From Candidatus Omnitrophota bacterium (GTDB taxonomy: Bacteria > Omnitrophota > Gorgyraeia > Gygaellales > Profunditerraquicolaceae): a stretch of 64,000 nucleotides of DNA. The translations under genes were made by a program, and so were the position numbers. Below the pieces are notes generated by a model. That model saw only the letters and a list, made by a program, of their open reading frames with translations. It searched no databases and was not told where the DNA came from. This document shows positions 1 through 64,000 of this stretch, piece after piece (within the stretch, counting starts at the first letter, position 1; every line of letters begins with the position of its first letter). Where the stretch lies: positions 65,614 to 129,613 of the forward strand of contig JAQUPI010000001.1 in the NCBI GenBank assembly GCA_028716705.1, in the 5' to 3' direction.

Positions 1-786
1 CAGAATTTTGTGGATCTAATGAAATTATTGGGAAAGGAAACGATCATTCCGCAAGGGGCATCCCGGATGACATTTCTGTTAGCGCCATTCTTGGGATTGC
101 TCAGCGCCGTCCTTGTAGCTACAATTCTAGGCGTTTCCCTGCGCATGCCTTTGGAAAGTTTCGCGGGGGATGTTATCGTGATCTTGTACCTTCTGACGAT
201 GCCTGCCGTATCTATGATCCTCGGAGGTTCCAGCTCACGCAACCCCCTGGCCTCGGTCGGGGCTTCGAGAGAAATGAAATTAGTGCTGGGTTATGAACTG
301 CCATTCATATTATCCATACTCGCCGTGATCATTAGATCCGGAGGCAGCATACAACTGGGGCCTATTTTAAACCAGCAAATAAACTTTGGCTCAAATTTGG
401 CCTCCTGGCCCGGGGCACTGGCATTTATCGCCGCCATATTTTGCATGCAGGCAAAATTGGGTTTCGTGCCTTTCGATGTCGCGGAAGCGGAACAAGAGAT
501 AATGGCCGGGGCGGTCATCGAATATTCAGGGCTGCCGCTGGCGGTCTTTAGATTGACAAAGGCGGTACTGTTATATACAATACCTTTATTTTTGATCGCC
601 CTTTTCTGGGCGGGGAATTTATCATGGCTGGCGTTAACCGGAAAATACATCGCGGTATTAGTCATAATTATCCTGATAAAAAACACAAACCCGCGTTTGC
701 GCATCGACCAGGCGATGAGGTTTTTTTGGGGGCCGGTCACGGCTCTGGCGGGTATTTCCGTAATATTGGCGTTGTTCGGGCTATAA
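1..786 (+). CDS. Membrane subunit of energy-converting hydrogenase / complex I family (NuoH/HycD/MbhM-like), 5' end truncated by window edge
   Basis: Frame 1 is open from nt 1. Translation carries NuoH/HycD hallmarks (…ASVGASREMK…PFDVAEAEQEIMAGAVIEYSGLP…) and is multi-TM hydrophobic. First gene of the hydrogenase cluster. Confidence 0.8.
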   Translation, partial: QNFVDLMKLLGKETIIPQGASRMTFLLAPFLGLLSAVLVATILGVSLRMPLESFAGDVIVILYLLTMPAVSMILGGSSSRNPLASVGASREMKLVLGYELPFILSILAVIIRSGGSIQLGPILNQQINFGSNLASWPGALAFIAAIFCMQAKLGFVPFDVAEAEQEIMAGAVIEYSGLPLAVFRLTKAVLLYTIPLFLIALFWAGNLSWLALTGKYIAVLVIIILIKNTNPRLRIDQAMRFFWGPVTALAGISVILALFGL

Positions 787-796
787 GTTTTGAACT

Positions 797-1222
797 ATGG
801 ACCTTAAATTAAAAGCTTTGACAAAATCGATCTGGGTCTTTCACGCCGCGACCTCTCCCTGCAATAACTGCGATATAGAGGTTTTGGACCTTCTCACTCC
901 CAAGTATGACGTTGAGCGGTTGGGGATCGTCCTGGTAGGAAGCGTCAGGCACGCGGACGCGCTCTTGGTGACCGGCGTGCCAAATTATAAGACCAGGGAA
1001 AGATTAAAGAAGCTTTACGAACAAGCGCCAAAGCCCTGTGTGGTTGTGGCGATAGGAGGCTGCGCCTGCGGAAGGATAATCTTCCAGGATTCCTATAATT
1101 CCCCCTGTCCGGTAGACGAAGTGGTCCCCGTGGATGTTTATATCCCGGGATGCCCTCCTAAACCCCAGGCGATGATCGCCGGGATAGCCAAGTTGATAAA
1201 GAAAGTAAGAGGCGAAAAATAA
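797..1222 (+). CDS. Group 4 [NiFe]-hydrogenase small subunit (NuoB/MbhJ/EchC-like, proximal 4Fe-4S)
   Basis: 141 aa with CNNC … GGCACGR … PGCPP cysteine pattern typical of NuoB / hydrogenase small subunits. Directly follows the NuoH-like gene. Confidence 0.85.
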   Translation: MDLKLKALTKSIWVFHAATSPCNNCDIEVLDLLTPKYDVERLGIVLVGSVRHADALLVTGVPNYKTRERLKKLYEQAPKPCVVVAIGGCACGRIIFQDSYNSPCPVDEVVPVDVYIPGCPPKPQAMIAGIAKLIKKVRGEK

Positions 1223-1656
1223 TGTCTGTGACAGAAAAGATAAAAGAAAGATTTGAAGGCAGGATAACAGATTGGCATGAGCATTCGGCGAGAAGGGCGT
1301 ATTTTTCCATAAAACCTCCCGACATAAAGGAAGTCGCTAACTTTCTATTCAAGGAACTGGGTTTAAGGTTCGCCATTGCCACGGGCCAGGATACCCCGCA
1401 GGGCATAGAAATACTCTATCATTTTTCCGACGACAAGACCGGCCAGATCATCTCCGCGCGCGTTTTAATAGAAGACAAGAAGAAGCCCCAGATAGATTCC
1501 ATCGCGCCTTTATTCGTGGCCGCGGAATGGATCGAGCGCGAGATGTGGGAGCTGCTAGGGATCAATTTTATCGGCCATCCAAACTTAAAAAGGCTGCTTC
1601 TGGCTGATGAATGGCCGGAAGGAAAGTACCCGTTGAGGCATAACCATGAGTCATAA
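1222..1656 (+). CDS. NuoC/MbhK/EchD-like 30 kDa subunit of energy-converting hydrogenase
   Basis: 144 aa. Start overlaps upstream stop (ATGA-type). Sits between NuoB-like and NuoD-like genes. Sequence has NuoC-like character (…LFVAAEWIEREMWELLGINF…). Confidence 0.75.
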   Translation: MSVTEKIKERFEGRITDWHEHSARRAYFSIKPPDIKEVANFLFKELGLRFAIATGQDTPQGIEILYHFSDDKTGQIISARVLIEDKKKPQIDSIAPLFVAAEWIEREMWELLGINFIGHPNLKRLLLADEWPEGKYPLRHNHES

Positions 1657-2839
1657 AGTCATCATACCTATAGGGCCCTACCACCCCTTGCAGGAAGAGC
1701 CGGAATTCTTCCGGCTTTACACCGAGGGCGAGAAGGTCGTAGATATCGATATCGTTATCGGCTACATGCACCGCGGTATCGAGGAACTGGCGGAACATAA
1801 ACATTTCGACCAGGTGGCGTTTCTGGTCGAACGGATATGCGGTATCTGTTCGTCAAGCCACCCTTACGCCTTTGTCCTGGCAGTTGAGGATATCATGGGA
1901 GGGGAGCAGAATGTTGTTCCTGAGAGGGCTCTTTACATCCGTACGATCGTCGATGAACTTCAAAGGCTGCACAGCCATCTCTTGTGGCTGGGTTTAGCGG
2001 GCCATTTTATCGGATACAATACCGTCTGGATGTGGGCCTGGAAGTACCGGGAACCGATATTGGAGGTATTTGAAATGATCTGCGGGAACCGTAACCACTA
2101 CGCGATGAGCAAGATAGGAGGCGTGCGGCGGGATATAAGGGACATGGATATACCTGTGTTAAAGAAAACCATGGACGACCTGGTCCCGGCCGTGGATATG
2201 TTCAAGGGCGCGGTCATGGACGACCCGGTAATACAGGCGCGGCTTAAAGGGATAGGCGTATTGACCCGGGAGCAGGCTATAGAGTGGGCCGTAGTAGGGC
2301 CGACGGCCAGGGCCTCAGGAGTAAATATCGATATACGCAGGGATGATCCTTACGGGGTGTTCGACAAGATCGATTGGAACGTTATCGTCGAGAAAGACGG
2401 GGACGTATTTGCTAAGACTAAGGTGCGTATCCTGGAAATGTATGAGTCCATAAATATCATCCGTCAATGCTTAAGTAAGATGCCCAAAGGCGAGATCGAC
2501 GCTAACATCAAGGACGTACCCCCCGGAGAAGGCATAGGCCGGGTGGAGGCGCCCAGGGGAGAATGTTTTCACTATGTAAAGAGCGACGGCACTAACAGGC
2601 CGATACGGCACAAGATACGGGCCCCCAGTTATATGAACGTGGCTTCAAATAAGGTGGCGGCGGTAGGCGGGACTATTTCGGACGCGGCGATCACGCTGGC
2701 CGCGGTAGACCCTTGTTACTGCTGCACGGAAAGACTGATCGTATTGGATAAGGCGACGGATAAGAAGCTTATGAACGGATGGGACCTGATCAGGCTTTCG
2801 CAGGAAAAAACCAAAAAGATGCAAGAGGGACGCTTATGA
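1646..2839 (+). CDS. [NiFe]-hydrogenase large subunit, group 4 (NuoD/MbhL/EchE-like), Ni-Fe ligands intact
   Basis: 397 aa. N-terminal RICGICSSSH (RxCGxCxxxH) and C-terminal DPCYCCTER (DPCxxCxxR, the group 4 variant) are both present. Confidence 0.85.
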   Translation: MSHKVIIPIGPYHPLQEEPEFFRLYTEGEKVVDIDIVIGYMHRGIEELAEHKHFDQVAFLVERICGICSSSHPYAFVLAVEDIMGGEQNVVPERALYIRTIVDELQRLHSHLLWLGLAGHFIGYNTVWMWAWKYREPILEVFEMICGNRNHYAMSKIGGVRRDIRDMDIPVLKKTMDDLVPAVDMFKGAVMDDPVIQARLKGIGVLTREQAIEWAVVGPTARASGVNIDIRRDDPYGVFDKIDWNVIVEKDGDVFAKTKVRILEMYESINIIRQCLSKMPKGEIDANIKDVPPGEGIGRVEAPRGECFHYVKSDGTNRPIRHKIRAPSYMNVASNKVAAVGGTISDAAITLAAVDPCYCCTERLIVLDKATDKKLMNGWDLIRLSQEKTKKMQEGRL

Positions 2840-3453
2840 CAGGACTTGACGATATTAAGGTAAAGATAGCGCAAATGTCCAAGATACCGCTGGAAATGTG
2901 GCGGCTTACCTTCCGTGTATTCATGGAGCAGGACACCGACCTTATTTTGCAGATACTGGAAAAGGAATCCGGCTTGAACAAGCTCGAGGAACAACTTACC
3001 TCTGAATTGATCACGCTTGGCAGATCCTCCGGTAAATCGGAGAAGTCGATAATTACCGTTTACGCCGACATTGTGGGGGACCTTGAGATAATCGGTGATT
3101 ACTGCAAAGATATCCTGGAAAGGGTCCAGATAAAGATAGAAGAGAAGCTCCTTTTCAGCGATGACGCGGTGAAAGAATACAGCGACCTTTATCGCAAGAC
3201 CGAAAAGGCCATGGAAGACCTTGCTTTTGCCCTGGAAAAAGAGGATTATTGCTTATTAAAGAGGCTGTTAAAGAATGACAAAGAAATAGATAAGCTGGTA
3301 AATGAATACCGCGGGCGGCATAACCAGCGGCTCATAGAAGGGGTGTGCACGCCCTTCGCCTGCAATATGTTTTTAAATATGCTGGATTTTACGGCGTCTG
3401 TTTATCATCATGTTGACAGCATCGCTGAAAAATTAGTCAGGTTGGAAAAATGA
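2836..3453 (+). CDS. PhoU-domain protein (two PhoU-like helical repeats) embedded in hydrogenase operon
   Basis: Start MTGLDDIK at 2836 overlaps the large-subunit stop. Contains …DIVGDLEIIGDYCKDILERV… and …ASVYHHVDSIAEKLV…, resembling the two PhoU ERIGD-type repeats. The family assignment is tentative. Confidence 0.45.
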   Translation: MTGLDDIKVKIAQMSKIPLEMWRLTFRVFMEQDTDLILQILEKESGLNKLEEQLTSELITLGRSSGKSEKSIITVYADIVGDLEIIGDYCKDILERVQIKIEEKLLFSDDAVKEYSDLYRKTEKAMEDLAFALEKEDYCLLKRLLKNDKEIDKLVNEYRGRHNQRLIEGVCTPFACNMFLNMLDFTASVYHHVDSIAEKLVRLEK

Positions 3454-4844
3454 ACCCGGCGCTAGGCGCGATATCATTACCTATACTCGGGGCTTTTATC
3501 ATAAAAGCCTTTCCCAAAAAACATAAGCCTGGCCTTTCAGTTTTAACGCTTTTCGCCACATTCATACTCTGCCTTTTCGCTGTCCCGCCCGTGATCAAAT
3601 TCAAGGAGATCATTTTCCAAAAATACTTTACCGATTGGTTCAGCCTGTCTTTTGTCATTGATGGTTTAAGCGTGTTCATGGCCGGTGTCTCTTCCTTTGT
3701 CGCCCTTCTTATCGGCCTTTATTCTTTGGAATATATGAAGGAATACGCCGATAAGGATGAATTTTATTTCTGGACGCTCATTTTCGTGGGCGCCATGATG
3801 GGCCTGGTTTTCTCCTCCAACCTGATCCTTATATACTGTTTCTGGGAGGTCACCGCGGTATGTTCCTGGAAACTCATCGGCTTTTACAGGAAGGAGAAAG
3901 ACGCTAAGGCGGCGGATAGGGCGTTTTTAGTCACCTTTTTCGGCGCGTCATTAATGCTCTTGGGCATAGTTTTGATATATCTTGCCTATGGGACTTTGGA
4001 ATTATCCAATCTAAAGACCCAGGCTATAGGCAATTTATTCGCGTTTTTGCTGCTGGGAGGTATCATTTCAAAATCAGCGCAGCTTCCCTTGCATACCTGG
4101 CTTCCCGACGCGGGAGTCGCCCCTACGCCTGTAACCGCGCTTTTACACGCGGCGGTATTGGTAAAGATAGGAGTTTATGTCTTCGCCAGGCTTTTTTATC
4201 TTACATTCATCCCTACTCCGGTTTTTTTAAATTCAGTTATAGCTCTTTGCGCGATAACCATAGTAGTTGCCGGAGGCGCGGCGCTGGTTGAGAGCAATAT
4301 GAAGAGGATACTGGCTTACTCCACAGTAAGCCAGTTAGGTTATATCATCCTGGCCTTTTCTCTCGGGACGGACTTGGCTTTCAAAATGGCGATGTTGTAT
4401 ATCCTGGCGCACAGCCTGGCAAAAGCCGGCCTGTTTTTGTGCGCCGGCATAGTAGAGCATAAGACCGGCACCAAAGATATAAACGAGTTGGGCGGGCTTC
4501 TAAAGACCATGCCTTATACCGGCACCGCATACCTTTTATGCGCCTTTGCCATCATCGGCATCCCGCCGTTCCTTGGTTTCTGGCCTAAATTTATGACCGT
4601 GCTTTTTACCGTCCAACAGGGTCATCTGTGGGCGGGGATCCTTGCTATCGCCGGAGCTTTGTTCACTTTATTTTATCTTATGCGCTTATTTGACAGGGTA
4701 TTCCTTGGAGAGGTAAAGATCAAAGCAGCTGAAGAAAGCCGCTCATTAATGGTAACGGTTGTTTTAGCGCTTGGTATCTCTTCTTTATTGCTGGGCCTCG
4801 GGATAAAGTTTCCCTTGAATTTTTTGCAGGCGGTGGTCAGATAA
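3450..4844 (+). CDS. Mrp/complex I antiporter-like subunit (MrpD/NuoL-M-N family, MbhH-like)
   Basis: 464 aa polytopic. Carries the family signature WLPDAGVAPTPVTALLHAAVLVKIGVY. Confidence 0.8.
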   Translation: MNPALGAISLPILGAFIIKAFPKKHKPGLSVLTLFATFILCLFAVPPVIKFKEIIFQKYFTDWFSLSFVIDGLSVFMAGVSSFVALLIGLYSLEYMKEYADKDEFYFWTLIFVGAMMGLVFSSNLILIYCFWEVTAVCSWKLIGFYRKEKDAKAADRAFLVTFFGASLMLLGIVLIYLAYGTLELSNLKTQAIGNLFAFLLLGGIISKSAQLPLHTWLPDAGVAPTPVTALLHAAVLVKIGVYVFARLFYLTFIPTPVFLNSVIALCAITIVVAGGAALVESNMKRILAYSTVSQLGYIILAFSLGTDLAFKMAMLYILAHSLAKAGLFLCAGIVEHKTGTKDINELGGLLKTMPYTGTAYLLCAFAIIGIPPFLGFWPKFMTVLFTVQQGHLWAGILAIAGALFTLFYLMRLFDRVFLGEVKIKAAEESRSLMVTVVLALGISSLLLGLGIKFPLNFLQAVVR

Positions 4845-6730
4845 TGGAAATGAATTTGCATATATTGGTTGGTTTACCCCTGGTTTGCGGATTTGTCCTT
4901 TTTTTATTCAGAAATGAGAGATTGAATAAGAACCTGGCATTATTGGTACTGTTGTTAGGTTTTATCTGGTCCATAAATGCGGCGATAAGGCCGGCGCCTC
5001 AAAAGGCGATCGAACTCATCGGTAATTACAGCCTTATATTAGGATCAAACAGGCTTTCCGGATTGATCATCATTTTTGTGAATCTCTTCGGGCTGCTTAC
5101 ATGCCTTTATTCAAGAGACATGGAGAATAAGGGGGCGTTCTTTTCTTATCTTGCTTGGTTGATAGGTTTTTCCAACCTGGCGCTTTTATCCGCTGATTTT
5201 ATTACCTTTATCTTTTCCTGGGGCGCCACGCTCGCGCTGCTTTACGCGCTTTTAAATCTCGGATCCGGACGCAGCGCCAAAAAGGCTTTTTCTATTGTAG
5301 GGTTCGCCGATTTTTCCCTGATGCTCGGGGTATGCCTGTATATCGCCGTAACCAATAGCGCTGTCATGCCGCAGGGCCGCGGCTTGGCCCTGGACAACCC
5401 AATGGCCTGGTTTTCTTTTATCCTGATGCTTGTAGGCGCCTTTGCCAAGGCCGGATGCGCGCCGTTCCATACCTGGATAACCACGGCCGCGGAAGACGCG
5501 CCTGTGCCGGTAATGGCCATACTTCCCGGATCTCTGGATAAATTATTAGGTATATATCTGTTGGCGCGCGTCTCGGCGGATTTCTTCGTGCTCAATGGCG
5601 CGGCAATGGCGATATTGCTTCTTACGGGAGGCCTGACTATCATCTTCGCGGTAATGATGGCTTTGATACAGCATGATCTAAGGAAACTATTGTCCTTTCA
5701 CGCTGTCAGCCAGGTAGGTTACATGGTCCTCGGGTTCGGCACCGGTAATGCCCTGGGTTTCGCGGGCGGAATATTCCATATGATAAACAACGCCGTTTAT
5801 AAAAGCGGCTTATTTCTCGTAGGCGGAGCGGTGGAAAAGAGGAAAAAGACCTTCGAGCTGGAAGAGCTGGGAGGCCTGGCCGCGTATATGCCTTTGACCT
5901 TTATCTCCGGCCTGGTCTTTGCGTTATCCATATCCGGCATCCCTCCGTTGAACGGTTTCGCTTCCAAGTGGATGCTTTATCAGGGCGCGCTTTCGGGTAT
6001 GTTTAACACCCCCAATTCCTGGCTGCGCCTTACCTTTCTTTTCGCCATTATCGCCGCCATGTTCGGCAGCGCCCTTACCTTGGCCAGTTTTATTAAATTC
6101 ATCCATGCTATTTTCCTGGGGGAAGGCCGCGCCGAAAGAAAGGCGCAGCCTAAAGAGGTATCCTTTAGCATGGTGTTTCCTTTATTAATCCTGGCTTTGC
6201 TTTGCGTCCTTTTGGGCGTATTTCCCAAGTTATTCATTGGTAAACTCATTGAACCCTGGGTTGGGCAAGCGATCTCTTTTTCCGGCTCATGGGACAGTTT
6301 ATTTGTCTTTATCTTTCTCGCGGCCGGCTTAGCGGCGGGAGCTATAGTGTATTTTACCTACGCGAGTAAGGGCACGAGGCAGGACGGCGCTTATACCGGG
6401 TGCGAGACCGCTCCTCCTGAGCCGTCGTATCCCGCTACTGAATTTTATAAGACTATTCAGTCCATGCCCCTGGCAGGGAAATTCTATGGATTAATGAAAC
6501 AGGAAGCGCTGGATGTTTACAATATACTCTCCGGGATTTTGACTATCGCGGGGCGCTTGCTTTATATATTTATAGACCGCTTGATCTACGTTTTGACCAG
6601 CGCCGCCGGTTACAGCGTGCTGGGTTTAAGCTGGGTATTCAGGAAAATGCATTCGGGCGTTTTAGACCAGTATCTTGCCTGGAGCCTCGCGGGATTGCTC
6701 GCGATGTTTTTTATTTTAATGGCGAAATAA
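4844..6730 (+). CDS. Long Mrp/complex I antiporter-like subunit (MrpA/MrpD family) with C-terminal extension
   Basis: 628 aa polytopic. Divergent signature PFHTWITTAAEDAPVPVMAILPGS in the position of the WLPDA motif. ATGG overlap with the upstream gene. Confidence 0.7.
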   Translation: MEMNLHILVGLPLVCGFVLFLFRNERLNKNLALLVLLLGFIWSINAAIRPAPQKAIELIGNYSLILGSNRLSGLIIIFVNLFGLLTCLYSRDMENKGAFFSYLAWLIGFSNLALLSADFITFIFSWGATLALLYALLNLGSGRSAKKAFSIVGFADFSLMLGVCLYIAVTNSAVMPQGRGLALDNPMAWFSFILMLVGAFAKAGCAPFHTWITTAAEDAPVPVMAILPGSLDKLLGIYLLARVSADFFVLNGAAMAILLLTGGLTIIFAVMMALIQHDLRKLLSFHAVSQVGYMVLGFGTGNALGFAGGIFHMINNAVYKSGLFLVGGAVEKRKKTFELEELGGLAAYMPLTFISGLVFALSISGIPPLNGFASKWMLYQGALSGMFNTPNSWLRLTFLFAIIAAMFGSALTLASFIKFIHAIFLGEGRAERKAQPKEVSFSMVFPLLILALLCVLLGVFPKLFIGKLIEPWVGQAISFSGSWDSLFVFIFLAAGLAAGAIVYFTYASKGTRQDGAYTGCETAPPEPSYPATEFYKTIQSMPLAGKFYGLMKQEALDVYNILSGILTIAGRLLYIFIDRLIYVLTSAAGYSVLGLSWVFRKMHSGVLDQYLAWSLAGLLAMFFILMAK

Positions 6731-6731
6731 C

Positions 6732-7250
6732 ATGATAGAACTGCATATTGTATTGGTTTTGATGATCATCGGGGCGGTAGTGGCGACGGAGATCAATGAC
6801 CTGCTTTCCAGCGTTATTGCCCTGGGGGCGGTAGGTTTCGGGCTTACCCTGGAATTCTTATTATTACGCGCTCCCGACCTCGCGATCACCCAGTTAGTAG
6901 TGGAGATATTATCAGTGATCATCCTGATCAGGGCGACAATAGGGACAAAAATCTGCTGTGATCCGATAAAGACCAGGGCCGCGTATTTTGTTTTCGCGGC
7001 ACTTTTTACCGGGGCCTTCCTGGCGTTCAGTTACAGGGCGCTGGCGCAATTACCCGCTTTCGGGTCTCCTATCATGAAGATGGGCGCGCAGTATATACAG
7101 GAAGCAGCAGCGAAGACCGGCGCCGCGAATATTGTCTCATCAGTGATCTTGGATTTCAGGGCTTACGATACTTTGGGCGAAGCGACGATATTATTCACAT
7201 CCGTGATAGGGGTTTTAGCCGTCTTACGCTTAGCGGGAAGGAATAAATGA
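6732..7250 (+). CDS. Small membrane subunit with MnhB-type domain (MbhD/E-like)
   Basis: 172 aa hydrophobic. Contains …ALGAVGFGLTLEFLLLRAPDLAITQLVVEI…, resembling the MrpA C-terminal / MnhB N-terminal region. Confidence 0.5.
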   Translation: MIELHIVLVLMIIGAVVATEINDLLSSVIALGAVGFGLTLEFLLLRAPDLAITQLVVEILSVIILIRATIGTKICCDPIKTRAAYFVFAALFTGAFLAFSYRALAQLPAFGSPIMKMGAQYIQEAAAKTGAANIVSSVILDFRAYDTLGEATILFTSVIGVLAVLRLAGRNK

Positions 7251-7699
7251 AAGAAGCGGGGATGTCCTTAATCGTGAAACGGATCACCAAGATCACCGTA
7301 AGCCTGATATTTTTATACGGGGTATATATTGTCCTTCATGGGCATATCACTCCGGGAGGGGGGTTTGCCGGAGGCGTGATCATCGCGTTATCTTTTATCC
7401 ATCTTGTGCTCGCTTTCGGAAAGGAAGCGGCATTAAAGAGGCTGAATGAAACAGCGGTGTCAGCGATCGAATCCTTAGGCGGGCTGCTCTTCTGGGGCAT
7501 AGCCCTTTTGGGGCTTTTGGGCGGCGTCTTCTTTTTAAATATCCTGCCCAAAGGCCGGATTTTTCATCTATTCAGTTCGGGCACCATCGTCCTTTGCAAT
7601 ATAGCCATATTCCTTAAGGTAGGCGCCGGGCTTTTCGCGATCTTCATTGCCTTGGCGGCAATGCGGATGCCGGCGGAGAAAAAAGAAGGTAAAAAATGA
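7247..7699 (+). CDS. MrpB/MnhB-like subunit
   Basis: 150 aa with HGHITPGGGFAGGVI, the MnhB HxxPGGGFxGG motif. Confidence 0.65.
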   Translation: MKEAGMSLIVKRITKITVSLIFLYGVYIVLHGHITPGGGFAGGVIIALSFIHLVLAFGKEAALKRLNETAVSAIESLGGLLFWGIALLGLLGGVFFLNILPKGRIFHLFSSGTIVLCNIAIFLKVGAGLFAIFIALAAMRMPAEKKEGKK

Positions 7700-8034
7700 G
7701 CATTTATATACTTTGCCTGATATTGTTTGCCGTGGGTTTATACTGCCTTTTGGTAAAAAGGAACCTGATCAAGAAGATAGTCGGTTTGGGCATAATGGAA
7801 TACGCCGTTAACTTATTTTTTATACTTTTGGGTTACCGCCATAACGGCCAGGCGCCTATATTGGATAAAGAGCAGGCGATCGTCAATATGGTTGACCCGC
7901 TGCCCCAGGCGCTTATTCTTACGTCTATTGTTATCGGTTTAGGCGTAATGGCCTTGATGGTAGCGATCACCGTGCGCCTTTATGAGAAATACCGGACATT
8001 TGATATCGGCGAGATCCGCCGTTTAAAAGGATAA
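7696..8034 (+). CDS. MrpC/NuoK-like subunit
   Basis: 112 aa, three predicted TM segments. Start overlaps the upstream stop. Confidence 0.65.
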   Translation: MSIYILCLILFAVGLYCLLVKRNLIKKIVGLGIMEYAVNLFFILLGYRHNGQAPILDKEQAIVNMVDPLPQALILTSIVIGLGVMALMVAITVRLYEKYRTFDIGEIRRLKG

Positions 8035-8038
8035 GGTC

Positions 8039-9520
8039 ATGCTGCCTATTTTTGTGATTATACCGCTGGGATGCGCGTTCTTGATCCCTATCGCGTCTAA
8101 ATGGCGAAAAGGCTCCGCGCAGATTTTGGCGAATCTCGCCGGAGGGCTCCTCTTATTATTCTCGATCAAGAGCATTTTCTGGTTAAAAACAGGGATAAAA
8201 CTTTATTATCTCGGCGGGTGGAAACCGCCTTTCGGGATCGCCATGGCATTGGACGGGATGACCGTGCTCATGCTTATCGTAGTGAATTTGATCGGGTGTT
8301 TAGCCCTGGTATATTCGATAGATTACATAAAAAGGTATACTTCCCCCGCGCTTTATTACACTTTATTCTCTTTGCTGTTAGCCGGTTTAAACGGGGTAGT
8401 GGTCAGCGCGGATCTGTTCAACCTTTTCGTATTCCTTGAAATTACCTCTATCGCGAGCTACGCCCTGGTCGCTTTCGGAACAGAGGCGGAGGAATTGGAG
8501 GCTTCTTTCAAGTACCTGGTTTTAGGGAGCGTGGCTTCGATTCTGATCTTGCTGGCTATCGGCATGCTCCTGGGCAGCGTATCCACTCTGAACATGGCGG
8601 ATATCAGCCGTTCCCTGGCCGCTTCTTCATCCTCATCAAAAGATATCATACTCTATTGCACGGCATTATTTATTATGGGTTTCGGATTAAAGACGGCCCT
8701 GGTGCCTTTCCACGCCTGGCTCCCCGACGCCCATCCCGCGGCTCCGGCGCCGATGTCAGCCATGCTTTCAGGCGTGGTGATAAAGACGATCGGCGTATAT
8801 GCCCTTTGCAGGGTGGTCTTTAATATACTCGGCTTTACTCAGATGATTTCCTCCATATTCATATGGCTGGGCATAATCTCGATGCTGGTAGGCGTGCTGT
8901 TGGCCATAGGGCAGTGGGATTTTAAAAGATTGCTCGCTTACCATTCGATCAGCCAGATCGGTTATGTCATATTCGGCATAGGATTAGGGACTCCGTTAGG
9001 GATAATGGGGGGGCTGTTCCATCTCTTTAACCATTCTTTGTTCAAATCCCTTTTGTTCTTAAACGCCGGTTCCGTAGAATACTCGACGGGCACAAGGCAG
9101 TTGGAAAAATTAGGCGGGCTTTCGAAACAGATGCCTGTAACCAGCGCTACTTCATTGATCGCGTCTTTGTCGATCGCGGGCATACCTCCTTTTTGCGGAT
9201 TCTGGAGCAAGCTGGTCATTATTATCGCCGCGTTCCAGGCGAATAATATCGCCGGAGGCGTTGTCTGCGTCCTGGTGGGCATAATCACATTGGCTTCTTT
9301 TTTGAAGATCCAGAAGTATGTTTTTATCCGTAAAGTGGAAGAGGCGATGGCCGGAGTGAAGGAAGCGCCTTTATACATGCTTTTTTCTATGGCGGTATTA
9401 GCGGTTTTGTGCGTTGCCGCCGGTTTATTATTTCTGCCCTTTATGGATACGATCATAAAACCCGCGTCCGACGCCTTACTGGAAGGCTTGAATTACGCGG
9501 GGCTTATTTTGGGAACCTGA
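8039..9520 (+). CDS. MrpD/NuoN-like antiporter subunit
   Basis: 493 aa. Canonical FHAWLPDAHPAAPAPMSAMLSGVVIKTIGVYA motif. Confidence 0.85.
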   Translation: MLPIFVIIPLGCAFLIPIASKWRKGSAQILANLAGGLLLLFSIKSIFWLKTGIKLYYLGGWKPPFGIAMALDGMTVLMLIVVNLIGCLALVYSIDYIKRYTSPALYYTLFSLLLAGLNGVVVSADLFNLFVFLEITSIASYALVAFGTEAEELEASFKYLVLGSVASILILLAIGMLLGSVSTLNMADISRSLAASSSSSKDIILYCTALFIMGFGLKTALVPFHAWLPDAHPAAPAPMSAMLSGVVIKTIGVYALCRVVFNILGFTQMISSIFIWLGIISMLVGVLLAIGQWDFKRLLAYHSISQIGYVIFGIGLGTPLGIMGGLFHLFNHSLFKSLLFLNAGSVEYSTGTRQLEKLGGLSKQMPVTSATSLIASLSIAGIPPFCGFWSKLVIIIAAFQANNIAGGVVCVLVGIITLASFLKIQKYVFIRKVEEAMAGVKEAPLYMLFSMAVLAVLCVAAGLLFLPFMDTIIKPASDALLEGLNYAGLILGT

Positions 9521-9524
9521 TAAA

Positions 9525-10028
9525 ATGCGTTATATACGGTCGAGGGCCATTACTTTTACGGTTTCAATTTTACTCTGGCTGCTTTTATCCTTTAGCCTGG
9601 ATTGGCAGCATTTGCTCGTTGGGGCTTTCGCCGCTTTGCTTGTTGCCTGGATGATGGGAGACATGTTCGCCGGGCAGCCGGGAAAATGGCTGAGCCCGAG
9701 GCGCTATGGATGGTTCGCGTTTTATATGTTTGTGTTTGCCTGGGAATGCTTCAAGGCTAATATAGATGTGGCTTACAGGGTTTTAAGCCCGCGGTTACCT
9801 ATTAATCCCGGCATCGTTAAGGTAAAAACGACATTGAAGACCGAGACCGCTTTGACCTTTTTAGCTAACTTTATCACCCTGACACCCGGCACGTTCTCGG
9901 TGGATATAGAAAAAGAGAGCGGTTATATTTACATTCACTGGATAGACGTGAAGACACAAAATATAGAAGAAGCTTCAAGGATCATCGTTTCAAAATCCGA
10001 AAGGATCTTAAAAGAGGTATTTGAATGA
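9525..10028 (+). CDS. MrpE/MnhE-like subunit
   Basis: 167 aa. TLTPGT motif and the size expected for MnhE. Position in Mrp gene order. Confidence 0.65.
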   Translation: MRYIRSRAITFTVSILLWLLLSFSLDWQHLLVGAFAALLVAWMMGDMFAGQPGKWLSPRRYGWFAFYMFVFAWECFKANIDVAYRVLSPRLPINPGIVKVKTTLKTETALTFLANFITLTPGTFSVDIEKESGYIYIHWIDVKTQNIEEASRIIVSKSERILKEVFE

Positions 10029-10363
10029 GATCCATACGCTGGCTGGCAGGCTCGATAACACTGGTTTGCGCCCTGGTTTTTATATTCGGGGTCCTGAAAG
10101 CGGAGATGGCCACAAAATTGATGCTTTACTTGTTGATCTGCTTTTTCCTCTCTTTATACAGGATACTGAAGGGCCCGACGGCGGCAGACAGGTCGGTAGC
10201 AACGGACATACTCGGAATCCTGGTTATCGGCTTTTGCGCTATCCTTGCCGTTTATACCGGTAAAGGCTGGTATATAGATATCGCGATCGCCTGGGCGCTG
10301 CAGAGTTTTATCGGCACCCTGGCTTTGGCAAAGTTCCTGGAAGGAAGGCATTTTGATGAATGA
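10025..10363 (+). CDS. MrpF/MnhF-like subunit
   Basis: 112 aa with ILKGPTAADR (the MnhF GPTxxDR motif). Confidence 0.6.
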   Translation: MRSIRWLAGSITLVCALVFIFGVLKAEMATKLMLYLLICFFLSLYRILKGPTAADRSVATDILGILVIGFCAILAVYTGKGWYIDIAIAWALQSFIGTLALAKFLEGRHFDE

Positions 10364-10682
10364 GACGGCCTCTTTAGTTTTTATTTTGGTAGGCATAAGC
10401 TTCGACCTGTTCGGCTGTATAGGGTTGATCAGGCTCCCTGATGTCTATAACAGGCTGCAGGCTTCCACTAAATGCGTGACCTTAGGGACATGCGGCATAC
10501 TTTTCGGCGTTTTCTTGAGGTTAGGGTTTTCCGCCGGGGGAGTTAAAGCCCTCATCTGCATTGTTTTCGTTTTGCTAACCGCTCCCGTTGCCGCGCACGC
10601 TTTAGCCAAAGGCGCGCACAAGTATGGAGTGAAGCTTTGGGAGAGATCGGTTTGCGATAAATATACCGAGGATAAGAAATAA
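10353..10682 (+). CDS. MrpG/MnhG-like subunit
   Basis: 109 aa with RLPDVYNRLQASTKCVTLGT (the MnhG motif). Confidence 0.65.
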   Translation: MMNETASLVFILVGISFDLFGCIGLIRLPDVYNRLQASTKCVTLGTCGILFGVFLRLGFSAGGVKALICIVFVLLTAPVAAHALAKGAHKYGVKLWERSVCDKYTEDKK

Positions 10683-10684
10683 CT

Positions 10685-11284
10685 ATGAAGTACCCAAAAC
10701 TTAGAGAGTTAAGAGAAGCGATTAGGGCGCTGATAAGAGGGCCCTACACTTCCAAGTTCCCTCACCAGCCGCATAAACCCTTTGAAAGGTTCAGGGGCAG
10801 GTCTGAGTTCCACGAGAAAGACTGCGTGGGATGCAGCGCCTGTTTCAATGTCTGCCCGGCAAGGGCGATCGAAATGAGCGATGTGGGCAGAAAACGCGTC
10901 CTGACCGTCCGTTGGGACCTATGCATATTCTGCGGGCAGTGCCAGGCAAACTGCATAACGGGAAAAGGCATCATGCTTTCCAATGATTTTGAATTATCCA
11001 CGACCGGGCAGAGAAATGAGCTGCGGCAGACCATAGAAAAGGAATTCGCCGTCTGCGATTCCTGCGGCGATAATATCGTGCCTCTTGACCATATATTGTG
11101 GGTAGCCAAAAAGATCGGCCCGCTTTGTTTTAGCAACCCGTCGCTTATAGTGTTTTATTTAAGGACAATGGACCTTTCCGCGAAAGAGAAATTCCCGCCA
11201 AAAGAAGAATTTGAATTTAACCGTCCCGACCGTATAAAGATTCTCTGCCCGAGATGCAGGCGAGAAGCTGTGATCAAATCCTAA
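10685..11284 (+). CDS. NuoI/MbhN-like ferredoxin subunit (2x[4Fe-4S]) with extra Cys-rich C-terminal tail
   Basis: CVGCSACFNVCP and CIFCGQCQANC cluster motifs. The C-terminus adds CDSC…CPRC (a possible zinc-ribbon). Confidence 0.75.
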   Translation: MKYPKLRELREAIRALIRGPYTSKFPHQPHKPFERFRGRSEFHEKDCVGCSACFNVCPARAIEMSDVGRKRVLTVRWDLCIFCGQCQANCITGKGIMLSNDFELSTTGQRNELRQTIEKEFAVCDSCGDNIVPLDHILWVAKKIGPLCFSNPSLIVFYLRTMDLSAKEKFPPKEEFEFNRPDRIKILCPRCRREAVIKS

Positions 11285-11305
11285 CTTAAAAGCAGGCACT
11301 AGAAG

Positions 11306-12508
11306 ATGTTTTCTTCGCTAAAGGTAAAAACGTTCAGGTTCTATTGGCTGGGCATGTTTATTTCTCTTGTCGGCACCTGGGTGCAGTCCGTTGCCCAGAG
11401 CTGGCTGATGTTTGAATTGACTCAATCGGCGTTTTTGCTCGGCCTAGTCGTGTTTTTGAGTTCCATACCCATCTTCGCGCTTTCTCTTTTCGGGGGCGTA
11501 CTTGCCGACAGGATGAATAAAAAGAAGATCCTTTTGATAACGCAGAATATCTTTATGTTTCTGGCTTTTCTTTTAGCGATATTAACGCAGGCAAAATTGA
11601 TCACCCCGGAGCATATAATGATAATCGCCCTGGCCAACGGGATAGTAATGGCTTTCGATGCCCCTGCCCGCCAGTCAATGGTGGCGGAATTGGTGGGAAG
11701 GCAGTACCTTTTGAATGCCATAGCCCTTAATTCCGCGGCGTTTAATTCGGCGCGGATCATCGGCCCCGCCCTGGCGGGGATATTAATAGCGGCCATAGGC
11801 ATGAGCGGATGCTTTTACATAAACGGGGTAAGTTTTCTGGCTGTAATTATAGCGCTTTTAGTAATTAACCTTAATAACAAGAATAACAGGAAAAAAGCGC
11901 CGGAGAATTTTTTTATAAAAGACCTGAGTGAAGGGCTGAAATTCATAAAGGATAACCGTACCATACTCCTCTTGATCCTGATGGTAGGGGTGATCAGTTT
12001 ATTCGGGATCTCTTACGTTATACTTATGCCGGTTTTTGCCAATGAGGTTTTGGGCGCGGGAGTCAAGGGCCTGGCTTCGCTTATGTCTTCCGCCGGAGCT
12101 GGAGCTTTAGCGGGGGCGCTCATACTGGCGCGGCTGGGAGATTTTAAACATAAAGGAAAGCTTCTGGTCGTGTCTTCATTAGTGTTTTCTGTTTCTTTGA
12201 TGCTGTTTTCCCTCTCAAAAGTTTATCTGTTCTCCGTAATTATGCTGATTTTCATAGGCTGGGCTTCTATTACCGCTACGGGCCTGATAAATACTCTACT
12301 GCAGACGCTGGCCCCTGATGAACTCAGAGGCAGGGCAATGAGCGCGTTCATGCTTACCTTCGCCGGGTTTATGCCTTTCGGGAACCTTCTCGCAGGGGCG
12401 CTGGCCCATACCTTTGGGGTGTCAGTCGCGGTTTTTTTCGGAGGGGCAGCTTGCCTGATTTTCTTTACAGCGTTGAATTTGCTCTATCCTTCTATTAAGG
12501 ATATATAA
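11306..12508 (+). CDS. MFS transporter
   Basis: 400 aa, 12-TM-like hydropathy and an MFS-type N-terminal half. Confidence 0.7.
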   Translation: MFSSLKVKTFRFYWLGMFISLVGTWVQSVAQSWLMFELTQSAFLLGLVVFLSSIPIFALSLFGGVLADRMNKKKILLITQNIFMFLAFLLAILTQAKLITPEHIMIIALANGIVMAFDAPARQSMVAELVGRQYLLNAIALNSAAFNSARIIGPALAGILIAAIGMSGCFYINGVSFLAVIIALLVINLNNKNNRKKAPENFFIKDLSEGLKFIKDNRTILLLILMVGVISLFGISYVILMPVFANEVLGAGVKGLASLMSSAGAGALAGALILARLGDFKHKGKLLVVSSLVFSVSLMLFSLSKVYLFSVIMLIFIGWASITATGLINTLLQTLAPDELRGRAMSAFMLTFAGFMPFGNLLAGALAHTFGVSVAVFFGGAACLIFFTALNLLYPSIKDI

Positions 12509-12600
12509 GATATAAATTTATTGCTTTTTCGCAAAAAATAGTTAATATAGATATTCATTGGACGAACTAAATGCTCATGATAAAGGAGGTGAGTGATAGC

Positions 12601-13047
12601 ATGAAGAAATTTATTTTTACAGCTTGCGTGTTAGCTTTGGCCGTAACGCTTTTTGGCTGCGGCAGGAAACAGCAGCCTATATCAGAGACGCAGGAACCGA
12701 TCTCGATAGAGGATCTAAGTAAACTTGATACTTCTGTTCCGGCTTCTGAAATGTCAAGCACGGCTCCGGTGATAACGGTGACTCCTTCTGGAGCTCCGGA
12801 CGCGAAACTGGAGCAGTTACCTCCATCAGGCCCTTATAAGCCTTCAGCGTTGGAAATTCAGACCGCTTTGAAGAACGCGGGTTACTATGAGGGCTCAGTT
12901 GACGGAAAAATCGGGCCCCAAACCAAAAAAGCTGTTGAGGACTTTCAAAAAGCCAACGGTTTGAAGGTAGATGGTAAGGTCGGGCCCATGACCTGGTCCG
13001 CGCTGGGTAAATATCTCACTCCAAAAGAACCGCTTAAGAAAAGATAA
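12601..13047 (+). CDS. Lipoprotein with C-terminal peptidoglycan-binding (PG_binding_1-like) domain
   Basis: RBS AAGGAGG precedes ATG at 12601. Lipobox LFGC. C-terminal …ALKNAGYYEGSVDGKIGPQTKKAVEDFQKANGLKVDGKVGPMTW… is a typical PG-binding repeat. Confidence 0.6.
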   Translation: MKKFIFTACVLALAVTLFGCGRKQQPISETQEPISIEDLSKLDTSVPASEMSSTAPVITVTPSGAPDAKLEQLPPSGPYKPSALEIQTALKNAGYYEGSVDGKIGPQTKKAVEDFQKANGLKVDGKVGPMTWSALGKYLTPKEPLKKR

Positions 13048-13064
13048 TAGTTTAAAAAGGCATT

Positions 13065-13520
13065 ATGCGGCTTTCAGGGCACGTCATATGTACGCTGACC
13101 GTAAGCGGTTTGGTTTATTTTTTTCTTAAGTCCGCGGCGGCTTTTTTTGTATCGTTGGCCGCCGGGATCTTTATAGATATAGACCATGTCTTCGACTATT
13201 ACGTTCAACGCGGAATAACGCTGAATCCCGCGGATATATACTCCTGGTGCAACGATATAAAATATGATCTTATAATCCTGCTTTTTCATTCCCTGGAACT
13301 ATTGTTCTTATTGTGGGCCGCGGTTTTTCTTTTTGACCTGGGAATAATCTGGTTCTCGCTGGCGATCGGCCTGACTCAACACATGGCCCTTGATGTATTA
13401 TCTAACCGCAAAAAGATCGGCGTAACCGGTTATTTTCTTTTATTCAGGATGGCCAAAGGCTTTAAGAAAGAAGGCATAATGCGCGATAGCGCCCTCCTTG
13501 AAAACGGCAGGTTTTCATAG
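13065..13520 (+). CDS. Small membrane protein, possibly YdjM-type membrane-bound metal-dependent hydrolase
   Basis: 151 aa, 3-4 TM, N-terminal …SGHV… and conserved His/Asp. The assignment is weak. Confidence 0.35.
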   Translation: MRLSGHVICTLTVSGLVYFFLKSAAAFFVSLAAGIFIDIDHVFDYYVQRGITLNPADIYSWCNDIKYDLIILLFHSLELLFLLWAAVFLFDLGIIWFSLAIGLTQHMALDVLSNRKKIGVTGYFLLFRMAKGFKKEGIMRDSALLENGRFS

Positions 13521-13532
13521 TATACTTAAAAT

Positions 13533-13676
13533 GCCGATAAAGGTAAACCCGCCGAAAGGCGGGGACGCAAAGCCACAGGCCTAAATTGGCGGAGTTTTAA
13601 TAGATTGAAGCCGACATGGCAGCTGGGTTGCCGAAATGAGTAAAGAGGTGATGCTTTTAAGAGCACCTTTATCGGC
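13533..13676 (+). promoter_or_regulatory. Class I c-di-GMP riboswitch (GEMM) aptamer with 12-bp closing helix
   Basis: The core AAAGGUAAACC-CGCC-GAAA-GGCG-GGGACGCAAAGCC-ACAGGCCUAAA … GCUGGGUUGCCGAAA matches the Vc2 / GEMM-I consensus (GGCAAACC…GAAA…GGGACGCAAAGCC…GGCCUAAA…GGGUUACCGA). The outer helix gccgataaaggt (13533-44) pairs with acctttatcggc (13665-76). Confidence 0.75.
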
Positions 13677-13684
13677 TGATTTCA

Positions 13685-13713
13685 AAATCCCAACTTTTTT
13701 GTTGGGATTTTTT
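13685..13713 (+). terminator. Intrinsic terminator (likely riboswitch expression platform)
   Basis: aaatcccaac-tttttt-gttgggattt followed by a T-run, 27 nt upstream of the GTG start at 13740. Confidence 0.7.
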
Positions 13714-13739
13714 ATTTTAAGGTGTTATAATAAAAAACA

Positions 13740-15713
13740 GTGGACCCGATAACCAAAGAAAACATACTTCAGGAGATCCCCTTATTCACCGGCCTTGTTG
13801 CCGGCCAGCGCCTCATTATCTCCCAGCGCAGTTCCCTCAAAGAGTATAAAAAAGGGCAGATCATTTACCAGGAAGGCTCAGCCGGAGAGGCGTTTTATAT
13901 CGTGGTTCTGGGCAGGGTTATAATCTATACGCAGGATGCCCGGGGTAACGAGTCGCCGCTGGAATATCTGCACAGGGGTAAATATTTCGGTATCATTTCA
14001 CTGCTTACCGGGGATTCGCATTCGGTAAGCGCGAAAGCCGTAAATGACTGCCTGTTATTGATCATCAACAGGGAAGATTTTGATTTTATCCTTAAGGAGA
14101 TCCCTGGCTTAGCCATTGACTTAAGCCGGACTTTGTCCCGTCGGTTAAAACGCAAGGATATCCATCAAAAGATTATCTTCGAAAGCGCGGCTATTTCTAT
14201 ATTCAGTTCATATTCAAGGGCAGGCAAGACGGTTTACGCCCTGAATTTGGCTTTAAGCCTGGCAAAAGAGACGCGTAAATCAGTGATCATCTTGGATATC
14301 CTTCCCCAGGGTAAAACCTACAGCCTCCCCCGCCGTCTGGGTATCGCCGGAGTTTACCCGGTTTTTGAGCTTTCCGTTTTAGAAAGGGTTAACCCTCAAG
14401 GCATAGGTGAATTCCTGCTTAAGGACAATTTCGGCATAGATATGGCCGCCCTTTCATATAATCCCGGGGATAAATTGACGCTCAGAAGGCTAACCGACCT
14501 GTTAAGTTTACTGGTTAACGATTACCATTATATAATCCTCGACCTGCCCAGCGACATGGATAGGAATATCCTGGAGATGCTTAACCAATCGGACCTGATC
14601 CATGTTTTGACCAGCCCCGAAGAAATAGACCTTAAAAGGACGGCTAATTTGATCGCCAGGCTCAAGGCGGATTTTAACTTTCATGAAGATAAAATAAAGG
14701 TGATCATTAATGAATATAAAGAATCAAAACTCCGGCATAAACAACAAACAGACCTGTTGAACCAGCCCATTTTCGCCACCCTCCCGAAGATAGGTTTCAG
14801 CTCTTCGGATAAGATGGTATTGGACGAACCTGAATGCGAATACGCGAGGGCGGTAAGAAGGATGGCCCGAAAACTAAGCGATTCCCAGGTGGGATTGGCC
14901 TTGGGCGTGGGCGTTGCTTACGGTTTTTGCCACATAGGCGTCCTGAAGGTAATAGAAGAAGAGAAGATCCCCATTGATGTGATCTCCGGCTCTAGTGTGG
15001 GAGCGCTTATCGCCAGCCTATGGGTCACAGGCAAGTCAAGCGCGGAGATACTTGAGATCACCAGGGAATTCAAAGGGCCAAAAAACATATGGGGGATCAT
15101 AGACCTGACATTTCCGATCCTGGGTTTTATTAAAGGCAATAAGCTTTACAGGATCCTGAAAAAGCATTTAGGCGCGAAGACGTTTTATGACGTAAAGCTG
15201 CCGCTTAAGATCGTAGCCAGCGACGTAAAGAGAAAAGAGCCGATAGTTTTCGAGAGCGGCCTGCTTGTGGACGCGATAATGGCCAGCTGCTCGATGCCGG
15301 GAGTATTCGCGCCTTTCCGGCTTAAACAGGGCTTTCTCTTTGACGGCGGAGTGATCAACCCCCTGCCCACTGAGCCTTTATTTGCGATGGGAGTAAAAAA
15401 GATCATCGCCGTAAACGTCACTCCTTCCAGGGAGGACGTGCTTAAGCAATATGAAAAAATAAAAGGCGCGGAGCCTACCGGGAAGCCTCAAAATAAGCTC
15501 AAAACTAATATACTCGATATTATCTTCAGCAGTATTGAAATATTGCAGTCCGAAGTAGCCGGAAAAGAAGCGCAACTGGCCGATGTCGTTTTGCATCCGG
15601 ACACATCCGGGCTTTATTGGCTGGAGCTTCACCGGGCAAAGGAATTCGCCGAAAGAGGGGAAGAAGAGGCGCGCAGGAACCTGAACAGGATATGGCAGGT
15701 GATCAACGAATAA
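13740..15713 (+). CDS. Three-domain protein: N-terminal cyclic-nucleotide-binding domain, central degenerate ParA/MinD/CpaE-like P-loop domain, C-terminal patatin-like phospholipase
   Basis: GTG start. Residues ~10-130 form a CAP_ED-like beta-roll (…GQIIYQEGSAGEAFYIVVLGRV…). Residues ~150-370 carry a deviant Walker A (SSYSRAGKT) and a hhhhD Walker B (YIILDLPSD). The C-terminal patatin domain has GVGVAYGFCHIGVLK (oxyanion), GSSVG (GxSxG) and DGGVINPLP (catalytic Asp). Confidence 0.75.
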   Translation: MDPITKENILQEIPLFTGLVAGQRLIISQRSSLKEYKKGQIIYQEGSAGEAFYIVVLGRVIIYTQDARGNESPLEYLHRGKYFGIISLLTGDSHSVSAKAVNDCLLLIINREDFDFILKEIPGLAIDLSRTLSRRLKRKDIHQKIIFESAAISIFSSYSRAGKTVYALNLALSLAKETRKSVIILDILPQGKTYSLPRRLGIAGVYPVFELSVLERVNPQGIGEFLLKDNFGIDMAALSYNPGDKLTLRRLTDLLSLLVNDYHYIILDLPSDMDRNILEMLNQSDLIHVLTSPEEIDLKRTANLIARLKADFNFHEDKIKVIINEYKESKLRHKQQTDLLNQPIFATLPKIGFSSSDKMVLDEPECEYARAVRRMARKLSDSQVGLALGVGVAYGFCHIGVLKVIEEEKIPIDVISGSSVGALIASLWVTGKSSAEILEITREFKGPKNIWGIIDLTFPILGFIKGNKLYRILKKHLGAKTFYDVKLPLKIVASDVKRKEPIVFESGLLVDAIMASCSMPGVFAPFRLKQGFLFDGGVINPLPTEPLFAMGVKKIIAVNVTPSREDVLKQYEKIKGAEPTGKPQNKLKTNILDIIFSSIEILQSEVAGKEAQLADVVLHPDTSGLYWLELHRAKEFAERGEEEARRNLNRIWQVINE

Positions 15714-15726
15714 ATAGGGAGGCCTA

Positions 15727-16209
15727 ATGATGTTCAAAGCTCGATCTTTGAAGCTCAGGGAAGTCCTGATCATATGTTTTTTAATTTCTAATCTCACCGG
15801 CTGCGCGACCATAATAGAATCCTGCAAGGGTTTGGCCGGAGTTTCCACGCGCTCGGTAGAGGACGCGCGGAAAAACGCGATAAAAAAGGCTTATAATTAT
15901 GATTATTCTTCCTGCGTTTCCCAGGTAAGGGACATACTTAAGGGGATAAGATCGTACATTTACGCCGATAATGGAAGGAAACAAATGATCGCCGTATATT
16001 TATCCGAGGAGGATACTACCCCGGTTGGAATATTTTTTAAAGAAATAGACCCGAAGAGCACGCAGGTAGAGGTTTCTTCTCCGAGCACTTACGCCAAAGA
16101 GTTTATTTCTGGGAAGATATCCGATGTTTTGGAGAAAAAGATCACCCTTGAAGAATTGGAGGCCGAAATAAATGCGAAAAGAAAAGAAGACGATAGCGAA
16201 ACTGATTAA
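15727..16209 (+). CDS. Lipoprotein of unknown function
   Basis: RBS GGAGG, signal peptide with lipobox LTGC, 160 aa. No recognised domain. Confidence 0.5.
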   Translation: MMFKARSLKLREVLIICFLISNLTGCATIIESCKGLAGVSTRSVEDARKNAIKKAYNYDYSSCVSQVRDILKGIRSYIYADNGRKQMIAVYLSEEDTTPVGIFFKEIDPKSTQVEVSSPSTYAKEFISGKISDVLEKKITLEELEAEINAKRKEDDSETD

Positions 16210-16480
16210 CGAATGCCACGGCATCGCTAAAGAAAAAGGCTGGTGGGAGAGCGAACGTAATGATGGAGAGCTCATCGCGCTTATGCACTCTGAATTGTCC
16301 GAAGCCCTTGAGGCGATGCGCAGCCACGGGACAAAAGATAATATCGCCGAAGAATTAGCGGACTGCTGTATCCGCATCTTCGATTATTGCGGGGCCAGGG
16401 GAATCGACCTGGAAAAAATGCTGGTTAAGAAGATCGAATATAATAAGACCCGTCCTTACCGGCACGGGAAGAAGTTTTAA
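16172..16480 (+). CDS. Small MazG-like nucleotide pyrophosphohydrolase (all-alpha NTP-PPase)
   Basis: 102 aa. …GWWE…HSELSEALEA… and …EELADCCIRIFDYC… fit the MazG EExxE / EExxD metal-binding helices. 5' end overlaps the upstream lipoprotein gene by 38 nt. Confidence 0.6.
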   Translation: MRKEKKTIAKLINECHGIAKEKGWWESERNDGELIALMHSELSEALEAMRSHGTKDNIAEELADCCIRIFDYCGARGIDLEKMLVKKIEYNKTRPYRHGKKF

Positions 16481-16546
16481 TGAGCACGCAACTTATGGAA
16501 CGAGTGTTTAGTTAACGGGATAAAGAAGTTCAACATAGGAGGAAAA

Positions 16547-16780
16547 ATGCCGTACGACAGCAACTTGGATGAGCAATTATTCAATAAGGCCTGGGAAGAT
16601 GAAGGTGGCAAGATCATTGTCAGTGTACATTCATATAATAAGGGCCAGAAAAAACTGCAGATCGCCAGGGAGATCAAAGATAAGATGGGTAACGCCGCTT
16701 TTGCCAAACTGGGCAGGCTTTCAAAAACCGAGATCAAGGGGATCTTGCCTTTGATCCAGGAAGCGCTGGAGGTAATGTAA
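16547..16780 (+). CDS. PC4/YdbC-like small ssDNA-binding protein (tentative)
   Basis: Strong RBS AGGAGG. 77 aa. …SVHSYNKGQKKLQIAREIKDKMG… resembles the YdbC/PC4 WNGRPPKLDIREW core. Confidence 0.45.
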   Translation: MPYDSNLDEQLFNKAWEDEGGKIIVSVHSYNKGQKKLQIAREIKDKMGNAAFAKLGRLSKTEIKGILPLIQEALEVM

Positions 16781-16820
16781 CCGGCAAATTGCCTTGCAAA
16801 AGGATTTAAAGGCGATATAA

Positions 16821-18395
16821 TTGGGAAAGATGGGATCAAAAAGAAGGGATAACTGGGGTTCTCGCTTGGGCGTGATCATGGCAGTGGCCGGGTCAGCCAT
16901 AGGCTTAGGGAATTTCCTGAGATTTCCCGCTAAAGCCGCATCCAACGGCGGGGGCGCCTTCATGATCCCATATTTTATTTCCCTGTTATTGTTGGGTATC
17001 CCGCTTATGTGGATAGAATGGACGCTGGGCCGTTACGGCGGAGGTTTTGAGCATGGCACGGCGCCGGGCATATTCCATAGTGTCTGGCAGAAGAACCGTT
17101 TCATCAAATATTTCGGCGTAATCGGGATATTCGGACCCCTCGTCATATTCATATATTACACTTATATCGAATCCTGGACCCTGGCTTACAGCGTCTTTTC
17201 CCTGGCCGGTAAATACGTAAATTTGGCGGACCAGGCCTCGATGCAGGGGTTCTTGAGAGGATTCCAGGGGCTAGAGCATAACCAGTATTTTAACGGTATC
17301 GGGCCGGCTTATTTATTTTTTCTGCTTACTTTTGCCGTAAATACTTGCGTGATATATTACGGGATAAAAGGCGGAATAGAGCGGCTTTGCAAATGGGCAA
17401 TGCCGCTTTTATTTATTTTCGGATTGCTCTTGTTATTCAGGGTTTTTACCCTGGGTACGCCGGATTCGGCAAGGCCTGAATGGAATATCTTGAACGGTTT
17501 TGGGTTCCTTTGGAACCCCGATTTTTCCGCGTTAAAGTCAGCGAAGGTCTGGCTTGAGGCGGCGGGGCAGATATTCTTTACCTTAAGCGTGGGCATAGGG
17601 GTAATACTTACTTACGCGAGTTATTTGTCCAAAGGAGACGACGTAGTCCTTTCGGGATTGACCGCTTCCAGCACGAATGAAATGACCGAGGTTATTTTAG
17701 GCGGAAGTATCATTATTCCCGCGGCCTTTGTTTTCTTCGGCCCTGTGGACATCCAATCCATCGCGCGTTCCGGGGTATTCAACCTGGGGTTTGTGACCAT
17801 GCCCTTGGTTTTGAATAAATTGCCATTGGCGCAGATCCTGGGATTTATCTGGTTTTTTCTTTTGTTCCTGGCGGGTATAACCTCTTCTGTTTCCCTTGCC
17901 CAGCCTGCGGTCGCGTTTTTGGAGGACGAGTTTGACATAAATAGAAAGAAAGCGGTCATTATTTTCGGCGCCGTTTGTTTTTTGCTCTGCCAGCCGGCGA
18001 TCTTCTTTTTAGGCAACGGCGTCGTGGATGAATTGGATTTCTGGGGAGGGACTTTCTTTTTAGTTTTATTCGCTACGATCGAAACCATACTCTTCGCCTG
18101 GGTCTTCGGCATGGAAAAGGCTTGGGATGAGATCCATCGCGGCGCGGACATGCGCGTGCCGCGGATTTATAAGTTTATTATCAAGTACATTACGCCTTTA
18201 TTCTTGCTCTTTATTTTAGGTATGTGGTTGTGGCAGGAGTGGCTGCCGATCATTTTCATGAAAAACGTGTCTCCCCAAAGTAAGCCTTTTATTCTAGGCA
18301 CCAGGTTAGGCCTGCTGTTCATCTTTGTCACGTTGGGAGTATTGGTAAAGATCGCGTGGGGAAGAAAAAGGGCGCAATTAGAGAGGGCTAGATGA
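16821..18395 (+). CDS. Sodium-dependent transporter, NSS (SNF) family
   Basis: …NWGSRLGVIMAVAGSAIGLGNFLRFP… is the NSS N-terminal signature. About 12 TM. Confidence 0.8.
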   Translation: MGKMGSKRRDNWGSRLGVIMAVAGSAIGLGNFLRFPAKAASNGGGAFMIPYFISLLLLGIPLMWIEWTLGRYGGGFEHGTAPGIFHSVWQKNRFIKYFGVIGIFGPLVIFIYYTYIESWTLAYSVFSLAGKYVNLADQASMQGFLRGFQGLEHNQYFNGIGPAYLFFLLTFAVNTCVIYYGIKGGIERLCKWAMPLLFIFGLLLLFRVFTLGTPDSARPEWNILNGFGFLWNPDFSALKSAKVWLEAAGQIFFTLSVGIGVILTYASYLSKGDDVVLSGLTASSTNEMTEVILGGSIIIPAAFVFFGPVDIQSIARSGVFNLGFVTMPLVLNKLPLAQILGFIWFFLLFLAGITSSVSLAQPAVAFLEDEFDINRKKAVIIFGAVCFLLCQPAIFFLGNGVVDELDFWGGTFFLVLFATIETILFAWVFGMEKAWDEIHRGADMRVPRIYKFIIKYITPLFLLFILGMWLWQEWLPIIFMKNVSPQSKPFILGTRLGLLFIFVTLGVLVKIAWGRKRAQLERAR

Positions 18396-18492
18396 CCCCC
18401 GGTGGATGGACCTTTCTGTTAATATCATGGGGATTGATTTTGGGGTTGGCCGGTTTTTGTTTCTTCAGGGTTTTCTCAAAAAAGGAATTAAA

Positions 18493-18867
18493 ATGAAAAA
18501 GATCATTCTTTGTTCGGCTCTTTGTTTCTTAACCATGAACTTAGGCTGCGCGCCTTTGATCATAGGAGGGGCGGTAGGCGCGCTCGGAGGTTACGCCGCC
18601 AGCAAGGATACTATTGAAGGCCATACTGATAAAGGGTATGACAATCTCTGGCGTTCAGCCCTCACGGTGGCCAGGATCCGCGGGCAGGTAAGAGAGGAAG
18701 ACAGAGTAAGAGGCTATATTGAATTAGAAGCGGAATCCAGCCGTGTTTATATCCGGATCGTAAGGCTTACAGCCGCTACTACCAGGATCAGGGTATCCGC
18801 CCGCAAATATCATCTGCCTAATTTAGCTTTGGCCCAGGACATATATGTTAAGATCATGGAGCAATAA
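18493..18867 (+). CDS. Lipoprotein of unknown function
   Basis: MKKIILCSALCFLTMNLGCAP signal with lipobox, 124 aa. The upstream in-frame extension from 18406 lacks an RBS. Confidence 0.5.
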   Translation: MKKIILCSALCFLTMNLGCAPLIIGGAVGALGGYAASKDTIEGHTDKGYDNLWRSALTVARIRGQVREEDRVRGYIELEAESSRVYIRIVRLTAATTRIRVSARKYHLPNLALAQDIYVKIMEQ

Positions 18868-18868
18868 G

Positions 18869-19597
18869 ATGACCCAGGCGCCTTCCAACATATACAGGCA
18901 AGCAGCCAATTTTGTTACCATCTCAAGCCTTGTATGCGGATTTAGTTCCATAATCTTCTGCATTGAAGGGCATTTTACCTTTGCCTCATGGGCGATAATT
19001 TTGTCCGTTCTCCTGGACGGGTTGGACGGCCAGCTCGCGAGGAAAAATCCCGTACCCAGCGAATTCGGAAAGGAGCTGGACTCACTGGTTGACGTGGTCA
19101 GCTTCGGGATAGCCCCGTCGATGCTCGGCTACATCTTTATTTACAGGGATTTTTATTTCTCGGCGACCCTGGCCCTTTTTTATTATCTGTTTTGCAGCGT
19201 AATGCGCCTGGCAAAATACAATATTACGCCTAAAGAGAAACTGGTTAATTATTTCTACGGCCTTCCCACTACCGTCGGCGGAGGAATTTTAGCTTCATTT
19301 ATCCTGATATTCAGGAAGGGCAAAGATATATCTCCGCTTCCGAAATTCGTTCCGTCAATATTCCTGCTTATGGTTTTGGTCCTGGCCTTTCTGATGGTTT
19401 CCCGTGTCAGATATTTAAACCTGGACGCCTTGAAACAACTGCTGGCGAGGAAAATAAGGTTAACCATAGCGGTTTTATCGGTTTTATTAGTCCTTGCCTT
19501 ATTGCTGAGAAAAGCGGGCGTCTTCATATTCGCGTTATTCTTAATTTACTTGCTTTTTTCCCCGTTTGTGGTAAAAAGATTAAATAATACAGGTTAG
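18869..19597 (+). CDS. pssA: CDP-alcohol phosphatidyltransferase (phosphatidylserine synthase-like)
   Basis: …LDGLDGQLARK… matches the D-G-x2-A-R family motif. Multi-TM. Start MTQAPSN sits right after the upstream stop. Confidence 0.7.
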   Translation: MTQAPSNIYRQAANFVTISSLVCGFSSIIFCIEGHFTFASWAIILSVLLDGLDGQLARKNPVPSEFGKELDSLVDVVSFGIAPSMLGYIFIYRDFYFSATLALFYYLFCSVMRLAKYNITPKEKLVNYFYGLPTTVGGGILASFILIFRKGKDISPLPKFVPSIFLLMVLVLAFLMVSRVRYLNLDALKQLLARKIRLTIAVLSVLLVLALLLRKAGVFIFALFLIYLLFSPFVVKRLNNTG

Positions 19598-19603
19598 TTA
19601 TCA

Positions 19604-19676
19604 GCCGAGGTAGCTCAGTGGTAGAGCGCGGCCCTGAAAAGGCCGGCGTGGGGGGTCCGATTCCCTCCCTCGGCAT
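19604..19676 (+). tRNA. tRNA-Phe (GAA)
   Basis: Acceptor GCCGAGG/CCTCGGC. Anticodon arm CGGCC-CTGAAAA-GGCCG gives anticodon GAA. Discriminator A. The T-loop reads TCCGATT, with C at position 55. Confidence 0.75.
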
Positions 19677-19714
19677 TTTTTATTTGGGAGGGGTAAACAG
19701 GGCGGAGGCCATAA

Positions 19715-20182
19715 ATGAAGAAGGCCCAAAAGATTACGATCTGGTTATTGCCGCTTATTGTCATAGGCGGATTATTTTACCCCATACTAGGCTATCTTGT
19801 CCTGGCGATGATGGCGGTACTCCTGGTGATGTCAATTTTCAAAGGAAGACATTGGTGCTGGAACCTTTGCCCGAGAGGGGCATTCCTGGATATTGTAATG
19901 CCAAGGGCAAGCCTGAATAAGCCTGTACCAAAATTATTTGCCAGGCAGTGGTTTCGCTGGTCGGTATTCTTTGCGTTCATGATTTTTCTGGTATTCCGTC
20001 TTTCCCGGAGCGGGGGGAGTTTTGCGGCGGTAGGAGCGGTTTTTGTGGGGATGTGTATAATCACGACCGTAATTTCGGTCATTTTAGGCGCTGCGACAAA
20101 ACACAGGGCCTGGTGCGCCATATGCCCGATGGGAACTCTTCAGGAAAAGGCAGGAAAGGTCAGATCAGCGGGATCAAAGTGA
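19715..20182 (+). CDS. Membrane protein with two CxxxCPxG-type motifs (Fer4_5-like putative Fe-S binding)
   Basis: 155 aa, 4 TM. Motifs WCWNLCPRGAFLD and WCAICPMGTLQE. Confidence 0.5.
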   Translation: MKKAQKITIWLLPLIVIGGLFYPILGYLVLAMMAVLLVMSIFKGRHWCWNLCPRGAFLDIVMPRASLNKPVPKLFARQWFRWSVFFAFMIFLVFRLSRSGGSFAAVGAVFVGMCIITTVISVILGAATKHRAWCAICPMGTLQEKAGKVRSAGSK

Positions 20183-21457
20183 CAGCCTTTTTATGGTAAA
20201 GTAGGTGATACCGAATATCCCGCCCTCTATTATCACAGTCGCGATCGCGGCGCCCACATAAGAAAAAGAATATATAAAAAGAAAGATCAAAGGCAGCCCC
20301 GTCATGGCCATAACCACGTGAATGCGCGAATAAATGTGCGTTTTCCCGCAGACAAGCAAGAATTGCACCCGGAAGGCATTCGCGATAATGAAAAATACCG
20401 AAATCAGCAGAAGCCGCAAAGATAAGACCGCCTCGTAGTATTCACCCGCGCAGATGAATTTAACGATCAAAGGCGAAAAGACAAAGAACAGCGGCAGGAC
20501 GATGAGGGAAATATTCGTCGTAACCTGCTGCGTCTTCTCCATGATCTCAAACGCCATATGTTTATTCCTGTGGAATATTTTACTGAGGCGGGGGAACATT
20601 GCCTGTGAAAATGAAGTGAGCGGGAAGGTCTGGACAAGGTTGGCGACTTTTTCAGCAACGGTGTAAAACCCGGTCAGGACATTGTTGGTGAGAAGGCCGA
20701 CGGTAAATATCCTGGTCGTCGTGTACGCGTTTATGGCCACGATAGAGATGAAGATGTCCCATCCCGCCGTAAGTTGTTTGCGCAGGTTATCGTATTCGGG
20801 GAATTTGAATTTTACTTTGAACCTTCTTGAGACCACGTACAATCCCAGCACGCCGGTCATCAAGAACACCGCGGAATTTATTAAGGGAACCATCAGGAAG
20901 TCCTGCGGCCCCTTGACAAACATAAAGATCGAAGCCGCGTAGAATACGCCTCCCAGAATATTGATTTCGGCGATATGCCTCATTTTTTCCGTGCCCTGGA
21001 AAAACCACATAGGAAAAAGGGTATTGCCCAGCACTGTCCCGAAGCTTAACACATAGACCATCCAGTTATGCCTGAATTTAGGGATGAAATAAACCATTAT
21101 CCCCATTATCGCCAGGCTTAACAGCGCCAGCAGTATCTTTACGGTCAATACTGAAGAGAATATCGAGCAGACTTTATCATGTTCTTCCCGGCACAGGGAG
21201 ATCTCCTTTGTGGCCGAGATGCTGAATCCGTAGTCGGTGAGGATCATAAAATATTGAACGAATGCCTGCGCGAAGGAGATCAGGCCGAACTTGGCCGGAC
21301 CGATCACCCGGAACATGTAAGGCAGGACAATGACCGGGAGCAGGTAGGTTATGGATTGCAGCACCGAAAGGCTGGCAAAATTCTTCATTACGACTTTGCG
21401 CTCTTCCGGGTCGATCAATTTGGCGGTTTTCTTGATCAGTTTTATCAGGTATTTCAT
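20174..21457 (-). CDS. wzx: Polysaccharide biosynthesis protein / oligosaccharide flippase (Wzx family)
   Basis: 427 aa, ~12 TM. N-terminus …SLSVLQSITYLLPVIVLPYMFRVIGPAKFGLISFAQAF… is typical of Wzx/PST flippases. Confidence 0.75.
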   Translation of the reverse strand: MKYLIKLIKKTAKLIDPEERKVVMKNFASLSVLQSITYLLPVIVLPYMFRVIGPAKFGLISFAQAFVQYFMILTDYGFSISATKEISLCREEHDKVCSIFSSVLTVKILLALLSLAIMGIMVYFIPKFRHNWMVYVLSFGTVLGNTLFPMWFFQGTEKMRHIAEINILGGVFYAASIFMFVKGPQDFLMVPLINSAVFLMTGVLGLYVVSRRFKVKFKFPEYDNLRKQLTAGWDIFISIVAINAYTTTRIFTVGLLTNNVLTGFYTVAEKVANLVQTFPLTSFSQAMFPRLSKIFHRNKHMAFEIMEKTQQVTTNISLIVLPLFFVFSPLIVKFICAGEYYEAVLSLRLLLISVFFIIANAFRVQFLLVCGKTHIYSRIHVVMAMTGLPLIFLFIYSFSYVGAAIATVIIEGGIFGITYFTIKRLSL

Positions 21458-21545
21458 GCATTTAATTTACATCTTCCGGTAAGCAAAGTCAAGATTGTCA
21501 ATATAATCCTTAGCATTTTGGATGACCTAGTGATATAATTTTATT

Positions 21546-22766
21546 ATGATGAAATTTCCGAAAGATTTCCTTTGGGGGGCGGCGACAAGCGCTTACCAGG
21601 TCGAAGGCAACAATAAAAACAGCGATTGGTGGGAATGGGAAAGCTCCTCCGGGAAAGAGCGTTCGGCAGAGGCCTGCAGGCATTATCAATTTTACGAGCA
21701 GGACTTTGACCTCGCGAAAGGATTAAACCATAATGCCCACCGCCTCTCCATCGAATGGAGCCGCATTGAACCTGAAAAGGGGAAATTTTCGGAAAGCGAA
21801 CTGGGGCATTATCTTGACGTCATTACCTCCCTTAAGAAACGCGGTATCGAGCCGTTGGTTACGCTGCATCATTTTACTAACCCGCTTTGGCTAAGCAGGT
21901 CGGGAGGATGGGCAAGCAGGCGGGCCATCGCGGCATTCTTACGTTACTGCAATTTTATTGTTCCCGCGCTCGCTAAACATGTCCGTTATTGGTTTACCAT
22001 AAACGAACCTAATGTCTATGTTTATCACGCCTATATTTTGGGGGTATGGCCTCCTCAGAAAAAGTCTTATTTTAAGGCCAAGGCGGCGGAGGGCAATCTT
22101 CTCCGGGCGCATATTAAGGCCTACCGCTTGATATATAAAATCTACAGGCGTTCAAAGCTCGCTGTGCCTAATGTCAGTTTTGCCCATAACACCATGTCTT
22201 TCGTTCCCTGTACGCGGAGATTGAAAGACCGGCTTGCCGCCAGGCTGAGAGATAATTGGTATAATTTCGGGCCGCTGAATAAAGTTATTAAGCGCAAGGC
22301 CCTGGATTTTATCGGTATAAATTATTATTCCAGGCAGTTGGTTGACTTGAAAAAGTGGGGGATACGGAACCTGGCTGTGGACACATGCGATAAAAACCAC
22401 CATCCCGTAAAAAAGAACTCTTTGGGCTGGGATATTTATCCGCAAGGCCTGTACGAGCTGCTCTTAAAGCTTAGAAAATACAACCTGCCTGTAATTATCA
22501 GCGAAAACGGGATCTGTACGCAAGACGATAATTTACGCTGGGAGTATATTCATGAGCACCTTAAACATATCCATATGGCCATGAATAAGGGCGCCGAGGT
22601 GCGGGGATATCTTTACTGGTCGCTTTTGGACAATTTTGAGTGGGACAAGGGTTTTGGCCCGAGGTTCGGCCTTATTCATGTGGATTACGATAGTTATAGA
22701 AGGACGGTGAAGGAAAGCGCCAGGAAATTGGCGGAGGTAAGCAAAACCGGCTATTTAGCCGTATGA
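21546..22766 (+). CDS. Glycoside hydrolase family 1 beta-glucosidase
   Basis: FLWGAATSAYQVEGN, NHNAHRLSIEWSRIEP, TINEPNVY (acid/base Glu) and ISENG (nucleophile Glu) motifs. Confidence 0.85.
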   Translation: MMKFPKDFLWGAATSAYQVEGNNKNSDWWEWESSSGKERSAEACRHYQFYEQDFDLAKGLNHNAHRLSIEWSRIEPEKGKFSESELGHYLDVITSLKKRGIEPLVTLHHFTNPLWLSRSGGWASRRAIAAFLRYCNFIVPALAKHVRYWFTINEPNVYVYHAYILGVWPPQKKSYFKAKAAEGNLLRAHIKAYRLIYKIYRRSKLAVPNVSFAHNTMSFVPCTRRLKDRLAARLRDNWYNFGPLNKVIKRKALDFIGINYYSRQLVDLKKWGIRNLAVDTCDKNHHPVKKNSLGWDIYPQGLYELLLKLRKYNLPVIISENGICTQDDNLRWEYIHEHLKHIHMAMNKGAEVRGYLYWSLLDNFEWDKGFGPRFGLIHVDYDSYRRTVKESARKLAEVSKTGYLAV

Positions 22767-22861
22767 GGAAAAAAGTCAATAAATAAGAGAACGGTCAAGT
22801 TTACAAAGTTAATTTTAATGATAAGATTTTTAGGGCGTAATATACGCCTGGGGAGGTCATA

Positions 22862-25108
22862 ATGCGCAGGGCCCTTCTTTTTATTCTGCCGATCCTGGTC
22901 ATTGTCTCGCTTGCCTTTACGGTCTTCGGCGTGATCCAGGTTCGTTACGAAGAAGAGAAGCTCATGGACGACCTGCAAAGAAAGGCTAACGCCGTCTGCG
23001 AGACCCTGGTCTTTTCCGCTAGGCACATACTTCTCAATAACGACTTAAAAAACGCCAACAGGCTTGTGGAGAGTTTCCAAAAAAGGGAGAGGCTTCAGGG
23101 CTGCGTGATATACGGTAAAGACGCTAAAATACTCGCGATCACGGAAAGGATCTCTGACTGGCAGCAAAAAGACAGGCCTTACCTGAACGATGTGTTGCTA
23201 AATAAAGAACCGCGTGCGGCGTTTGAGGAATTCAGGGGGTATTCAGTTTACAGCTATATTTTACCCGTTACCGATGAAGAAAGCAACGCCCTGGGCCTGG
23301 TAGAGGTAGTCTACGATACGTCTTTTGTTTTCACGACGCTGGCAGCTTTATGGAAACGCTTAAGCTTATCTTTGATAATCTTGCTGGTCTTGATCGTGCT
23401 GGTAATGCTCTTGATACAAAGGCGGATATTCACCCTGCCTATTGTCAGGCTCACCGAATGGTTCCATTATTTCCAAAAGGGCGTTACAGATATGCCGCAC
23501 CCCATCAAGGAAAAGAGCGAATTGGGAAAGCTCGCCAGTGAAGTAGAACAGGTCGCGCTCAGCTTAAGAGTGGCGCGCAGGACAATTTCCGATGAGGCGC
23601 TTACGCGTCTTGAAAAAGAAGAGATCTGGACCGAGGCGAAATTAAGAGACCTGATCCACGCCAAGCTGGGCGAGCACGCGCTTTTTGTGGTATCGAACAG
23701 AGAGCCATACATGCATGTTATAGACGAGATCAGCGGCAAACCGAAATGCTTACGGCCGGCAAGCGGCGTAGTTACGGCCATACACCCGATATTATGCGCC
23801 TGCGGGGGCACATGGATCGCCCATGGAAGCGGCAACGCTGACAGGAAATTCGTCAATTCAAAAGACAAGCTCGGGGTCCCGACCGAAGACAACCGCTATA
23901 TCCTGAAACGGGTGTGGTTGACCAAGGAAGAGGAGGAAGGGTATTATTACGGATTTGCCAATGAAGGCCTCTGGCCGCTCTGCCATAATACGCATACCAG
24001 GCCTATATTCAGGGAGGCAGACTGGCAGATGTACAAAAAGGTGAACCGCAAATTCTGCGACAGCGTCTTGGAGGAACTGCCCGCGAAGAACCCTTTTTTA
24101 TTCATACAGGACTATCACTTTACCCTGCTGGCCAAAATGATCAAAGAGAAAAGGCCCGACGTGAGAATCGCCCTGTTTTGGCATATACCGTGGCCCAATC
24201 CGGAGAATTTCTCGATCTGCCCGTACCAGGAAGAGATCCTGGACGGCATGCTGGGATGCGATCTGATCGGTTTTCACGTACAAAACCATTGTAATAATTT
24301 CCTTGATACCGCCAACAGGCTCCTTGAATCCAGGGTGGACACAGAAAAATTCAGCGTTGTCCGTTTTGGAAAAGAAACGTTTGTCAGGGCTTTCCCCATA
24401 AGCGTAAACGGCCACGCCAACGGTAAAGGCAGCTTCAAGGTGGAACCGGAAAGGGAGATCGAGAAATTAAGGAAAGAATATGAGCTGGAAGGGAAGATCG
24501 TGGGTATCGGTGTGGACAGGATAGATTACACAAAAGGCATTGTTGAAAGGGTCCTGGCTATTGACAGGTTCCTGGAAAAATACCCGGAGTACAGGAAAAA
24601 GCTGGTGTTTATCCAGTTGGCCGCGCCCAGCCGCACGCACATCAAGCGTTATCACGACCTGATGGGCGAGATCGATGAGCTGATAGAGAAGACGAATTGG
24701 AAGTACATGGATGGCAACTGGGCGCCGATCATTTACCTGAAGAGGTATTTTTCTTCCGATGAGATAGAGCCTTTTTATATGCTGGCGGATTTTTGTGTCG
24801 TAAGTTCCCTGCACGACGGAATGAACCTGGTGGCTAAGGAATTTGTCGCCTCCAGGAGCGATTTAAACGGCGCTCTGATCCTCAGCCAATTTACGGGAGC
24901 GGCCAGGGAACTCACGGATTCCATACAGATCAACCCTTATTCCATAGAAGATTTCGCCGACAGCATAAAGCTTGCCATAGAAATGCCGCCGGAAGAAAAA
25001 AGAAGGCGCATGGAGAATATGCACAAGCAGATAACCGAGAATAACGTCTATCGTTGGGCGGCGAATATCATTGTTGATCTAACCGCTTTAAAAAACATAC
25101 AGGCTTAA
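22862..25108 (+). CDS. otsA: Membrane sensor-HAMP-trehalose-6-phosphate synthase (GT20/OtsA) fusion
   Basis: TM1 (aa 5-25), ~140 aa extracytoplasmic segment, TM2 (LSLSLIILLVLIVLVMLLI), HAMP-like linker, then an OtsA domain (…IQDYHFTLLA…, FWHIPWPNPE…, …ADFCVVSSLHDGMNLVAKEF…). Confidence 0.8.
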   Translation: MRRALLFILPILVIVSLAFTVFGVIQVRYEEEKLMDDLQRKANAVCETLVFSARHILLNNDLKNANRLVESFQKRERLQGCVIYGKDAKILAITERISDWQQKDRPYLNDVLLNKEPRAAFEEFRGYSVYSYILPVTDEESNALGLVEVVYDTSFVFTTLAALWKRLSLSLIILLVLIVLVMLLIQRRIFTLPIVRLTEWFHYFQKGVTDMPHPIKEKSELGKLASEVEQVALSLRVARRTISDEALTRLEKEEIWTEAKLRDLIHAKLGEHALFVVSNREPYMHVIDEISGKPKCLRPASGVVTAIHPILCACGGTWIAHGSGNADRKFVNSKDKLGVPTEDNRYILKRVWLTKEEEEGYYYGFANEGLWPLCHNTHTRPIFREADWQMYKKVNRKFCDSVLEELPAKNPFLFIQDYHFTLLAKMIKEKRPDVRIALFWHIPWPNPENFSICPYQEEILDGMLGCDLIGFHVQNHCNNFLDTANRLLESRVDTEKFSVVRFGKETFVRAFPISVNGHANGKGSFKVEPEREIEKLRKEYELEGKIVGIGVDRIDYTKGIVERVLAIDRFLEKYPEYRKKLVFIQLAAPSRTHIKRYHDLMGEIDELIEKTNWKYMDGNWAPIIYLKRYFSSDEIEPFYMLADFCVVSSLHDGMNLVAKEFVASRSDLNGALILSQFTGAARELTDSIQINPYSIEDFADSIKLAIEMPPEEKRRRMENMHKQITENNVYRWAANIIVDLTALKNIQA

Positions 25109-25116
25109 GGCAACGG

Positions 25117-25908
25117 ATGGAGCATCTTTTTAAGGATTGGGAGGGCAGAAAAAAAGAATTCTCAGGGAAGACCCTGGCCTTTTTCTTTGATTTCGACGGT
25201 ACGCTTACGCCTATTGTAAGAAACCCGGGAAAGGCAGCCTTGCCTTTAGGAGTCAGAGGGCTGTTAAGAAAAATATCGGTAAACGGCAGGCACAGGCTGG
25301 CCATTGTAAGCGGCAGGGCGCTGGCGGACATTAAGAAAAAGATAAGCATCAGCGGTATAACCTACGTTGGCAATTACGGCCTGGAAATAGACGGGCCGAA
25401 GATAAGTTTCAGCAGCCCCGTTTCCCCCGGTTATAAAAAGGCGCTCAAATGCATAAAGAACTATATCAGCGATAGGATCGCCGTTATCAACGGCGCGCTG
25501 TTGGAGGATAAGGGTTTATCGTTGAGCCTTCATTACCGCCTTGCGCAGAGGAGTCAGATACCCAAAATAAAGAGCATTTTGCTTGAAGCGCTGACAATGT
25601 ATTCGGCCACGGATAAGATAAAAATAAATCTTGGGAAGAAGGTCTTTGAGATCCGTCCGGCCGGAGAATGGGGGAAGGGTAAGGTCGTGTTATGGCTTTT
25701 GGCGAGATGGCGGTTTAATAATAAGGACAAGGAAGTACTGCCTATTTATGCCGGAGACGATACAAGCGATGAAGAAGCCTTTAAGGCCCTGCGGAATGAG
25801 GGTATTACCATATTTGTGGGAGAAGCAAAGAAATCCTGCGCCCGCTATTATCTTAAAGATACAAGGGAAGTAAAAAATTTCTTGAAAGAAATTTCTAACC
25901 TGCGATAA
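25117..25908 (+). CDS. otsB: Trehalose-6-phosphate phosphatase (HAD superfamily)
   Basis: FFFDFDGTLTP (DxDGT motif I) and …GDDTSDEEAF (motif IV). Adjacent to otsA. Confidence 0.75.
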   Translation: MEHLFKDWEGRKKEFSGKTLAFFFDFDGTLTPIVRNPGKAALPLGVRGLLRKISVNGRHRLAIVSGRALADIKKKISISGITYVGNYGLEIDGPKISFSSPVSPGYKKALKCIKNYISDRIAVINGALLEDKGLSLSLHYRLAQRSQIPKIKSILLEALTMYSATDKIKINLGKKVFEIRPAGEWGKGKVVLWLLARWRFNNKDKEVLPIYAGDDTSDEEAFKALRNEGITIFVGEAKKSCARYYLKDTREVKNFLKEISNLR

Positions 25909-25914
25909 AAGACA

Positions 25915-26583
25915 ATGGAAGAATTAATAAAAGCGAAAGAGCCGTTCAGGTTTTACACTAGGCTGCATTTAACTGAATTGACGGGGCTTCGCGCCTCCAC
26001 ATTGAACCAGCTGTTGGGCCTGCTCAGGGAAGTTCCTGATGCCTGTATTTACCATCACACGCACAGGTTCTTGCAGCAGCACCAGTATCTTTCTCCCGAG
26101 CCGCCGAATGATTTTGCCTATTGGGTAAGCGAGATACTGGGGGAAGACAATCTCGGGGAAAGATTAGCCAGTATTGACACGATACAATTCTCCACTATCA
26201 GCGGATTACGGGAAGAGATAATCAGGACAATAGAGGAGTATTTAAAGACAAATACGTTAGCTAAAATGAGGTTCGCGGGGGAAGGGGAAGAGTTTTATTT
26301 CATAAAGTCGGTAAGCTTTATCCTCCCGACAGAATATACGGTCAACGACCTTAAGGAATTCGTGGAAGTATTGAAGAAAATAACCATAGATTCCATATAC
26401 TTTCATATTTTCGAGGCCCGCTTGAGGCTGGGCAAGGGCGGTAACGACTTTTCCAACTGGATAGAAAGCTCCATCGGAGATAAACAATTAGCCGCGAGGA
26501 TCGCCAGGCTTGATCCTTATACCCATACCCTGGAAGACCTGCGCAATAACTTGTTAAAGATCATAAGCAACAGGATCGCTTAA
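25915..26583 (+). CDS. Conserved hypothetical protein in trehalose cluster
   Basis: 222 aa soluble, no recognisable motif. Start sits 7 nt after the otsB stop; its stop is 2 nt before the treT start. Confidence 0.4.
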   Translation: MEELIKAKEPFRFYTRLHLTELTGLRASTLNQLLGLLREVPDACIYHHTHRFLQQHQYLSPEPPNDFAYWVSEILGEDNLGERLASIDTIQFSTISGLREEIIRTIEEYLKTNTLAKMRFAGEGEEFYFIKSVSFILPTEYTVNDLKEFVEVLKKITIDSIYFHIFEARLRLGKGGNDFSNWIESSIGDKQLAARIARLDPYTHTLEDLRNNLLKIISNRIA

Positions 26584-26584
26584 G

Positions 26585-27796
26585 ATGCCAAGCATAGAAG
26601 AATATATACCCATTGTCGGAGAATCCACCATATACGACCTAAGGTTGATCACCGAAAGGTTAAAGGGCAAGGTCATACAGCATGTGAATTCTACCGCTGT
26701 GGGCGGGGGAGTGGCGGAAATATTAAACCGTATGGTCCCCTTATGCAAGGAGCTTGGCGCCGATGTAAGGTGGGAAGTGATCAAAGGCGGAGAACAATTC
26801 TTTGAAGTCACCAAGAAATTCCATAATGTCCTTCACGGCAGGCGTGAAGAGATCACCCAGAATGATTTTGATGTCTTTATGGAGACCAGCGAAAAGAATA
26901 TCAATGAAGCAAATATTTACGGCGACATTATTTTCATACATGACCCCCAACCGGTAGCTTTAATAAAGAAGAAGAAGGAGAATAAGTGGATCTGGCGCTG
27001 CCACATCGATGTTTCCAACCCGGATCAAACGGTATGGCAATTCCTGGTAAACTTTATCGAGCAATACGATTCGGCTGTTTTTTCCGCCCCTTCTTTTTCC
27101 CGCAGGCTGCCGGTCAAGCAGTTCATGATCCCTCCCTCCATCGATCCCTTAAGCGACAAAAATAAAGAGCTGCCGCAGGAAACCATAGATAAAATTTTAA
27201 ACAAATACAGTATCGTAAAAGATAAACCTATAATTACCCAGATATCAAGGTTTGACCGCTTAAAGGACCCTGTGGGGGTCATCGACGCTTATCTTCAGGT
27301 GAAAAGATATGTAGATTGCCAGCTCATTTTGGCGGGAGGGGGCGCTACTGACGACCCTGAAGGCCCGAAAGTCTTTGAAGAAGTGCAGGAACTGGCAAAA
27401 AAGGATAAAGATATACATATTTTATTGCTGCCGCATAACGATATAGAGGTAAATGCCTTGCAGAGAGCCTCGACCATCATCATCCAAAAATCGTTGCGGG
27501 AAGGCTTTGGATTGACCGTAGCCGAAGCCCTCTGGAAGGGTAAACCCGTAGTTGCTTCGAATGTCGGCGGGATCCCGCTGCAGATCAAGCACAGGTATTC
27601 GGGCCTGCTATGCCATTCAATCCAGGGGGCAAGCTTTGCCTTAAAACAGCTTCTGAACAGCCCGGAATACGCGAAGAAATTGGGGCAAAATGGAAGGGAA
27701 CATATAAAAAATAATTTCCTTATTACGCGCCACCTCAGGGACCACATGCTCTTATTCCTTTCTTTATACCATAAAGAGGATATAGTCTACCTGTAA
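26585..27796 (+). CDS. treT: Trehalose glycosyltransferring synthase TreT-like GT4 glycosyltransferase
   Basis: HVNSTAVGGGVAEIL, HDPQPVAL, WRCHIDVS, MIPPSIDPLSDKN, IITQISRFDRLKD, DDPEG, REGFGLTVAEALWKGKPV: a motif-by-motif match to archaeal/bacterial TreT as I recall it. Confidence 0.7.
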   Translation: MPSIEEYIPIVGESTIYDLRLITERLKGKVIQHVNSTAVGGGVAEILNRMVPLCKELGADVRWEVIKGGEQFFEVTKKFHNVLHGRREEITQNDFDVFMETSEKNINEANIYGDIIFIHDPQPVALIKKKKENKWIWRCHIDVSNPDQTVWQFLVNFIEQYDSAVFSAPSFSRRLPVKQFMIPPSIDPLSDKNKELPQETIDKILNKYSIVKDKPIITQISRFDRLKDPVGVIDAYLQVKRYVDCQLILAGGGATDDPEGPKVFEEVQELAKKDKDIHILLLPHNDIEVNALQRASTIIIQKSLREGFGLTVAEALWKGKPVVASNVGGIPLQIKHRYSGLLCHSIQGASFALKQLLNSPEYAKKLGQNGREHIKNNFLITRHLRDHMLLFLSLYHKEDIVYL

Positions 27797-27819
27797 ATAC
27801 AGCTAAGGAATTCCGCGCA

Positions 27820-27858
27820 AAAAAAAGCCGTCGATCTAGATCAACGGCTTTTTTTTGG
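27820..27858. terminator. Bidirectional intrinsic terminator between treT (+) and csp (-)
   Basis: A-run, then hairpin agccgt-cgatctagatca-acggct, then T-run. Confidence 0.6.
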
Positions 27859-27878
27859 GTTACTTAGAGCTGTTAAGC

Positions 27879-28079
27879 TTAAAGCTTCGTTACGTTGGTA
27901 GCTTGTTCGCCTTTCGGGCCCTGAGTCACGTCAAACTCGACTTCCTGGCCTTCCTCTAAGGTTTTATAGCCTTCTCCTTTGATTGCGCTATGATGCACAA
28001 AAACGTCTTTACCGTTTTCAGAAGTAATAAAGCCATAACCCTTCTGATTGCTGAACCACTTCACTTTACCTCTTGCCAT
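27879..28079 (-). CDS. cspA: Cold-shock protein (CspA family)
   Basis: 66 aa [18 protein letters not shown]…VFVHHSAI…, with RNP1/RNP2 motifs. Confidence 0.9.
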
Positions 28080-28308
28080 TTGTTACTTTTCACCTCCCTC
28101 ACGACTAACAAAAAACCGTAAAGCTTATTAGTTAACTTCCTGCCTTACGGTTCGTGTTAGCTTACTAATGTCTTTACTCCTTGTGAATCCAGAACTTAGA
28201 TGAAGTATAACATCTTTTTCGGTTTTGTCAACACTTTTTTAATAAATATTTCTTTTAAACGCTTTAAAGCGAACAGGTTGCCCTTTCCCATTCGTAAGAA
28301 AGGCGGGA

Positions 28309-28336
28309 TTGACTATTCTCAAAAAGTTGGTATAAT
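28309..28336 (+). promoter_or_regulatory. Sigma70-like promoter for tRNA-Thr
   Basis: TTGACT - 16 nt - TATAAT, about 47 nt upstream of the tRNA. Confidence 0.5.
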
Positions 28337-28383
28337 ACCTAAAGTTTCCTTTGAAATCATGTCATAATAGTCAACTTAACGAC

Positions 28384-28456
28384 GCTGGCGTAGCTCAGTT
28401 GGTAGAGCAGCGCTTTCGTAAAGCGCGGGTCGGAGGTTCAATTCCTCTCGCCAGCT
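28384..28456 (+). tRNA. tRNA-Thr (CGU)
   Basis: Acceptor GCTGGCG/CGCCAGC. Anticodon arm GCGCT-TTCGTAA-AGCGC gives CGT. T-arm GGAGG-TTCAATT-CCTCT. Confidence 0.85.
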
Positions 28457-28604
28457 TTTAAGAACCGACGAACCGAAGGGGGTGTGGGGGAAAAGTGATG
28501 TCCCCCACGCCTGGGGGAGAACAGCGTAATTATTTATAGTTAACATATGGCTAGCGTTAGGAGGGGGCTTGCCCCCTCCTAAGGAGCGAGCGAAAAGCGA
28601 GCGA

Positions 28605-28637
28605 CGGGTCGGAGGTTCAATTCCTCTCGCCAGCTTT
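28605..28637 (+). repeat. 33-bp exact direct repeat of the tRNA-Thr 3' end (T-arm + 3' acceptor strand); first copy is 28426-28458
   Basis: cgggtcggaggttcaattcctctcgccagcttt occurs twice, 147 bp apart. The spacer holds two GC-rich hairpins (gtgggggaaaagtgatgtcccccac and ttaggagggggcttgccccctcctaa). Confidence 0.8.
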
Positions 28638-28660
28638 AAACCGCTAAAAACACAGTTCTT

Positions 28661-29914
28661 ATGTCCAAGTTTACCGGCGTATTAAGGAATCGTAACTTTT
28701 TCTTCTTGTGGCTTGGCCAGATAATCTCGCAGATGGGCGACAGGCTGGGGCAGATGGCTTTAATAGGGTTTGTCTACCTTAAAGCGCCAGGTTCCAGCTT
28801 CGAGATCGCCAAGGTCCTCTCGTTCACCATCATACCGGTATTTTTGATCGGCCCCCTTGCGGGGGTATATGTGGACAGATGGGACAGGCGGCGGACAATG
28901 TATGCCTGCGATCTCTTAAGGGCGGCCCTGGTTTCGATCATCCCGCTATTCTTATTCTATACCAAAAATATGACCCCCATATACTTGATAATCTTTGTGG
29001 TATTTTGCCTTGGCCGGTTTTTTGTTCCGGCGAAATTATCCATTATCCCGGACCTAGTGGAAAAAAAAGACCTGCTTATCGCTAACTCCCTGGTGAATAT
29101 TACCGGTATGATCGCCGCGATCATCGGTTTCGGCATAAGCGGCGTACTGGTGGAATGGATCGGGCCAAAAAGCGGATTTTACCTGAATGCCCTGACTTTT
29201 CTGGTTTCCGCCCTTTTTATTTTCCTTATCGCCAAGGGAAACGGGCACTTTATGGATTTCAAAAAGGTGGGCCAGGAAATCGTGGAGGTGATCAAAAAAT
29301 CGCTGTTTCAGGAGATTAAGGAAGGTATTTTATATTTTATTAAGAATAAGGATATCCGTTTTACCGCGGGAGTTACTTTTATTCTTTGGTCCGCCCTGGG
29401 TTCGATATACGTGGTGCTCATAGTATTCGTTCAGAATACGCTGCATTCGGCCACGAAAGACCTTGGCCTTTTGGTGATGTTCCTGGGTACGGGGCTGTTC
29501 CTTGGTTCTTTGGTTTACGGCAGGTTCGGCCAGCGTTTATCCCATTATAAGACCATATTCGCTTCTTTGATTTTAAGCGGCATGATGCTCATCGTTTTTG
29601 CCCTGGCCATAAGGCGTTATCCTTACTTTCCGATCGCGGCGGCGCTGTCGCTTTTACTGGGGTTTGTGATTTCGCCTATTATGATCGCCTCGAATACAAT
29701 TATCCACAATGTCAGCGATAGCGAAATGAGAGGGAAGATCTTCAGCTCAATGGAGATCGTTATGCACCTGGGCTTTTTGCTATTCATGTTCATCAGCGGG
29801 CTGCTCGCGGAGAGGTTATCGCATACGTTGATCTTGGTCATTGTGGGATGTGTTTTTGGTGTACTGGGCTTGATAAATTTGATCAGCAACCGTAAGATAC
29901 CGTGGTTAAATTAA
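28661..29914 (+). CDS. MFS transporter
   Basis: 417 aa, 12-TM pattern, MFS-like N-terminal motif region. Confidence 0.7.
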   Translation: MSKFTGVLRNRNFFFLWLGQIISQMGDRLGQMALIGFVYLKAPGSSFEIAKVLSFTIIPVFLIGPLAGVYVDRWDRRRTMYACDLLRAALVSIIPLFLFYTKNMTPIYLIIFVVFCLGRFFVPAKLSIIPDLVEKKDLLIANSLVNITGMIAAIIGFGISGVLVEWIGPKSGFYLNALTFLVSALFIFLIAKGNGHFMDFKKVGQEIVEVIKKSLFQEIKEGILYFIKNKDIRFTAGVTFILWSALGSIYVVLIVFVQNTLHSATKDLGLLVMFLGTGLFLGSLVYGRFGQRLSHYKTIFASLILSGMMLIVFALAIRRYPYFPIAAALSLLLGFVISPIMIASNTIIHNVSDSEMRGKIFSSMEIVMHLGFLLFMFISGLLAERLSHTLILVIVGCVFGVLGLINLISNRKIPWLN

Positions 29915-31221
29915 GAGAACACAAAAAAGAAACTGAAAATAAGGCCATAGAGAAGCTTGCAGCGCCCGCTAAGGTGTATATCCCGTTAAGCCAGCATATA
30001 GGCAAGCCCTGTGAACCTCTTGTCAAAGCGGGGGATTATGTTCATCTCGGGCAAAAGATCGCGGCCGCGCAAGCCAATGTCTATTCCCCTATTCATTCCT
30101 CGGTATCCGGCAAAGTCGCGGGGATACAGGATTGGCCTCATCCGGTTTTGGGCCGCTGCAGGGCAATAGTGATCGAAAACGATGGTTTGGACAAATTACC
30201 CGGCTCCCAGGCATGCCGGCCATCGGAAGAAATAAATAGTTTGGGCCCCGATAAAGTCCGCGACGCTGTATTAGAAGCCGGCATAGTGGGGATGGGCGGG
30301 GCGAGCTTTCCGTCGCATATAAAACTCAACCCTCCTAAGCCTGTCGATACCTTGATCGTTAACGGCGCGGAATGCGAACCATATTTGACCGGCGATTACC
30401 GCCTGATGGTAGAAAGAACAGAGGAGATCTTAAAAGGGATCGAGCTTATCGCGAAGTGTTTGGGTGTTAAAAATGTAATCATAGGGATTGAAGACAACAA
30501 GCCGGAAGCAATAGAAATCTTTAGTCGCAAGTCGCAAGTCACTGGCCCGATGGCCATGGTTTGTTTTCCGACGGGCAAAGCCGCAAGTTACAAGATAAAG
30601 GTTTTAAAGTCCCAATATCCGCAGGGAGGGGAAAAGCAGCTCATTTTGAATGTGCTGGGAAAAGAAGTCCCTTCCGGAAAACTCCCCTTTGAGATAGGGG
30701 TGGTCGTGCATAATGTCTCAACCGTATTCGCCATATACGAAGCGGTGTACTGCGGCAAGCCTTTATATGAACGGGTGGTGACGGTGGCCGGCAGCTGCGT
30801 ATCCAATCCCGGGAACTTTTTGGCGCGTATAGGAACGCCCTTCAAAGATTTGATCGATCCCCGCGGATTAAAAGAGGAGCCGGCTAAGATAATCGTAGGC
30901 GGGCCGATGATGGGGATCGCTCAATTCGACGATAAAACGCCGGTGATCAAGTCCACAACGGGTATATTGTTATACAGCAAAAAAGAGGCCCTGCTTAACG
31001 AGGAGCTGGCCTGTATCCGCTGCGGCGCCTGCGTCAGGGAGTGCCCGGCGTTCCTTATGCCTACTCTTATCAGCCTGGCTTCCAAAAAAGGCCTCTGGCC
31101 GCAGGCTAAAGTTTACGGCGCTTCTGACTGTATTGAATGCGGGATATGCAGTTACGTGTGCCCCTCAAACATCAGGCTGGTTCAGCACATAAAGAGGGCG
31201 AAGCTGGAGGTGGCGAGATGA
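29902..31221 (+). CDS. rnfC: Rnf electron transport complex subunit C
   Basis: …GMGGASFPSHIKL… NADH/FMN-site motif, two C-terminal 4Fe-4S motifs (CIRCGACVRECP, CIECGICSYVCP), NqrA-like N-terminus. Confidence 0.85.
   Translation: MVKLREHKKETENKAIEKLAAPAKVYIPLSQHIGKPCEPLVKAGDYVHLGQKIAAAQANVYSPIHSSVSGKVAGIQDWPHPVLGRCRAIVIENDGLDKLPGSQACRPSEEINSLGPDKVRDAVLEAGIVGMGGASFPSHIKLNPPKPVDTLIVNGAECEPYLTGDYRLMVERTEEILKGIELIAKCLGVKNVIIGIEDNKPEAIEIFSRKSQVTGPMAMVCFPTGKAASYKIKVLKSQYPQGGEKQLILNVLGKEVPSGKLPFEIGVVVHNVSTVFAIYEAVYCGKPLYERVVTVAGSCVSNPGNFLARIGTPFKDLIDPRGLKEEPAKIIVGGPMMGIAQFDDKTPVIKSTTGILLYSKKEALLNEELACIRCGACVRECPAFLMPTLISLASKKGLWPQAKVYGASDCIECGICSYVCPSNIRLVQHIKRAKLEVAR
30524..30543 (+). repeat. Heptanucleotide tandem repeat (GTCGCAA)2-GTCAC inside rnfC, in frame (encodes SRKSQVTG)
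   Basis: agtcgcaagtcgcaagtcact read directly. The same motif family occurs in purD at 51630-51664. Confidence 0.6.
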
Positions 31222-31742
31222 AAGAAACCCTGCGTTATGGCTTTATCCTTGGAACTATCTGTATCGTCGCGGGCGGCCTTTTGGCAGGGATAAATTTCCT
31301 GACAAAACCCCGGATTATCGCCCAGGCGCAGGCAGAAGAGGAGAGCGCCTTGAAAGAAGTCATGCCCGAGGGCGAAAGTTTTGAGCCGGCGAAAAAAGAG
31401 AACGGGGTTATTTACTATAGGGTGCGCGATAAAGAGGGCAAGTATATTGGAGCCGCCTTCAAGGCTTCCGGAAAGGGGTATTCCAGCGCAGTGGATACGC
31501 TTGCCGGGATGTCCCCGGACGGCCAGATAATAGCGGTTAAAGTGTTAAGCCAGAACGAAACTCCGGGCCTGGGAGCGAATGTAGTCGAGCCTCCTTTTAC
31601 CGGGCAGTTCGCGGGCAAGAACATACAAGACCTGGAAGGTGTTCAGGCGATTACCGGCGCGACTATTTCTTCAAAGGCGGTTATAGATTCAGTCCGTGAA
31701 AAGGGGAAAGAAATTTTTGAGTTGATAAAAGATGAAAAATAA
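31218..31742 (+). CDS. rnfG: Rnf complex subunit G (FMN-binding)
   Basis: ATGA overlap with the rnfC stop. N-terminal TM. …ETPGLGAN… and …AITGATISSKAV… FMN-binding motif. Confidence 0.8.
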   Translation: MKETLRYGFILGTICIVAGGLLAGINFLTKPRIIAQAQAEEESALKEVMPEGESFEPAKKENGVIYYRVRDKEGKYIGAAFKASGKGYSSAVDTLAGMSPDGQIIAVKVLSQNETPGLGANVVEPPFTGQFAGKNIQDLEGVQAITGATISSKAVIDSVREKGKEIFELIKDEK

Positions 31743-32691
31743 GCTGACCGTAAATATATCCCCGCATCTGCATAATAACGAATCGGTAAGCAAGATCATG
31801 TGGATAGTGGGCATAAGCCTGATCCCTGCCGGCGCCGCCGGAGTCATTATTTTCGGATTAAACGCCCTGACCGTTATGATCCTGGGGATCTTGTCGGCAT
31901 TGGTTACGGAATGGCTTATGCAGTTGTTGGCTAAAAGAAGGATCACTATATTGGATGGAAGCGCGTTCCTTACCGGCCTTTTACTGGCTTATAATCTGCC
32001 TCCGGGGGTTCCCTTATGGCTTCCGGCGGCGGGTTCTTTCTTCGCCATCGCCATAGGTAAGCAAGTATTCGGCGGGTTGGGTCAAAATATATTTAATCCG
32101 GCGCTGGTGGGCAGGGTGTTCCTTATGGCCTCCTGGCCAAAATATATGACCACTTTTACTAAGCCCTTAAATTTCGACGCCGTAACCTCCGCTACCCCGC
32201 TTGCCGTTTTAAGGGAATCGGGGGTAATAGAAAATATCTCTTATCTGGACCTATTTCTTGGCAGAAGAGGGGGCTGCATCGGGGAAGTGTGCATATTGGC
32301 GCTGGTCGCGGGGGCTTTGTTTCTTTTCTGGAAGGGTTATATTTCGTGGCACATACCCGTAACTTATACCGCTGTGTTCGCGGCATTTGTCTATGCATTC
32401 GGCGGGGACGGCTTGTTCCGGGGGGATTGGTTCTTTCATATTCTAACCGGCGGGCTTATCCTCGGAGCTTTCTTTATGGCTACTGATTACGTTACCTCTC
32501 CGCTTACCAGGAAAGGGCAGGTCATTTTTGGCGCCGGATGCGGGATACTCACCGCGGTGATACGGCTTTGGGGCGGATATCCCGAAGGAGTATCTTACGC
32601 GATACTGATGATGAACGCGGCTACGCCGATAATCGACCGGTTTACCAGGAACAGGATCTACGGGACCATGATCCCGGTAAATAGAAAATAA
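31732..32691 (+). CDS. rnfD: Rnf complex subunit D
   Basis: ISPHLH N-terminus, …SAFLTGLLLA…GGLGQNIFNPA…, C-terminal GGYPEGVSYAILMMN…PIIDRFTR. Compares closely to E. coli RsxD. Confidence 0.85.
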   Translation: MKNKLTVNISPHLHNNESVSKIMWIVGISLIPAGAAGVIIFGLNALTVMILGILSALVTEWLMQLLAKRRITILDGSAFLTGLLLAYNLPPGVPLWLPAAGSFFAIAIGKQVFGGLGQNIFNPALVGRVFLMASWPKYMTTFTKPLNFDAVTSATPLAVLRESGVIENISYLDLFLGRRGGCIGEVCILALVAGALFLFWKGYISWHIPVTYTAVFAAFVYAFGGDGLFRGDWFFHILTGGLILGAFFMATDYVTSPLTRKGQVIFGAGCGILTAVIRLWGGYPEGVSYAILMMNAATPIIDRFTRNRIYGTMIPVNRK

Positions 32692-33284
32692 TGAAAAAAT
32701 TATTCAGGGAGTTTTTTAAAGGCGTTATCAAAGAAAACCCGACATTTGTCCTTGCCCTGGGATTATGCCCGACGCTGGCAGTCTCCACGTCTGTAGTTAA
32801 CGCGGTAGGCATGGGCGCCGCCGCGACATTTGTCCTTATGGGTTCCAACGCGATGGTCGCCATGATCAAGAATAATATACCGGCTAAAATACGCATCCCG
32901 TGCTTTATCGTTGTCATAGCGACCTTTGTGACCATTGTCGAGATGGTTCTTAAAGCGTATACCCCGGGATTAAACCGCGCCTTAGGCATATACGTGCCTT
33001 TAATAGCGGTAAACTGTATTGTCCTGGGCCGGGCCGAGGCGTACGCCTCAAAGAATACGCTAATGAATTCTTTATTCGATGGCCTGGGCATGGGAGCGGG
33101 GTTTACCTTAGCCTTAACTTTAATTTCAAGTATAAGGGAATATTTTGGCTCGGGCAAGATATTCGGTTACGCGCTATCTCACAAATTCGAGCCGGTTTCT
33201 ATATTCGGCATGCCTTCGGGGGCGTTATTGGTCATCGGAATATTGCTCATATTATTTAATAGATTAAAGGGGAGAAAAAGTTGA
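32691..33284 (+). CDS. rnfE: Rnf complex subunit E
   Basis: …NPTFVLALGLCPTLAVSTSVVNAVGMGAA… is the RnfE/NqrD signature. Confidence 0.85.
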   Translation: MKKLFREFFKGVIKENPTFVLALGLCPTLAVSTSVVNAVGMGAAATFVLMGSNAMVAMIKNNIPAKIRIPCFIVVIATFVTIVEMVLKAYTPGLNRALGIYVPLIAVNCIVLGRAEAYASKNTLMNSLFDGLGMGAGFTLALTLISSIREYFGSGKIFGYALSHKFEPVSIFGMPSGALLVIGILLILFNRLKGRKS

Positions 33285-33889
33285 ACGCCGGCCAATTTTT
33301 GACCATTTTTATTTCATCGGTATTTATTTACAACGTGATCCTATCCCGTTTCCTGGGCCTCTGCCCTTTTATGGCAATATCAAAAGAAACAAAGCCGGCG
33401 CTGGCGATGAGCCTGGCCGTAACATTCGTGATCACCGCCTCTTCCATGATCACCTGGCTTATTTACAGGTTCCTGCTCCTTCCTTTTGGGCTCGCGTACC
33501 TGCGCACGGTGTCTTTTATCCTGGTAATCGCGGCCTTTGTCCAATTCGTGGAGTTGGTTATCCGTAAGGTAAGCCCGGCATTATTCAGGTTCTTTGGCAT
33601 ATACCTGACACTTATTACTACCAATTGCGCCGTATTAGGCGTTGCGGTACTGAACATAGACATGTTTTTCGCGGACGGCAGAGCGGTCGCGGGGAGCTTC
33701 TATTATTCAATATTCCAGGGAATCTGCACAGGCTTAGGGTTCAGCCTGGCGATGCTTCTTATGTCCGGGATCAGGGAAAGATTGGATTTGTGCGATGTGC
33801 CAAAGACAGTAAAAGAAATTCCGCTGGCATTTATCATCGCCTCTATCATGAGCCTCAGCTTCCTGGGTTTTAACGGTTTTAAGTTTTAA
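33281..33889 (+). CDS. rnfA: Rnf complex subunit A
   Basis: …NVILSRFLGLCPFMAIS… is the RnfA/NqrE signature. About 6 TM. Confidence 0.85.
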   Translation: MNAGQFLTIFISSVFIYNVILSRFLGLCPFMAISKETKPALAMSLAVTFVITASSMITWLIYRFLLLPFGLAYLRTVSFILVIAAFVQFVELVIRKVSPALFRFFGIYLTLITTNCAVLGVAVLNIDMFFADGRAVAGSFYYSIFQGICTGLGFSLAMLLMSGIRERLDLCDVPKTVKEIPLAFIIASIMSLSFLGFNGFKF

Positions 33890-33892
33890 TAT

Positions 33893-34690
33893 ATGGAGAT
33901 ACTCATACCGGTTTTGATTTTAGGTGTCCTGGGGTTTTTATTCGGCGTGGGATTGTCCATTGCCTCCAGGAAATTCGCCGTGAAAACCGACCACCGTTTG
34001 GAAACTATTGTCGGGCTTCTGCCCGGGGCGAACTGCGGGGCCTGCGGCGGCGCGGGGTGCTTTGGTTTCGCGGAGGCCATATTGAGCGGAAAAATGAGCG
34101 TGGATGCCTGCAAGGTCGCTGAAGAGAAGGTAAAAGAGAAGATAGCCGAAGTCCTGGGCGAGAAACTGGAAAAGAAAGTAAAATTGGTGGCGACCTTTCA
34201 CTGCGGAGGGGGAAATAAAGCCAAGGATAAATTTTTATACAAGGGTGAGGCGGATTGCGTGGAAGCGAATTTGCTCTTCGCGGGACAGAAATCGTGTTTT
34301 TACGGTTGCCTGGGGTTTGGTAATTGCGTAAAGGCCTGCCCCTTCGGCGCGATAAAGATGTCGGATGAAGGGATCCCGGTCGTGGACGAAGCCAAATGCA
34401 AGGGGTGCAATAAATGCGTTTTGATCTGCCCCAAGAAGTTATTCACCCTCAGGCCTGTAACTCATAAGATCCATGTTGCCTGCGCTTCCCATGACCTAGG
34501 CAGAGAAGCTGCCGCGGCGTGCCCGGCCGGTTGCATCGCCTGCCGTAAATGCGAACAGATTTGCCCGGCAGACGCGATAAAATTAATTAATAACTTAGCG
34601 GTCATCGATTATAAGAAATGCACATCCTGCGGGAAATGCGTGGAAGCATGCCCCAGAAAGTGCATAAAAAAGGTCTCCGATAAAGGATAG
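33893..34690 (+). CDS. rnfB: Rnf complex subunit B (polyferredoxin)
   Basis: N-terminal TM, CGACGGAGCFGFAEA Fe-S motif, then multiple CxxCxxCxxxCP ferredoxin motifs. Confidence 0.85.
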   Translation: MEILIPVLILGVLGFLFGVGLSIASRKFAVKTDHRLETIVGLLPGANCGACGGAGCFGFAEAILSGKMSVDACKVAEEKVKEKIAEVLGEKLEKKVKLVATFHCGGGNKAKDKFLYKGEADCVEANLLFAGQKSCFYGCLGFGNCVKACPFGAIKMSDEGIPVVDEAKCKGCNKCVLICPKKLFTLRPVTHKIHVACASHDLGREAAAACPAGCIACRKCEQICPADAIKLINNLAVIDYKKCTSCGKCVEACPRKCIKKVSDKG

Positions 34691-34694
34691 AAAA

Positions 34695-35297
34695 ATGACG
34701 AATATCGCTGTTTTTGCTTCAGGCCGGGGAACGAATCTCAGCGCGATCATAAAGGCGGTTAAAAAGGGGAAAATCCAGGCTAATCTGTCTTTACTCGTTT
34801 GCGATCAGCCGGGCGCCGGTGCGGTTGGCCGGGCAAAAAGGGCCGGCGTAAAGACCGCGCTGGTCAAAAGGCAGGATTTCCACGGGAAGAAAGAATTCGA
34901 AGATAAGATCATTGAGTATCTAGAAGAAAGCAAGATAGATTTGATCGTTATGGCCGGGTTCATGCGGATATTGAGCCCCGGTTTTGTCGAAAAGTATTCC
35001 GGCCGCATCCTGAACATACATCCGGCGCTTTTGCCGGCATTTAAAGGCTCTCACGCGATAAAAGACGCCTTCGAATACGGGGTAAAAGTTACCGGGGCCA
35101 CCGTGCATTTTGTGGATGAAAAGATGGACCACGGCCCTATAATCCTGCAGAAGGCAGTGGTTATCGAAGGAAACGACAGCCTTGGATCACTGGAAAATAA
35201 GATCCATAAGGCCGAGCACCGGCTTTACCCCGAAGCCATCAGGTTATTCTGCGAAGGAAAACTGAAGCTGGAGGGAAGAAGTGTGAAGGTTCTTTAA
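34695..35297 (+). CDS. purN: Phosphoribosylglycinamide formyltransferase
   Basis: MTNIAVFASGRGTNLSAII… and …ILNIHPALLPAFKG… (PurN active-site region). Confidence 0.85.
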   Translation: MTNIAVFASGRGTNLSAIIKAVKKGKIQANLSLLVCDQPGAGAVGRAKRAGVKTALVKRQDFHGKKEFEDKIIEYLEESKIDLIVMAGFMRILSPGFVEKYSGRILNIHPALLPAFKGSHAIKDAFEYGVKVTGATVHFVDEKMDHGPIILQKAVVIEGNDSLGSLENKIHKAEHRLYPEAIRLFCEGKLKLEGRSVKVL

Positions 35298-36169
35298 TAC
35301 GCGGGCAGGGGCCTGGAATATAGCGTCGCCTTGTCCAGGATCATTCTATCCCCCGTAAGCAGGTCATTTATCTCCACGCGCGAAAAATCCCGGAAATCAT
35401 AAGCCTTTACGCAGTAATTTACAATATTCAAGAATTCCTTCATGATGTCAAAGGGCTTCGCGGGTTCCAGGGATTTGGCGGAATACTCCAGGATAAAAGC
35501 CCCGTCATTGAATATGCCGTCAATTTTCTCGATCTTGAAATTATTCTTCAGCTCCTCCGCCTGAAGCTTTACGGTGAGCCTTTGGACCATCTGCTGGGTG
35601 AGGAAATCCGGCAGGGTAATGTTATAGAATTTCAGGTGCGATCCGGACGCATCCTTTATTGCCTGCGTATTTAAGCCGAATTTCATCACGTACCTTTTGT
35701 TGAGCTCCGTGGAAGGCATGTCCCCGCCATAAGACTTCTTTATATCCATTACATTTCCCATAATAATATAATCCAGCCCGATATTTATATCCGAAGACCA
35801 GAGCGCGAAGAATTCAGGCGCTTTATCCGCGCTCAGAAGGACCCGGCCGACGGTGGTAAGTATGTTCCGCAATTTATCGGTCATCTCCTCATCCAGTACC
35901 TTGCCTTCGGTGACCCCGTATTCTTTATGTAATATTTTTTGCAGAGGTATGTATATCCAAATGGTGGTATCGGTCATGCGGGCAAGCACATCGAGGCCAT
36001 ACTCCTCTTTACATATCTGTTTAACATGATAAGGGATATCTTCTCCCTTGAAGGTTGGTTCAAAGGATTCCTGGCAACCGGATAAAGTTAGGAGAAGGAG
36101 GAGGCTAAATAACGGCAGGGCGGCTTTTACCAAATTCTTTGAAAATAGCTTCGATCTCATCATAATCAA
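35294..36169 (-). CDS. Lipoprotein of unknown function
   Basis: Signal peptide with lipobox LSGC, 291 aa. 5' end overlaps the ftsH-like 3' end by ~65 nt. Confidence 0.5.
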   Translation of the reverse strand: MIMMRSKLFSKNLVKAALPLFSLLLLLTLSGCQESFEPTFKGEDIPYHVKQICKEEYGLDVLARMTDTTIWIYIPLQKILHKEYGVTEGKVLDEEMTDKLRNILTTVGRVLLSADKAPEFFALWSSDINIGLDYIIMGNVMDIKKSYGGDMPSTELNKRYVMKFGLNTQAIKDASGSHLKFYNITLPDFLTQQMVQRLTVKLQAEELKNNFKIEKIDGIFNDGAFILEYSAKSLEPAKPFDIMKEFLNIVNYCVKAYDFRDFSRVEINDLLTGDRMILDKATLYSRPLPAY

Positions 36170-37811
36170 GCTCTTCTTTCTTAAGCAGCTCTTCAGCGAA
36201 GCGGTCTAAAAGCGGGCTTTCTTTTTTTAGGAGGATTTCCACTTCCTTAAGGCAACCCTGCAGGATATCCTGTGTTTCCTGGTTCAGTTGTTCCTTTATC
36301 TTTTCGGACAAGAACGATACCTTTTCGCCGCGAAAGACCCCGTATTCCGAATGGGACGTTTCCAGGAGGGTGTAATCGCCGATAAGGCCGCTGTTCCCCA
36401 TGCCGAAACGCCAGACCATCTGGTGGGCGTACCACATTGCCTGATGGAAATCGGAAGCTACGCCTGTAGTAGTGGTGTTGAACTTCAATTTTTCAGCGAC
36501 ATAAGAACCAAGCGAAGATTTTATCTGGCCGAGCCATTCTTCCTTAGTATGCACATGCAGCTCTTCGCGCGGGTGCGGCACCACCATCCCTAAAGCTCCT
36601 CCGCGGGCGGTGATGGTAGCCTTGAATACGTCGTGAAAAGGCTGCAGGAAATATGTGGCAACGGCATGGCCCGCTTCGTGATAGGCGACTTTTTTCCTCT
36701 CACCCTCGTTAAAAATGACCTTGTGCTTTATGCCCATTTCCACCCTGTCCATCGCTTCCGTAATTTCCTTAAGGCCGATCCTTTCCTTTTTATTACGTAC
36801 CGCTATCAGGGCCGCTTCGCGCACGAGATTGGAGATATCGGCCGGGCTTTTGCGCACTGCCATGCGCGCCAGGCGCGGCAAATCCAATGAGGCGTCGTAT
36901 TTTACGTCTTTCAGATAATAAGCGAATAATTTTTCCCTTTCCTCCAGATTCGGCAAGTCAACGTAGATCTTACGGTCAAACCTGCCCGGCCTTAATAGGG
37001 CCTGGTCGAGGAAGGTTTCCGGCGCGTTCGTGGCGCCGATCAGGACAACATTATAGTCCTTTTCTTTAAGCCCGTCCATTTCCACGAGCAGCTGGTTCAA
37101 AGTGGTGTTGGATTCTGTCTGCCCGCCGAAGCCCCTGTCCGCGGCGCGCTGGGCGCCTACGGCGTCCAGCTCATCTATGAAGATGATGCATCCGCCTTCG
37201 ACATAAGCCAGCTGCCTTGCCTGTTTGAAAAGTTTACGGATGCGGCTGGCGCCGACACCGACGAACATTTCTATGAATTCTGACCCCGACATGGACAAGA
37301 AAGGCATATTCGCTTCGGTAGCTATCGCCTTTGCCAGGTAAGTCTTTCCGCAGCCGGGAGGGCCGATCATCAGTATACCCCTTAAGATCTTTCCCCCGAT
37401 AAGCTGCAGCTGGGCGCGGTCAACGACCAGGCGGACCACCTCCATCGCTTCCTGTTTTCCTTCTTCCATGCCGATGACGTCAGACCAGTGGATGCTGATC
37501 TCTTTGCCTTCTACCGCCTTTTTATGCAGGTGGGTGAATTTCATATGCCCGCCGCGCATAAGCCATATCCAGAGCGCGCCGCTTAAAGGAAGGCTTATGA
37601 CGTGCAGGACCAGGAAGATATAAAAGAAGAGTCCGTACTGGGCGAGAGCGGCTTTTTTAAAGTAGGATTCCGAAGTGGTCCACGCGGTTATGGCGTTTCT
37701 CAGGAAGAATATAAAAGAGATACCCAGTATCGTGGCTAAAAGGGCGATAGTCAGGCCCAGCCAGTGGAACTGTAGGAAAAGCTTTATTTTCCGTGTATTT
37801 TTCTTATTCAT
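36105..37811 (-). CDS. ftsH: FtsH-family ATP-dependent zinc metalloprotease paralogue with short N-terminal membrane region
   Basis: Walker A GPPGCGKT, Walker B IIFIDELD, second region of homology [21 protein letters not shown], and M41 HEAGHAV zinc motif. Confidence 0.8.
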
Positions 37812-37877
37812 TCCAATAAAGATAACATACTTTTTTTACGGTGTCAACCTAATAACTCACCTTTTGGGCGTTTTCTG

Positions 37878-37905
37878 TTGACTTAAAATTTATTCGTGAT
37901 AAAAT
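37878..37905 (+). promoter_or_regulatory. Sigma70-like promoter upstream of eno
   Basis: TTGACT - 16 nt - TAAAAT. RBS GAGGAGG at 37935. Confidence 0.4.
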
Positions 37906-37944
37906 CTATTGGTTCAAATTCCAAATTTACATTGAGGAGGAATA

Positions 37945-39210
37945 ATGGCTAAGATAAAAAAAGTTTTGGCGCGCGAGATCCTGGATTCAAGGGGCAATCC
38001 CACGGTGGAAGTGGATATAGTTTTGGATTCGGGCATACTGGGAAGGGCGGCTGTCCCTTCGGGGGCCTCTACCGGAGAAAAGGAGGCCTTGGAATTAAGG
38101 GACGGCGACAAGAAGAGGTATTTAGGTAAGGGGGTTTTGAAGGCGGTAAATAACGTAAATACGCTTGTGGCCTCTAAGATCAAAGGAATGAACGCGGATT
38201 TCAGGAAGATAGATAAACTACTTATCGACCTGGATGGGACGCAATTCAAATCCAAGTTAGGCGCCAACGCCATCCTGGGAGTGTCCATGGCAGCCGCCAA
38301 GGCGGACGCTTTATCCAAAAAACAGGCTTTATATAAATATTTGGGTAAGGGTACCGCCGCTGTCCTGCCGGTCCCCTTGATGAACATTTTAAACGGAGGC
38401 CTGCATGCCGACAATAACCTGGATATACAGGAGTTCATGATTGTTCCGGCGGGCGCCCCCAGCTTTCGCGAGGCGCTCAGGGCCGCGGCGGAAGTATTCC
38501 ATAATCTGAAATCGATCCTGAAATCAAAAAAGCTTTCTACATCCGTCGGAGACGAGGGCGGGTTTGCCCCTAGTTTGAATTCAAACGAAGAAGCCCTGCG
38601 ATTGATACTGGAAGCGATCGAGAAGGCCGGGTATAAACCTGGAGGAGATGTTTTTCTGGCGTTAGACTGCGCGGCAAGTTCATTCTATAAGGACGGGTCT
38701 TACAGCTTCGAAAATTCACAAAAGAGCTCTTCCGACTTGATCGCCATATATGAAAAATGGCTGGATAAATATCCTCTTTTATCCATCGAAGACGGGCTTT
38801 CCGAGCATGACAGCGCGGGATGGATAGAGATGACCTCCCGCCTGGGTAAAAAATTGCAGCTGGTGGGAGACGACATATTCGTTACCAACCCCGCGATCTT
38901 TAAGGAAGGCATTAAGCATGGAATAGCCAATGCCATCCTGGTGAAGGTAAACCAGATAGGTTCCCTTTCTGAGACGCTGGAAGTCCTGGATATGGCCAAA
39001 AAGAATAAATATAAAGCGGTGATCTCCCATCGTTCAGGCGAGACCGAGGATACGACTATCGCGCATCTCGCGGTGGCCTCCGGCTGCGGCCAGATCAAGA
39101 CGGGTTCCGTATCGCGCACGGATAGGATCTGCAAATATAACGAACTTTTGAGGATTGAAGAGGAGCTTGGGGGTAAAGCGGTGTATGCCGGGCGCCTCAT
39201 GAAAAAATGA
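37945..39210 (+). CDS. eno: Enolase
   Basis: [24 protein letters not shown]…, SHRSGETED, and a full-length match to enolase. Confidence 0.95.
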
Positions 39211-39476
39211 TCCTGAAGAAGTTATTTTCGCTTTTCGGCGCCGCTGTTTTTCTGTTGATAATATTTTTGCCGGGATACACAAAACTGCAGGAATTGCGGG
39301 ATAAGAACCATGACCTGGAGAAGAAGATCAAGTATTTAAACGTGGAAAACGCCCTCCTGCAGCAGGAATTAAAACGTATAGAAAACGACCCCGTGTATCA
39401 GGAAAAGATCGCCAGGGAGAAGATGGGTGTCGTGCGTAAAGGCGAAGTGCCCATAAAGGTCATCCCTGAAAAATAA
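39207..39476 (+). CDS. ftsB: Septum formation initiator (FtsB/DivIC-like)
   Basis: 89 aa, N-terminal TM then a coiled coil (…[36 protein letters not shown]…). ATGA overlap with the eno stop. Confidence 0.6.
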
Positions 39477-39482
39477 TAATTA

Positions 39483-39511
39483 TTGCAACCCGGCGTTATT
39501 TGCGTTATATT
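39483..39511 (+). promoter_or_regulatory. Sigma70-like promoter for tRNA-Met
   Basis: TTGCAA - 17 nt - TATATT, 5 nt upstream of the tRNA 5' end. Confidence 0.45.
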
Positions 39512-39516
39512 GGATT

Positions 39517-39593
<77 letters not shown>

Positions 39594-39601
39594 TTTAAAA
39601 G

Positions 39602-39632
39602 CCCTGTAAGTTTTTGAATTACAGGGTTTTTT
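39602..39632 (+). terminator. Intrinsic terminator after tRNA-Met
   Basis: ccctgtaa-gtttttgaa-ttacaggg followed by tttttt. Confidence 0.7.
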
Positions 39633-39660
39633 ATTGTGGTATAATTAAAAGCGGCCTAAA

Positions 39661-40044
39661 ATGAAAAAAATTATTCTGACCTTTTCCTTAATAATCTGCT
39701 TTGTCCTGCCTCTTCTTGCCCTTGATGAAGCCGAAAAAGAGAAGGCCAAAAAGGAATTCCAGGATCTAAAAGCCGCCTTCGAGGAAGAGATCTCTTACCC
39801 GCCTTACTCGGAATACACTTTTACGGACAGGTATTGGGATTCAGATAGCGGCCGCGAGATAATCGCTATGGGTAAAAAAGCCCTGCCTTTTATCATTCAG
39901 GAGATCAGTTATGGAAAATCCTGGTATTGCGCCGCGGCGCAAAGGATTACCGGTGTAAAAATGCGCGGGCCCAGGCCCGAAGACCTGGCGGAACAATGGC
40001 TGCGATGGTGGGAAGAAAATAAGGAGGGAATTTCCTATGAGTAA
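39661..40044 (+). CDS. Secreted protein of unknown function
   Basis: Signal peptide MKKIILTFSLIICFVLPLLA, 127 aa. Confidence 0.45.
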   Translation: MKKIILTFSLIICFVLPLLALDEAEKEKAKKEFQDLKAAFEEEISYPPYSEYTFTDRYWDSDSGREIIAMGKKALPFIIQEISYGKSWYCAAAQRITGVKMRGPRPEDLAEQWLRWWEENKEGISYE

Positions 40045-40567
40045 AAAAACGGTATTATTGAGTTTGATTTTATTCGTTTTTCCCGTTTATTCCGCTTTTA
40101 GTCAAGAAGGCGCTCCCGAATATCCGCCGGTAGAAAGCCAGACGTCTACTGATGCGCAAGGGGGCAGGTACGTGCTGGTTACGGTAAATAAGTCCGGCTC
40201 ATACGCCGCGTCGACATATTCCAGCGGCACGAGCGGAGCCAGGATACTGCAAAAAAAGACGCCGGCGGCGGTGCTGGACAGTTACATGGGCGTAGTTTAC
40301 AGATGCACGGACATAAAAGCTGAGAGGCCTTTATGGATCAAATCGGACTTAGGCAAGAATTCCGGGAAGACCATTTCCAAGAAGAAATATTCCATAACCG
40401 TGCCCGCGTATTCGGGGGAGGATTATAAGATCCCGGCGATCGTTCTGGATATCGATGAAGGCAAAGCCTGGGTCTGTTCGGACCTGGTTTCCGAGAGTTC
40501 CATCTGGATCCAGACCGACCTGCCGAAAGAGATAACTAAAGAAGGCTATCAATACCGCTATCAGTAG
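40037..40567 (+). CDS. Secreted protein of unknown function
   Basis: Signal peptide MSKKTVLLSLILFVFPVYSAFS, 176 aa. Overlaps the upstream stop. Confidence 0.45.
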   Translation: MSKKTVLLSLILFVFPVYSAFSQEGAPEYPPVESQTSTDAQGGRYVLVTVNKSGSYAASTYSSGTSGARILQKKTPAAVLDSYMGVVYRCTDIKAERPLWIKSDLGKNSGKTISKKKYSITVPAYSGEDYKIPAIVLDIDEGKAWVCSDLVSESSIWIQTDLPKEITKEGYQYRYQ

Positions 40568-40576
40568 GGTTTTTTA

Positions 40577-40604
40577 TTGCCAACAGCCCTATTTCTGGTA
40601 TAAT
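40577..40604 (+). promoter_or_regulatory. Sigma70-like promoter of purine operon
   Basis: TTGCCA - 16 nt - TATAAT, 27 nt upstream of the purB ATG. Confidence 0.4.
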
Positions 40605-40630
40605 AATATTTTCTAAAAGGGAGAAAAATA

Positions 40631-41923
40631 ATGATCGAGCGTTATTGCCTGCCTAAGATGTCGAAGATATGGCGGGATGAGTTTAAATTCAAGGCGATGC
40701 TTGATATAGAGATACTCGCTTTGGAAGCCCTTACCCGCAATAAATGCATTCCCCCAGCCGCGGTCAAAAGGATCAAGAGCAAAGCCAAATTCAATATAAA
40801 GGAAATAAAGAAGCTTGAAGAAAAGACCCAACACGATGTAGTGGCATTTGTCTGCAATGTAGCCCAATATATCGGGCCTGACGCCAAATACCTGCATATG
40901 GGGTTAACTTCTTCGGATATACTGGATACAACCCTTGGAGTTCAGCTTAACGCCGCTTCTGACATACTCATTGATGATGTAAACAGGCTGCTAAAAGTGT
41001 TGGCCATGAAGGCGAAAAATTACAAAGATATGGTCTGTGTCGGCCGCACGCATGGCGTCCATGCTGAGCCTATGACTTTCGGTTTGAAATTCGCTCTTTG
41101 GTTTGACGAAATGAAGCGTAACTTAGAGCGCCTGAAACTGGCAAAAGAGGAAGCGGCGGTGGGCAAGATTTCCGGCGCTGTAGGTACATTCGCGAATATC
41201 GACCCGGAGGTTGAGGCATATGTTTGCAAGAAATTAGGCCTTAAGGCGGCTAAAATTTCTACGCAGGTGATCCAAAGAGACATCTACGCCGTCTTTATGG
41301 CCAGATTAGCGATAATTGGTTCCAGCCTCGAGAAGTTCGCCACGGAGATCAGGCATTTACAGAGGACGGAAGTTTTGGAAGCGGAGGAACCCTTCGGGAA
41401 GGGCCAAAAGGGTTCTTCAGCTATGCCGCATAAACGTAATCCGGTAATCTGCGAACGTATCTGCGGTCTCAGCCGTATTCTCAGAGGAAACTCCTTAGTC
41501 GCTATGGAGAATGTCGCGCTATGGCATGAGCGGGATATCAGCCATTCTTCGAGCGAGCGGGTGATCATGCCGGATTCTACCATCCTTCTTGATTATATGC
41601 TGAACAAATTCATCGAAGTCATTGAGGGGTTGACAGTCCATCCTGAGAACATGCTGGCAAATCTGGTAAAGACGAAAGGGCTGATCTTCTCCCAGAGACT
41701 TCTTTTAGAGTTAATGAACAAAGGCCTTAGCCGGCCTGAAGCTTATGACCTGGTGCAAAAGGTGGCTATGCAAGCTTGGAAGCGAAGCGCGGATTTCAAG
41801 GAGCTGCTCTTAAAAGAGAGCGAAATTTTGCGTTATCTTGACGCGAAGGAATTGGACGAGATATTTGACCTGGATTATTACCTTCGCAACATAAAAAAGG
41901 TTTTCGATAGAGTCGGTTTGTAA
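40631..41923 (+). CDS. purB: Adenylosuccinate lyase
   Basis: MIERYCLPKMSKIWRDEFKFKAMLDIEILALEA… and the fumarate lyase signature GSSAMPHKRNP. Confidence 0.9.
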   Translation: MIERYCLPKMSKIWRDEFKFKAMLDIEILALEALTRNKCIPPAAVKRIKSKAKFNIKEIKKLEEKTQHDVVAFVCNVAQYIGPDAKYLHMGLTSSDILDTTLGVQLNAASDILIDDVNRLLKVLAMKAKNYKDMVCVGRTHGVHAEPMTFGLKFALWFDEMKRNLERLKLAKEEAAVGKISGAVGTFANIDPEVEAYVCKKLGLKAAKISTQVIQRDIYAVFMARLAIIGSSLEKFATEIRHLQRTEVLEAEEPFGKGQKGSSAMPHKRNPVICERICGLSRILRGNSLVAMENVALWHERDISHSSSERVIMPDSTILLDYMLNKFIEVIEGLTVHPENMLANLVKTKGLIFSQRLLLELMNKGLSRPEAYDLVQKVAMQAWKRSADFKELLLKESEILRYLDAKELDEIFDLDYYLRNIKKVFDRVGL

Positions 41924-41954
41924 CCCCTTCCTCAAAAAACCCCAAAAATTTACC

Positions 41955-44873
41955 ATGCAGTATAAAATCGAGATCAAGGATAAAACGGGAATCTTTGACG
42001 CCGTCGGAGAAGGGATCAAAAAGGATATCTTTGACCTGGGAATCGAGTCGGTCAAGAGCGTCGGCTTTGTCCAGGTTTATACGCTTGAGGGAGGCATTAC
42101 GCCGCGCGAGGCCGTACGCATTTGCGAGGAACTTTTAGCCGATAGCGTATCCCAGGATTACTCTATAGGCGTCCCCGGATTCCCCCAGACAGCCGAGGCG
42201 GGGGCATTCGTGATCGAAGTAGCCTATAACGCGGGCGTTATGGATCCCGTCGAGGAATCGGCGTTAAAAGGGATACGGGACCTGGGAATAAAATCGGTCA
42301 ATTCGGTCAAGACCGCGAAAAAATATTCCATAAAAGGCAGGCTTGACGCCGCGCAGTTAAAAATGATCTCGGAGAAGCTGCTTTATAATAAATTGATACA
42401 GCATATTGTCAAGCCGCCCAGCCATCCGGCTGCCCGGCCATTGGCCAAAAAGGACTCCGGATACGGGTTTGAGCTGACCAGGGTGGACCTTTTAGGCGCT
42501 AGCGACGGAAAACTGAAAACCATCAGCGGCAAAGGGCAGTTGTTCTTGAACCTGGCCGAGATGCGTAAAATAAAAGATTATTTCAGGAAGATCAAACGCA
42601 ATCCCACGGACTGCGAGCTGGAAACTATCGCCCAGACCTGGTCGGAACACTGCGGCCATAAAACCTTCCGCGGTAAAATTGATTACAAAGAAGTAACCGA
42701 AACGCAGGGCCGCGGGGTAACCAGGAAGATAGACAATCTTCTTAAGTCGACGATAATGAAAGTCACCAAAGAGCTGAATAAGCCCTGGTGCGTATCGGTC
42801 TTCAAGGATAATTCCGGGGTGATCAGGTTCGACGACAAATATAATATTTGTTTTAAGGTGGAAACGCATAACCATCCTTCGGCCCTTGAGCCTTTTGGAG
42901 GCGCGAATACGGGTATCGGGGGCGTTATCCGCGATCCTTTGGGAACCGGCCTGGGCGCCGCGCCTTTCCTTAATACCGATGTTTTCTGTTTCGCGCCTCC
43001 GGATTACCCTTTCGAAAAATTACCTCCCGGAGCGCTGCATCCGAAAAGGGTGATGAAGGGCGTAGTCTCCGGGGTACGCGATTACGGAAATAAGATGGGG
43101 ATCCCCACGGTAAACGGGGCTGTTCTGTTCCATGAGCGTTTTGTAGGCAACCCCCTGGTTTATTGCGGCACCGCCGGCATACTGCCTAAAGAGAAATCTT
43201 TTAAGCGGGCGGAAAAAGGGAACCTTGTAGTCGTAGTAGGCGGCAGGACGGGCAGGGACGGCATACACGGCGCGACTTTTTCCTCGGGGGAACTTACTCA
43301 TGAGTCCGAGAAGATCTCCAGCGGAGCGGTACAGATCGGCAATCCCATCCAGGAAAAAAAGATGGTGGATACTATCCTCCAGGCGCGGGATCTAAACCTG
43401 TATAACGCCATTACGGATTGCGGGGCGGGAGGCCTTTCCAGCGCCGTGGGAGAGATGGGCAGCGACCTGGGGGTGGAAGTATTCCTGGAGAAAGTCCCCT
43501 TGAAATATGAAGGCTTGTCATATACGGAGATCTGGATCTCGGAATCGCAGGAGCGGATGGTACTTTCCGTCCCGGAAAAAAATATAAAGGAGCTATCAGG
43601 CGTATTCTCCAGGGAGAACGTCGAAGCGGTGGTTATCGGCAGGTTTACAGGCACAAAGAGGCTGAAGCTCTTTTATAAGGATGCCCTGGTTTGCGACCTG
43701 GATATGCGCTTTCTGCACGAGGGTTTGCCGCAGATCGAAAAGAAAGCCGTATACATAAAGCCGCGCCATGAAGAACCGCGATTTTCCTGCCCTAAAGATT
43801 TGACGGGTGTATTAAAGAACCTTCTTTCGCGCTACGACATATGCTCAAAAGAGTGGATAATCCGGCAGTATGACCACGAGGTGCAAGGAGGCTCTGTCCT
43901 TAAACCGCTGGCGGGCATCGTTAATGACGGCCCCTCGGACGCGGCGATAGCCAAGCCGGTCCTTGGTTCTAAAAAGGGCGTAGTTGTTTCCTGCGGCATA
44001 AATTTCAGGTATGGCTTTATCGATCCCTACTGGATGGCGGCTTCCTGCATTGACGAGGCGCTGCGGCAGATAATCTCCGTGGGCGGCTCGTTGAGCAAGA
44101 CAGCGTTGTTGGATAATTTCTGCTGGGGTAATCCGGATAAGCCCGACCGCCTGGGCTCTTTGGCCAGGGCGGCTTACGGGTGTTATGATATTGCCAAGGG
44201 ATTTGGGGTGCCTTTTATTTCAGGAAAAGACAGCCTGTACAATGAATATACGGTCAGGAATGAATCCATAGCAATCCCGGGGACCCTGCTGATCTCGGCG
44301 ATCTCTGTAATGGAAGACGCGGGAAAGGCGGTTTCAATGTATGCCAAAAACCCGGGCGACCTGATTTATGCCGTAGGCGAAACTTTTGACGAATTAGGCG
44401 GATCCCATTATTATGGCCTCTCGGGCTTTACCGGGAGCAGTGTCCCGCGGGTGAACACGCGAAAAGCGTTAAAGGCCTTCAATGCCTTGGCCCGCGCTTC
44501 TTCGAAAGGGTTGATACGCGCGGCCCATGACTGCTCAGAAGGAGGGATAGGCGTTGCCGCCGCGGAGATGGCGTTCGCGGGCGGATTGGGGATGGAGATA
44601 TTCCTCGGTGAAGTGCCCTTTACCCCGAAAACCCAAAATCTGGCCAGGAACGATTTTATTTTATTTTCCGAGTCTAACTCCCGGTTCATCGTGGAAGTGG
44701 AAAAGAAAAACCGCGGGGCCTTTGAGAAGATCCTCAAGGGGGTCCCATTCGGTTTGATCGGGTGTTTATCTGATAAAAAAAACCTCAAAGTCATCGGTTT
44801 GGACGACATCCCCTGCCTGAGCGCGCGGATTGACGAGCTGAAAGAAAGCTGGCAGAAACCTTTAAGGTGGTGA
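41955..44873 (+). CDS. purL: FGAM synthase II fused to two N-terminal PurS-like domains (PurS-PurS-PurL)
   Basis: 972 aa. Two ~80 aa PurS-like repeats (MQYKIEIKDKTGIFDAVGEGIKKDIF…; …AFVIEVAYNAGVMDPVEESALKGIRDLG…), then PurL motifs (…HNHPSALEPFGGANTGIGGVIRD…). Confidence 0.85.
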   Translation: MQYKIEIKDKTGIFDAVGEGIKKDIFDLGIESVKSVGFVQVYTLEGGITPREAVRICEELLADSVSQDYSIGVPGFPQTAEAGAFVIEVAYNAGVMDPVEESALKGIRDLGIKSVNSVKTAKKYSIKGRLDAAQLKMISEKLLYNKLIQHIVKPPSHPAARPLAKKDSGYGFELTRVDLLGASDGKLKTISGKGQLFLNLAEMRKIKDYFRKIKRNPTDCELETIAQTWSEHCGHKTFRGKIDYKEVTETQGRGVTRKIDNLLKSTIMKVTKELNKPWCVSVFKDNSGVIRFDDKYNICFKVETHNHPSALEPFGGANTGIGGVIRDPLGTGLGAAPFLNTDVFCFAPPDYPFEKLPPGALHPKRVMKGVVSGVRDYGNKMGIPTVNGAVLFHERFVGNPLVYCGTAGILPKEKSFKRAEKGNLVVVVGGRTGRDGIHGATFSSGELTHESEKISSGAVQIGNPIQEKKMVDTILQARDLNLYNAITDCGAGGLSSAVGEMGSDLGVEVFLEKVPLKYEGLSYTEIWISESQERMVLSVPEKNIKELSGVFSRENVEAVVIGRFTGTKRLKLFYKDALVCDLDMRFLHEGLPQIEKKAVYIKPRHEEPRFSCPKDLTGVLKNLLSRYDICSKEWIIRQYDHEVQGGSVLKPLAGIVNDGPSDAAIAKPVLGSKKGVVVSCGINFRYGFIDPYWMAASCIDEALRQIISVGGSLSKTALLDNFCWGNPDKPDRLGSLARAAYGCYDIAKGFGVPFISGKDSLYNEYTVRNESIAIPGTLLISAISVMEDAGKAVSMYAKNPGDLIYAVGETFDELGGSHYYGLSGFTGSSVPRVNTRKALKAFNALARASSKGLIRAAHDCSEGGIGVAAAEMAFAGGLGMEIFLGEVPFTPKTQNLARNDFILFSESNSRFIVEVEKKNRGAFEKILKGVPFGLIGCLSDKKNLKVIGLDDIPCLSARIDELKESWQKPLRW

Positions 44874-45529
44874 AAATGGCCAAAATAAACATCAAAGACG
44901 ATTTTACGAAAGACGATACATGGAGGGTTTTCCGCATTATGTCGGAATTCGTGGAAGGCTTCGAGATACTCTCCGAGATCGGCAGGGCTGTCTCTATTTT
45001 CGGCTCAAGCCGTTCGTCCAGCGCCTATAAATATTACAGGCTGGCGGAAGATACGGCTTACCGCTTGGCAAAAGCCGGTTACGCGGTGATCACAGGCAGC
45101 GGGCCGGGCATAATGGAGGCGGCTAACAAAGGCACGAAAAGGGCCGGCGGAAAATCCATCGGTTTGAATATCCAGCTTCCTTCGGAGCAAAGGTCCAATA
45201 AATACGTGGATACGCTGCTTGATTTTCATTATTTTTTCGTGCGGAAGGTAATGTTCGTGAAATACGCGAAGGCCTTCGTGATCATGCCGGGAGGTTACGG
45301 TACTTTGGATGAGTTTACCGAAGCCATAAACCTTATTCAGACGCACAGGATCTCGAAATTCCCTGTCGTGCTTTTCGGCAGCGATTACTGGAAAGGTATG
45401 CTTGATTGGCTTAAAGAAAAAGTATTGAAAGACGGCAATATCAGCAGACAGGACTTGAACATTTTCACCGTTGTAGATGAGCCGAAAGAAGTAGTAAGGG
45501 TGATAAATAAATTCTATGGCAAAACCTAA
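44867..45529 (+). CDS. LOG-family protein (cytokinin riboside 5'-monophosphate phosphoribohydrolase-like / TIGR00730)
   Basis: …VSIFGSSR…YAVITGSGPGIMEAANKG…PGGYGTLDEF… are LOG family motifs. Confidence 0.75.
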   Translation: MVKMAKINIKDDFTKDDTWRVFRIMSEFVEGFEILSEIGRAVSIFGSSRSSSAYKYYRLAEDTAYRLAKAGYAVITGSGPGIMEAANKGTKRAGGKSIGLNIQLPSEQRSNKYVDTLLDFHYFFVRKVMFVKYAKAFVIMPGGYGTLDEFTEAINLIQTHRISKFPVVLFGSDYWKGMLDWLKEKVLKDGNISRQDLNIFTVVDEPKEVVRVINKFYGKT

Positions 45530-46298
45530 AGTCTGCGTATTGAGGACGGCGGGGACCAACTGCGATAAAGAGACGGCATTCGCCTTTTCTGAAGCGGGCG
45601 CCTCCGCGGAATTAGCGCACATCAACAGTTTATTTGAGCCGCAAAAGAAACTGAGTGAGTACGATATCCTGGCGATCCCCGGAGGTTTCTCGTACGGGGA
45701 TGACGTTGCCGCGGGAAAGATCCTGGCAAACGAGCTAAGATACAAGTTAATAGGCGACATAAAAAAATTCATTCAGGATGGGAAATTGATCATCGGCATT
45801 TGCAACGGTTTCCAGGTATTGGTAAGGAGCGGCCTGTTGCCCGGCAGCCCTTCGTTGTCACAGGAAGCCAGCCTGATCATAAATGATTCGGGGAAGTTCG
45901 AGGACCGGTGGGTTCATCTTAAAAATCCCAAATCCCAAAAGAAATGTATTTGGACAAAAGGATTGCCGGGATTGATTTCGTTACCTATAGCGCATGGGGA
46001 AGGAAAATTCGTGGTAAAAGACAAGTTTGTCTTAGAGCGGATTGAGGAACAGGGGCAGATCGTTTTCCAATACTGCGACGAGGAAGGGAAAGCCGGGGAT
46101 TATCCCGTCAATCCAAACGGGTCAACCGGGGACATCGCCGGTATCTGCGACGAGACGGGCAGGATCTTTGGCCTTATGCCGCACCCCGAAAGGCATATAT
46201 CCGTTTTACAGCATCCCCGCTGGCCAAGATCAAAAAAACACGGGGATGGTTCAATGATATTCGCAAACGCCGTGAATTATTGCAGGAGGAATCTATGA
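45516..46298 (+). CDS. purQ: FGAM synthase I (glutamine amidotransferase subunit)
   Basis: MAKPKVCVLRTAGTNCDKE…, catalytic Cys in GICNGFQ, HPER motif. Confidence 0.85.
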   Translation: MAKPKVCVLRTAGTNCDKETAFAFSEAGASAELAHINSLFEPQKKLSEYDILAIPGGFSYGDDVAAGKILANELRYKLIGDIKKFIQDGKLIIGICNGFQVLVRSGLLPGSPSLSQEASLIINDSGKFEDRWVHLKNPKSQKKCIWTKGLPGLISLPIAHGEGKFVVKDKFVLERIEEQGQIVFQYCDEEGKAGDYPVNPNGSTGDIAGICDETGRIFGLMPHPERHISVLQHPRWPRSKKHGDGSMIFANAVNYCRRNL

Positions 46299-47728
46299 CC
46301 AACAACGATGAGCCTAAGGAATATTGCGGCTTATTCGGTATAACCAACCATAAGCAGGCCGCCTGGCTTACTTATTTGGGCCTTTACGCGTTACAGCACC
46401 GGGGACAGGAAGCTTGCGGCATAGTGGCGAATAATAACGGCGTATTATCTTTACATAAGAACATGGGTTTGGTTAACGATGTTTTTAACCCGCATATCCT
46501 CGGTGAATTAAAAGGCTCGATGGCTATCGGGCACACCCGCTATTCGACCACCGGGTCAAGCATATTGAAAAATACCCAGCCGCTTTTGATTGATTTCGCC
46601 AAGGGTTCGATCTGCATCGCGCATAACGGTAACCTGGTGAATTCCCTAAGCCTTAGGCAGGGCCTGGAGAGAACGGGCTCCATATTCCAAACGACTACCG
46701 ATTCGGAGATCATCATCCATCTTATGGCCAGGGCAAAAACCCAGGACCTGCTCGAAAGTTTGGTATACGCGTTGAAAAAAATAAAAGGCGCTTATTCGCT
46801 GATCTTAATGAGCAATGACCACCTTATAGGCGTACGGGATCCGTTAGGCTTCCGGCCATTGGCGATCGGTAAAGTAGGCAATTCCTTGTGCCTGGCTTCC
46901 GAAACATGCGCCTTGGATCTGATCAACGCGAAGTTCCTGCGCGAAGTGGCTCCGGGGGAGATCGTCATTATCGGCCCGGACGGGTTAAAATCGATAAAGC
47001 CTGACGGGCTGCAGTCAATCGACAGGTTCGCCTTCTGCGCTTTTGAGCACGTTTATTTTTCCAGGCCCGACTCCATCGTCTTCGGGGATACCGTGCACAC
47101 CGTAAGGCGCAGGCTAGGGGAACAGCTGGCAAAGGAACACCCTGTAAAGGCGGATTTCGTCGTGCCTGTCCCGGATTCCGGATTTTCCGCCGCGCTGGGC
47201 TATTCTAAACTTTCCGGGACCCCTTTGGAGATGGGCATTATCCGCAACCACTATGTCGGAAGGACCTTCATTGACCCGGCTCAGGATTCCCGCGACCTGG
47301 GGGTTAGGGTAAAATTCAACCTGCTTAAAGATATTTTAAAGGGGAAACGCATTGTAGTAGTCGATGATTCGATCGTCCGCGGAACGACTTCGCAGATACG
47401 CGTGCGGAATTTGCGCAAGGCGGGCGTAAAAGAAGTGCACCTGCGCATTTCCTGCCCGCCCCATCGTTTCCCTTGTTTTTATGGGATAGATTTTCACCGT
47501 TCATCGGAGCTGATCGCGAACAGGTATGAATCCCTGGATAAGATAAGGCAGTATCTGGGAGTGGACAGTCTGGGATATTTGAGCCTTGAGGGTATGCAGG
47601 TCTGCTTCAAGTACCCTGAAAATTATTACTGCACTGCCTGCTGGACGGGGAATTATCCCATCGAGGCGGAAAGAAAGCACGGGAAATTTTCGCTTGAGGC
47701 GCGCTGCTGCGGACAAGGGGGCGTATGA
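46295..47728 (+). CDS. purF: Amidophosphoribosyltransferase (with short propeptide before the catalytic Cys)
   Basis: RBS AGGAGG before ATG 46295. …KEYCGLFGI…, PRTase motif VVVDDSIVRGTT, and C-terminal Cys ligands for a 4Fe-4S cluster. Confidence 0.9.
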   Translation: MTNNDEPKEYCGLFGITNHKQAAWLTYLGLYALQHRGQEACGIVANNNGVLSLHKNMGLVNDVFNPHILGELKGSMAIGHTRYSTTGSSILKNTQPLLIDFAKGSICIAHNGNLVNSLSLRQGLERTGSIFQTTTDSEIIIHLMARAKTQDLLESLVYALKKIKGAYSLILMSNDHLIGVRDPLGFRPLAIGKVGNSLCLASETCALDLINAKFLREVAPGEIVIIGPDGLKSIKPDGLQSIDRFAFCAFEHVYFSRPDSIVFGDTVHTVRRRLGEQLAKEHPVKADFVVPVPDSGFSAALGYSKLSGTPLEMGIIRNHYVGRTFIDPAQDSRDLGVRVKFNLLKDILKGKRIVVVDDSIVRGTTSQIRVRNLRKAGVKEVHLRISCPPHRFPCFYGIDFHRSSELIANRYESLDKIRQYLGVDSLGYLSLEGMQVCFKYPENYYCTACWTGNYPIEAERKHGKFSLEARCCGQGGV

Positions 47729-48702
47729 TGGGAATAACTTATAAGAAAACCGGCGTTAATATCGCGGAGGCGGATAAATTCGTCAACGCTATAAAACCTT
47801 TTACCCGGGGGATCGGCGGATTCGGGGGGCTGTATCCATTAGCCGCTCATAAATACAAAGAGCCGTATCTGGTTTCTTCGACCGACGGCGTGGGGACAAA
47901 ATTGAAGATCGCCTTTTTATCCGGAAAGCATGACACAGTGGGTATTGACCTGGTGGGGATGAATGTCAACGATATCCTTTGTTCCGGCGCCCGGCCTTTA
48001 TTTTTCCTGGATTATATCGCCACCGGCAAGGTCCGCAAAAAAGTATTAGTGGACGTGGTCAAGGGGATAGCTGACGGATGCCGCCAGGCGGGCTGCAGCC
48101 TGGTGGGAGGGGAGACCGCGGAGATGCCCGGTTTTTATAAATCCGACGAATATGATTTAGCGGGCTTCTGCGTGGGAATAGTCGACAAAAAAAAGATGAT
48201 CGACGGCTCAGGGATAAAGCCCGGGGACAAGATCCTCGGCTTGGAATCGAACGGCCTGCATTCCAACGGCTTCTCCCTGGTAAGAAACGTTTTCTCGCGA
48301 ACTGAGCTCAAGAAGCGTTCCGGCGAGCTGCTCAGGCCTACCCGCATTTACGTCAAGCCTGTGCTTAGTTTGCTGGACACCGAGGCGCAGGGTACGATCA
48401 AAGGGATCGCGCACATTACCGGGGGGGCTTTTTACGATAAAATATCACGTATCCTGAGAAATGTAGACGCCAGGATTTATCGCGACTCCTGGATCATCCC
48501 CCCGATATTTAGGTTGATCCAAAAGAAAGGGAATGTCGCGGATAAAGAAATGTTCCATACTTTCAATATGGGGGTAGGGATGGTTTTAATAGTCAAAGAA
48601 AACCGCGCGCGATCCATTATCTCAAAACTCGCGGGGTTTAAGGTCCGGTCATGGGTTATGGGAGAGGCTGTAAAAGGAAGAGGGAAAGTTGAGATATTAT
48701 GA
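47725..48702 (+). CDS. purM: Phosphoribosylformylglycinamidine cyclo-ligase (AIR synthetase)
   Basis: …GGFGGLY…DGVGTKL…, a full-length PurM-like protein. Confidence 0.9.
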   Translation: MMGITYKKTGVNIAEADKFVNAIKPFTRGIGGFGGLYPLAAHKYKEPYLVSSTDGVGTKLKIAFLSGKHDTVGIDLVGMNVNDILCSGARPLFFLDYIATGKVRKKVLVDVVKGIADGCRQAGCSLVGGETAEMPGFYKSDEYDLAGFCVGIVDKKKMIDGSGIKPGDKILGLESNGLHSNGFSLVRNVFSRTELKKRSGELLRPTRIYVKPVLSLLDTEAQGTIKGIAHITGGAFYDKISRILRNVDARIYRDSWIIPPIFRLIQKKGNVADKEMFHTFNMGVGMVLIVKENRARSIISKLAGFKVRSWVMGEAVKGRGKVEIL

Positions 48703-48713
48703 TAGGTTGAAGA

Positions 48714-49616
48714 ATGGATAATCCGGAGAAGCGGGGCGTACCATGGCAAAACAGGCAGGGATCAGGACCGGCGGACGCTTTCTGGAAAACCCTGAAATTC
48801 ATCTTATTCAAGCCCGCGAAGTTCTTCGCTGATCTAAAAGCGGAAAAGTCCTACCTCGCGCCGCTTTCATTCGCGTTTTTCGCGTGTTTGATCACGGCAT
48901 TCGGTATCACCGCGCTGAACGCGGTATATAAAAGAAGTATCTTCTCCCCAAAATTCTTACTGGCTTTAGTTTCCAGCTTTATTTCGACTTTTGTAATAGT
49001 GCCTATCGGGCTGTTTATTATGTCGGGCATTATGTACCCGTTCGTCCTGTTATTGAAGGGCAAAGGGAAATTCAAGGGGACCTTTGATATTTTAGCCTAC
49101 AGCTCAGCCGCGAACGTAGTTTCAATTATCCCCCTCATTGGTTCAATAGCCGCGTGGATCTGGGGGATCATTATCATGGTAACCGGTTATAAGCAGGTCC
49201 ATCAATTCAGCACGCCAAAAGCGATCGTCGCGTATGGTTTCCCCATGCTGTTTATAATAGCGGTATTGTCGGCCGCTATCGCGGTCCCTAATTTTTTAAA
49301 CGCGAGGCTCGCGCTTAATGAGAACGCGGCAGAGGCGACGGTGAAGTCTATCGCGGCGGCAGCCGAAGATTACGCGGCCCAAAAGAACGGAGAATATCCG
49401 GCGGGCGAATCTGACTTTAAATTCGCCCCCCCCGTTTACATGGACAAGATCAATAACAATCAAGCCATCCTCGGCTACGTTTATTCTTTAGATATGGGAC
49501 CCGCCGGATACAAGATAAGCGCAACGCCGGATAAATGCGGGATTACGGGCAATAAGATATTTACCATAGAAACGAAAAGTCAGATCGCTGAGAAAAACTG
49601 TTTGAAGGCACGATAG
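48714..49616 (+). CDS. Yip1-domain membrane protein fused to a C-terminal type IV pilin-like domain
   Basis: N-terminal 5-TM Yip1-like region. The C-terminus …AIAVPNFLNARLALNENAAEATVKSIAAAAEDYAAQKNGEYP… follows the pilin pattern AIAIPxYxxYxxRAxxSEA…Y…G.FP, plus two Cys (…DKCG…KNC…). Confidence 0.5.
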   Translation: MDNPEKRGVPWQNRQGSGPADAFWKTLKFILFKPAKFFADLKAEKSYLAPLSFAFFACLITAFGITALNAVYKRSIFSPKFLLALVSSFISTFVIVPIGLFIMSGIMYPFVLLLKGKGKFKGTFDILAYSSAANVVSIIPLIGSIAAWIWGIIIMVTGYKQVHQFSTPKAIVAYGFPMLFIIAVLSAAIAVPNFLNARLALNENAAEATVKSIAAAAEDYAAQKNGEYPAGESDFKFAPPVYMDKINNNQAILGYVYSLDMGPAGYKISATPDKCGITGNKIFTIETKSQIAEKNCLKAR

Positions 49617-49624
49617 GAGGCAAG

Positions 49625-50497
49625 ATGAATACTCTATTCTTTTTGGGAACATTAACGGTTATCATTTTTCTTACGGGCATCAGGATCGTCAGGCCCACGC
49701 ACCGGGGTTTGATCGAGAGGTTGGGAAGGTATAACCGTTTCGCCAGCCCGGGATTCAGCTGGATCCTGCCCATAATAGAGAATATGTATCAGGTCAACAT
49801 CACAGAGCAGATGGTGGACGCCGAGCCCCAAGAGATCATCACTTATGATAACCTTAACGCGAAGGTCGACGCGCAGGTTTATTTTAAGGTCAAGATCGAT
49901 GAGGAAAGCGTCAAGAGCTGCCAATACAACGTGAATAACTACCAGTGGCAGATAGTGAACCTGGCCCGCACGACGTTAAGGAATATTATCGGCACGCTCA
50001 CATTAAAATCCGCCAACAGCGAACGCGGGAAGATCAATGATGAGCTGCATAAGACGCTGATGAGCGAAACCGCGCATTGGGGCATTGAGATCGTGCGCAC
50101 GGAATTAAAAGAAATAGATCCGCCCAAAGACGTGCAGGAGACGATGAACAAAGTCGTAAAGGCCGAGAATGAGAAAATCTCAGCCATAGATTACGCCACC
50201 GCCACGGAAACCGTCGCTGACGGCCAGAAGAGGGCGGAAATAAAGAAGGCCGAAGGCATAAAGCAGGCGAGGATATTGGAGGCTGAAGGCGAGTCTGAGG
50301 CGATAAAATTGGTGAACGAGGCGGCGGAAAAATATTTCGTGGGGAATGCCCAGGTTTTAAGGAAACTTGAGGCCGTAGAGAAATCCCTGCAGAATAACGC
50401 CAAGATCGTGGTCCCTTCGAATACCGAGCTGGTAAATGTCATCGGCGAGCTGGCCGGCGTATTGCCGCTGAAGAAAGAACAGAAGCAGGAGAAATAG
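49625..50497 (+). CDS. SPFH/band 7 (stomatin-like) protein
   Basis: N-terminal TM. …IRIVRPTHRGLIERLGRY… at the SPFH domain start. Long C-terminal coiled coil. Confidence 0.75.
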   Translation: MNTLFFLGTLTVIIFLTGIRIVRPTHRGLIERLGRYNRFASPGFSWILPIIENMYQVNITEQMVDAEPQEIITYDNLNAKVDAQVYFKVKIDEESVKSCQYNVNNYQWQIVNLARTTLRNIIGTLTLKSANSERGKINDELHKTLMSETAHWGIEIVRTELKEIDPPKDVQETMNKVVKAENEKISAIDYATATETVADGQKRAEIKKAEGIKQARILEAEGESEAIKLVNEAAEKYFVGNAQVLRKLEAVEKSLQNNAKIVVPSNTELVNVIGELAGVLPLKKEQKQEK

Positions 50498-50513
50498 TAA
50501 GGTTCCTTAAAAG

Positions 50514-51827
50514 ATGAGAATATTAGTAGTTGGTTCAGGAGGCCGGGAGCACGCCTTAATTTGGAAGATCGCGCAGTCGAAATTAACGGAAAAGATCTTT
50601 TGCGCGCCGGGCAACGGCGGGATCTCTCAGCAGGCGGAATGCGTCGACATAAAGGCGGAAGATATCCCCGGATTGTTAGAGTTCGCGCGGAAAGAAAAGA
50701 TAGATCTGACCGTTGTCGGCCCTGAAGGGCCTCTGCGCGGCGGGATTGCGGACGCGTTTAACAATTACGGGTTAAGTATATTCGGACCGGATAAAAAGGC
50801 GGCTCAGTTAGAGGCGAGCAAGATCTTCGCCAAGGAACTTATGGCAAAATATGGAGTTCCTACCGCCGATTTCAAGGTTTTTGACAACGCGGACGCGGCA
50901 AAGCGGTATATCGAGAGCAAGGGCGCCCCTTGCGTGGTCAAGGCGGACGGTTTAGCGCAGGGCAAGGGTGTGATCGTCGCAAAAAATGTCGATGAAGCGA
51001 AAGCCGCGGTAACCTCGATAATGCAGGAAAAAGCCTTTGGAGAGGCGGGAAACAGGATTATAGTCGAGGAATGCCTGCGGGGCGAGGAGGCATCCATCAT
51101 CGTGCTTACAGATTCGCGGGAAGTCGTTCCATTGGCTTCGAGCCAGGACCACAAAAGGATCTTTGACGGCGACGAGGGCCCGAACACGGGAGGCATGGGA
51201 GCTTATTCTCCGGCCCCTGCCGTAACCGGAGCCGTATTTAAGGAGATATTGGAGAAGATCGTTTACCGGGCAATAGACGGCTTGAGCAAGGAAGGGATCA
51301 ACTATAAGGGCGCTCTATACGCCGGTGTTATGCTCACAAAGGAAGGCCCGAAGGCCCTGGAATTCAACGCCCGTTTCGGCGATCCGGAAACCCAGGCGAT
51401 AGTGCCGAGATACAAAACAGACTTGCTGGAGGCGATGCTCGCCGTAAGCGGCCAGAATTTGAGGAAAGTGGTGAAGGCGGGAGGCTTAAAATGGGATAGC
51501 CGCGCTTGCGTAAGCGTGGTGTGCGCCTCCGGAGGATACCCCGGAAAATATGAAAAAGGCAAAGAAATATCGGGGCTGGAGGAAGTAGCTAAGATGCAAG
51601 ATGTGGTGGTATTCCACGCCGGCACTAAGAAGTCACAAGTCACAGGTCACAGGTCACAAGTAAAATATTTGACCAGCGGCGGCAGGGTTTTAGGCGTAAC
51701 CGGATTGGGTAATACTATCGCCGCCGCGATCGAGACCGTATATCGGGCGGTAGAGAAGATCCATTTCGAGGGGATGCAATACAGAAGAGATATAGGGGCC
51801 AAAGCTTCAGGGGCACGCCCTTCCTGA
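50514..51827 (+). CDS. purD: Phosphoribosylamine--glycine ligase
   Basis: MRILVVGSGGREHALIWKIAQS… and ATP-grasp motifs. Contains an in-frame heptamer-repeat insertion near …VVFHAGTKKSQVTGHRSQVKYLTSGGRVLGV…. Confidence 0.9.
   Translation: MRILVVGSGGREHALIWKIAQSKLTEKIFCAPGNGGISQQAECVDIKAEDIPGLLEFARKEKIDLTVVGPEGPLRGGIADAFNNYGLSIFGPDKKAAQLEASKIFAKELMAKYGVPTADFKVFDNADAAKRYIESKGAPCVVKADGLAQGKGVIVAKNVDEAKAAVTSIMQEKAFGEAGNRIIVEECLRGEEASIIVLTDSREVVPLASSQDHKRIFDGDEGPNTGGMGAYSPAPAVTGAVFKEILEKIVYRAIDGLSKEGINYKGALYAGVMLTKEGPKALEFNARFGDPETQAIVPRYKTDLLEAMLAVSGQNLRKVVKAGGLKWDSRACVSVVCASGGYPGKYEKGKEISGLEEVAKMQDVVVFHAGTKKSQVTGHRSQVKYLTSGGRVLGVTGLGNTIAAAIETVYRAVEKIHFEGMQYRRDIGAKASGARPS
51630..51664 (+). repeat. 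Heptanucleotide tandem repeat (AAGTCAC)2(AGGTCAC)2-AAGTAAA inside purD, in frame
   Basis: aagtcacaagtcacaggtcacaggtcacaagtaaa read directly. Encodes KSQVTGHRSQVK, which lengthens the loop before the conserved GGRVL motif. Confidence 0.6.
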
Positions 51828-51864
51828 TCAGCGAAAGGGATGTTTTTCGTAAAAAGGAGAATAC

Positions 51865-52350
51865 ATGGATAAGCCGATAAGTATAATCATGGGCAGCCGG
51901 TCAGACCTTGGGATAGTTAAGGGCGCGATGGATTTACTCAAGGAATTTAAGGTTGGTTTTGAGGTCAAGGTCTTGTCCGCCCACCGCAGCCCGGGAGAAT
52001 TGGCAAAATACGTTGAGGATGCCGTCAAAAAGGGAACGAAGATATTTATAGCCGCCGCCGGAGGAGCCGCTGCGCTATCCGGGGTTATCGCAGCGCATAC
52101 GAGGCTGCCGGTCATAGGGATACCCATTGAGACCAAAAGCCTGAAAGGGATAGATTCATTGTTGTCCACCGTGCAGATGCCCGCCGGGGTGCCGGTAGGC
52201 TGCATGAGCATTGGAAAGCCAGGGGCTAAGAATTCCGCCATATTCGCTTTAGAGATACTGGGCATAAGCGATAAAAAGATCGGCGCTAAGCTCGGCGCTT
52301 ACAAAAATAAAATGCGGATCAAGATCAAAAACACGAAGATAGATCTATGA
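51865..52350 (+). CDS. purE: N5-carboxyaminoimidazole ribonucleotide mutase
   Basis: …ISIIMGSRSDL… and …VLSAHRSP…IAAAGGAAALSGV…, the classic PurE. Confidence 0.9.
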   Translation: MDKPISIIMGSRSDLGIVKGAMDLLKEFKVGFEVKVLSAHRSPGELAKYVEDAVKKGTKIFIAAAGGAAALSGVIAAHTRLPVIGIPIETKSLKGIDSLLSTVQMPAGVPVGCMSIGKPGAKNSAIFALEILGISDKKIGAKLGAYKNKMRIKIKNTKIDL

Positions 52351-53408
52351 AAACCAAGATCGCGAAATTAGACCGCTCGGATTTTATTTCCGACCACTTA
52401 AAAGAAGCGGCCGCCATAGTTTCACGCGGCGGGCTGGTGATCGTACCCACGGAAACGGTTTACGGCATAGCCGCGAATATGCTGGATGTGGGGGCGATGG
52501 ACAGGCTCAATAAGATCAAGGCGCGCCCAAAAGATAAGTTCTTTTCGTTGCATATCGACATAAAAGAAAAACTGGAATATTACGCCGAAGAAGTGCCCTT
52601 ATACGCCTACAAATTGATGAATAGATTCTGGCCGGGGCCGCTGACATTAGTATTCAAATCAAAGGAAAGAGGCACTATCGGCATCCGGATGCCGGACGAC
52701 AACATCGCCTTAAGGGTGATCGCGCTTTCCGGCGTTCCGGTGGTAATGCCTTCGGCTAATTTTTCGGGAAAACCCGCACCCAAAGATTTTCTGGAAGCCA
52801 TAAAAGATTTAGACGGCCTTGTGGATTTCGCCATCGATACCGGGCCGACCAAGCTCGGCAAGGAGTCCACGGTCATAGACTGCACCGCCCAGGATATAAG
52901 CGTTTTGCGTGAAGGCGCCATAAAGAAAGAGGATATCGATTCCGCAGCGGCGAAGAAATCCGTCCTTTTTATCTGTACCGGGAATTCCTGCCGTTCGGTT
53001 ATGGCCAAGGCGCTTTTGGAGAAGGCCTTAAAGGAAAAGAACCGCGGGGACGTGGAAGTCTTATCCGCCGGCATTATGATGCTCGAGGGCCTGGGAGCCA
53101 CAGACGAAGTAAGGGCGCTTCTAGAGCAGGAAGGGATAGACGTATCAGGGCACCGTTCCAAGAGGGTCACCAGGAATATGGTCAGGAGTTCTGACCTGAT
53201 ATTGGTTATGGAGAAACTGCATGAAAGAAGGATCCTTGAGATGGCTCCCGAAGCAAAAAATAGGGTGTTTTTGTTAAAGGAATTTGCTAAAATAGACACC
53301 GGGAACGGCCTGGATATCCCCGATCCGATCGGCCGGCCATACGAATTCTACGCCCAGACCTTGAATGTCATAAAAGAGGCAATAGAAAGGATAAGCAATA
53401 TTATATGA
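52347..53408 (+). CDS. tsaC: Fusion of L-threonylcarbamoyladenylate synthase (YrdC/Sua5 domain) with low-molecular-weight protein (Tyr/Arg) phosphatase
   Basis: N-terminal YrdC fold (…IVPTETVYGIAAN…). C-terminal LMW-PTP P-loop VLFICTGNSCRSVMAKALL plus a DPIG-like motif. Confidence 0.8.
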   Translation: MKTKIAKLDRSDFISDHLKEAAAIVSRGGLVIVPTETVYGIAANMLDVGAMDRLNKIKARPKDKFFSLHIDIKEKLEYYAEEVPLYAYKLMNRFWPGPLTLVFKSKERGTIGIRMPDDNIALRVIALSGVPVVMPSANFSGKPAPKDFLEAIKDLDGLVDFAIDTGPTKLGKESTVIDCTAQDISVLREGAIKKEDIDSAAAKKSVLFICTGNSCRSVMAKALLEKALKEKNRGDVEVLSAGIMMLEGLGATDEVRALLEQEGIDVSGHRSKRVTRNMVRSSDLILVMEKLHERRILEMAPEAKNRVFLLKEFAKIDTGNGLDIPDPIGRPYEFYAQTLNVIKEAIERISNII

Positions 53409-53866
53409 GACCCATTGTCATCGCTTCAGACCACGCGGGATTCGCCCTCAAGGAAAAACTAAGGTTTATTTTGGAAGCAAAAAAACTTCGGGTACGGGAC
53501 CTGGGGACATACACCCCCGAGCGCTGCGATTACCCCATGTTCGCTTATTGTCTGGCTAAGGAGATCTCCGAAGGAAGGTCGAAACAGGGGATCCTGGTTT
53601 GTAAATCCGGTATCGGCAACGCCATTGTGGCTAACAGGCTTTCCGGAGTGCGGGCCGCCTTATGTTACAATGTCAAAGCGGCGAGGCTTTCCCGCCGGCA
53701 TAATGACAGCAATGTGCTTGTCCTGGGGTCCGGTTTTGTGAATTTTCAACAAGCCAGGAGGATATTAAACGCATGGTTGAATACCCGCTTCGAAGGCGGC
53801 AGGCACCTCAGGCGCTTGAACCAGTTAAGGAAAATAGAAAAGGAGTTGAAGAGAGATAAGTCATGA
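53405..53866 (+). CDS. rpiB: Ribose-5-phosphate isomerase B
   Basis: [19 protein letters not shown]…, RpiB/LacAB family. Confidence 0.85.
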
Positions 53867-55116
53867 AACACATAAAAAAGGTCGATCCGGAAATTTACAC
53901 GGCAATAAGGAATGAGATCAAGAGGCAGGAAGAAAATATCGAAATGATCGCCTCGGAGAATTTTACAGATACGGCTGTGCTGGAGGCGCAGGGCTCTGTG
54001 CTTACCAATAAATACGCTGAAGGATATCCGCGCGCGCGCTGGTACGGGGGATGCGAGAATGTGGATTCCGCTGAGCGCCTGGCCGTCGAACGCGCCAAAG
54101 AATTATTCGGCGCCGAGCACGTAAACGTCCAGCCGCATTCAGGTTCCCAGGCGAATATGGCCGTATATTTTTCCGTCTTGAATTTTAAGGATACCGTCCT
54201 GGCTATGGACCTGGCGTGCGGGGGGCATCTTACCCACGGGCATCCGCATAATTTTTCCGGGAAGTTTTATAACGTGGTCACATACGGCGTGGATAAAAAG
54301 ACCGAGATCCTGGATTACGATAATATATTAAGCCTCGCGAAAAAACATAAACCCAGGCTTATTTTGGCCGGGGCATCCGCCTATCCAAGGAGGATGGATT
54401 TCAAGGAATTCCGCAAGATCGCGGATAAGGTGGGCGCTTATCTATTTGTGGATATGGCGCATATAGCCGGGTTGGTCGCGGCGGGAGTGCATCCATCCCC
54501 CGTGCCTTACGCGCATTTTGTGACTTCGACTACGCATAAGACCCTGCGCGGCCCCCGCGGCGGTTTTATCATCTGCAAAAAGGAGTTTGCCAGGAAGATC
54601 GACGCGGAAATATTTCCCGGCATCCAGGGCGGGCCATTGATGCATGTTATAGCCGCCAAGGCGATCGCTTTCCGTGAGGCAATGGGCGCAAAGTTCAAAA
54701 CTTACCAGAGGCAGGTGGTGAAGAACGCGCGCGAACTCGCCAAGGCCTTGAGCCAAAAGGAATTCCGTATCGTCTCCGGAGGGACGGACACGCATTTATT
54801 GCTCGTGGATCTGACTGAGAAAATGATAACGGGGGCGGACGCCTCCGCCGCGCTGGATAAAGCTAACATCACCGTAAACAAGAACCTTATCCCTTTTGAC
54901 AAGAAAGGCGCGGGGATAGCCAGCGGAATACGCCTGGGTACGCCGGCAATTACCACCCGGGGAATGAAAGAGCCGCAGATGCGCCAGATCGCCCGTTTTA
55001 TATCGGAGGCCGTCGAGGCAAGCGACGACCCGGTGAAGTTAGGCGAGGTGAGGCGGGAAGTGGTCGCGTTAACCAAGCGTTTTCCAATTTATACCGAGTT
55101 ATTAAAAGAGAGATAA
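53863..55116 (+). CDS. glyA: Serine hydroxymethyltransferase
   Basis: …[17 protein letters not shown]…, PLP-site [12 protein letters not shown]. Confidence 0.95.
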
Positions 55117-55578
55117 ATGAAAAATAAAAAAACGTATGAGCGGCCGAGCTGGGATGAGTATTTCTTGGAAGTGGCTTCTCTGGTTTCCCGCAGGGCTACC
55201 TGCCTCAGGCGCAAGGTAGGAGCTGTCCTGGTAAAAGATAAAAAGATCCTGGCGACCGGGTACAATGGCTCGCCTTCCGGGCTTAAGCATTGCCTTGATA
55301 TCGGCTGCCTGAGAGAGAAACTGAAAATACCCTCGGGAGAGCGCCACGAACTTTGCCGCGGGCTGCACGCCGAACAGAACGTCCTTTTGCAGGCCGCGCT
55401 TTACGGTGTAAGCACAAGGGGAAGCATCCTTTACGTTACCAACCAGCCGTGCGTGATCTGCGCCAAGATGCTCATTAACGGAGGGATCATAGAGATCGTT
55501 ACTTCCGGTGATTATCCGGATAAATTAGCAAGGGATTTTCTCAAAGAAGCCAAGATAAAGGTCAGAAAAGCCAAATGA
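55117..55578 (+). CDS. dCMP deaminase (ComEB-like cytidine/deoxycytidylate deaminase)
   Basis: Zinc motifs HAEQN and PCVICAKM. Confidence 0.8.
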
Positions 55579-56042
55579 AGTGTCCGTATTGCGGCCATAA
55601 AGAAGACAAAGTCGTGGACTCCCGCGCGACCGCGGAAGAATCCGCCATCAGGAGAAGGCGGGAATGCCTTAAGTGCGGCAAGCGTTTTACGACATACGAG
55701 TATATCGAAGACGTATCTTTACTGGTGATAAAGAAAGACGGCAGAAGAGAGCCGTTTGACCGCAAAAAAATATTATCGGGGATCATCCGGGCCTGCGAAA
55801 AAAGGCCGGTAAGCATGGAAAAAATGGAGGATATGGTCCTTCAGGTCGAACGCGCGATACAGAAAAAATCCGACCGGGAAGTTTCTTCGTCGCGCATCGG
55901 CGAACTTTTGATGGAAAAATTAAAAGCCCTGGACGACGTCGCCTATGTGAGGTTCGCCTCGGTTTACAGGCAATTTAAGGATGTCGGGCAGTTTATGGTG
56001 GAATTAAAAGATATATTGAATAAAGAAAAACGCAAACGCTAA
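55575..56042 (+). CDS. nrdR: Transcriptional repressor NrdR
   Basis: [17 protein letters not shown] zinc ribbon plus an ATP-cone. Confidence 0.9.
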
Positions 56043-56058
56043 GAAAGGATCTCTCCCC

Positions 56059-56475
56059 ATGGTGGAAATGGAATTGAATAAGATCGTCATAGATGAGAAG
56101 AGGCACGACCAGTTGATCGTCCTAAAGGAGAAAGGCGGCGAGAGGATCCTGCCTATCGTGATCGGGTTGAACGAGGCCTCCGCCATCAAGTTGAAAATAA
56201 GCGGGTTCCAGCCGCCGAGGCCGCTGACCCATGACCTTTTGCATACGACGATCGAGAACCTGCACGCGAGCATCGAGAAGATCATTATCGATAAGCTGGA
56301 AGAGAATACGTTCCACGCCAAGCTGGTCATCAAGACCGGATCAGGGGATATAAAGGTCATCGATGCCCGCCCTTCGGATAGCATCGCCCTGGCGGTAAGG
56401 GCCCGCGCGCCGATATTCGTGGAAGACGACGTAGTAAAACAGTCGGAAGTTTTTAACAAAAAACCGGTAGAATAA
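56059..56475 (+). CDS. Bifunctional nuclease family protein (DUF151)
   Basis: …LVIDEKRHDQLIVLKEKGGERILPIVIGLNEASAI… is a DUF151-like N-terminus. Confidence 0.6.
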   Translation: MVEMELNKIVIDEKRHDQLIVLKEKGGERILPIVIGLNEASAIKLKISGFQPPRPLTHDLLHTTIENLHASIEKIIIDKLEENTFHAKLVIKTGSGDIKVIDARPSDSIALAVRARAPIFVEDDVVKQSEVFNKKPVE

Positions 56476-56514
56476 GAGCACTTCATTCCTAAAATTCCTC
56501 CAAGAACTCCTCAT

Positions 56515-57960
56515 ATGAATCCTCATGGTTTTTCGCTCAAGACCGAAGAGAGACGCCTTATTGACCTGGCCATAACGCTTGCCCGCAAAAAAAAGATAAA
56601 GCTTTATCTTGTGGGGGGGTATCTGCGCGATATATTCTTGGGCCGCCGGAAGGAAAACCCGGATATTGACTTTACTTTAAAGCGCGGGGCGATAAGGTTT
56701 GCCAGGGAATTCGCGCGGGCCGCGGGCGGGGGCTTTGTCGCTCTCGATAAGGGACATGGATGCGGCCGGGCGGTAATAAAGAAAAATAACCGTATTTACA
56801 CCTTGGACTTCACGGATTTCCGGGGCAAAGATCTTAAGGAAGACCTGTTGCGCCGCGATTTCACCATTAACGCTTTATGTGTCGACGCGGAAGAATTTTC
56901 CGCTAAGGAACTGGAAAAAGCCGTTATCGACCCGTATCTGGGCAGGCGGGATTTAAAGAAAAAGACAGTCAGGCAGATCAGTGAAAAGGCGTTTGACGAT
57001 GACCCCTTGCGTATACTGCGGGCTTTCAGCCTGGCGGCCACGTTCGGGTTTAAAATAGAGAAAGATACCCTCCGGCAGATAAGATCGAAGGCCGGGAAAT
57101 TATCCATAGTCTCTTTTGAGCGTATCCGTGATGAATTATTCAAGATATGGGAAAACCACGGCTCTTTTGGTTATTTCGAACAGCTGGATAAATTCAAGAT
57201 CCTGAAAATAATCTTTCCTGAGATCGAACCTATGCGCGGCCTGAATCAGGGCCCATACCACCACTTAAACGTCTGGAGGCATTCCTTAGAAACATTCAGG
57301 CAGCTCGAAATCCTCTTCAAAGAACTGGAAAATAACAGCGATGTACGAAGTTATCTGGACGAGGTCATTTCCCCTTCACGCAGCCGGAGGGCCTTAATGA
57401 AGTTAGGCGCGCTTTTACACGATATCGGCAAACCCGCTGCCCTGCGCCGGGAGGAGGGAAAAATAAAATTCCACGGCCATGAAAGGATAGGCCAGAATAT
57501 TACCAAGGAAATAGCCCAGCGCCTGAAGCTGTCCAACGATGAATTGGACGCCTTGGGGAAAATGGTCCTGTGGCATTTGCGCCCCGGGTATCTTGCTGAC
57601 AGCGAAGAGCCTACGGGGCGCGCCGTATTCAGGTATTTTCGTGACGCGGGAAATGAAAGCGTAAGCACGCTGATCATCTCTCTCGCTGACCAGCGTTCGA
57701 CGAAGGGCCCTCTTACTACCAGAAAATCCCGCCTACTGCATGAAAGGGTATGCCGGGGTTTGATCAAGGATTATTTCAAAAGAAAGAAGGAAAAAAAGCC
57801 TGAGCGCCTGATAAATGGGGACGAGCTCCTTAAGAAATTCAAATTGAAGCCTTCTCCTTTGATCGGAAAGATGCTCCGGGAAATAGAAGAATTGCAGGCG
57901 ATCGGGAAGATAAAAACAAAGCAGGAAGCCCTGCGCGCCGCCGCAAAGCTGACAAAATAA
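56515..57960 (+). CDS. cca: CCA-adding tRNA nucleotidyltransferase / poly(A) polymerase family with HD domain
   Basis: …LVGGYLRDIFLGRRKENPDIDF… and …RRDFTINAL…; HD motif …LLHDIGK…. Confidence 0.8.
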   Translation: MNPHGFSLKTEERRLIDLAITLARKKKIKLYLVGGYLRDIFLGRRKENPDIDFTLKRGAIRFAREFARAAGGGFVALDKGHGCGRAVIKKNNRIYTLDFTDFRGKDLKEDLLRRDFTINALCVDAEEFSAKELEKAVIDPYLGRRDLKKKTVRQISEKAFDDDPLRILRAFSLAATFGFKIEKDTLRQIRSKAGKLSIVSFERIRDELFKIWENHGSFGYFEQLDKFKILKIIFPEIEPMRGLNQGPYHHLNVWRHSLETFRQLEILFKELENNSDVRSYLDEVISPSRSRRALMKLGALLHDIGKPAALRREEGKIKFHGHERIGQNITKEIAQRLKLSNDELDALGKMVLWHLRPGYLADSEEPTGRAVFRYFRDAGNESVSTLIISLADQRSTKGPLTTRKSRLLHERVCRGLIKDYFKRKKEKKPERLINGDELLKKFKLKPSPLIGKMLREIEELQAIGKIKTKQEALRAAAKLTK

Positions 57961-57985
57961 AATAAGGCGTGTCCCCCAATTTCGA

Positions 57986-58630
57986 ATGGCCGGCATTTTA
58001 AAGACAATAGAATCGATAGAAAAGCAGGTGGAGAGTTTTCAAATCCCCTGGGTCACCATAGAATCAAAAAAGAAGGATCCTTACCGCGTATTGATCTCCT
58101 GTATTTTAAGTTTAAGGACAAAGGATAAGACGACCGCGCAGGCAAGCAAGCGGCTTTTTAAAGCCGCCTCTACCCCGGGTAAAATGCTCAAAATACCGGC
58201 TCGACGCATCCAGGAACTTATTTACCCGGTTGGCTTTTACCGTAACAAATCAAAAGCTATCCTTGGGATAAGCAAAAAGATCCTTGATCATTTTGAAGGC
58301 CGTGTTCCGGATAATATGAAGGACCTGCTTACCCTTAAGGGAGTGGGGAGAAAAACCGCTAACCTTGTCCTTGGGTTAGGTTATAATATCCCCGCGATCT
58401 GCGTGGATACCCATGTGCACAGGATCTCTAACCGCCTCGGGTGGGTAAAAACAAAAGAACCGCACGCTACCGAAGAAGCCTTGCGAAAGATCATCCCGCG
58501 GAAGAATTGGGTAAAGTTGAATACGTTGTTGGTCGCTTTCGGCCAGAATCTGTGCCTGCCGGTTTCCCCTTTTTGCAGCAGATGTTACGTGAGAAATTGC
58601 CCCAAGACCGGTGTAGAGAGGCGGCGCTAA
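57986..58630 (+). CDS. nth: Endonuclease III-like HhH-GPD DNA glycosylase (4Fe-4S)
   Basis: HhH motif LLTLKGVGRKTANLVL, …VDTHVHRISNRLG…, C-terminal CLPVSPFCSRCYVRNC. Confidence 0.8.
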   Translation: MAGILKTIESIEKQVESFQIPWVTIESKKKDPYRVLISCILSLRTKDKTTAQASKRLFKAASTPGKMLKIPARRIQELIYPVGFYRNKSKAILGISKKILDHFEGRVPDNMKDLLTLKGVGRKTANLVLGLGYNIPAICVDTHVHRISNRLGWVKTKEPHATEEALRKIIPRKNWVKLNTLLVAFGQNLCLPVSPFCSRCYVRNCPKTGVERRR

Positions 58631-59008
58631 ATGTTGAAATTCCTTAAATTATGGCCTCCGGTCTTTGCCTGGTGCGGTTTTATTTTTTATCTATCCAGTC
58701 TCCCGAATCTGGGCACGGGCTGGGGATATTGGGACCTGATATTGAGGAAGTTCGCTCATATGCTGGAATATTTTATCCTTGCCGCGCTCTTGTACCGCGC
58801 GTTCAAGGGTTCTTTTAAGTTTCCGGCTTTTCATTTAACGGTTTGGCCTTTGCTGCTTACATTCCTGTACGCAGTCTCAGATGAGGTCCATCAAGCATTC
58901 GTTCCAACGCGAGGGCCAAGTATCCAGGATGTGCTTGTCGATAGCGCAGGCATTATATTATTTTATATTTTCATCCGGAATAAAGCGGGAGCCGAAAATG
59001 TTGATTAA
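58631..59008 (+). CDS. VanZ-like membrane protein
   Basis: 125 aa, 3-4 TM. …[13 protein letters not shown]… and …[25 protein letters not shown]… look VanZ-like. Confidence 0.55.
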
Positions 59009-59951
59009 AAATACCGAAATAAAGATCGTCCAGGCGGATATTACAGGGGTCAAAGCCGATGCTATCGTCAATGCCGCCAATAACAAATTAGTGATGGGGG
59101 GCGGGGTCGCCGGGGCGATAAAGAGAAAAGGCGGCAAGGCCATAGAAGAGGAAGCGGTGAAAAAAGGCCCGATAAAAATAGGAGAGGCGGTTTTTACTCA
59201 AGCCGGGTCTTTACCGGCCAAATACGTGATCCACGCGGCGACAATGGGCATGGATTTTGAAACGGATGAGGTAAAGGTCAGAGAATCCTGCAAAAACGCA
59301 CTTAAGGCCGCGGAGGATCTAAAGATAGATTCTATCGCTTTTCCCGCGTTAGGGTGCGGCACGGGCGGTTTTCCGCTCCTGGCTTCCGCCAAGATCATGG
59401 CTCAGGAGGTGTTCCGGCACATTAAGGAAGACGGATCAAAATTAAAAGAAGTCATATTCTGCCTTTATGACAAGGAAGCATTTGATACCTTTAATAAAGG
59501 CGCGATCGGTTATCTTGAATATATAATTTATAAATTGCAAAACGGCCCTTTTATCACGGTAGACGCGATAATCGAGGTTAACGGAGGGATCGTTATTATT
59601 GAAAGGAGCAATCCTCCTTTCGGTTTCGCGCTACCCGGAGGATTCGTGGATTACGGCGAAAGCCTTGAAGACGCGGTGAGAAGAGAGATGAAAGAGGAGA
59701 CGGGGCTGGATTTGGGCGATTTAATGCAGTTTCATGCCTATTCGCAGCCGGGGCGCGACCCGCGTTTCCACACGATCTGCGTTGTATTCCTTGCCAAGTC
59801 CGAAGGCAAGCCGAAGGCAGGAGACGATGCCGCCGGGTTAAAAGTGATAAAGCTGCAGGATATCTCCGGGTTGAAGTTCGCTTTTGACCACGGAAAGATC
59901 CTGGCGGATTATTTAGCGTATAAGGATGGGCGGGATCCTTTCCTGCCTTAG
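59006..59951 (+). CDS. Macro domain (ADP-ribose binding/processing) fused to Nudix hydrolase
   Basis: N-terminus …[22 protein letters not shown]… is a Macro signature. The C-terminus has the Nudix box [24 protein letters not shown]. Confidence 0.75.
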
Positions 59952-59975
59952 GCCTTTAAATTTCCGAGATCCGCG

Positions 59976-60212
59976 TTATTTGTGTTTTTTGAACGCCTTG
60001 TGTAATCCCCATGCCGCCATGCCTACGGTGAAAAGCGCCGCTGAAAGCGGTTCGGGATTGACGGTAACGCCGGCGCCAGGAGCGCCTACGCCTCCGGAAA
60101 CATCGCTCGCGCTCAAACCTGTCGCGGAATCTTCTTTACACCCGGCGGTGATCATAAGGGCGCAAAAGAAGATCAAGAACGAAAGCTTTTTTAGTGTGTT
60201 GCTCATACGCAC
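59976..60212 (-). CDS. Small secreted lipoprotein with PEP-CTERM-like sorting signal
   Basis: RBS AGGAGG. Lipobox ITAGC. C-terminus VNPEPLSAALFTVGMAAWGLHKAFKKHK (PEP + hydrophobic stretch + basic tail). Confidence 0.5.
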   Translation of the reverse strand: MRMSNTLKKLSFLIFFCALMITAGCKEDSATGLSASDVSGGVGAPGAGVTVNPEPLSAALFTVGMAAWGLHKAFKKHK

Positions 60213-60406
60213 CTCCTTTTGAAACCTATTTTAAGCGGAATCACGTATATGTAAATTGCCGACTTCCGCTTCTTTCTGACTTTTTTCTACCTTTTTACCT
60301 TTTTCCATCTTCAAATGGGAAGTTCCGCCGGGGACATATGAAGGAATAGAAGCGCTGTTAACAAAAATCCTCCAAAGCGCTTTGTTAAAAAAAATCAATT
60401 TTAGAC

Positions 60407-60436
60407 TTGACAATAAATCTCCGTCGAGACTAAAAT
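60407..60436 (+). promoter_or_regulatory. Sigma70-like promoter upstream of yjbQ-like gene
   Basis: TTGACA - 18 nt - TAAAAT. Confidence 0.4.
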
Positions 60437-60476
60437 ATACCAAAGATCGAAAGGTGGAAAATAGAGGCAAGCGCAA

Positions 60477-60893
60477 ATGAAGTCTTATACCCAATATTTA
60501 TGGTTTAATACCAAGAACCGGCAGGAGTTCATTAATATAACTCCCCAGGTGGAAGAGGCGCTTAAAAAAAGCGCGGTCAGGGAAGGTTTTTGCCTTATCA
60601 ACGCGATGCACATAACAAGCTCTGTTTTTATCAATGATGATGAGCCCGGCCTGCACAGCGATTTCGGCGGTTGGCTGGAGAAGCTGGCGCCGTATGGTAA
60701 GGAAATATACAAGCATAACTTAAGCGGAGAGGATAACGGCGATGCCCATTTGAAAAGGACGGTAATGGGCAGGGAAGCCGTTGTCGCGATCACCAACGGC
60801 AAGCTGGATTTTGGCCCCTGGGAACAGATATTTTACGGCGAATTCGACGGCCGCCGCAAAAAGCGGGTCTTAATTAAGATTATCGGGGAATGA
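60477..60893 (+). CDS. yjbQ: YjbQ/UPF0047 family (secondary thiamine-phosphate synthase-like) protein
   Basis: 138 aa. …[28 protein letters not shown]…[18 protein letters not shown]… are YjbQ family features. Confidence 0.75.
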
Positions 60894-60905
60894 GGAGGGG
60901 GAACG

Positions 60906-61100
60906 ATGCCAATGTTCGTAGCTTTATGCGCCTTAGTGATCCTTTTGGGTTTTGAGATCCGCTACCGAGAAATGGCCGAAGACATGGTTAAATTGAGGAC
61001 GCGGATAAATATATTGACCGAAGAGATCGCGCAGTTAAAGGAAGCGATGAAACTGAAGAAGAACGCTTTTGAAGAGTACAATAAACCGATAACAGAGTAA
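60906..61100 (+). CDS. Small TM + coiled-coil protein (hypothetical)
   Basis: 64 aa. RBS GAGGAGGGGG. One TM followed by a charged helix. Confidence 0.3.
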   Translation: MPMFVALCALVILLGFEIRYREMAEDMVKLRTRINILTEEIAQLKEAMKLKKNAFEEYNKPITE

Positions 61101-61134
61101 ACTTTCTCGAGATCTCTCCTGAGACAGGATCCGC

Positions 61135-63015
61135 TCATCCTTCCCGCAGCTGTTTTTCGGCGTCGACGATATCGCGGTTGATGACGCGGATGGTTTCCTT
61201 GATCTTGTCTTTGAGGATGTAAGAGGCGACTTTGGCGTCCTTGATCTCTCTTAGTATCTGCACCGCCATCCTGAAGTAACGCACCACTTCCCCTTCGTCG
61301 GTGTCCGTGAACTGCAGGGTCTTTTCGAAATTTGTGCCCCGCAGCCATGCCTCGATCCCGGTGCTAAGATGAAAATAAGGGATCTTGCTTACCGGGTAGA
61401 TCCGGTATTTTACCTCCCATGATTTTATCCTGTCGTAAATCTCTTCGCATTCTCTTTTTATCCTGCGCGCGTTTTTAGAGACGCTGGGCATATGTTGATT
61501 TTTGCGCGGTTCAAAGACCGTTGCCACCGCGATGATCCCAAGGCCGAATTCGTCCACCTGCTCGAGGATATTCTCATCGTATAGCTCAGAAAGGATCAGT
61601 TCGTGCCCGTATACCGTTTTGGCAAATTCACCTTTCTTGGTCAGGGTATCGTTGTGAATGTAGTTTAATTCCCGAAGAAGCTTTAACTTTGCCTCGATCA
61701 GCCTCAAGGCTTCTCTTTGTTCATGCTTACGCGACTGAAAATAATGCAGGGATAAAGGATAGATCTTGTAAATATTCTCTTTATGTTTTTCATATAAGTT
61801 CAGGATAGTGGCATAAGAGGAATTCAGCTGGCTCCTTACTTCTTCCGGCCTGCCGTATATCACGCGTTTGACTTCGTCATAACCGATCATCGCCGGATTG
61901 ATCCGGCAATAAACAAAACCCTCCTTATCGATCCCCCGCCTTCCTGCGCGCCCGGCCATTTGATAAAAGTCCCGGGTTTTCAGGTTCCTTACGTAACGGC
62001 CGTAGAACTTTCTTAATCCGTCGAAGATCACCGTGCGGCTGGGCATATTTATCCCTAACGCGAATGTCTCCGTAGTGAAGATGACCTTGATCAGCTTGCT
62101 GGTAAACAGCCGTTCGATCACTTCTTTAAGGGTAGGCAACATGCCTGCGTGGTGATAGGCAATCCCTTTTTCTATCAAAGGATATAATGATTGTGTGGAA
62201 CGGTCATTCTTTAAGTCATAGCGCTCGCAAAGCGATTCGTAAAGGCGCAGGATTTTGTGCCGCTCCTCTCTATCGAGAAAGTCGTAAGCGCGCAGCTCTT
62301 CCGCCAGGTCCTCGGCTCTTCTTCTCCCAAAGACAAAATATATGCAGGGGAGGGCTTCTTTTTGGCGCAGATAATTGATGAGGCTTGTCATCTTGTTCTG
62401 CCTGCCGCTTCTGCCTATCCTTTTCATATATTCAAGATTGTCGATGATCTCATTGCGGCATTGGAAGAAAAAATGCAAAGGCACCGGCCTTTTCTCCTCG
62501 ATCACCGTCCGGACAGGCTTGTTATGGACGGATTGGATCCATTCCGCCAATTTGCTGATATTGGGTATGGTCGCCGAGAGCGCCAGCACATTCATATGTT
62601 TCGGCAAAAAGATGAGGGATTCTTCCCAGACTGTGCCGCGCTCGGGGTTGTCGATATAATGGACTTCGTCAAAGATGACCCAGGAATATCTTTCCAGGCT
62701 CTGCGGCTCATCAAGGATTTTATTCCGGAATATCTCCGTAGTCATTATCAGCACAGGCGCCGAAGGGTTCAGGGAGACATCGCCGGTCAAAATACCGATA
62801 TTTTCGCCGAATTGTCCCTGGAAGTCCCTGAATTTCTGGTTTGAGAGGGCTTTGATTGGCGCCGTATAAACTACGCCTAAGTTATTTTGGATAGAGTTAG
62901 CGAGGATATGTTCGGCGATCGCGGTTTTTCCCGCGCCGGTGGGCGCGGAGACGATCACGGAAAAGCCCTGGTTGATATAGTCTATAGCTTCTTGTTGAAA
63001 GCGGTCGTAAATCAT
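61135..63015 (-). CDS. Ski2-like (HelY/Mtr4-type) DEAD/DEAH-box SF2 helicase
   Basis: Walker A APTGAGKT, DEVH box, and …IAYHHAGMLPTLKEVIERLFTSKLIKVIFTTETFALGINMPSRTVIF…, which is the Ski2 family signature region. Confidence 0.8.
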   Translation of the reverse strand: MIYDRFQQEAIDYINQGFSVIVSAPTGAGKTAIAEHILANSIQNNLGVVYTAPIKALSNQKFRDFQGQFGENIGILTGDVSLNPSAPVLIMTTEIFRNKILDEPQSLERYSWVIFDEVHYIDNPERGTVWEESLIFLPKHMNVLALSATIPNISKLAEWIQSVHNKPVRTVIEEKRPVPLHFFFQCRNEIIDNLEYMKRIGRSGRQNKMTSLINYLRQKEALPCIYFVFGRRRAEDLAEELRAYDFLDREERHKILRLYESLCERYDLKNDRSTQSLYPLIEKGIAYHHAGMLPTLKEVIERLFTSKLIKVIFTTETFALGINMPSRTVIFDGLRKFYGRYVRNLKTRDFYQMAGRAGRRGIDKEGFVYCRINPAMIGYDEVKRVIYGRPEEVRSQLNSSYATILNLYEKHKENIYKIYPLSLHYFQSRKHEQREALRLIEAKLKLLRELNYIHNDTLTKKGEFAKTVYGHELILSELYDENILEQVDEFGLGIIAVATVFEPRKNQHMPSVSKNARRIKRECEEIYDRIKSWEVKYRIYPVSKIPYFHLSTGIEAWLRGTNFEKTLQFTDTDEGEVVRYFRMAVQILREIKDAKVASYILKDKIKETIRVINRDIVDAEKQLREG

Positions 63016-63022
63016 ATTCTTA

Positions 63023-63111
63023 GTAACTAGTAAAATAGTAACGAGTAACTAGTAATTTTTTTCAGTTTTTAGCTCTGATTACCAGTTACTAGTTACTGGA
63101 TTACTAGTTAC
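63023..63111. repeat. Array of four copies of 11-mer GTAACTAGTAA (two direct, 30-nt gap, two inverted) in the helicase promoter region
   Basis: GTAACTAGTAA at 63023-33 and 63045-55. Its reverse complement TTACTAGTTAC at 63086-96 and 63101-11. Each copy has an ACTAGT palindromic core. Confidence 0.6.
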
Positions 63112-63167
63112 TTATTATATTCTAAAATTATTGATTTATCCACGCAAAAAGTGTAAAATAATGCTCA

Positions 63168-63719
63168 ATGGGTTACGAGATCGCGCTGAACAAAGCCTGG
63201 GAGGAGTTAGCCAAGCTTAAGCCTGGGAATGCTCTATCAGTCAAGTTGCTTGGCGATGAATATTCCGTGGATTTCGGGCAAAAAAAGGTGCTTTCCCTCG
63301 CTTGTAACGCCCCCGCCAAAGATTTTACCGCGATATTGGTTCTGCACTTTCTGGCAAAAAAACTGAAAGGCCTGCCTTCTTTAACCGGCGAGTGGCTTTC
63401 ATTTAAAGAATTATCCGGGATAGAAGGTTACTATCCGGCTTTTAGAAAAAGGTCTATTGAGCCGATAATCAGAAAATACGGGAATCACCCCGACGCTTTG
63501 CTGGCGGTTTTAGAGAGGATGCCGGGCAAAAGGATAGACCAGGGGGATGTGGGGATCGTCCTGGAAGCCTTTGAGGGGGTGCCGGTGTTGGTTGAGCTTT
63601 GGCGCGGAGACGATGAATTTGGGCCGGAAGCGAATATACTCTTTGATAAAAGCATTACCGGGATATTCTGTACCGAAGACATTGTGGTTTTGGCGGGTTT
63701 TGTAGGCGGTTTATTATGA
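63168..63719 (+). CDS. Hypothetical protein (DUF3786-like, tentative)
   Basis: 183 aa soluble, no clear catalytic motif. The family call rests on overall resemblance only. Confidence 0.45.
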   Translation: MGYEIALNKAWEELAKLKPGNALSVKLLGDEYSVDFGQKKVLSLACNAPAKDFTAILVLHFLAKKLKGLPSLTGEWLSFKELSGIEGYYPAFRKRSIEPIIRKYGNHPDALLAVLERMPGKRIDQGDVGIVLEAFEGVPVLVELWRGDDEFGPEANILFDKSITGIFCTEDIVVLAGFVGGLL

Positions 63720-64000
63720 AAAAGACAGTCGTTTTATTGATCGCGATTTTGGTATTGCCTTTTTTAGTTTTGGCGGGAGAAAAGTTCAGGCTGCATAACA
63801 CTGGGGCCTGGAAACTCAGCCTTCCGTTTGGCAAATCCCATAATTACGCGGATATCCTCGTAAGCCGCGTTGTTGACGGAGATACCCTGCAGCTTGAGAG
63901 CGGTGAAAAAGTGCGCCTTATAGGGATAGATACGCCCGAGGTTCACGAGTCCAATAAATTGCGCAGGGATTCCGAGAAGATGGGCGGTGATAAGCGCGCC
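63717..64000 (+). CDS. Secreted thermonuclease (SNase-like), 3' end truncated by window edge
   Basis: Signal peptide, then …VVDGDTLQLESGEKVRLIGIDTPE…, the staphylococcal-nuclease-like signature. Confidence 0.6.

Follow-up and report, generated by a model that had tools for sequence, protein, structure and literature searches.

The locus described here raises the question of whether a c-di-GMP-type riboswitch upstream of an unusual three-domain lipase gene in an Omnitrophota contig does so. The sequence-only reading of this DNA had proposed a double cyclic-nucleotide gate, in which c-di-GMP sensing by the RNA and cyclic-nucleotide sensing by the protein converge on one lipase. The window, i.e., the whole stretch of 64,000 nucleotides that was analysed, contains the following elements, of which P1, P2 and T2 are consensus predictions.

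13498-13526, + strand: P1, a sigma-70-like promoter of the riboswitch RNA (TTGAAA-17-TATACT, consensus match)
13533-13636, + strand: c-di-GMP-I-type aptamer (Rfam RF03167)
13533-13544, + strand: segment A, the 5' strand of the aptamer, GCCGAUAAAGGU, including the junction AAAGG
13548-13563, + strand: P1a with its GAAA tetraloop (direct reading)
13644-13650, + strand: segment B, a decoy copy of A, AGAGGUG, which can pair with CACCUUU at 13664-13670
13665-13676, + strand: segment C, the anti-aptamer strand ACCUUUAUCGGC, with 12 perfect pairs to A
13684-13720, + strand: T2, a predicted intrinsic terminator, AAAAUCCCAAC-UUUUUU-GUUGGGAUUUU plus U-tract
13702-13731, + strand: P2, a promoter-like element (-35 TTGGGA, 18-nt spacer, extended -10 TGTTATAAT)
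13740-15713, + strand: lipase gene (CNB-like/ParA-like/patatin, 657 aa, GTG start), an ORF with a 100%-identical database protein of the same length (P0001)
15727-16209, + strand: downstream lipoprotein-like gene (lipobox LTGC, GGGAGG Shine-Dalgarno)
21531-22766, + strand: displaced GH1 glycosidase gene (GH1 21546-22766), with its own TGATATAAT-6 nt-ATG

The aptamer is genuine and, judged by its sequence, of the canonical c-di-GMP-I type. In an Rfam covariance search, 13533-13636 matched RF03167 at 73.4 bits against a gathering score of 59 (E 1.7e-15), and its place in the c-di-GMP-I clan, CL00126, is borne out by helix covariation, with double compensatory changes in seven P1a/P1b pairs across nine orthologues, and by the GNRA tetraloop and its receptor; direct reading of P1b revealed the receptor-like motif CCUAAA...CAUGG, of the form CCUAAA...(C/U)AUGG. 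Like members of RF01051 (c-di-GMP-I, GEMM-I), such as Vc2 of Vibrio cholerae, it combines a three-helix junction with a GAAA-capped P1a, a CCUAAA/UAUGG-type receptor in P1b, and the junction nucleotides AAAGG, GACGC-A-AA and UUG-C-C. The canonical ligand-contact bases of the junction, namely G13542/G13543, A13569 and C13631, which we take to correspond to G20/A47/C92 of Vc2, are identical in 13 of 13 orthologues. The GEMM-I aptamer of the sequence-only reading therefore stood as regards the clan, the score and the covarying helices, but the best Rfam model is RF03167, not RF01051; the window's own RF01051 score was masked by clan competition, and a trimmed query again returned RF03167 alone. 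The orthologous leaders scored 47.7-78.4 bits with RF01051 (gathering score 35), which was the best model for 11 of them, RF03167 being the best for the window and for L013 (59.6 bits).

This ranking could point to membership of the c-di-GMP-I-GGC variant class and to a ligand other than c-di-GMP. The two Rfam consensus lines, from which alone we derived the sense of 'GGC', differ at one junction position, which reads GACGC-G-AA in RF03167 and GACGC-A-AA in RF01051. The G that RF03167 expects after GACGC (consensus GACGCGAA) is A13569 in the window, where the match line is blank, and the canonical A is likewise found in all 13 orthologues. Moreover, RF03167 prevails only where P1b carries a long insertion, and such an insertion is what favours it in the window. 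Considering also the 11 orthologues that fit RF01051 best, we regard a different ligand as very improbable.

The 12-bp helix that had been described as closing the aptamer is indeed present, perfect and conserved, but its role is a different one: it pairs the ligand-contact strand, and since it uses the J1/2 nucleotides AAAGG that the folded aptamer needs, it is an anti-aptamer and not a closing helix. Thirteen orthologous leaders retain the A-C helix, 90% of the cells being paired against 26-52% in a slide control; L003 shows a compensatory change from U-A to C-G, and the L022-type leaders a U-G wobble. Segments B and C also co-vary between loci, as GGUG/CACC, GGCA/UGCC and GGGU/ACCC. A formal covariation test of A-C, in which the 14 counted pairs comprised the 12-bp helix and one flanking position on each side, was not significant in the shuffle control, because the aptamer fixes A and 10 of the 14 pairs are thus invariant. 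The predicted A-C pairing is supported by the fact that C is conserved although the rest of the spacer varies, by the slide control and by the single compensatory change. The switch would be formed by a decoy (B) and a remote 12-bp strand (C), unlike in the known c-di-GMP-I riboswitches, and the terminator lies outside it and is followed by a promoter. It is to be noted that the canonical P1 helix of the aptamer is down to about 2 bp. Two other roles for this region were considered and dropped. An AUG that comes after B, both in the window and in the L001-type leaders, could start a leader peptide, but this codon is absent in L014 and L022 and lies too near the Shine-Dalgarno-like sequence; masking by C of the AAGGUG upstream of the ORF would require a complementary hexamer that is not conserved (L003, L014, L017, L022).

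The intrinsic terminator reported after the aptamer was recovered, with a stem at 13684-13711 followed by a U-run, as was the GTG-initiated ORF of 657 aa downstream of it. The distance to the start codon is 104 nt from the aptamer and 29 nt from T2. T2 appeared in the minimum-energy folds of five leaders, with or without the aptamer constrained, and so the folding comparison that had been suggested for deciding the logic of the switch made no riboswitch-gated terminator evident. In the same five leaders, constrained folds and a search for the best duplexes of either T2 arm with all upstream sequence returned no conserved antiterminator, the best competing duplexes reaching -7 to -13 kcal/mol without being conserved; a comparison by hand of B, the 3' strand of P1b and the spacer as competitors yielded no conserved partner either. 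A terminator stem that excludes an aptamer-dependent antiterminator was therefore not found. Furthermore, T2 together with a TGnTATAAT element is present in six loci that have no riboswitch (L005, L006, L029, L031, L035 and L042), L028 retaining only a remnant of P1. Since this terminator-promoter module occurs without the riboswitch and T2 takes part in no alternative pairing, a simple circuit from riboswitch through terminator to lipase is not evident. T2 contains only 4 G-C pairs, however, so that substantial read-through is possible. In the L001-type leaders, an extra strong terminator (12 pairs and U8) lies between the switch and P2, and these leaders still hold an intact, covarying aptamer of 76-78 bits.

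In the window as well as in L001, P1 and P2 both fit the promoter consensus. The predicted start of P1 transcripts, at about 13532-13534, coincides with the first base of the aptamer, and all orthologous leaders that bear the riboswitch share CTTGAAAA-N17-TATACTT. The -35 element of P2, TTGGGA, falls within the 3' arm of T2, while its extended -10 lies at 13723-13731, between T2 and the GTG, and is conserved in all loci. The motif TGNTATAAT occurs six times, against 2.3 copies expected; a gene or tRNA begins shortly after five of the six copies, and, as with P2, two further copies come directly after terminators. The GTG is only 8 nt downstream of the P2 -10, for which reason the lipase mRNA is probably leaderless, and in most loci the start codon follows the -10 by 6-12 nt and has no Shine-Dalgarno sequence. 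GUG-initiated leaderless mRNAs are unusual outside actinobacteria, which counts against a leaderless, separately promoted lipase.

Gene order bears on the same question. In nearly all relatives, some 30 Omnitrophota loci among them, the GH1 gene lies directly 5' of the lipase gene and separates it from the leader; in the window it is found 6 kb away from the lipase gene, and it is because of this move that the leader directly adjoins the lipase gene. The adjacency is thus a lineage-specific rearrangement. In every locus the lipoprotein-like gene comes next after the lipase gene, and it probably belongs to the same operon; MFS, PG-binding, lipoprotein, MazG-like and SNF genes make up the neighbourhood. 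As had been remarked, there is no cyclase partner among the neighbours, and the GG[DE]EF motif is absent from the 64 kb. The leader stays linked to the operon across lineages with 63-77% protein identity, a lasting linkage that could reflect function and not inheritance alone.

The explanation that we favour, with somewhat less than even confidence, is that two units lie side by side: an autonomous riboswitch RNA and a separately promoted, probably leaderless lipase gene. The RNA, of about 185 nt, would be transcribed from P1, start at the first base of the aptamer and end at T2. Without c-di-GMP, the 12-bp A-C pairing would unfold the ligand pocket; with A held in the aptamer by the ligand, C would pair with the decoy B instead. 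T2, outside the switch, would be older than the insertion of the riboswitch and would, where relatives have no riboswitch, terminate the gene upstream. The second unit would be the lipase gene under its own extended -10 promoter P2, which in the relatives would drive a GH1-lipase-lipoprotein operon; here, the relocation of GH1 by 6 kb downstream has left the lipase gene first in the operon. We infer that c-di-GMP acts on the conformation of the RNA, its stability or its capacity to buffer the ligand and, at most, modulates the minority of P1 transcripts that pass T2, which would not amount to a tight gate on the lipase. A precedent is the merRNA of Bdellovibrio bacteriovorus, a c-di-GMP riboswitch RNA of 445 nt that stands alone and has been proposed to act as a sponge or c-di-GMP buffer, for which massive expression was measured and which has no conserved downstream ORF (PMC3627812). 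The two would share a c-di-GMP-I aptamer in a discrete transcript, here delimited by a predicted promoter and terminator, with no obvious control over an ORF downstream; they differ in that the predicted RNA described here is followed by an ORF 29 nt after its terminator and has an anti-aptamer helix. Such a helix is superfluous for a pure sponge and thus argues against that particular reading.

Autonomy must also be weighed against the general rule that c-di-GMP-I riboswitches almost always regulate the next gene in cis, the one in the window being suitably placed and oriented to do so. In a classical cis-acting arrangement, c-di-GMP would decide whether P1 transcripts terminate before the ORF and would thereby gate the lipase, or GH1 and the lipase in the relatives. 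Such an arrangement would most plausibly be an ON switch. In the absence of ligand, transcription would end early at a U-rich tract next to either the A-C helix or a hairpin of the aptamer tail plus B with C; with ligand, the 3' half of C would be unpaired, so that the polymerase continues and partly reads through the weak T2. Many leaders do have U-rich tracts after C, and a U-run follows it after 2-5 nt in L038, L040, L014, L019 and L020, and either structure could therefore be a ligand-sensitive first terminator in those leaders; in the window (UGAUUUCAAAAU), L003 and L037 the tract is poor, and we have kept this candidate only as part of the cis-acting explanation. In conserving an anti-aptamer helix the leaders resemble a normal expression platform, the four G-C pairs of T2 would permit read-through, and the leader was kept when GH1 was lost from the locus, all of which agrees with control in cis. 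It agrees less well with the finding that no segment competes with T2, that T2 and P2 exist without the riboswitch, and that the L001-type leaders tolerate an additional constitutive terminator. A read-through mRNA, moreover, would have an internal start codon without a Shine-Dalgarno sequence at a usable distance, the AAGGUG lying 15 nt upstream. On balance, we consider cis regulation, in which the riboswitch would directly gate the lipase, unlikely here, albeit a serious contender.

Alternatively, the RNA might act in trans, with the ligand exposing either B (AGAGGUGAU, Shine-Dalgarno-like) or C (CACCUUU, anti-Shine-Dalgarno-like) to pair with other mRNAs or to sequester a protein, and with the A/U-rich spacer and terminator as an sRNA-type 3' module. 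A unit with its own predicted promoter and terminator, a switch that toggles single strands, and an A/U-rich spacer before the terminator hairpin would suit such a role, and riboswitch-derived trans-acting RNAs have been discussed (PMC3627812). Against it, no target has been identified, and the sequence of B varies by lineage, tracking C rather than an external partner, which leaves this alternative improbable.

The protein half of the proposed gate was examined through the three domains encoded by the lipase gene.

13839-14096, + strand: CAP/CNB-fold domain (Pfam, alignment and structure match)
14193-14882, + strand: MinD/ParA-fold domain (Pfam, profile and structure matches)
14895-15380, + strand: patatin domain, with GSSVG (Ser419) and DGG (Asp535) intact

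Pfam assigned cNMP_binding (PF00027) to aa 34-119 (5.7e-21, 74.7 bits against a cut-off of 27.5), CbiA to aa 152-350 (3.7e-8, 33.8 bits, cut-off 25.4) and Patatin (PF01734) to aa 386-547 (2.2e-28, 100.2 bits, cut-off 27.7). The AlphaFold model of the whole chain was weak (pLDDT 62.8, pTM 0.41; patatin domain mostly below 60), and only its CNB and ParA-fold matches were used, the packing of the domains being left uninterpreted. The beta-barrel of the first domain matched CAP and PKA-R domains in Foldseek with a probability of 1.0 and an rmsd of 2-3 A. Its cassette at aa 83-98, FGIISLLTGDSHSVSA, is non-canonical: FG-I85-ISLLT..P-H94-SV[TS]A aligns to FGELALL..PRAAT of PKA-R and lacks the FGE...R[ST]A contacts, Ile85 standing for Glu and His94 for Arg. 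In a canonical CNB cassette the Glu contacts the ribose 2'-OH and the Arg the phosphate. Both are lost in every aligned family member, H94 being invariant and I85 at least 90% conserved; the domain therefore probably binds another ligand or none. The CAP-type cNMP-binding domain thus held up in fold, Pfam score and cassette, but not in its ligand contacts, and the loss of the phosphate-binding cassette, which had been named as evidence against it, is half true: the cassette is there, its Glu and Arg contacts are gone. With T2 outside any competition, P2 in between, GH1 displaced and the cNMP contacts lost, the double gate on the lipase is mostly unsupported.

The degenerate MinD/CpaE-like P-loop domain that had been suggested was confirmed in fold. 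The minD_arch model aligns aa 152-381 to its positions 3-232 of 251, profile comparison with the PDB retrieved 3ea0 (2.5e-14) and 1g3q (1.5e-11), and Foldseek gave a target TM-score of 0.73 to 3ea0 (domain pLDDT about 65-84). Walker A reads S156-S-Y-S-R-A-G-K-T164 in the window clade and is devoid of the signature Lys of xKGGxGK[ST]. It is degenerate family-wide, distant members having GR[ST], GV[ST] or none, while the Walker B Asp268 is retained. Compared with the TadZ/CpaE-like and MinD/ParA SIMIBI proteins (3ea0, 1g3q), the match covers the full-length fold and the Walker B Asp is kept, and the P-loop of 3ea0 is itself atypical (KGGDGGS); it is set apart by the absent signature Lys, by a P-loop Lys that distant members have lost or replaced by Arg or Val, and by the fusion inside a lipase. 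The domain is probably a pseudo-ATPase, serving as a dimerisation or scaffold module.

The intact catalytic motifs claimed for the patatin domain were likewise confirmed, G417-S-S419-V-G421 and D535-G-G being invariant in 21 and in 40 sequences. The protein appears to be a patatin acyl-hydrolase of the RssA/PlpD type whose Ser-Asp dyad is intact. RssA/YchK and PlpD are the best matches of the lipase domain (NCBIfam RssA, 2.3e-30, below the equivalog cut-off; PlpD, PDB 5fqu, 1e-23) and share its GxSxG and DGG, but here the glycine-rich oxyanion motif GGGx[RK]G is replaced by GVGVAYG, with an invariant Tyr394 where PlpD has Arg, there are extra N-terminal domains, and there is no POTRA or beta-barrel. 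The protein recalls NTE/PNPLA6/Swiss-cheese, the eukaryotic CNB-domain patatin esterases, in that CNB-fold domain(s) stand on the N-terminal side of a patatin Ser-Asp hydrolase; it differs from them in its single CNB-like domain devoid of the Glu/Arg contacts, in the MinD/ParA-fold domain inserted before the lipase, and in that no transmembrane segment was noted. Many homologues are labelled 'NTE family protein' by JGI. With the CBASS CapV and Pycsar effectors the protein shares the concept of a nucleotide sensor joined to a membrane lipase, but the CapV resemblance that had been pointed out is confined to the domain level (CBASS_lipase 16.2 bits against a cut-off of 200; PycTIR CNB region 19 bits), with scores that fall far short of the cut-offs; there is no cyclase neighbour, and a housekeeping synteny is conserved across the phylum. 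A defence-system reading was thus set aside, PADLOC and NCBIfam giving matches at domain level only.

A literature search on the three-domain architecture and on c-di-GMP riboswitches in Omnitrophota found nothing specific. The architecture, which had not been recognised as a characterised system, indeed has no characterised homologue, but it is not rare: it occurs end to end in more than 100 clusters at 50% identity. The family is large, with hundreds of sequences from Omnitrophota and Nitrospirota, and it is unstudied, which makes it a good target in the search for a new ligand-controlled membrane-lipid hydrolase. For annotation, the lesson is that where a terminator-promoter module intervenes, a riboswitch lying beside a gene cannot be taken as evidence that it gates that gene.

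Omnitrophota are ultra-small, possibly predatory or parasitic bacteria that have no cultured model. Tentatively, and well short of a firm claim, we suggest that in this clade a c-di-GMP-I riboswitch may have become a free-standing small RNA gene, with its own promoter, an A/B/C toggle and a borrowed terminator, which would buffer c-di-GMP or act in trans and would lie before, yet be uncoupled from, a leaderless lipase operon whose product carries a ParA-fold pseudo-ATPase and a sensor repurposed from cNMP to some other ligand. If the RNA is autonomous, it would be the second, independent case, after merRNA of Bdellovibrio, of a c-di-GMP aptamer serving as an RNA in its own right, and its decoy-strand switch, if true, would represent a compact design principle.

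Across the 64 kb of the window, Rfam reported a single riboswitch (13533-13636, + strand). It matched RF03167 (c-di-GMP-I-GGC) with E 1.7e-15 and 73.4 bits against a gathering score of 59, and bears out the c-di-GMP aptamer that a sequence-only reading had placed here. The consensus lines of RF03167 and RF01051 are one junction base apart (GACGC-G-AA vs GACGC-A-AA). The window has an A at 13569, as do 13 of the 13 collected orthologous leaders, which scored 47.7-78.4 bits on RF01051; RF03167 was the best model only for the window and the related locus L013, both of which carry a long insertion in aptamer helix P1b. Compensatory changes were found in seven pairs of helices P1a and P1b among nine orthologues. 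On the strength of this A, the RF01051 scores of the orthologues and the compensatory changes, the window aptamer is read as a canonical-type c-di-GMP-I aptamer. The riboswitch is a new member of an already known class, and it is the layout around it that is unusual.

Features of the leader and the lipase gene in the window
Predicted promoter P1 of the riboswitch RNA: TTGAAA-17-TATACT, sigma-70-like consensus, ending at 13526, 6 nt ahead of the aptamer
Strand A (aptamer 5' strand): 13533-13544, GCCGAUAAAGGU, perfect complement of C
Segment B (decoy copy of A): 13644-13650
Strand C (anti-aptamer strand): 13665-13676, ACCUUUAUCGGC, perfect complement of A
Predicted intrinsic terminator T2: hairpin 13684-13711, followed by UUUUUUAUUUU
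Predicted promoter P2 (extended -10): 13702-13731, TTGGGA-18-TGTTATAAT, promoter consensus match in the window, L001 and L042
Lipase ORF: 13740-15713 (+), GTG start, 657 aa
cNMP_binding domain: aa 34-119, Pfam 5.7e-21
CbiA domain: aa 152-350, Pfam 3.7e-8, above cut-off
Patatin domain: aa 386-547, Pfam 2.2e-28

To place this locus among its relatives, 43 related loci (L001-L043) were fetched and compared by tblastn. All riboswitch-bearing leaders share the same succession of elements, namely P1 (CTTGAAAA-N17-TATACTT), an aptamer beginning AGCCGAUAAAGGUAAACC, a segment B that varies, strand C, which is conserved (CCUUUAUCGGC), a spacer rich in A/U, the T2 hairpin (CCCAAC...GUUGGGAUUUUUU), and TGnTATAAT with the start codon 6-12 nt further on and no Shine-Dalgarno sequence. 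In the variable region behind the aptamer, strand C alone is conserved. In 13 leaders, 90% of the A-C cells were paired, and sliding the 3' partner by 1-3 columns lowered this to 26-52%. Variation consisted of a U-A to C-G double change in L003 and of U-G in the L022-type leaders. The shuffle control for A-C was not significant: its role in the aptamer holds A constant, so that of the 14 pairs counted (12 in the helix and one neighbouring position at either end) 10 are invariant. Segment B resembles A, and its sequence changes in step with that of C (AGAGGUG/CACCUUU, AAGGCAA/UUGCCUU, AAGGGU/ACCCUU), the local B-C hairpins ranging from -9 to -16 kcal/mol against -20 to -25 kcal/mol for the A-C duplex. 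The perfect 12-bp helix that had been thought to close the aptamer does exist, but it consumes the junction AAAGG, which excludes a folded ligand pocket; as predicted from the pairing, A-C is thus an anti-aptamer helix and no closing stem. In the absence of ligand A-C would form, whereas bound ligand would keep A in the aptamer and leave C free to pair with B. Separately, at L019:398-470 an insertion or partial duplication of ~52 nt parts the aptamer 5' strand (GCCGATAAAGGTAAACC) from P1a, the Rfam match is confined to the proximal copy, beginning TTTCTAACGGGGTAAACC, and this aptamer has perhaps been inactivated or reassembled; the L016 sequence is truncated at the same place.

The terminator behaves differently from A, B and C. 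In five leaders, T2 is present in the minimum-energy structure whether A is available or not, and the best alternative partners for either of its arms are weak and not conserved; by these predictions T2 is no part of the switch. Of the earlier proposal of a riboswitch with an intrinsic terminator before the lipase gene, the terminator stands, while a coupling of riboswitch and gene is not evident. Furthermore, the module of T2 and TGnTATAAT lies between the peptidoglycan (PG)-binding gene and the operon in the riboswitch-less loci L005, L006, L029, L031, L035 and L042, and L028 retains only a P1 remnant fused to T2, so that the stretch from P1 to C, the riboswitch unit, seems to have been inserted behind the upstream gene and ahead of a terminator which that gene already had. 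In L001-type leaders an ~85-nt insertion inside the T2 loop adds a strong terminator (12 pairs and U8), and yet their aptamers are intact and covarying, which argues that the riboswitch RNA functions independently of read-through into the operon. This insertion, seen at L001:1640-1745 and likewise in L016, L017, L019 and L020, lengthens the stem, the second, stronger terminator being AAAGCTTCGGAG...CTCCGAAGTTTTTTTT. In L004:1615-1730 and L008:1612-1730, the space that separates the upstream gene from the terminator-promoter module is taken up by another sequence of ~100 nt, with a common CCUUUAGGG hairpin and an outer stem that differs between the two; it had no Rfam match at E < 0.5 and is possibly a different structured RNA that occupies this place.

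The 3' arm of T2 shows almost no variation, while the 5' arm varies (CCCAAC, CCCGAC, CCCAGC) with pairing kept through G-U, as expected if the 3' arm doubles as the -35 element of P2. The motif TGNTATAAT occurs six times in the window (2.3 expected), always on the + strand; five of the six copies directly precede a gene or tRNA, one with a perfect TTGACT -35, and two other copies are also directly behind terminator hairpins. At 39600-39663 and 40560-40633, TGGTATAAT and a gene come directly after an intergenic terminator hairpin with a T-run, and the tRNA at 28384 has the textbook promoter TTGACT-17-TGGTATAAT. Placing an extended -10 right behind a terminator seems to be a general feature of intergenic regions in this genome. 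Since only 8 nt separate the -10 of P2 from the lipase GTG, a lipase mRNA from this predicted promoter would be leaderless or nearly so; in mycobacteria, GUG-initiated leaderless mRNAs are robustly translated. In some relatives (L013:1470-1750, L020:1540-1780, L026:1560-1775, L034, L028), a MITE-like element of ~200-250 nt is inserted beside TGnTATAAT and parts the promoter from the start codon of the glycosidase gene, GH1; its ends are inverted (AAGTGAGYRCA...CCATAAGTTATGTGCTCATTT), and a second copy of the end lies at L020:648-660.

The conserved gene order is MFS transporter, PG-binding protein, leader, GH1 glycosidase, lipase, DUF3568-like lipoprotein, MazG-like protein and SNF transporter. 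In ~30 loci the GH1 gene (405-410 aa) ends at the lipase start codon or within a few bases of it, and the riboswitch, where present in the related loci, lies 5' of GH1, the lipase gene following ~1.3-1.7 kb downstream. A lipase gene without GH1 in front was found in only three cases: the window (with the identical 3-kb contig L011), L035, and L042/L043. JGI sample 3300029288 contains the identical contig. The window has its GH1 homologue elsewhere, at 21546-22766; it shares 63% identity with the L001 GH1 and has an TGATATAAT-6 nt-ATG of its own. As judged from this gene order, the adjacency of riboswitch and lipase is a derived, lineage-specific rearrangement. The window GH1 is the first gene of a cluster for trehalose synthesis (21531-27796; GT20 trehalose-6-P synthase, trehalose phosphatase, DUF5752, TreT-like synthase), which hints at a compatible solute or glycoside rather than a polymer as its substrate. 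In L007 (1726-1755) and L021, whose lipase is 72% identical, just 29 nt separate the PG-binding gene from GH1, and riboswitch, terminator and TGnTATAAT are all absent from this gap; GH1 and the gene before it are therefore probably transcribed together. Downstream of the lipase, every related locus has a lipoprotein-like gene (lipobox LTGC, weak DUF3568) and a 102-aa MazG-like gene, which in the window (15727-16480) overlap by ~40 nt.

The GTG-started, three-domain protein was recovered by Pfam as described before. Foldseek supported the CNB-like fold of its N-terminal domain, with structural matches that include the nucleoside-binding PKA-R domains of trypanosomes. Its cassette reads FG-I-ISLLT..P-H-SV[TS]A, vs FG-E-...-R-[ST]A of cNMP binders, and in the aligned family His94 is invariant and Ile85 nearly so. 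Since these residues replace the Glu and Arg of the cassette, canonical cAMP/cGMP binding is unlikely, and the strong conservation of the cassette suggests another ligand or a structural role. The degenerate MinD-type P-loop domain also held up: in profile searches against the PDB the whole domain matched ParA-family 3ea0 (2.5e-14; Foldseek target TM-score 0.73) and MinD 1g3q (1.5e-11), Walker A in the window clade (SSYSRAGKT) is without the signature Lys, the P-loop Lys is Arg, Val or missing in distant members, and Walker B Asp268 is invariant. We call it a putative MinD/ParA-fold pseudo-ATPase or weak nucleotide binder, and infer a role in dimerisation or as a scaffold. The patatin domain is closest to RssA and PlpD, and its catalytic Ser419 and Asp535 are intact, as had been noticed; in the oxyanion motif (GVGVAYG), Tyr replaces Arg. 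The whole-chain AlphaFold model was weak (pLDDT 62.8, pTM 0.41).

Among scored candidates, 787 lipase relatives were found at E < 1e-10, the top 120 being full-length proteins of Candidatus Omnitrophota MAGs, 65-77% identical and labelled 'patatin-like phospholipase family protein' or 'NTE family protein'. When 1.84 billion cluster representatives were searched exhaustively, end-to-end alignments with the lipase were obtained for >100 clusters at 50% identity, down to 28% identity, so that the three-domain architecture is common; named members were from Omnitrophota, plus one from Nitrospirota. A literature search found no published characterisation of this architecture, and the lipase family is large and uncharacterised. 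The suggested resemblance to CBASS CapV was not borne out beyond single domains, matches to CBASS and Pycsar effectors (PADLOC, NCBIfam) being sub-threshold and at the domain level only, and a defence-system reading was rejected on these grounds and because the synteny is housekeeping-like. The GG[DE]EF motif is absent from the window.

Overall, the sequence features described at the locus (aptamer, 12-bp helix, terminator, GTG ORF and domains) were all confirmed. However, the idea that cyclic-nucleotide sensing by RNA and by protein converges on the lipase fails as stated, because coupling is not evident, the adjacency is lineage-specific, and the protein sensor lacks the cNMP contacts. The main rival to our own reading is a conventional cis ON-switch, in which the A-C helix, or a helix of the tail with B-C, would terminate early at a U-rich tract without ligand, and a weak T2 would leak. 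L038, L040 and L014 suit this model more than the window does: the tract after C is poor in the window, and L038 and L040 have good U-tracts there. We consider the model rather unlikely. We tentatively prefer, at somewhat less than an even chance, two adjacent units. One would be an autonomous c-di-GMP-responsive RNA, from P1 to T2, toggling between the A-C form with an unfolded pocket and the aptamer with B-C; the Bdellovibrio merRNA is a precedent for an autonomous riboswitch RNA (PMC3627812). The other would be the near-leaderless lipase mRNA from P2, which in relatives encodes GH1, lipase and lipoprotein. With these two units, c-di-GMP would affect how stable the riboswitch RNA is, how much it can buffer or which of its strands are exposed, and would at most tune the share of P1 transcripts that pass T2.

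Follow-up and report, generated by a model that had tools for sequence, protein, structure and literature searches.

The window, a stretch of 64,000 nucleotides from a Candidatus Omnitrophota bacterium, carries a gene with a GTG start whose 657-aa product contains, in the order assigned with Pfam, a CNB (cNMP-binding) sensor, a ParA/MinD-like domain and a patatin-like acyl hydrolase (Table 1); an earlier note made from the sequence alone had placed a ParA/MinD-like module between sensor and lipase, and this arrangement is borne out. The protein is cytoplasmic; no transmembrane segment was found along its 657 residues, the highest 19-residue Kyte-Doolittle mean (1.85) lying over the Gly-rich loop of the patatin domain. 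Members of the family are named "NTE family protein" (JGI, many entries) or "patatin-like phospholipase family protein" (NCBI), and the middle domain has been missed because the databases label the family only in this way. Literature searches returned no paper on a CNB-ParA-patatin architecture or on any Omnitrophota patatin. The three-domain protein is an uncharacterized fusion, assembled from known parts, and does not amount to a new kind of system.

Table 1. Features of the three-domain gene and its product, with positions in the window.
Feature	Residues (aa)	Position (nt)	Strand	Basis
Whole gene: CNB sensor, MinD/TadZ-like probable pseudo-ATPase, patatin hydrolase		13740..15713	+	ORF, Pfam
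N-terminal CNB sensor domain	~10-142	13767..14165	+	Pfam cNMP_binding, PDB alignments
Middle MinD/ParA-fold domain	148-384	14181..14891	+	CbiA, minD_arch, PDB phmmer, AF2, Foldseek
Degenerate Walker A/P-loop, SSYSRAGKT	156-164	14205..14231	+	Translation
Switch-I/Walker A' strand VIILD, with D186	182-186	14283..14297	+	Motif alignment
Walker B strand YIILDLPSD, with Asp268	264-272	14529..14555	+	Translation
IINEY, with Asn324	322-326	14703..14717	+	Conservation
Last helix of middle domain, CEYARAVRRMARKLSD, abutting the patatin domain	366-381	14835..14882	+	Conservation, hydrophobic moment, AF2
C-terminal patatin-like acyl hydrolase	385-657	14892..15710	+	Pfam Patatin, NCBIfam RssA
Patatin Gly-rich oxyanion loop	385-395		+	
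Patatin GxSxG (G417-S-S419-V-G421), nucleophile Ser419	417-421	14988..15002	+	
Patatin catalytic Asp motif, Asp535-Gly-Gly		15342..15350	+	

In all, 792 homologues of the three-domain protein were retrieved. The best 120 of the 792 are full-length, 65–77% identical and from Candidatus Omnitrophota; they make up the close set (the clade of the window's protein), which was compared with a distant set of 45 three-domain representatives and a wide set of 52 sequences of 30–77% identity. The three-domain layout is present in Omnitrophota, Verrucomicrobiia, Ca. Vecturithrix and Lindowbacteria. Both cNMP_binding and Patatin were matched in 52 of 52 family members, with AAA_31 matched in 32 and CbiA in 14, and of the three domains the middle one shows the lowest conservation.

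The sensor is matched by Pfam cNMP_binding over aa 34–119 (E = 5.7e-21, 74.7 bits) and aligns with the CNB domains of PKA and PKG in the PDB, where FGIISLLTGDSHSVSAKA is set against FGELALL..PRAAT.KA. Its phosphate-binding cassette is non-canonical: the Glu that contacts the ribose 2'-OH and the Arg that contacts the cyclic phosphate in the canonical cassette are both absent, their places being taken by Ile85 and His94, respectively. In the wide set the CNB glycines never vary and His94 reaches at least 90% conservation; the substitution of Ile and His for Glu and Arg suggests a ligand that may differ from the canonical ones. At the other end of the protein, Pfam Patatin matches aa 386–547 (E = 2.2e-28, 100 bits), and the best NCBIfam match is RssA (E = 2.3e-30, below the RssA cutoff); residues G385, G391, S419, G421, D535, and G536, which include the Ser-Asp dyad S419/D535, are invariant in the 52 sequences. 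A CNB domain N-terminal to a Ser-Asp-dyad patatin esterase is also found in NTE/PNPLA6-type proteins and bacterial NTE-family CNB-patatin proteins, but these lack a P-loop domain between sensor and esterase (relatives of 559 aa in Chloroflexota have only a Pfam-silent linker of ~150 aa there), and the cassette of the window's protein is set apart from theirs by its Ile and His.

A genuine MinD/ParA-fold domain occupies the middle ~237 residues. Pfam CbiA matches aa 152–350 (E = 3.7e-8; 33.8 bits, with the cutoff at 25.4), and NCBIfam minD_arch matches aa 152–381 with positions 3–232 of its 251 (E = 3.3e-8); these profile matches are far beyond chance, and a phmmer search of the PDB matches the domain to ParA, MinD, and Soj. 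An AlphaFold2 model of aa 143–385 (pLDDT 91.2, pTM 0.90) was aligned by Foldseek with MinD, FlhG, Soj, ParA, and 3ea0, a ParA-family ATPase of C. tepidum, at a probability of 1.00, TM 0.70–0.77 and E-values of 1.6e-13 to 1e-9. The ParA/MinD-type fold that the earlier note had proposed is thus confirmed both by significant profile matches to P-loop SIMIBI families and by a confident, MinD-like structure prediction, with no unrelated alpha/beta fold found; the span given for it, 13875–15250 (aa 46–504), contains the domain but overruns both flanking domains. A full-length AlphaFold model, built on a shallow alignment of 47 sequences, reached pLDDT 68 and pTM 0.40 and modelled the patatin part poorly, so the contacts of the middle domain with sensor and lipase are read from conservation only.

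SSYSRAGKT and YIILDLPSD, the two motifs on which attention had previously been drawn, lie in the translation where expected. P-loop columns were set by aligning GKT with the S-x-K-G-G-x-G-K-T motif of unfused TadZ-like relatives; Tyr158 then falls at the signature lysine, which had correctly been described as replaced, the glycine positions of the motif are occupied by Ser157, Ser159, and Arg160, and Gly162-Lys163-Thr164 is retained. No KGG or GKGG string occurs anywhere in the translated protein, the lack of GKGG again as had been stated. The description of the loop as a "deviant Walker A" needs adjustment: its degeneracy is real, but the term names the canonical ParA/MinD motif itself, whose hallmark is KGGxxK[S/T] with the signature lysine (PMC11407121). 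As aligned here, SSYSRAGKT is a degenerate deviant Walker A, apparently reverted to a near-classical xxxxxGK[ST].

Conservation of this loop differs between the close and distant sets. In the 120 close homologues S156, S157, G162, and K163 are invariant, Y158, S159, and T164 stand at 93–94%, and residue 158 is Y or H without exception (120/120). By entropy, the P-loop ranks sixth among 229 nine-residue segments in its own clade vs. 109th of 229 in distant members, where GK[ST] is intact in 13 of 45 representatives and not intact in 32, and where three of 45 have Lys at the signature column. Judged from these alignments, the P-loop lysine is lost in about 70% of distant lineages of the fusion family; in the wide set of 52, none of the P-loop residues of the middle domain reaches even 90% conservation, and Verrucomicrobial members retain S-x-x-x-G-A-GKT. 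D186 of the switch-I strand is present in 116 of 120 clade members and 32 of 45 distant ones, and alignment with TadZ-like relatives shows that the VIILD strand lacks the second Asp of their DLDLxFGDV motif. In the Walker B strand, which falls in the second most conserved segment family-wide, D268, L269, and P270 do not vary within the clade, and D268 is kept in 35 of 45 distant members. N324, which presumably corresponds to the base-contacting Asn/Arg that follows a beta-strand in MinD-type proteins and by analogy may contact adenine, is invariant in the clade and present in 11 of 45 distant members. Retention of GK[ST] among distant members is not significantly associated with retention of N169, D186, D268, or N324 (Fisher p 0.14 to 1.0), the trend having the expected direction for three of the four residues. 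The conservation of GK[TS], D186, D268, and N324 in the clade would also be consistent with a slow but real ATPase or kinase.

The most conserved segment of the domain across distant members, aa 372–380 (H 1.44), belongs to its last helix, in which, among the 52 sequences, R377 never varies and Y368 is conserved to at least 90%. This helix, basic and amphipathic, has a hydrophobic moment (muH 0.90) unsurpassed elsewhere in the protein, and residues 225–238 of the AlphaFold2 domain model are helical, as is normal for the final helix of the fold. The domain is internal and has no free C-terminus, so a MinD-type C-terminal membrane-targeting sequence is hardly to be expected; the helix is proposed as a coupling element to the patatin domain.

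An exhaustive search with the domain alone identified, as the best matches after the fusion family itself, unfused proteins of ~380–420 aa in which a Response_reg-type N-terminal domain precedes a MinD-like domain with the motif S-x-KGG-x-GK-T (E 1e-12 to 1e-9). The gene for the top one (P0174) has RcpC to one side and TadA/TadB/TadC genes to the other; its tad locus includes Peptidase_A24, TadE, RcpC, T2SSE, and two T2SSF genes. By this similarity the middle domain is homologous to TadZ/CpaE, the comparison that the earlier note had drawn: TadZ/CpaE is its closest free-standing homologue, has the MinD fold in common and shows the same succession of a ~140-aa N-terminal regulatory-type domain and a MinD-like domain at aa ~145–385. 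TadZ is regarded as a localization or scaffold protein with a degenerate Walker A, not a motor (PMC11407121; bioRxiv 10.64898/2026.07.08.737194), and its Walker-like A consensus, K/RGGxGxS/T, keeps the signature Lys and has lost the P-loop Lys (bioRxiv 10.64898/2026.07.08.737194). The degeneracy in the window's protein mirrors this, with the signature Lys lost (Tyr158) and GKT kept. TadZ/CpaE differs further in its domains, TadZ having an atypical receiver and no C-terminal enzyme where the window's protein has CNB and patatin, and in its setting, since TadZ is encoded in tad loci whereas the flanks of the window gene lack tad genes (no T2SSE, T2SSF, RcpC, or TadE gene among the annotated ORFs between 1646 and 22766).

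In the close clade the conserved neighbours encode a lipoprotein, a MazG-like protein, an SNF transporter and a CDP-alcohol phosphatidyltransferase, those conserved downstream being lipoproteins and the transporter. Distant members directly adjoin genes for thiolase, 3-hydroxyacyl-CoA dehydrogenase, enoyl-CoA hydratase, and acyl-CoA synthetase and are also flanked by acyl-CoA dehydrogenase (beta-oxidation neighbours at L013, L014, L018-L022, L024-L026, L085, and L086), the synthetase being of the long-chain FadD type at L024, L025, and L086; two-domain forms (L032, L035, L036) have beta-oxidation neighbours as well. Neither the window nor its close clade shows this link, and no candidate for a MinE/ParB-like partner is found among the conserved neighbours in the window, the close clade, or the distant loci examined. 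The beta-oxidation genes beside distant members point to regulated lipolysis, and in the family as a whole the enzyme probably liberates fatty acids that enter beta-oxidation.

The nucleotide chemistry of the middle domain could be read in two other ways. In an active MinD/ParA switch, ATP would drive dimerization and attach the lipase to the membrane or to a matrix, and hydrolysis would reset it. The domain has much in common with MinD, FlhG, and Soj-ParA, namely the fold, a Walker B strand of the hhhhD-x-P type, the switch-I Asp, GK[ST] and N169, an Asn that follows the P-loop helix, and the (near-)invariance of GK[TS], Asp268, Asp186, and Asn324 in the clade, the sixth-ranked P-loop there, the motif kept by Verrucomicrobial members and the basic amphipathic last helix all speak for such a switch. 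It is nevertheless considered unlikely: the hallmark signature lysine (PMC11407121) has become Tyr or His at residue 158, the second switch-I Asp of TadZ-like relatives is missing, and GK[ST] is broken in 32 of 45 distant representatives of the same architecture, the P-loop being unconstrained in most of the fusion family. As an internal domain it would hardly bear a C-terminal amphipathic membrane-targeting helix or a DNA-binding patch, and no MinE/ParB-type or other partner-protein gene is conserved nearby, the downstream genes being lipoproteins and a transporter. The loop S-S-Y-S-x-A-G-K-T, which has no signature lysine, also resembles the [ST]-S-x-x-P-x-x-GK[ST] loop of BY-kinases (bacterial tyrosine autokinases), and a P-loop domain of that kind might phosphorylate the lipase or itself. 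Weak matches to the XrtA-associated tyrosine autokinase (E = 2.1e-6, aa 132–187) and eps_fam (E = 5.7e-4), matches to the VpsO and CapA/B structures (E 1.6e-3 to 0.02) and five tyrosines conserved in the clade (Y158, Y166, Y262, Y326, Y368) agree with this, but the autokinase-model matches are local and far below cutoff, and the similarity of the whole domain is highest to TadZ/MinD-type proteins. BY-kinases are characterized by a Walker A' DxDxR motif, a C-terminal Tyr cluster and a Wzz-type activator; here DxDxR is absent (the switch-I region reads VIILDILPQG), the patatin domain follows where a tyrosine cluster would be, no Wzz-type activator domain is present, and the P-loop shows no constraint in most of the family. 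On motifs and overall similarity a kinase is extremely improbable and was set aside.

Two further alternatives concern the purpose of the lipase. Its sensor-plus-killer layout fits the logic of a Pycsar/CBASS-type abortive-infection effector, in which a cyclic nucleotide produced on infection would act through the CNB domain to turn the patatin domain against the cell's own membrane, with the middle domain serving oligomerization. CBASS CapV and Pycsar systems likewise couple a nucleotide-second-messenger sensor to a membrane-damaging or NADase effector, and weak domain-level PADLOC matches to phospholipase effectors (E 1e-9 to 4e-6), PADLOC matches of the CNB part to PycTIR and TIR effectors (E 1.6e-7 to 2e-4) and weak NCBIfam matches to an anti-phage phospholipase and a CBASS lipase were obtained, all of them, however, far below the family cutoffs. 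CapV is not known to have a CNB domain, and Pycsar effectors bear TM or TIR modules and are not known to carry patatin. The window gene has neither a cyclase partner nor a defence island (no adjacent nucleotide cyclase in the window or at the related loci L001 and L083-L086); it is vertically conserved at 65–77% identity in housekeeping synteny across Omnitrophota, its distant members adjoin beta-oxidation rather than defence genes, and its CNB cassette is without the canonical cyclic-phosphate-binding Arg and the Glu. A defence role is accordingly very unlikely and was set aside on genomic context. A hydrolase of PHA/PHB storage polyester or neutral-lipid granules instead of membrane phospholipid, tethered or positioned on them by the MinD-like domain, would suit four kinds of gene flanking distant members (thiolase, 3-hydroxyacyl-CoA dehydrogenase, enoyl-CoA hydratase, acyl-CoA dehydrogenase), which describe a short-chain 3-hydroxybutyryl-CoA pathway equally well. 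There is precedent in PhaZh1, a patatin-like protein cited as a PHA depolymerase in Haloferax (PMC4823750), and in the positioning of protein-based organelles by ParA/MinD proteins (PMC11407121). Against a granule enzyme, which is thought improbable, stand the lack of a PHA synthase or phasin gene in the loci examined, a window that shows nothing supporting granules, and the FadD-type neighbours (L024, L025, L086), which favour fatty acids; the substrate itself is not readable from sequence.

The reading that is favoured, with some though not full confidence, is that a MinD/ParA-fold domain of TadZ/CpaE descent was recruited into a ligand-regulated patatin lipase and is no longer an ATP-hydrolysing switch. 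The middle domain is then probably a non-catalytic regulatory or scaffold module; the earlier preference for a pseudo-ATPase over a catalytic ATPase is supported by the nearly universal loss of the signature Lys and the broken GK[ST] of most distant representatives beside invariant patatin residues. With such a module from the TadZ/CpaE branch built into a cytoplasmic patatin lipase, the state of the N-terminal CNB sensor would be passed by the middle domain to the lipase; the domain would form a structural and regulatory bridge and, as in other MinD-fold proteins, probably a dimerization platform, from which the basic amphipathic last helix would lead directly into the patatin domain. In the window's clade it possibly still binds ATP or ADP, in a structural or allosteric capacity and with minimal turnover if any, because SSYSxAGK[TS], Asp186, Asp268, and Asn324 are strongly conserved there. 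A bolder version, tentative and rather doubtful, is a self-positioning, energy-sensing lipase, in which the MinD-fold module would bind adenine nucleotide without turnover and, together with the CNB domain, control dimerization, recruitment of the patatin domain and gating of lipolysis. The target of recruitment would be the membrane, the cell pole or a lipid-storage surface, and ligand and cellular energy state together would gate the lipolysis that feeds beta-oxidation; if this were true, it would be the first case of a ParA/MinD-family domain acting as the cis regulatory subunit of a metabolic enzyme.

ParA/MinD-family proteins are known as free-standing positioning ATPases that work with partner proteins, whereas the MinD fold is here permanently built into a lipase. 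From lineage to lineage the architecture persists while the ATPase signature erodes, and the family thus offers a clean natural example of the passage from P-loop NTPase to pseudo-enzyme scaffold. Current understanding is not overturned; known domain families are extended by a new combination. The three-domain family is widespread in Omnitrophota, very small bacteria whose phylum is still poorly understood, and the link to beta-oxidation suggests a concrete role for the family: signal-gated release of fatty acids.

The gene encodes a soluble 657-aa protein without a transmembrane segment, in which a CNB sensor, a middle domain and a patatin hydrolase follow one another (see table; nucleotide coordinates are those of the window, aa numbers those of its protein). 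The N-terminus (MDPITKENILQEIPLF) agrees with the homologue consensus, and the patatin Ser-Asp site is intact. The earlier note placed a MinD/CpaE-like domain with a degenerate Walker A between sensor and lipase; both motifs it quoted, SSYSRAGKT and YIILDLPSD, are exact in the translation, and its range of 13875-15250 (aa 46-504) contains the middle domain but is too wide.

Features of the three-domain gene and its surroundings in the window
Feature	Window position (nt)	aa	Strand	Remarks
MBH/Mrp-type membrane-bound hydrogenase or antiporter cluster	1646-11284			Upstream of lipase gene
PhoU-domain ORF	2779-3453			Inside the cluster
Terminator-like hairpin	13684-13711			Strong; 11-bp stem, T tail
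Promoter-like site	13702-13731			TATAAT, upstream TG; overlaps hairpin; ends 9 nt before GTG
Three-domain ORF	13740..15713	657 aa	+	GTG start
cNMP_binding		34-119		Pfam, E 5.7e-21
CNB phosphate-binding cassette	13986-14039	83-100
Middle domain	14181-14891	~148-384
CbiA (CobQ/CobB/MinD/ParA nucleotide-binding domain)		152-350		Pfam, E 3.7e-8, 33.8 bits (gathering cutoff 25.4)
SSYSRAGKT	14205-14231	156-164
YIILDLPSD	14529-14555	264-272
Last helix of middle domain		366-381		CEYARAVRRMARKLSD
Patatin		386-547		Pfam, E 2.2e-28
Downstream gene block	15727-19597
Lipoprotein		160 aa		13 nt past lipase stop
MazG-like ORF	16172-16480	102 aa		38-nt overlap with lipoprotein gene
SNF-family Na+ symporter				After MazG-like ORF
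Second lipoprotein		153 aa		After SNF transporter; counterpart is the DUF3568 gene in related locus L001
CDP-alcohol phosphatidyltransferase				End of block
GH1 glycoside hydrolase	21546-22766			~6 kb downstream of lipase

A ParA/MinD-type fold is borne out by profile and structure searches. Besides CbiA, which lies above its cutoff, Pfam gives an AAA_31 match (E 2.7e-5), and aa 152-381 align to positions 3-232 of 251 of the NCBIfam archaeal MinD model (E 3.3e-8). A sequence search of PDB chains with the domain returned 3ea0 (C. tepidum ParA-family ATPase), ParA 8ray and Aquifex MinD 4v02/4v03, together with Soj, VpsO and CapB-type kinases (E 5e-5 to 0.2); a designed repeat protein that ranked first was rejected as a summed-repeat artefact. 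Because AlphaFold2, given a shallow alignment, modelled the full-length protein with mediocre confidence (pLDDT 68), aa 143-385 were modelled alone with a 61-sequence alignment (A2; 23-69% identity), which gave a confident model (pLDDT 91.2, pTM 0.90) with the expected strand-helix alternation. Its top Foldseek matches in the PDB are all of the MinD/ParA class: 3ea0 (E 1.6e-13), MinD of four organisms (TM 0.74-0.77), FlhG, Soj, ParA and FleN, then NifH-type proteins. Given these PDB and Foldseek results, neither a lack of P-loop matches nor an unrelated fold was the outcome.

The nearest relatives were sought by an exhaustive HMMER search of 1.84 billion cluster representatives with the middle domain alone, which yielded 955 matches at E 1e-3 or better. 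The layout of CNB, middle domain and patatin (630-710 aa) is present in ~60 of the best 150 representatives, with middle-domain identity down to ~25%; next come proteins of ~380-420 aa that have the homologous domain at aa ~140-380, lack CNB and patatin, and carry a canonical S-x-KGG-x-GK-T. These unfused relatives comprise an N-terminal response-regulator receiver and a MinD-like domain (NCBIfam; CpaE-homologue (Ssd) matches fall below threshold), and the best-ranked of them, P0174, sits in a complete tad locus, with RcpC on one side of its gene, a T2SSE ATPase and two T2SSF genes on the other, and a prepilin peptidase and TadE upstream. By these sequence and locus criteria, the closest kin of the middle domain are genuine TadZ/CpaE proteins. 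The comparison with CpaE/TadZ in the earlier note thus holds for kinship, but the degeneracy is a mirror image: in TadZ the published consensus for the Walker-like A motif reads K/RGGxGxS/T (bioRxiv 10.64898/2026.07.08.737194), so that TadZ keeps the signature lysine and leaves the P-loop lysine position free, whereas in the window protein the signature lysine is gone and GKT is retained. Aligning its GKT to the TadZ-like relatives (S-x-K-G-G-x-G-K-T) puts Tyr158 where the "deviant" Walker A of ParA/MinD has its signature lysine, and Ser, Ser and Arg at glycine positions; the second Asp of the switch-I motif of the closest unfused relatives (DLDLxFGDV) is also absent.

Within the window protein's close Omnitrophota clade this P-loop is strongly constrained. 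The best 120 of 792 detectable homologues are full-length proteins of Candidatus Omnitrophota metagenome-assembled genomes, 65-77% identical; the only names that databases give them, "patatin-like phospholipase family protein" or "NTE family protein", ignore the middle domain. Across these 120 the P-loop reads F-S-S-[Y/H]-S-x-A-G-K-[T/S], with S156, S157, G162 and K163 invariant; Lys163-Thr164, N169 after the P-loop helix, switch-I Asp186, Walker B Asp268 and Asn324 are invariant or nearly so in the clade, and the P-loop 9-mer ranks 6th of 229 domain windows by column entropy. This constraint on SSYSxAGK[TS] suggests that binding of a phosphate-bearing ligand, in the simplest case ATP or ADP, persists in the clade and in some Verrucomicrobiia (SSISGAGKT).

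Across the family, by contrast with the clade, the P-loop has decayed. In an alignment of 52 full-length three-domain proteins (A3; 30-77% identity), the invariant columns are CNB glycines and patatin G385, G391, S419, G421, D535 and G536, whereas every residue of the P-loop stays below 90%; what is conserved in the middle domain is L170, L174, E177, L269, Q283, D285, L348 and Y368, together with R377, which is invariant. Of 45 distant representatives, 14 have K in the Walker A Lys column, 11 have R and 20 another residue; GK[ST] is intact in 13 of the 45, and lost motifs include FQSDIT, AQQERS, PEINSR and YREDQA. Among these distant members the P-loop comes 109th of the 229 windows, and conservation is strongest in the last helix (aa 372-380), in the Walker B and QSD strands and in the helix that follows the P-loop. 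The middle domain is the least conserved of the three by mean entropy (2.58; CNB 2.01, patatin 1.66), and Pfam detects AAA_31 in 32/52 and CbiA in 14/52 members but CNB and patatin in 52/52, with no Pfam match whatever for the middle domain of the most degenerate lineages. Since the architecture is kept while the active site decays, the opposite of what a catalytic P-loop NTPase would show, a scaffold or regulatory pseudo-ATPase at family level is supported, as had been proposed; neither an active MinD-type switch nor a BY-kinase-like autokinase is favoured.

A scan of species-representative genomes with domain mapping located the three-domain form in many Omnitrophota, in metagenome-assembled genomes labelled Planctomycetia, in Verrucomicrobiia (loci L024, L025), in Ca. 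Vecturithrix (L033) and in one Lindowbacteria representative. Some Omnitrophota (L031, L032, L034-L036) encode ~500-aa proteins of middle domain and patatin without CNB, whose P-loops are fully degenerate and whose Walker B carries Asn in place of Asp, and Chloroflexota (L037, L038, L082) encode 559-578-aa proteins with a ~150-aa Pfam-silent linker between CNB and patatin. Given such variants, "inserted between sensor and lipase" fairly describes the architecture, whether this arose by gain or by loss. A literature search found no description of CNB-MinD-patatin proteins; each of the parts has a well-known fold, and TadZ/CpaE already provide MinD relatives that are pseudo-ATPases, so the novelty is the combination and not a new category.

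The MinD-fold module would pass ligand binding at the CNB domain on to the lipase. Because MinD-fold proteins generally dimerise (PMC11407121), the module is most probably a stable dimer platform, and nucleotide bound in this clade would be a structural or allosteric cofactor, possibly reporting energy state. The last helix, the most conserved element family-wide and that of highest hydrophobic moment in the protein, leads directly into patatin strand 1 and is a candidate relay between the two domains; alternatively, its basic face could contact anionic lipid. In the sensor, the cassette FGIISLLTGDSHSVSAKA aligns to FGELALL..PRAAT.KA of PKA/PKG with Ile85 at the ribose-binding Glu position and His94 at the phosphate-binding Arg position. 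As His94 is conserved across the family (A3) in this non-canonical cassette, the ligand may be other than cAMP or cGMP.

The window is ordinary chromosome. The upstream cluster comprises a Complex1_49kDa/NiFeSe large subunit, three Proton_antipo_M proteins, MbhD/E, MnhB, MNHE and a 4Fe-4S protein, and is separated from the lipase gene by genes for an MFS transporter, a peptidoglycan-binding protein and a small membrane protein. The promoter-like site, if real, would leave a very short leader or none. Downstream gene order is kept in relatives at least 56% identical (L001, L003-L012), and neither small lipoprotein there has a Pfam family. In L001 (4769-5998) the GH1 gene lies immediately upstream of the lipase gene, so the region has been rearranged locally within the clade.

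Regulated lipolysis as the role in the window's clade is an extrapolation, since the 64-kb window holds no fad genes and the close clade likewise lacks a beta-oxidation link. In distant members of the family, genes for thiolase, 3-hydroxyacyl-CoA dehydrogenase, enoyl-CoA hydratase, FadD-type acyl-CoA synthetase or acyl-CoA dehydrogenase directly adjoin three-domain genes (L013, L014, L018-L022, L024-L026, L085, L086) or lie directly upstream of two-domain forms (L032, L035, L036), with 10-60 nt between the lipase and a following beta-oxidation gene; GpsA is downstream in another locus. Neither a Pycsar/CBASS-like suicide effector nor a depolymerase tethered to PHA granules is favoured. The observation of the earlier note is confirmed and its interpretation supported, refined by the mirror-image degeneracy, the family-wide P-loop decay against a constrained GK[ST] kept in the clade, and the beta-oxidation link, and this association across Omnitrophota, Verrucomicrobiia and Lindowbacteria argues that the lipase feeds fatty acids or 3-hydroxyacids to beta-oxidation, in regulated lipolysis rather than defence or virulence.

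Follow-up and report, generated by a model that had tools for sequence, protein, structure and literature searches.

Two genes of unrelated function in a Candidatus Omnitrophota MAG, rnfC and purD, carry in-frame tandem repeats built on the same family of 7-nucleotide units. Both lie in a single stretch of 64,000 nucleotides, referred to below as the window (Table 1). The locus raises the question of how such repeats arose inside conserved enzymes, and whether they act as genetic switches or are simply tolerated. The evidence assembled here indicates that the arrays are probably slippage-type products of the DNA itself, sieved by the reading frame and by the tolerance of protein loops, and probably passengers, not switches.

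Tandem Repeats Finder (TRF) analysis of rnfC returned 2.6 copies with a 100% match over positions 30523-30540. The in-frame heptamer repeat reported in the preliminary description is therefore real, with a true start at 30523, one base before the 30524 given there. It translates as S208-R-K-S-Q-V-T-G215, of which the array itself accounts for SRKSQVT (residues 208-214). The window protein aligns with the solved RnfC chains 9eri_C and 7zc6_C at E-values of 1e-104 to 1e-109, and 13 of its residues (210-222) fall in a gap of that alignment. In the AF2 model, the proximal array spans the point where helix 201-211 ends and a low-confidence coil begins, with pLDDT below 50 across residues 213-228. 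The gap and the low-pLDDT coil both agree with the earlier assignment of SRKSQVTG to a surface loop.

The array does not end with these three units. A 42-nt in-frame insertion splits it, encoding residues 215-228 and overlapping the gap in the structural alignment; P0057-type orthologues, which lack the insertion, read SHKSQVTSHKLKVL. Beyond it, the distal units encode SYKIKVL, the conserved beta strand preceding KSQYPQGG (a strand at residues 228-235 in the AF2 model), and a weak match to the unit pattern is found at 30578-30591. The proximal repeat is in the same register as the orthologous arrays of loci L002, L003, L004 and L011. The rnfC repeat is thus the decayed proximal remnant of an old orthologous array, split by the 42-nt insertion, and not a fresh microsatellite. 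The insertion was itself considered as a repeated or mobile element and rejected: blastn-short detected no further copy in the window or in 164 loci, matching only the insertion itself and an identical ENA contig. A nucleic-acid structure, RNA or DNA, was likewise considered for this part of rnfC and discarded, the fold being not significant (z = -1.29).

In purD the array, of about four copies, is intact. Its units belong to the same family as those of rnfC, and it makes the tip of a beta hairpin seven residues longer. TRF describes it as (AAGTCAC)x4.6 at 51630-51661 with a 92% match, in agreement with the related array noted in the earlier reading of this DNA. Window PurD matches PDB entries 2yw2 and 3mjf, and the array forms a 7-residue insertion relative to the solved PurD structures. 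The GARS_C profile (92 positions) covers 99 residues of the protein. Orthologues with an empty site read KKENGKYFT, to which the window array adds seven residues. In the AF2 model, the array occupies the hairpin tip between strands 364-375 and 383-399, with pLDDT below 50 at residues 376-380.

Table 1. Coordinates of the host genes, arrays and associated features in the window.
Feature	Position	Strand	Evidence or content
rnfC (electron transport complex subunit C), host gene	29902..31221	+	Pfam RnfC_N, Complex1_51K, SLBB, Fer4
Loop-1 heptamer array of rnfC, proximal part, AGTCGCA AGTCGCA AGTCACT	30523..30543	+	sequence, TRF
rnfC repeat unit AGTCGCA	30523..30529	+	
rnfC repeat unit AGTCGCA	30530..30536	+	
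rnfC repeat unit AGTCACT	30537..30543	+	
Unique 42-nt in-frame insertion splitting the rnfC array	30544..30585	+	encodes GPMAMVCFPTGKAA; missing in P0057-type orthologues
Distal degenerate units of the rnfC array, AGTTACA AGATAAA GGTTTTA	30586..30606	+	register matches L002, L003
Short array (AAATCCC)x2.4 in purQ	45923..45939	+	TRF, translation; encodes KNPKSQ
purD (phosphoribosylamine-glycine ligase), second host gene	50514..51827	+	Pfam GARS_N, GARS_A, GARS_C
Intact purD heptamer array, AAGTCAC AAGTCAC AGGTCAC AGGTCAC AAGTAAA	51630..51664	+	TRF; encodes KSQVTGHRSQVK
Intergenic (TAGTAAC)x4.9, left arm of inverted pair	63021..63055	.	TRF, sequence
Intergenic (TTACTAG / AGTTACT)x4.7, right arm, reverse complement of left	63079..63112	.	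TRF, sequence

Statistics within the window place the signal in tandem heptamers. Exact period-7 runs of at least two copies plus four bases occur twice against 0.04 expected, about 50 times the level in shuffled sequence, and the same criterion returned no runs at periods 4-6 or 8-12 in the window. A two-unit pattern allowing up to 3 mismatches gave 7 matches against 2.0 expected, all of them in rnfC and purD, and 0 of 100 shuffles reached that number. Single ARGTCRC sites outside the arrays showed no enrichment in the window (27 matches, 20.2 expected). This indicates that the signal is the tandem arrangement and not a dispersed single-copy motif. Two further sites carry arrays with other units. 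The short purQ array sits at a loop that holds four-copy arrays in the PurQ orthologues of L093, L094, L102, L105, L106 and L122, and the intergenic inverted pair at 63021-63112 folds as a long hairpin (DNA dG -20.9 kcal/mol, z = -6.95).

Orthologous DNA shows that the same loops are occupied elsewhere. A heptamer array fills this RnfC loop in much of Omnitrophota, with lineages differing in the unit: (AATTACG)x5.6 in L002, (CACTACG)x4.4 in L004 and (CAATACG)x5.3 in L011, while L003 resembles the window. Similarly, the PurD loop carries (AAGTCAC)x4.7 in L084, (GCTCCAC)x4 in L085, (CGCCCCT)x4 in L087 and (AGTTCGG)x4 in L108, as well as octamer arrays in L095, L098 and L141, and many PurD orthologues have an empty site. 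At the protein level, exact peptides expected from pure 7- or 8-nt arrays read in three frames were present in 56/120 RnfC and 29/120 PurD sequences and in none of the shuffled proteins. These peptides occur only at residues 80-125 and 200-225 of RnfC and 360-385 of PurD. Together with the orthologue DNA arrays, the three-frame peptides uphold the earlier view that the repeats originated at the DNA level and not by convergent protein evolution; the opposite pattern, in which orthologues would share the peptide but have no repeat in their DNA, is clearly contradicted. Coding arrays recur in identical loops of RnfC, PurD, PurL, PurQ and PurM, and other small insertions also collect in these array-bearing loops, as a tolerance filter predicts. 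Alleles of the PurD loop are mosaic (P0156 and P0140 share 97% identity near the loop and 77% overall), which makes protein clustering unreliable as a guide to the independent origin of each PurD array, and that approach was set aside.

Of the 89 tandem arrays with at least 3.3 copies in about 0.95 Mb of related DNA, 60 have a period of 7 and 11 a period of 8. Periods 6 and 9 are rare, although they are free of any frame constraint. Period 7 is also the commonest in control phyla. Copy number in coding arrays peaks at 4.x: the coding 7-nt arrays comprise 8 with 3.x copies, 29 with 4.x and 2 with 5.x, and the coding 8-nt arrays 1, 8 and 0, respectively. Four-point-something copies correspond to one copy plus three, that is, a gain of 21 or 24 nt. 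Per base, arrays of at least 3 copies are about sevenfold denser in non-coding DNA. In absolute numbers most arrays are coding, including those of rnfC and purD, in a sample that was collected through rnfC and purD and is biased accordingly. Stretches with no open frame of at least 70 aa, used in place of a class with stops in all six frames that was too small (3 arrays), contain 13 arrays at 4.x copies, 3 at 3.x and 2 at 5.x. The 4.x peak is thus present there as well, where selection for frame cannot explain it.

Arrays at different places in one genome have units in common more often than expected by chance. Among array pairs at different sites of one locus, 7/32 have units within one mismatch, compared to 4% between loci (permutation p = 0.0005), and the excess remains when the window pair is removed (6/31, p = 0.001). 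In 3/17 proteins, one unit is common to both RnfC loops (p = 0.014). In L122, (CGCAATA/C)n is found in purL, purQ and purM, and in L106 an identical 56-nt block (array, 21-nt palindrome, array) is found in a miaB-like gene and in purM. Most arrays of one genome nevertheless have unrelated units. The proposal of a dispersed, genome-specific microsatellite therefore holds for the dispersed class and for unit sharing above chance, and fails for a single genome-specific motif, the window also containing AAATCCC and TAGTAAC. Likewise, the suggested footprint of a mobile or recombinogenic element has evidence in the related genomes L106 and L122 and none in this window.

The arrays are stable between close relatives. 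Copy-number variation was sought among near-identical sequences and none was seen in this small sample: three near-identical RnfC proteins all have 439 aa, PurD cluster members have 437 aa (90% clusters), strain L082, at 98% identity, equals the window in the number of purD copies, and the intergenic arrays do not differ among three assemblies, including the independent Logan contigs L162 and L163. Contigs from ENA (L001) and JGI (L082) and NCBI MAGs, all assembled independently, contain the repeat sequences too, which shows that they are not assembly artefacts. The expected length variation is borne out by 7- or 8-residue differences between lineages, while active slippage finds no support, near-identical strains being invariant. 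The preliminary description had held that absence of the repeat elsewhere together with invariance across strains would speak against it; the repeat is invariant in the small sample and is present elsewhere.

The rnfC repeat is the coding-gene form of a known excess of heptamer repeats in bacteria. According to the literature (PMC4679880 and PMC4692102 on Mrazek 2007; PMC6344855), heptamer repeats are the most abundant long-unit class of simple sequence repeats (SSRs) in many prokaryotes, and a slippage model based on the polymerase footprint has been proposed for them. Prokaryotic tandem heptamers have no accepted explanation (PMC6344855, Mori et al. 2019, 'tandem heptamer DNA repeats'), and those of Xanthomonas and Nostoc prefer about four units and occur as inverted pairs (PMC4692102). 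The Omnitrophota arrays share with this class head-to-tail 7-nt copies, an excess over chance, a dominant 7-nt period, high intergenic density, about four units, inverted pairs and the lack of a known function. The copy-number polymorphism between strains that slippage would be expected to leave was not seen here, in a small sample. The Omnitrophota arrays differ in that many are in frame in conserved housekeeping genes, with three-unit gains at recurrent loops, and in that their units are not G-rich and vary by site, with octamers behaving alike. The heptamer-repeat literature compared contains no report of in-frame arrays in housekeeping genes, and none of the matches listed links Omnitrophota with heptanucleotide repeats.

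Two named heptamer systems also invite comparison. Cyanobacterial STRR heptamer families, with units CCCCAAT, TTGGTCA and CAACAGT, were reportedly described by Mazel et al. in 1990. As cited in PMC4692102, STRR denotes three heptanucleotides of Calothrix PCC 7601. The likeness lies in dispersed heptamer arrays with few unit families common to many loci of one genome; STRR are mainly intergenic, unit sharing within Omnitrophota genomes is only partial, and the window units (AGTCGCA / AAGTCAC, AAATCCC, TAGTAAC) are not those of STRR1-3. The TAACTGA direct repeats of marine Beggiatoaceae occur in two to six copies, are characteristic of the genome, and in a few cases fall within ORFs at tolerated positions (PMC4679880), so that both systems place heptamer copies within ORFs where the protein tolerates them. 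The Beggiatoaceae repeat is, however, a single unit with stops in all forward frames, mostly upstream of genes and with a proposed role in translation (PMC4679880), whereas the Omnitrophota units are many, contain no stops in the coding direction and lie inside enzyme genes.

The explanation favored here is one of writing at the DNA level followed by filtering. Reiterative slippage-type copying in a 7-8-nt register, during replication or repair, would write the arrays, and genic arrays would survive only with a net gain of three units (21 or 24 nt) in a tolerant loop. Such a filter of frame and loop accounts for the occurrence of arrays in unrelated housekeeping enzymes at few recurrent loops. 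Once fixed, arrays would be neutral passengers that stay homogeneous or are replaced (concerted evolution, allele exchange by recombination), and that may also decay and gain further small insertions; one unit may sometimes spread between loci of a genome. In RnfC, an ancestral array (register AGTNNCA) would have occupied a permissive helix/beta-strand loop of the NuoF-like domain, where the 42-nt in-frame insertion would have split it and point mutation would have degraded the distal units. The arrays, their period, copy-number pattern and loop positions, the common units and the constancy between strains are direct observations. We infer slippage as the generating step, and the neutrality of its products, from arrays in the same loop of orthologues, three-frame peptides, period-7 dominance, the coding 4.x peak, non-coding density, the mapping to loops and the co-located small insertions. 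Gains of 21 or 24 nt, recurrent loops with lineage-specific units, and filled versus empty alleles further point to an origin in a mutational period of 7-8 rather than in a sequence-specific function.

Several observations count against in-place slippage. Slippage in the present day lacks support, as no copy-number variation was seen in near-identical sequences. Stepwise growth would also have to take core genes through stages of 2 and 3 copies that are out of frame. The no-ORF 4.x peak is a further argument against it, as is the purD array, in which the window and L084 agree at 32/35 positions although their purD genes are only 69% identical (P = 0.0017). Furthermore, the sharing of units and the 56-nt composite of L106 are easier to explain by transfer from one locus to another than by local growth.

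In the main rival, blocks of about three units, sometimes together with small elements, would have been pasted from a donor array in the genome, with template switching, ectopic gene conversion and a tiny mobile element as candidate routes, and one of the rnfC and purD arrays would have seeded the AAGTCAC of the other. Such copying would yield the within-locus sharing of units, the units common to purL, purQ and purM in L122, the sharing between the two RnfC loops, the repeated L106 block, a four-copy preference that extends to non-coding DNA, and a purD array that has changed much less than the remainder of its gene between the window and L084. It is harder to reconcile with the unrelated units of most arrays in one genome and with arrays that grade in phase into flanking native codons through partial units, as growth in place predicts. 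Terminal repeats, target duplications and an associated enzyme were all unseen, and the sequence common to rnfC and purD in the window is the 7-nt unit alone, extending no further. A known parallel is offered by the Rickettsia palindromic elements (RPE), reportedly described by Ogata et al. in 2000 as a single sequence family of 100-150 bp inserted in frame in protein genes. RPE resemble the arrays as selfish or neutral repeated DNA tolerated in frame in conserved genes at fold-compatible surface positions, here the RnfC 213-228 loop and the PurD 376-380 tip. The Omnitrophota repeats are instead tandem 7-nt units. A nearer analogue of RPE is the 20-21-nt palindrome CCTGCCTGCCGGCAGGCAGG of related genomes, which has no match in the window with up to 3 mismatches allowed; moreover, the 42-nt insertion is single-copy, and rnfC and purD hold no conserved element beyond the unit of the kind that characterizes RPE or MITEs. 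On balance, copied cassettes are judged a possible but rather unlikely source of the arrays.

A related variant, considered unlikely, replaces one-unit slippage by an active or strongly biased process that would write about four copies per event (a three-unit step of 21-24 nt), favor certain units within a genome and be able to copy between loci. It would continually remodel the same core-enzyme loops in Omnitrophota, and less so in Nitrospinota and others.

A functional cis element, with arrays serving as binding sites for protein or RNA, hairpin terminators or translation-rate signals under nucleotide-level selection and some falling in genes by chance, appears improbable. Strong hairpins do form from inverted pairs, including the intergenic pair of the window, and similar pairs immediately follow the stop codon of purD in L093 and L148; the purD array is better conserved than its gene, about four copies are preferred, and some other heptamer repeats have been suggested to act in regulation (PMC4679880, PMC4692102). 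However, units at one site are almost wholly different between lineages and so offer no common recognition sequence, and many orthologues lack the array and are otherwise unchanged. The rnfC copy is broken and decayed and, as noted, its region has no significant fold, and arrays track protein loops rather than gene ends.

Phase variation is a still weaker candidate and is considered very improbable. In Haemophilus and Neisseria contingency loci, an SSR inside an ORF is the architecture of a phase-variable gene (PMC2651432, PMC3315296), and the repeats here resemble it in having a 7-nt unit within an ORF. By that analogy, gain or loss of one unit, which is not a multiple of three, would toggle rnfC or purD. 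Contingency loci are nevertheless a poor match: the arrays here have 2.6 to 4.6 copies, far below typical switching tracts, and this low number is stable. Near-identical sequences are all in frame and of equal length, without the coexisting in-frame and out-of-frame alleles of a switch, and the hosts, RnfC and PurD, belong to central metabolism and energy conversion and not to the niche-adaptive surface or restriction-modification functions. The rnfC array is, in addition, interrupted and degenerate. Finally, that the rnfC and purD repeats are unrelated coincidences or convergent loops under peptide selection can virtually be dismissed. The shortness of the rnfC tract on its own, with 2.6 perfect copies, speaks for this reading, which is contradicted by the excess of period-7 runs, the orthologous DNA arrays and a three-frame signature absent from shuffled proteins.

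The heptamer class thus gains a setting, conserved enzymes, that brings its own controls in the form of the reading frame and the fold of the protein. Hundreds of natural before/after comparisons could reveal the generating step. For Omnitrophota marker genes, recurrent indels of 7 or 8 residues can mislead alignments, phylogenies and length filters for orthologues. The array loops are also experimentally useful as insertion-tolerant sites in RnfC, PurD, PurL, PurQ and PurM. If the biased writing of arrays is true, the empty and filled coding alleles of these genes would open the mechanism of the unexplained 'prime-number' heptamer periodicity in prokaryotic DNA.

The heptanucleotide repeat lies within an ORF (29902-31221) identified as RnfC by Pfam and solved structures. 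The tract contains 2.6 perfect copies (TRF) and codes for S208-RKSQVT-G215. It falls at a 13-residue gap relative to solved RnfC chains, and an AlphaFold2 model (mean pLDDT 78) places a helix at residues 201-211, a coil at 213-228 with pLDDT below 50, and a strand at 228-235. The ORF, the gap and the predicted coil bear out the preliminary description of an in-frame repeat in a surface loop. The RNA fold of the rnfC repeat region is not significant.

The repeat, and the related array in purD, exceed chance expectation. Searching for two units with at most 3 mismatches gave 7 matches in the window, all within rnfC and purD; 2.0 were expected, and every shuffle stayed below 7. Exact runs of period 7 numbered 2 against 0.04 expected, and periods 4-6 and 8-12 gave none in the window. 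Outside the arrays, the window shows no enrichment of the single heptamer. Identical rnfC and purD repeat sequences are present in independent ENA, JGI and NCBI assemblies, the window PurD matches NCBI entries exactly, in contigs as long as 160,832 bp, and the nearest relatives of both proteins are from Candidatus Omnitrophota MAGs.

An alignment of 120 Omnitrophota RnfC proteins showed variable length between IEDNKPEAI..F and ..VLKSQYPQGG, with a 7-residue period in the majority of sequences, as expected of a heptanucleotide array read in three frames. Arrays in orthologous rnfC DNA from metagenomic and related loci (L numbers) confirm this origin of the loop peptides: L002 carries (AATTACG)x5.6, L004 (CACTACG)x4.4 and L011 (CAATACG)x5.3, all in one register relative to a conserved downstream TTTTAAA(A/G)TC. 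The L003 gene, with AGGTCAC AAAGTCAC, an insertion, then AAGTTAC AAGTTGA, is close to the window arrangement. Because of these arrays, their register and the L003 resemblance, the window copy reads, on sequence grounds, as three proximal units, a 42-nt in-frame insertion and degenerate distal units. What had been described as a microsatellite is an old, broken orthologous array rather than a fresh one. No second copy of the insertion was found in the window or the related loci. Peptides of 7/8 period also occur, in most orthologues, at a second loop of RnfC (about residues 95-110). This loop holds octamer arrays in L002 and L004 and has lost its periodicity in the window. The same loop as that of the Omnitrophota arrays holds (CTCAAAT)x4.9 in a Nitrospinota rnfC (L021 978-1011), and heptamer arrays, some inside genes, are also present in Nitrospirota and Bacteroidota control loci.

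Repeat features of the window, related loci (L) and orthologous RnfC proteins (P)
Feature	Location	Sequence or unit	Remarks
rnfC proximal units	window 30523-30543, +	AGTCGCA AGTCGCA AGTCACT	in frame
rnfC insertion	window 30544-30585	GPMAMVCFPTGKAA	42 nt, in-frame
rnfC distal units	window 30586-30606		two to three, degenerate; coding SYKIKVL
purL hot spot	window 42690-42722	AAGTAACC + GAAACGCAGGGCCGCGGG + GTAACC	middle part is the bracketed insert
purQ array	window 45923-45939	(AAATCCC)x2.4	coding KNPKSQ
purD gene	window 50514-51827		host of heptamer array
purD array	window 51630-51664	AAGTCAC AAGTCAC AGGTCAC AGGTCAC AAGTAAA	4.6 copies
Inverted array, first	window 63021-63055	(TAGTAAC)x4.9	
Inverted array, second	window 63079-63112	(AGTTACT)x4.7	
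Perfect 20-nt palindrome	L002 10875-10894; L101 3986-4005; L133 8919-8938; L137 6165-6184; L143 3558-3577	CCTGCCTGCC / GGCAGGCAGG	
Palindrome variants	L005 3206-3227; L106 622-643 and 4710-4731; L100 1425-1445		
RnfC loop peptide	P0057	SHKSQVTSHKLKVL	implied unit AAGTCAC
RnfC loop peptide	P0065	NYELRITNYELRIL	implied unit AATTACG
RnfC loop peptide	P0037	NAIRNTQYAIRVL	implied unit GCAATAC
RnfC loop peptide	P0079	FRVQSSEFRVKVL	implied unit TTCAGAG

The purD array is a 7-residue insertion relative to solved PurD structures and is predicted to form a beta-hairpin tip (AF2 model, mean pLDDT 67). The comparison covered 120 orthologous proteins and the DNA of 80 metagenomic loci. In about 35 of the 120 proteins the loop is short (FHAGTKKENGKYFT, for example), and most of the remainder have 6-8 added residues at exactly that point; in the metagenomic loci, purD carries arrays of about four copies. 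L084 has a perfect (AAGTCAC)x4.7, other units being GCTCCAC (L085), CGCCCCT (L087), AGTTCGG (L108) and ACCGCAG/ACCACAG (L153), with octamers in L095 (AAGTCACC), L098 (CAAGAACT) and L141 (AGCACAGG). The window and L084 arrays are identical at 32/35 positions in genes 69% identical (P = 0.0017). The PurD proteins P0156 and P0140 share 97% identity across the 40-residue segment holding the array and 77% overall; P0156 and P0133 are 93-97% identical elsewhere with different arrays. On the evidence of these proteins, PurD genes are mosaic around the array loop, and loop alleles appear to be swapped between lineages by recombination.

In 0.95 Mb of Omnitrophota DNA, a sample biased by its collection through rnfC and purD, arrays of at least 3.3 copies had period 7 in 60/89 cases and period 8 in 11/89; periods 6 and 9 were rare although free of frame constraint. 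Period 7 again ranked first, at lower density, in 1.17 Mb from other phyla. Of 120 proteins of each family, 56 RnfC and 29 PurD contain 7- or 8-residue peptides exactly as predicted from a pure 7/8-nt array. These peptides are confined to residues 80-125 and 200-225 of RnfC and 360-385 of PurD, and shuffled proteins have none. Recurrent sites also carry coding arrays in PurL, PurQ, PurM, a MiaB-like protein, Tgt and the CCA-adding enzyme. Read on the coding strand, arrays are A- and C-rich and G-poor relative to their host genes, and the density of arrays with at least 3 copies is about seven times higher in non-coding DNA.

Coding period-7 arrays have 3.x copies in 8 cases, 4.x in 29 and 5.x in 2 (TRF); the period-8 counts are 1, 8 and 0. 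This 4.x peak corresponds to a gain of three units on a single copy (+21/+24 nt). The same peak was found in Omnitrophota non-coding stretches with no open frame of at least 70 aa (3.x, 3; 4.x, 13; 5.x, 2), so that frame selection is no explanation there. Four units are also preferred by G-rich heptamers in Xanthomonas and Nostoc, for which Rehm et al. invoke quadruplex formation (PMC4692102); the preference is common to both, but the units described here are not G-rich.

Other arrays occur in the window. Its purQ array sits at a loop where orthologous PurQ proteins have four-copy arrays of other units; the AAATCCC unit can also be deduced from the second RnfC loop in several orthologues (DKSQIPNPKSQIE) and forms an 8.3-copy non-coding array at L108 6780-6834. 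The purL insert, 18 nt and GC-rich between GTAACC direct repeats, lies where L093 has (AGTCAT/AGTCAC)x4.3. The inverted arrays, flanked by a divergent helicase gene and by a DUF3786 gene, are predicted to form a long hairpin (DNA dG -20.9 kcal/mol, z = -6.95), and two independent Logan contigs hold them unchanged. In L093 (11290-11367) and L148 (4672-4744), comparable inverted pairs come after the stop codon of purD. TRF also found longer-period duplications, both with 78% match, at 25279-25332 (period 27, x2.0) and 56240-56279 (period 21, x1.9).

Units are common to the loci of one genome beyond chance: they match in 7/32 same-locus array pairs against 4% of pairs from different loci (p = 0.0005), or 6/31 without the window pair (p = 0.001). 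The two RnfC loops have a common unit in 3/17 proteins (p = 0.014). A unit specific to one genome is clearest in L122, where purL, purQ and purM (4149-4179, 5457-5480, 8293-8323) all carry (CGCAATA/CGCAATC)n. The dispersed, genome-specific repeat first proposed holds as a dispersed class with partial unit sharing, and not as a single motif, since the window also carries AAATCCC and TAGTAAC arrays.

Its suggested origin as a mobile or recombinogenic footprint finds signs only in related genomes and none in the window. A composite of about 56 nt, ordered (GCTATCC)3, 21-nt palindrome, GCTATCC GCTATTAAA, is identical in the miaB-like gene and purM of L106 (about 598-655 and 4686-4745), which implies that it was copied between loci. 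The palindrome is spread over divergent Omnitrophota genomes, with none in the window, and occurs as a 21-nt in-frame insert within heptamer arrays of rnfC, purM and the miaB-like gene, where it encodes the recurring peptide CL(P)AGRQA. The palindrome resembles a mobile or REP-like element of very small size. Separately, ENA contig L001 matches window 29098-39593 at 100% identity and departs from it precisely at the tRNA-Met 3' end (window 39517-39593; L001 10496 onwards), beyond which L001, unlike the window, has a large serine recombinase gene. One strain probably carries an integrative element at this tRNA.

When tested, the arrays qualified neither as a contingency locus nor as an RPE- or MITE-like element. 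Three observations rule out selection on the peptide: the signature in three frames, the specificity of the period and the differing units per site. They point to a process at the DNA level, as the preliminary description had supposed, and one with a 7-8-nt register. Papers summarising Mrazek 2007 give, as the proposed source of the general heptamer excess, polymerase slippage tied to the DNA length held in the active site (PMC4679880, PMC4692102), and the function of prokaryotic heptamer repeats is not known (PMC6344855).

We propose that the arrays arise by a slippage-type process and that, in genes, only net three-unit gains in insertion-tolerant loops would persist. Such a filter would account for the presence of arrays in the same few loops of unrelated enzymes, and for the clustering of other small in-frame insertions there. 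Once present, an array would act as a passenger that decays, is interrupted and is exchanged between lineages. Decay is seen in rnfC loop 2, the distal rnfC units and KSLIANGKSHIV-type PurD loops, and interruption in the 42-nt window insertion and the 21-nt palindrome of L005, L100 and L106. Simple slippage does not fit the lack of copy-number variation, the 4.x peak outside frames, the unit sharing or the purD array conservation; near-identical sequences showed no copy-number variation or switching, contrary to the length variation first suggested. Growth by one unit at a time would also need frameshifted intermediates in core genes. These misfits keep alive the main rival, a copied cassette or templated insertion, and leave room for a step that writes three units.

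The repeat is genuine and can for the most part be understood as a coding-gene form of a known class, the closest being the over-represented heptanucleotide SSRs of prokaryotes, with cyanobacterial STRR and the TAACTGA repeats of Beggiatoaceae as relatives. Four features are new and were not found described in our search of the literature on prokaryotic heptamer repeats: abundant in-frame arrays in conserved enzymes via three-unit gains, recurrent loop hot spots across the phylum, octamers behaving in parallel with heptamers, and partial unit sharing within genomes. Such coding arrays make heptamer periodicity easier to study.
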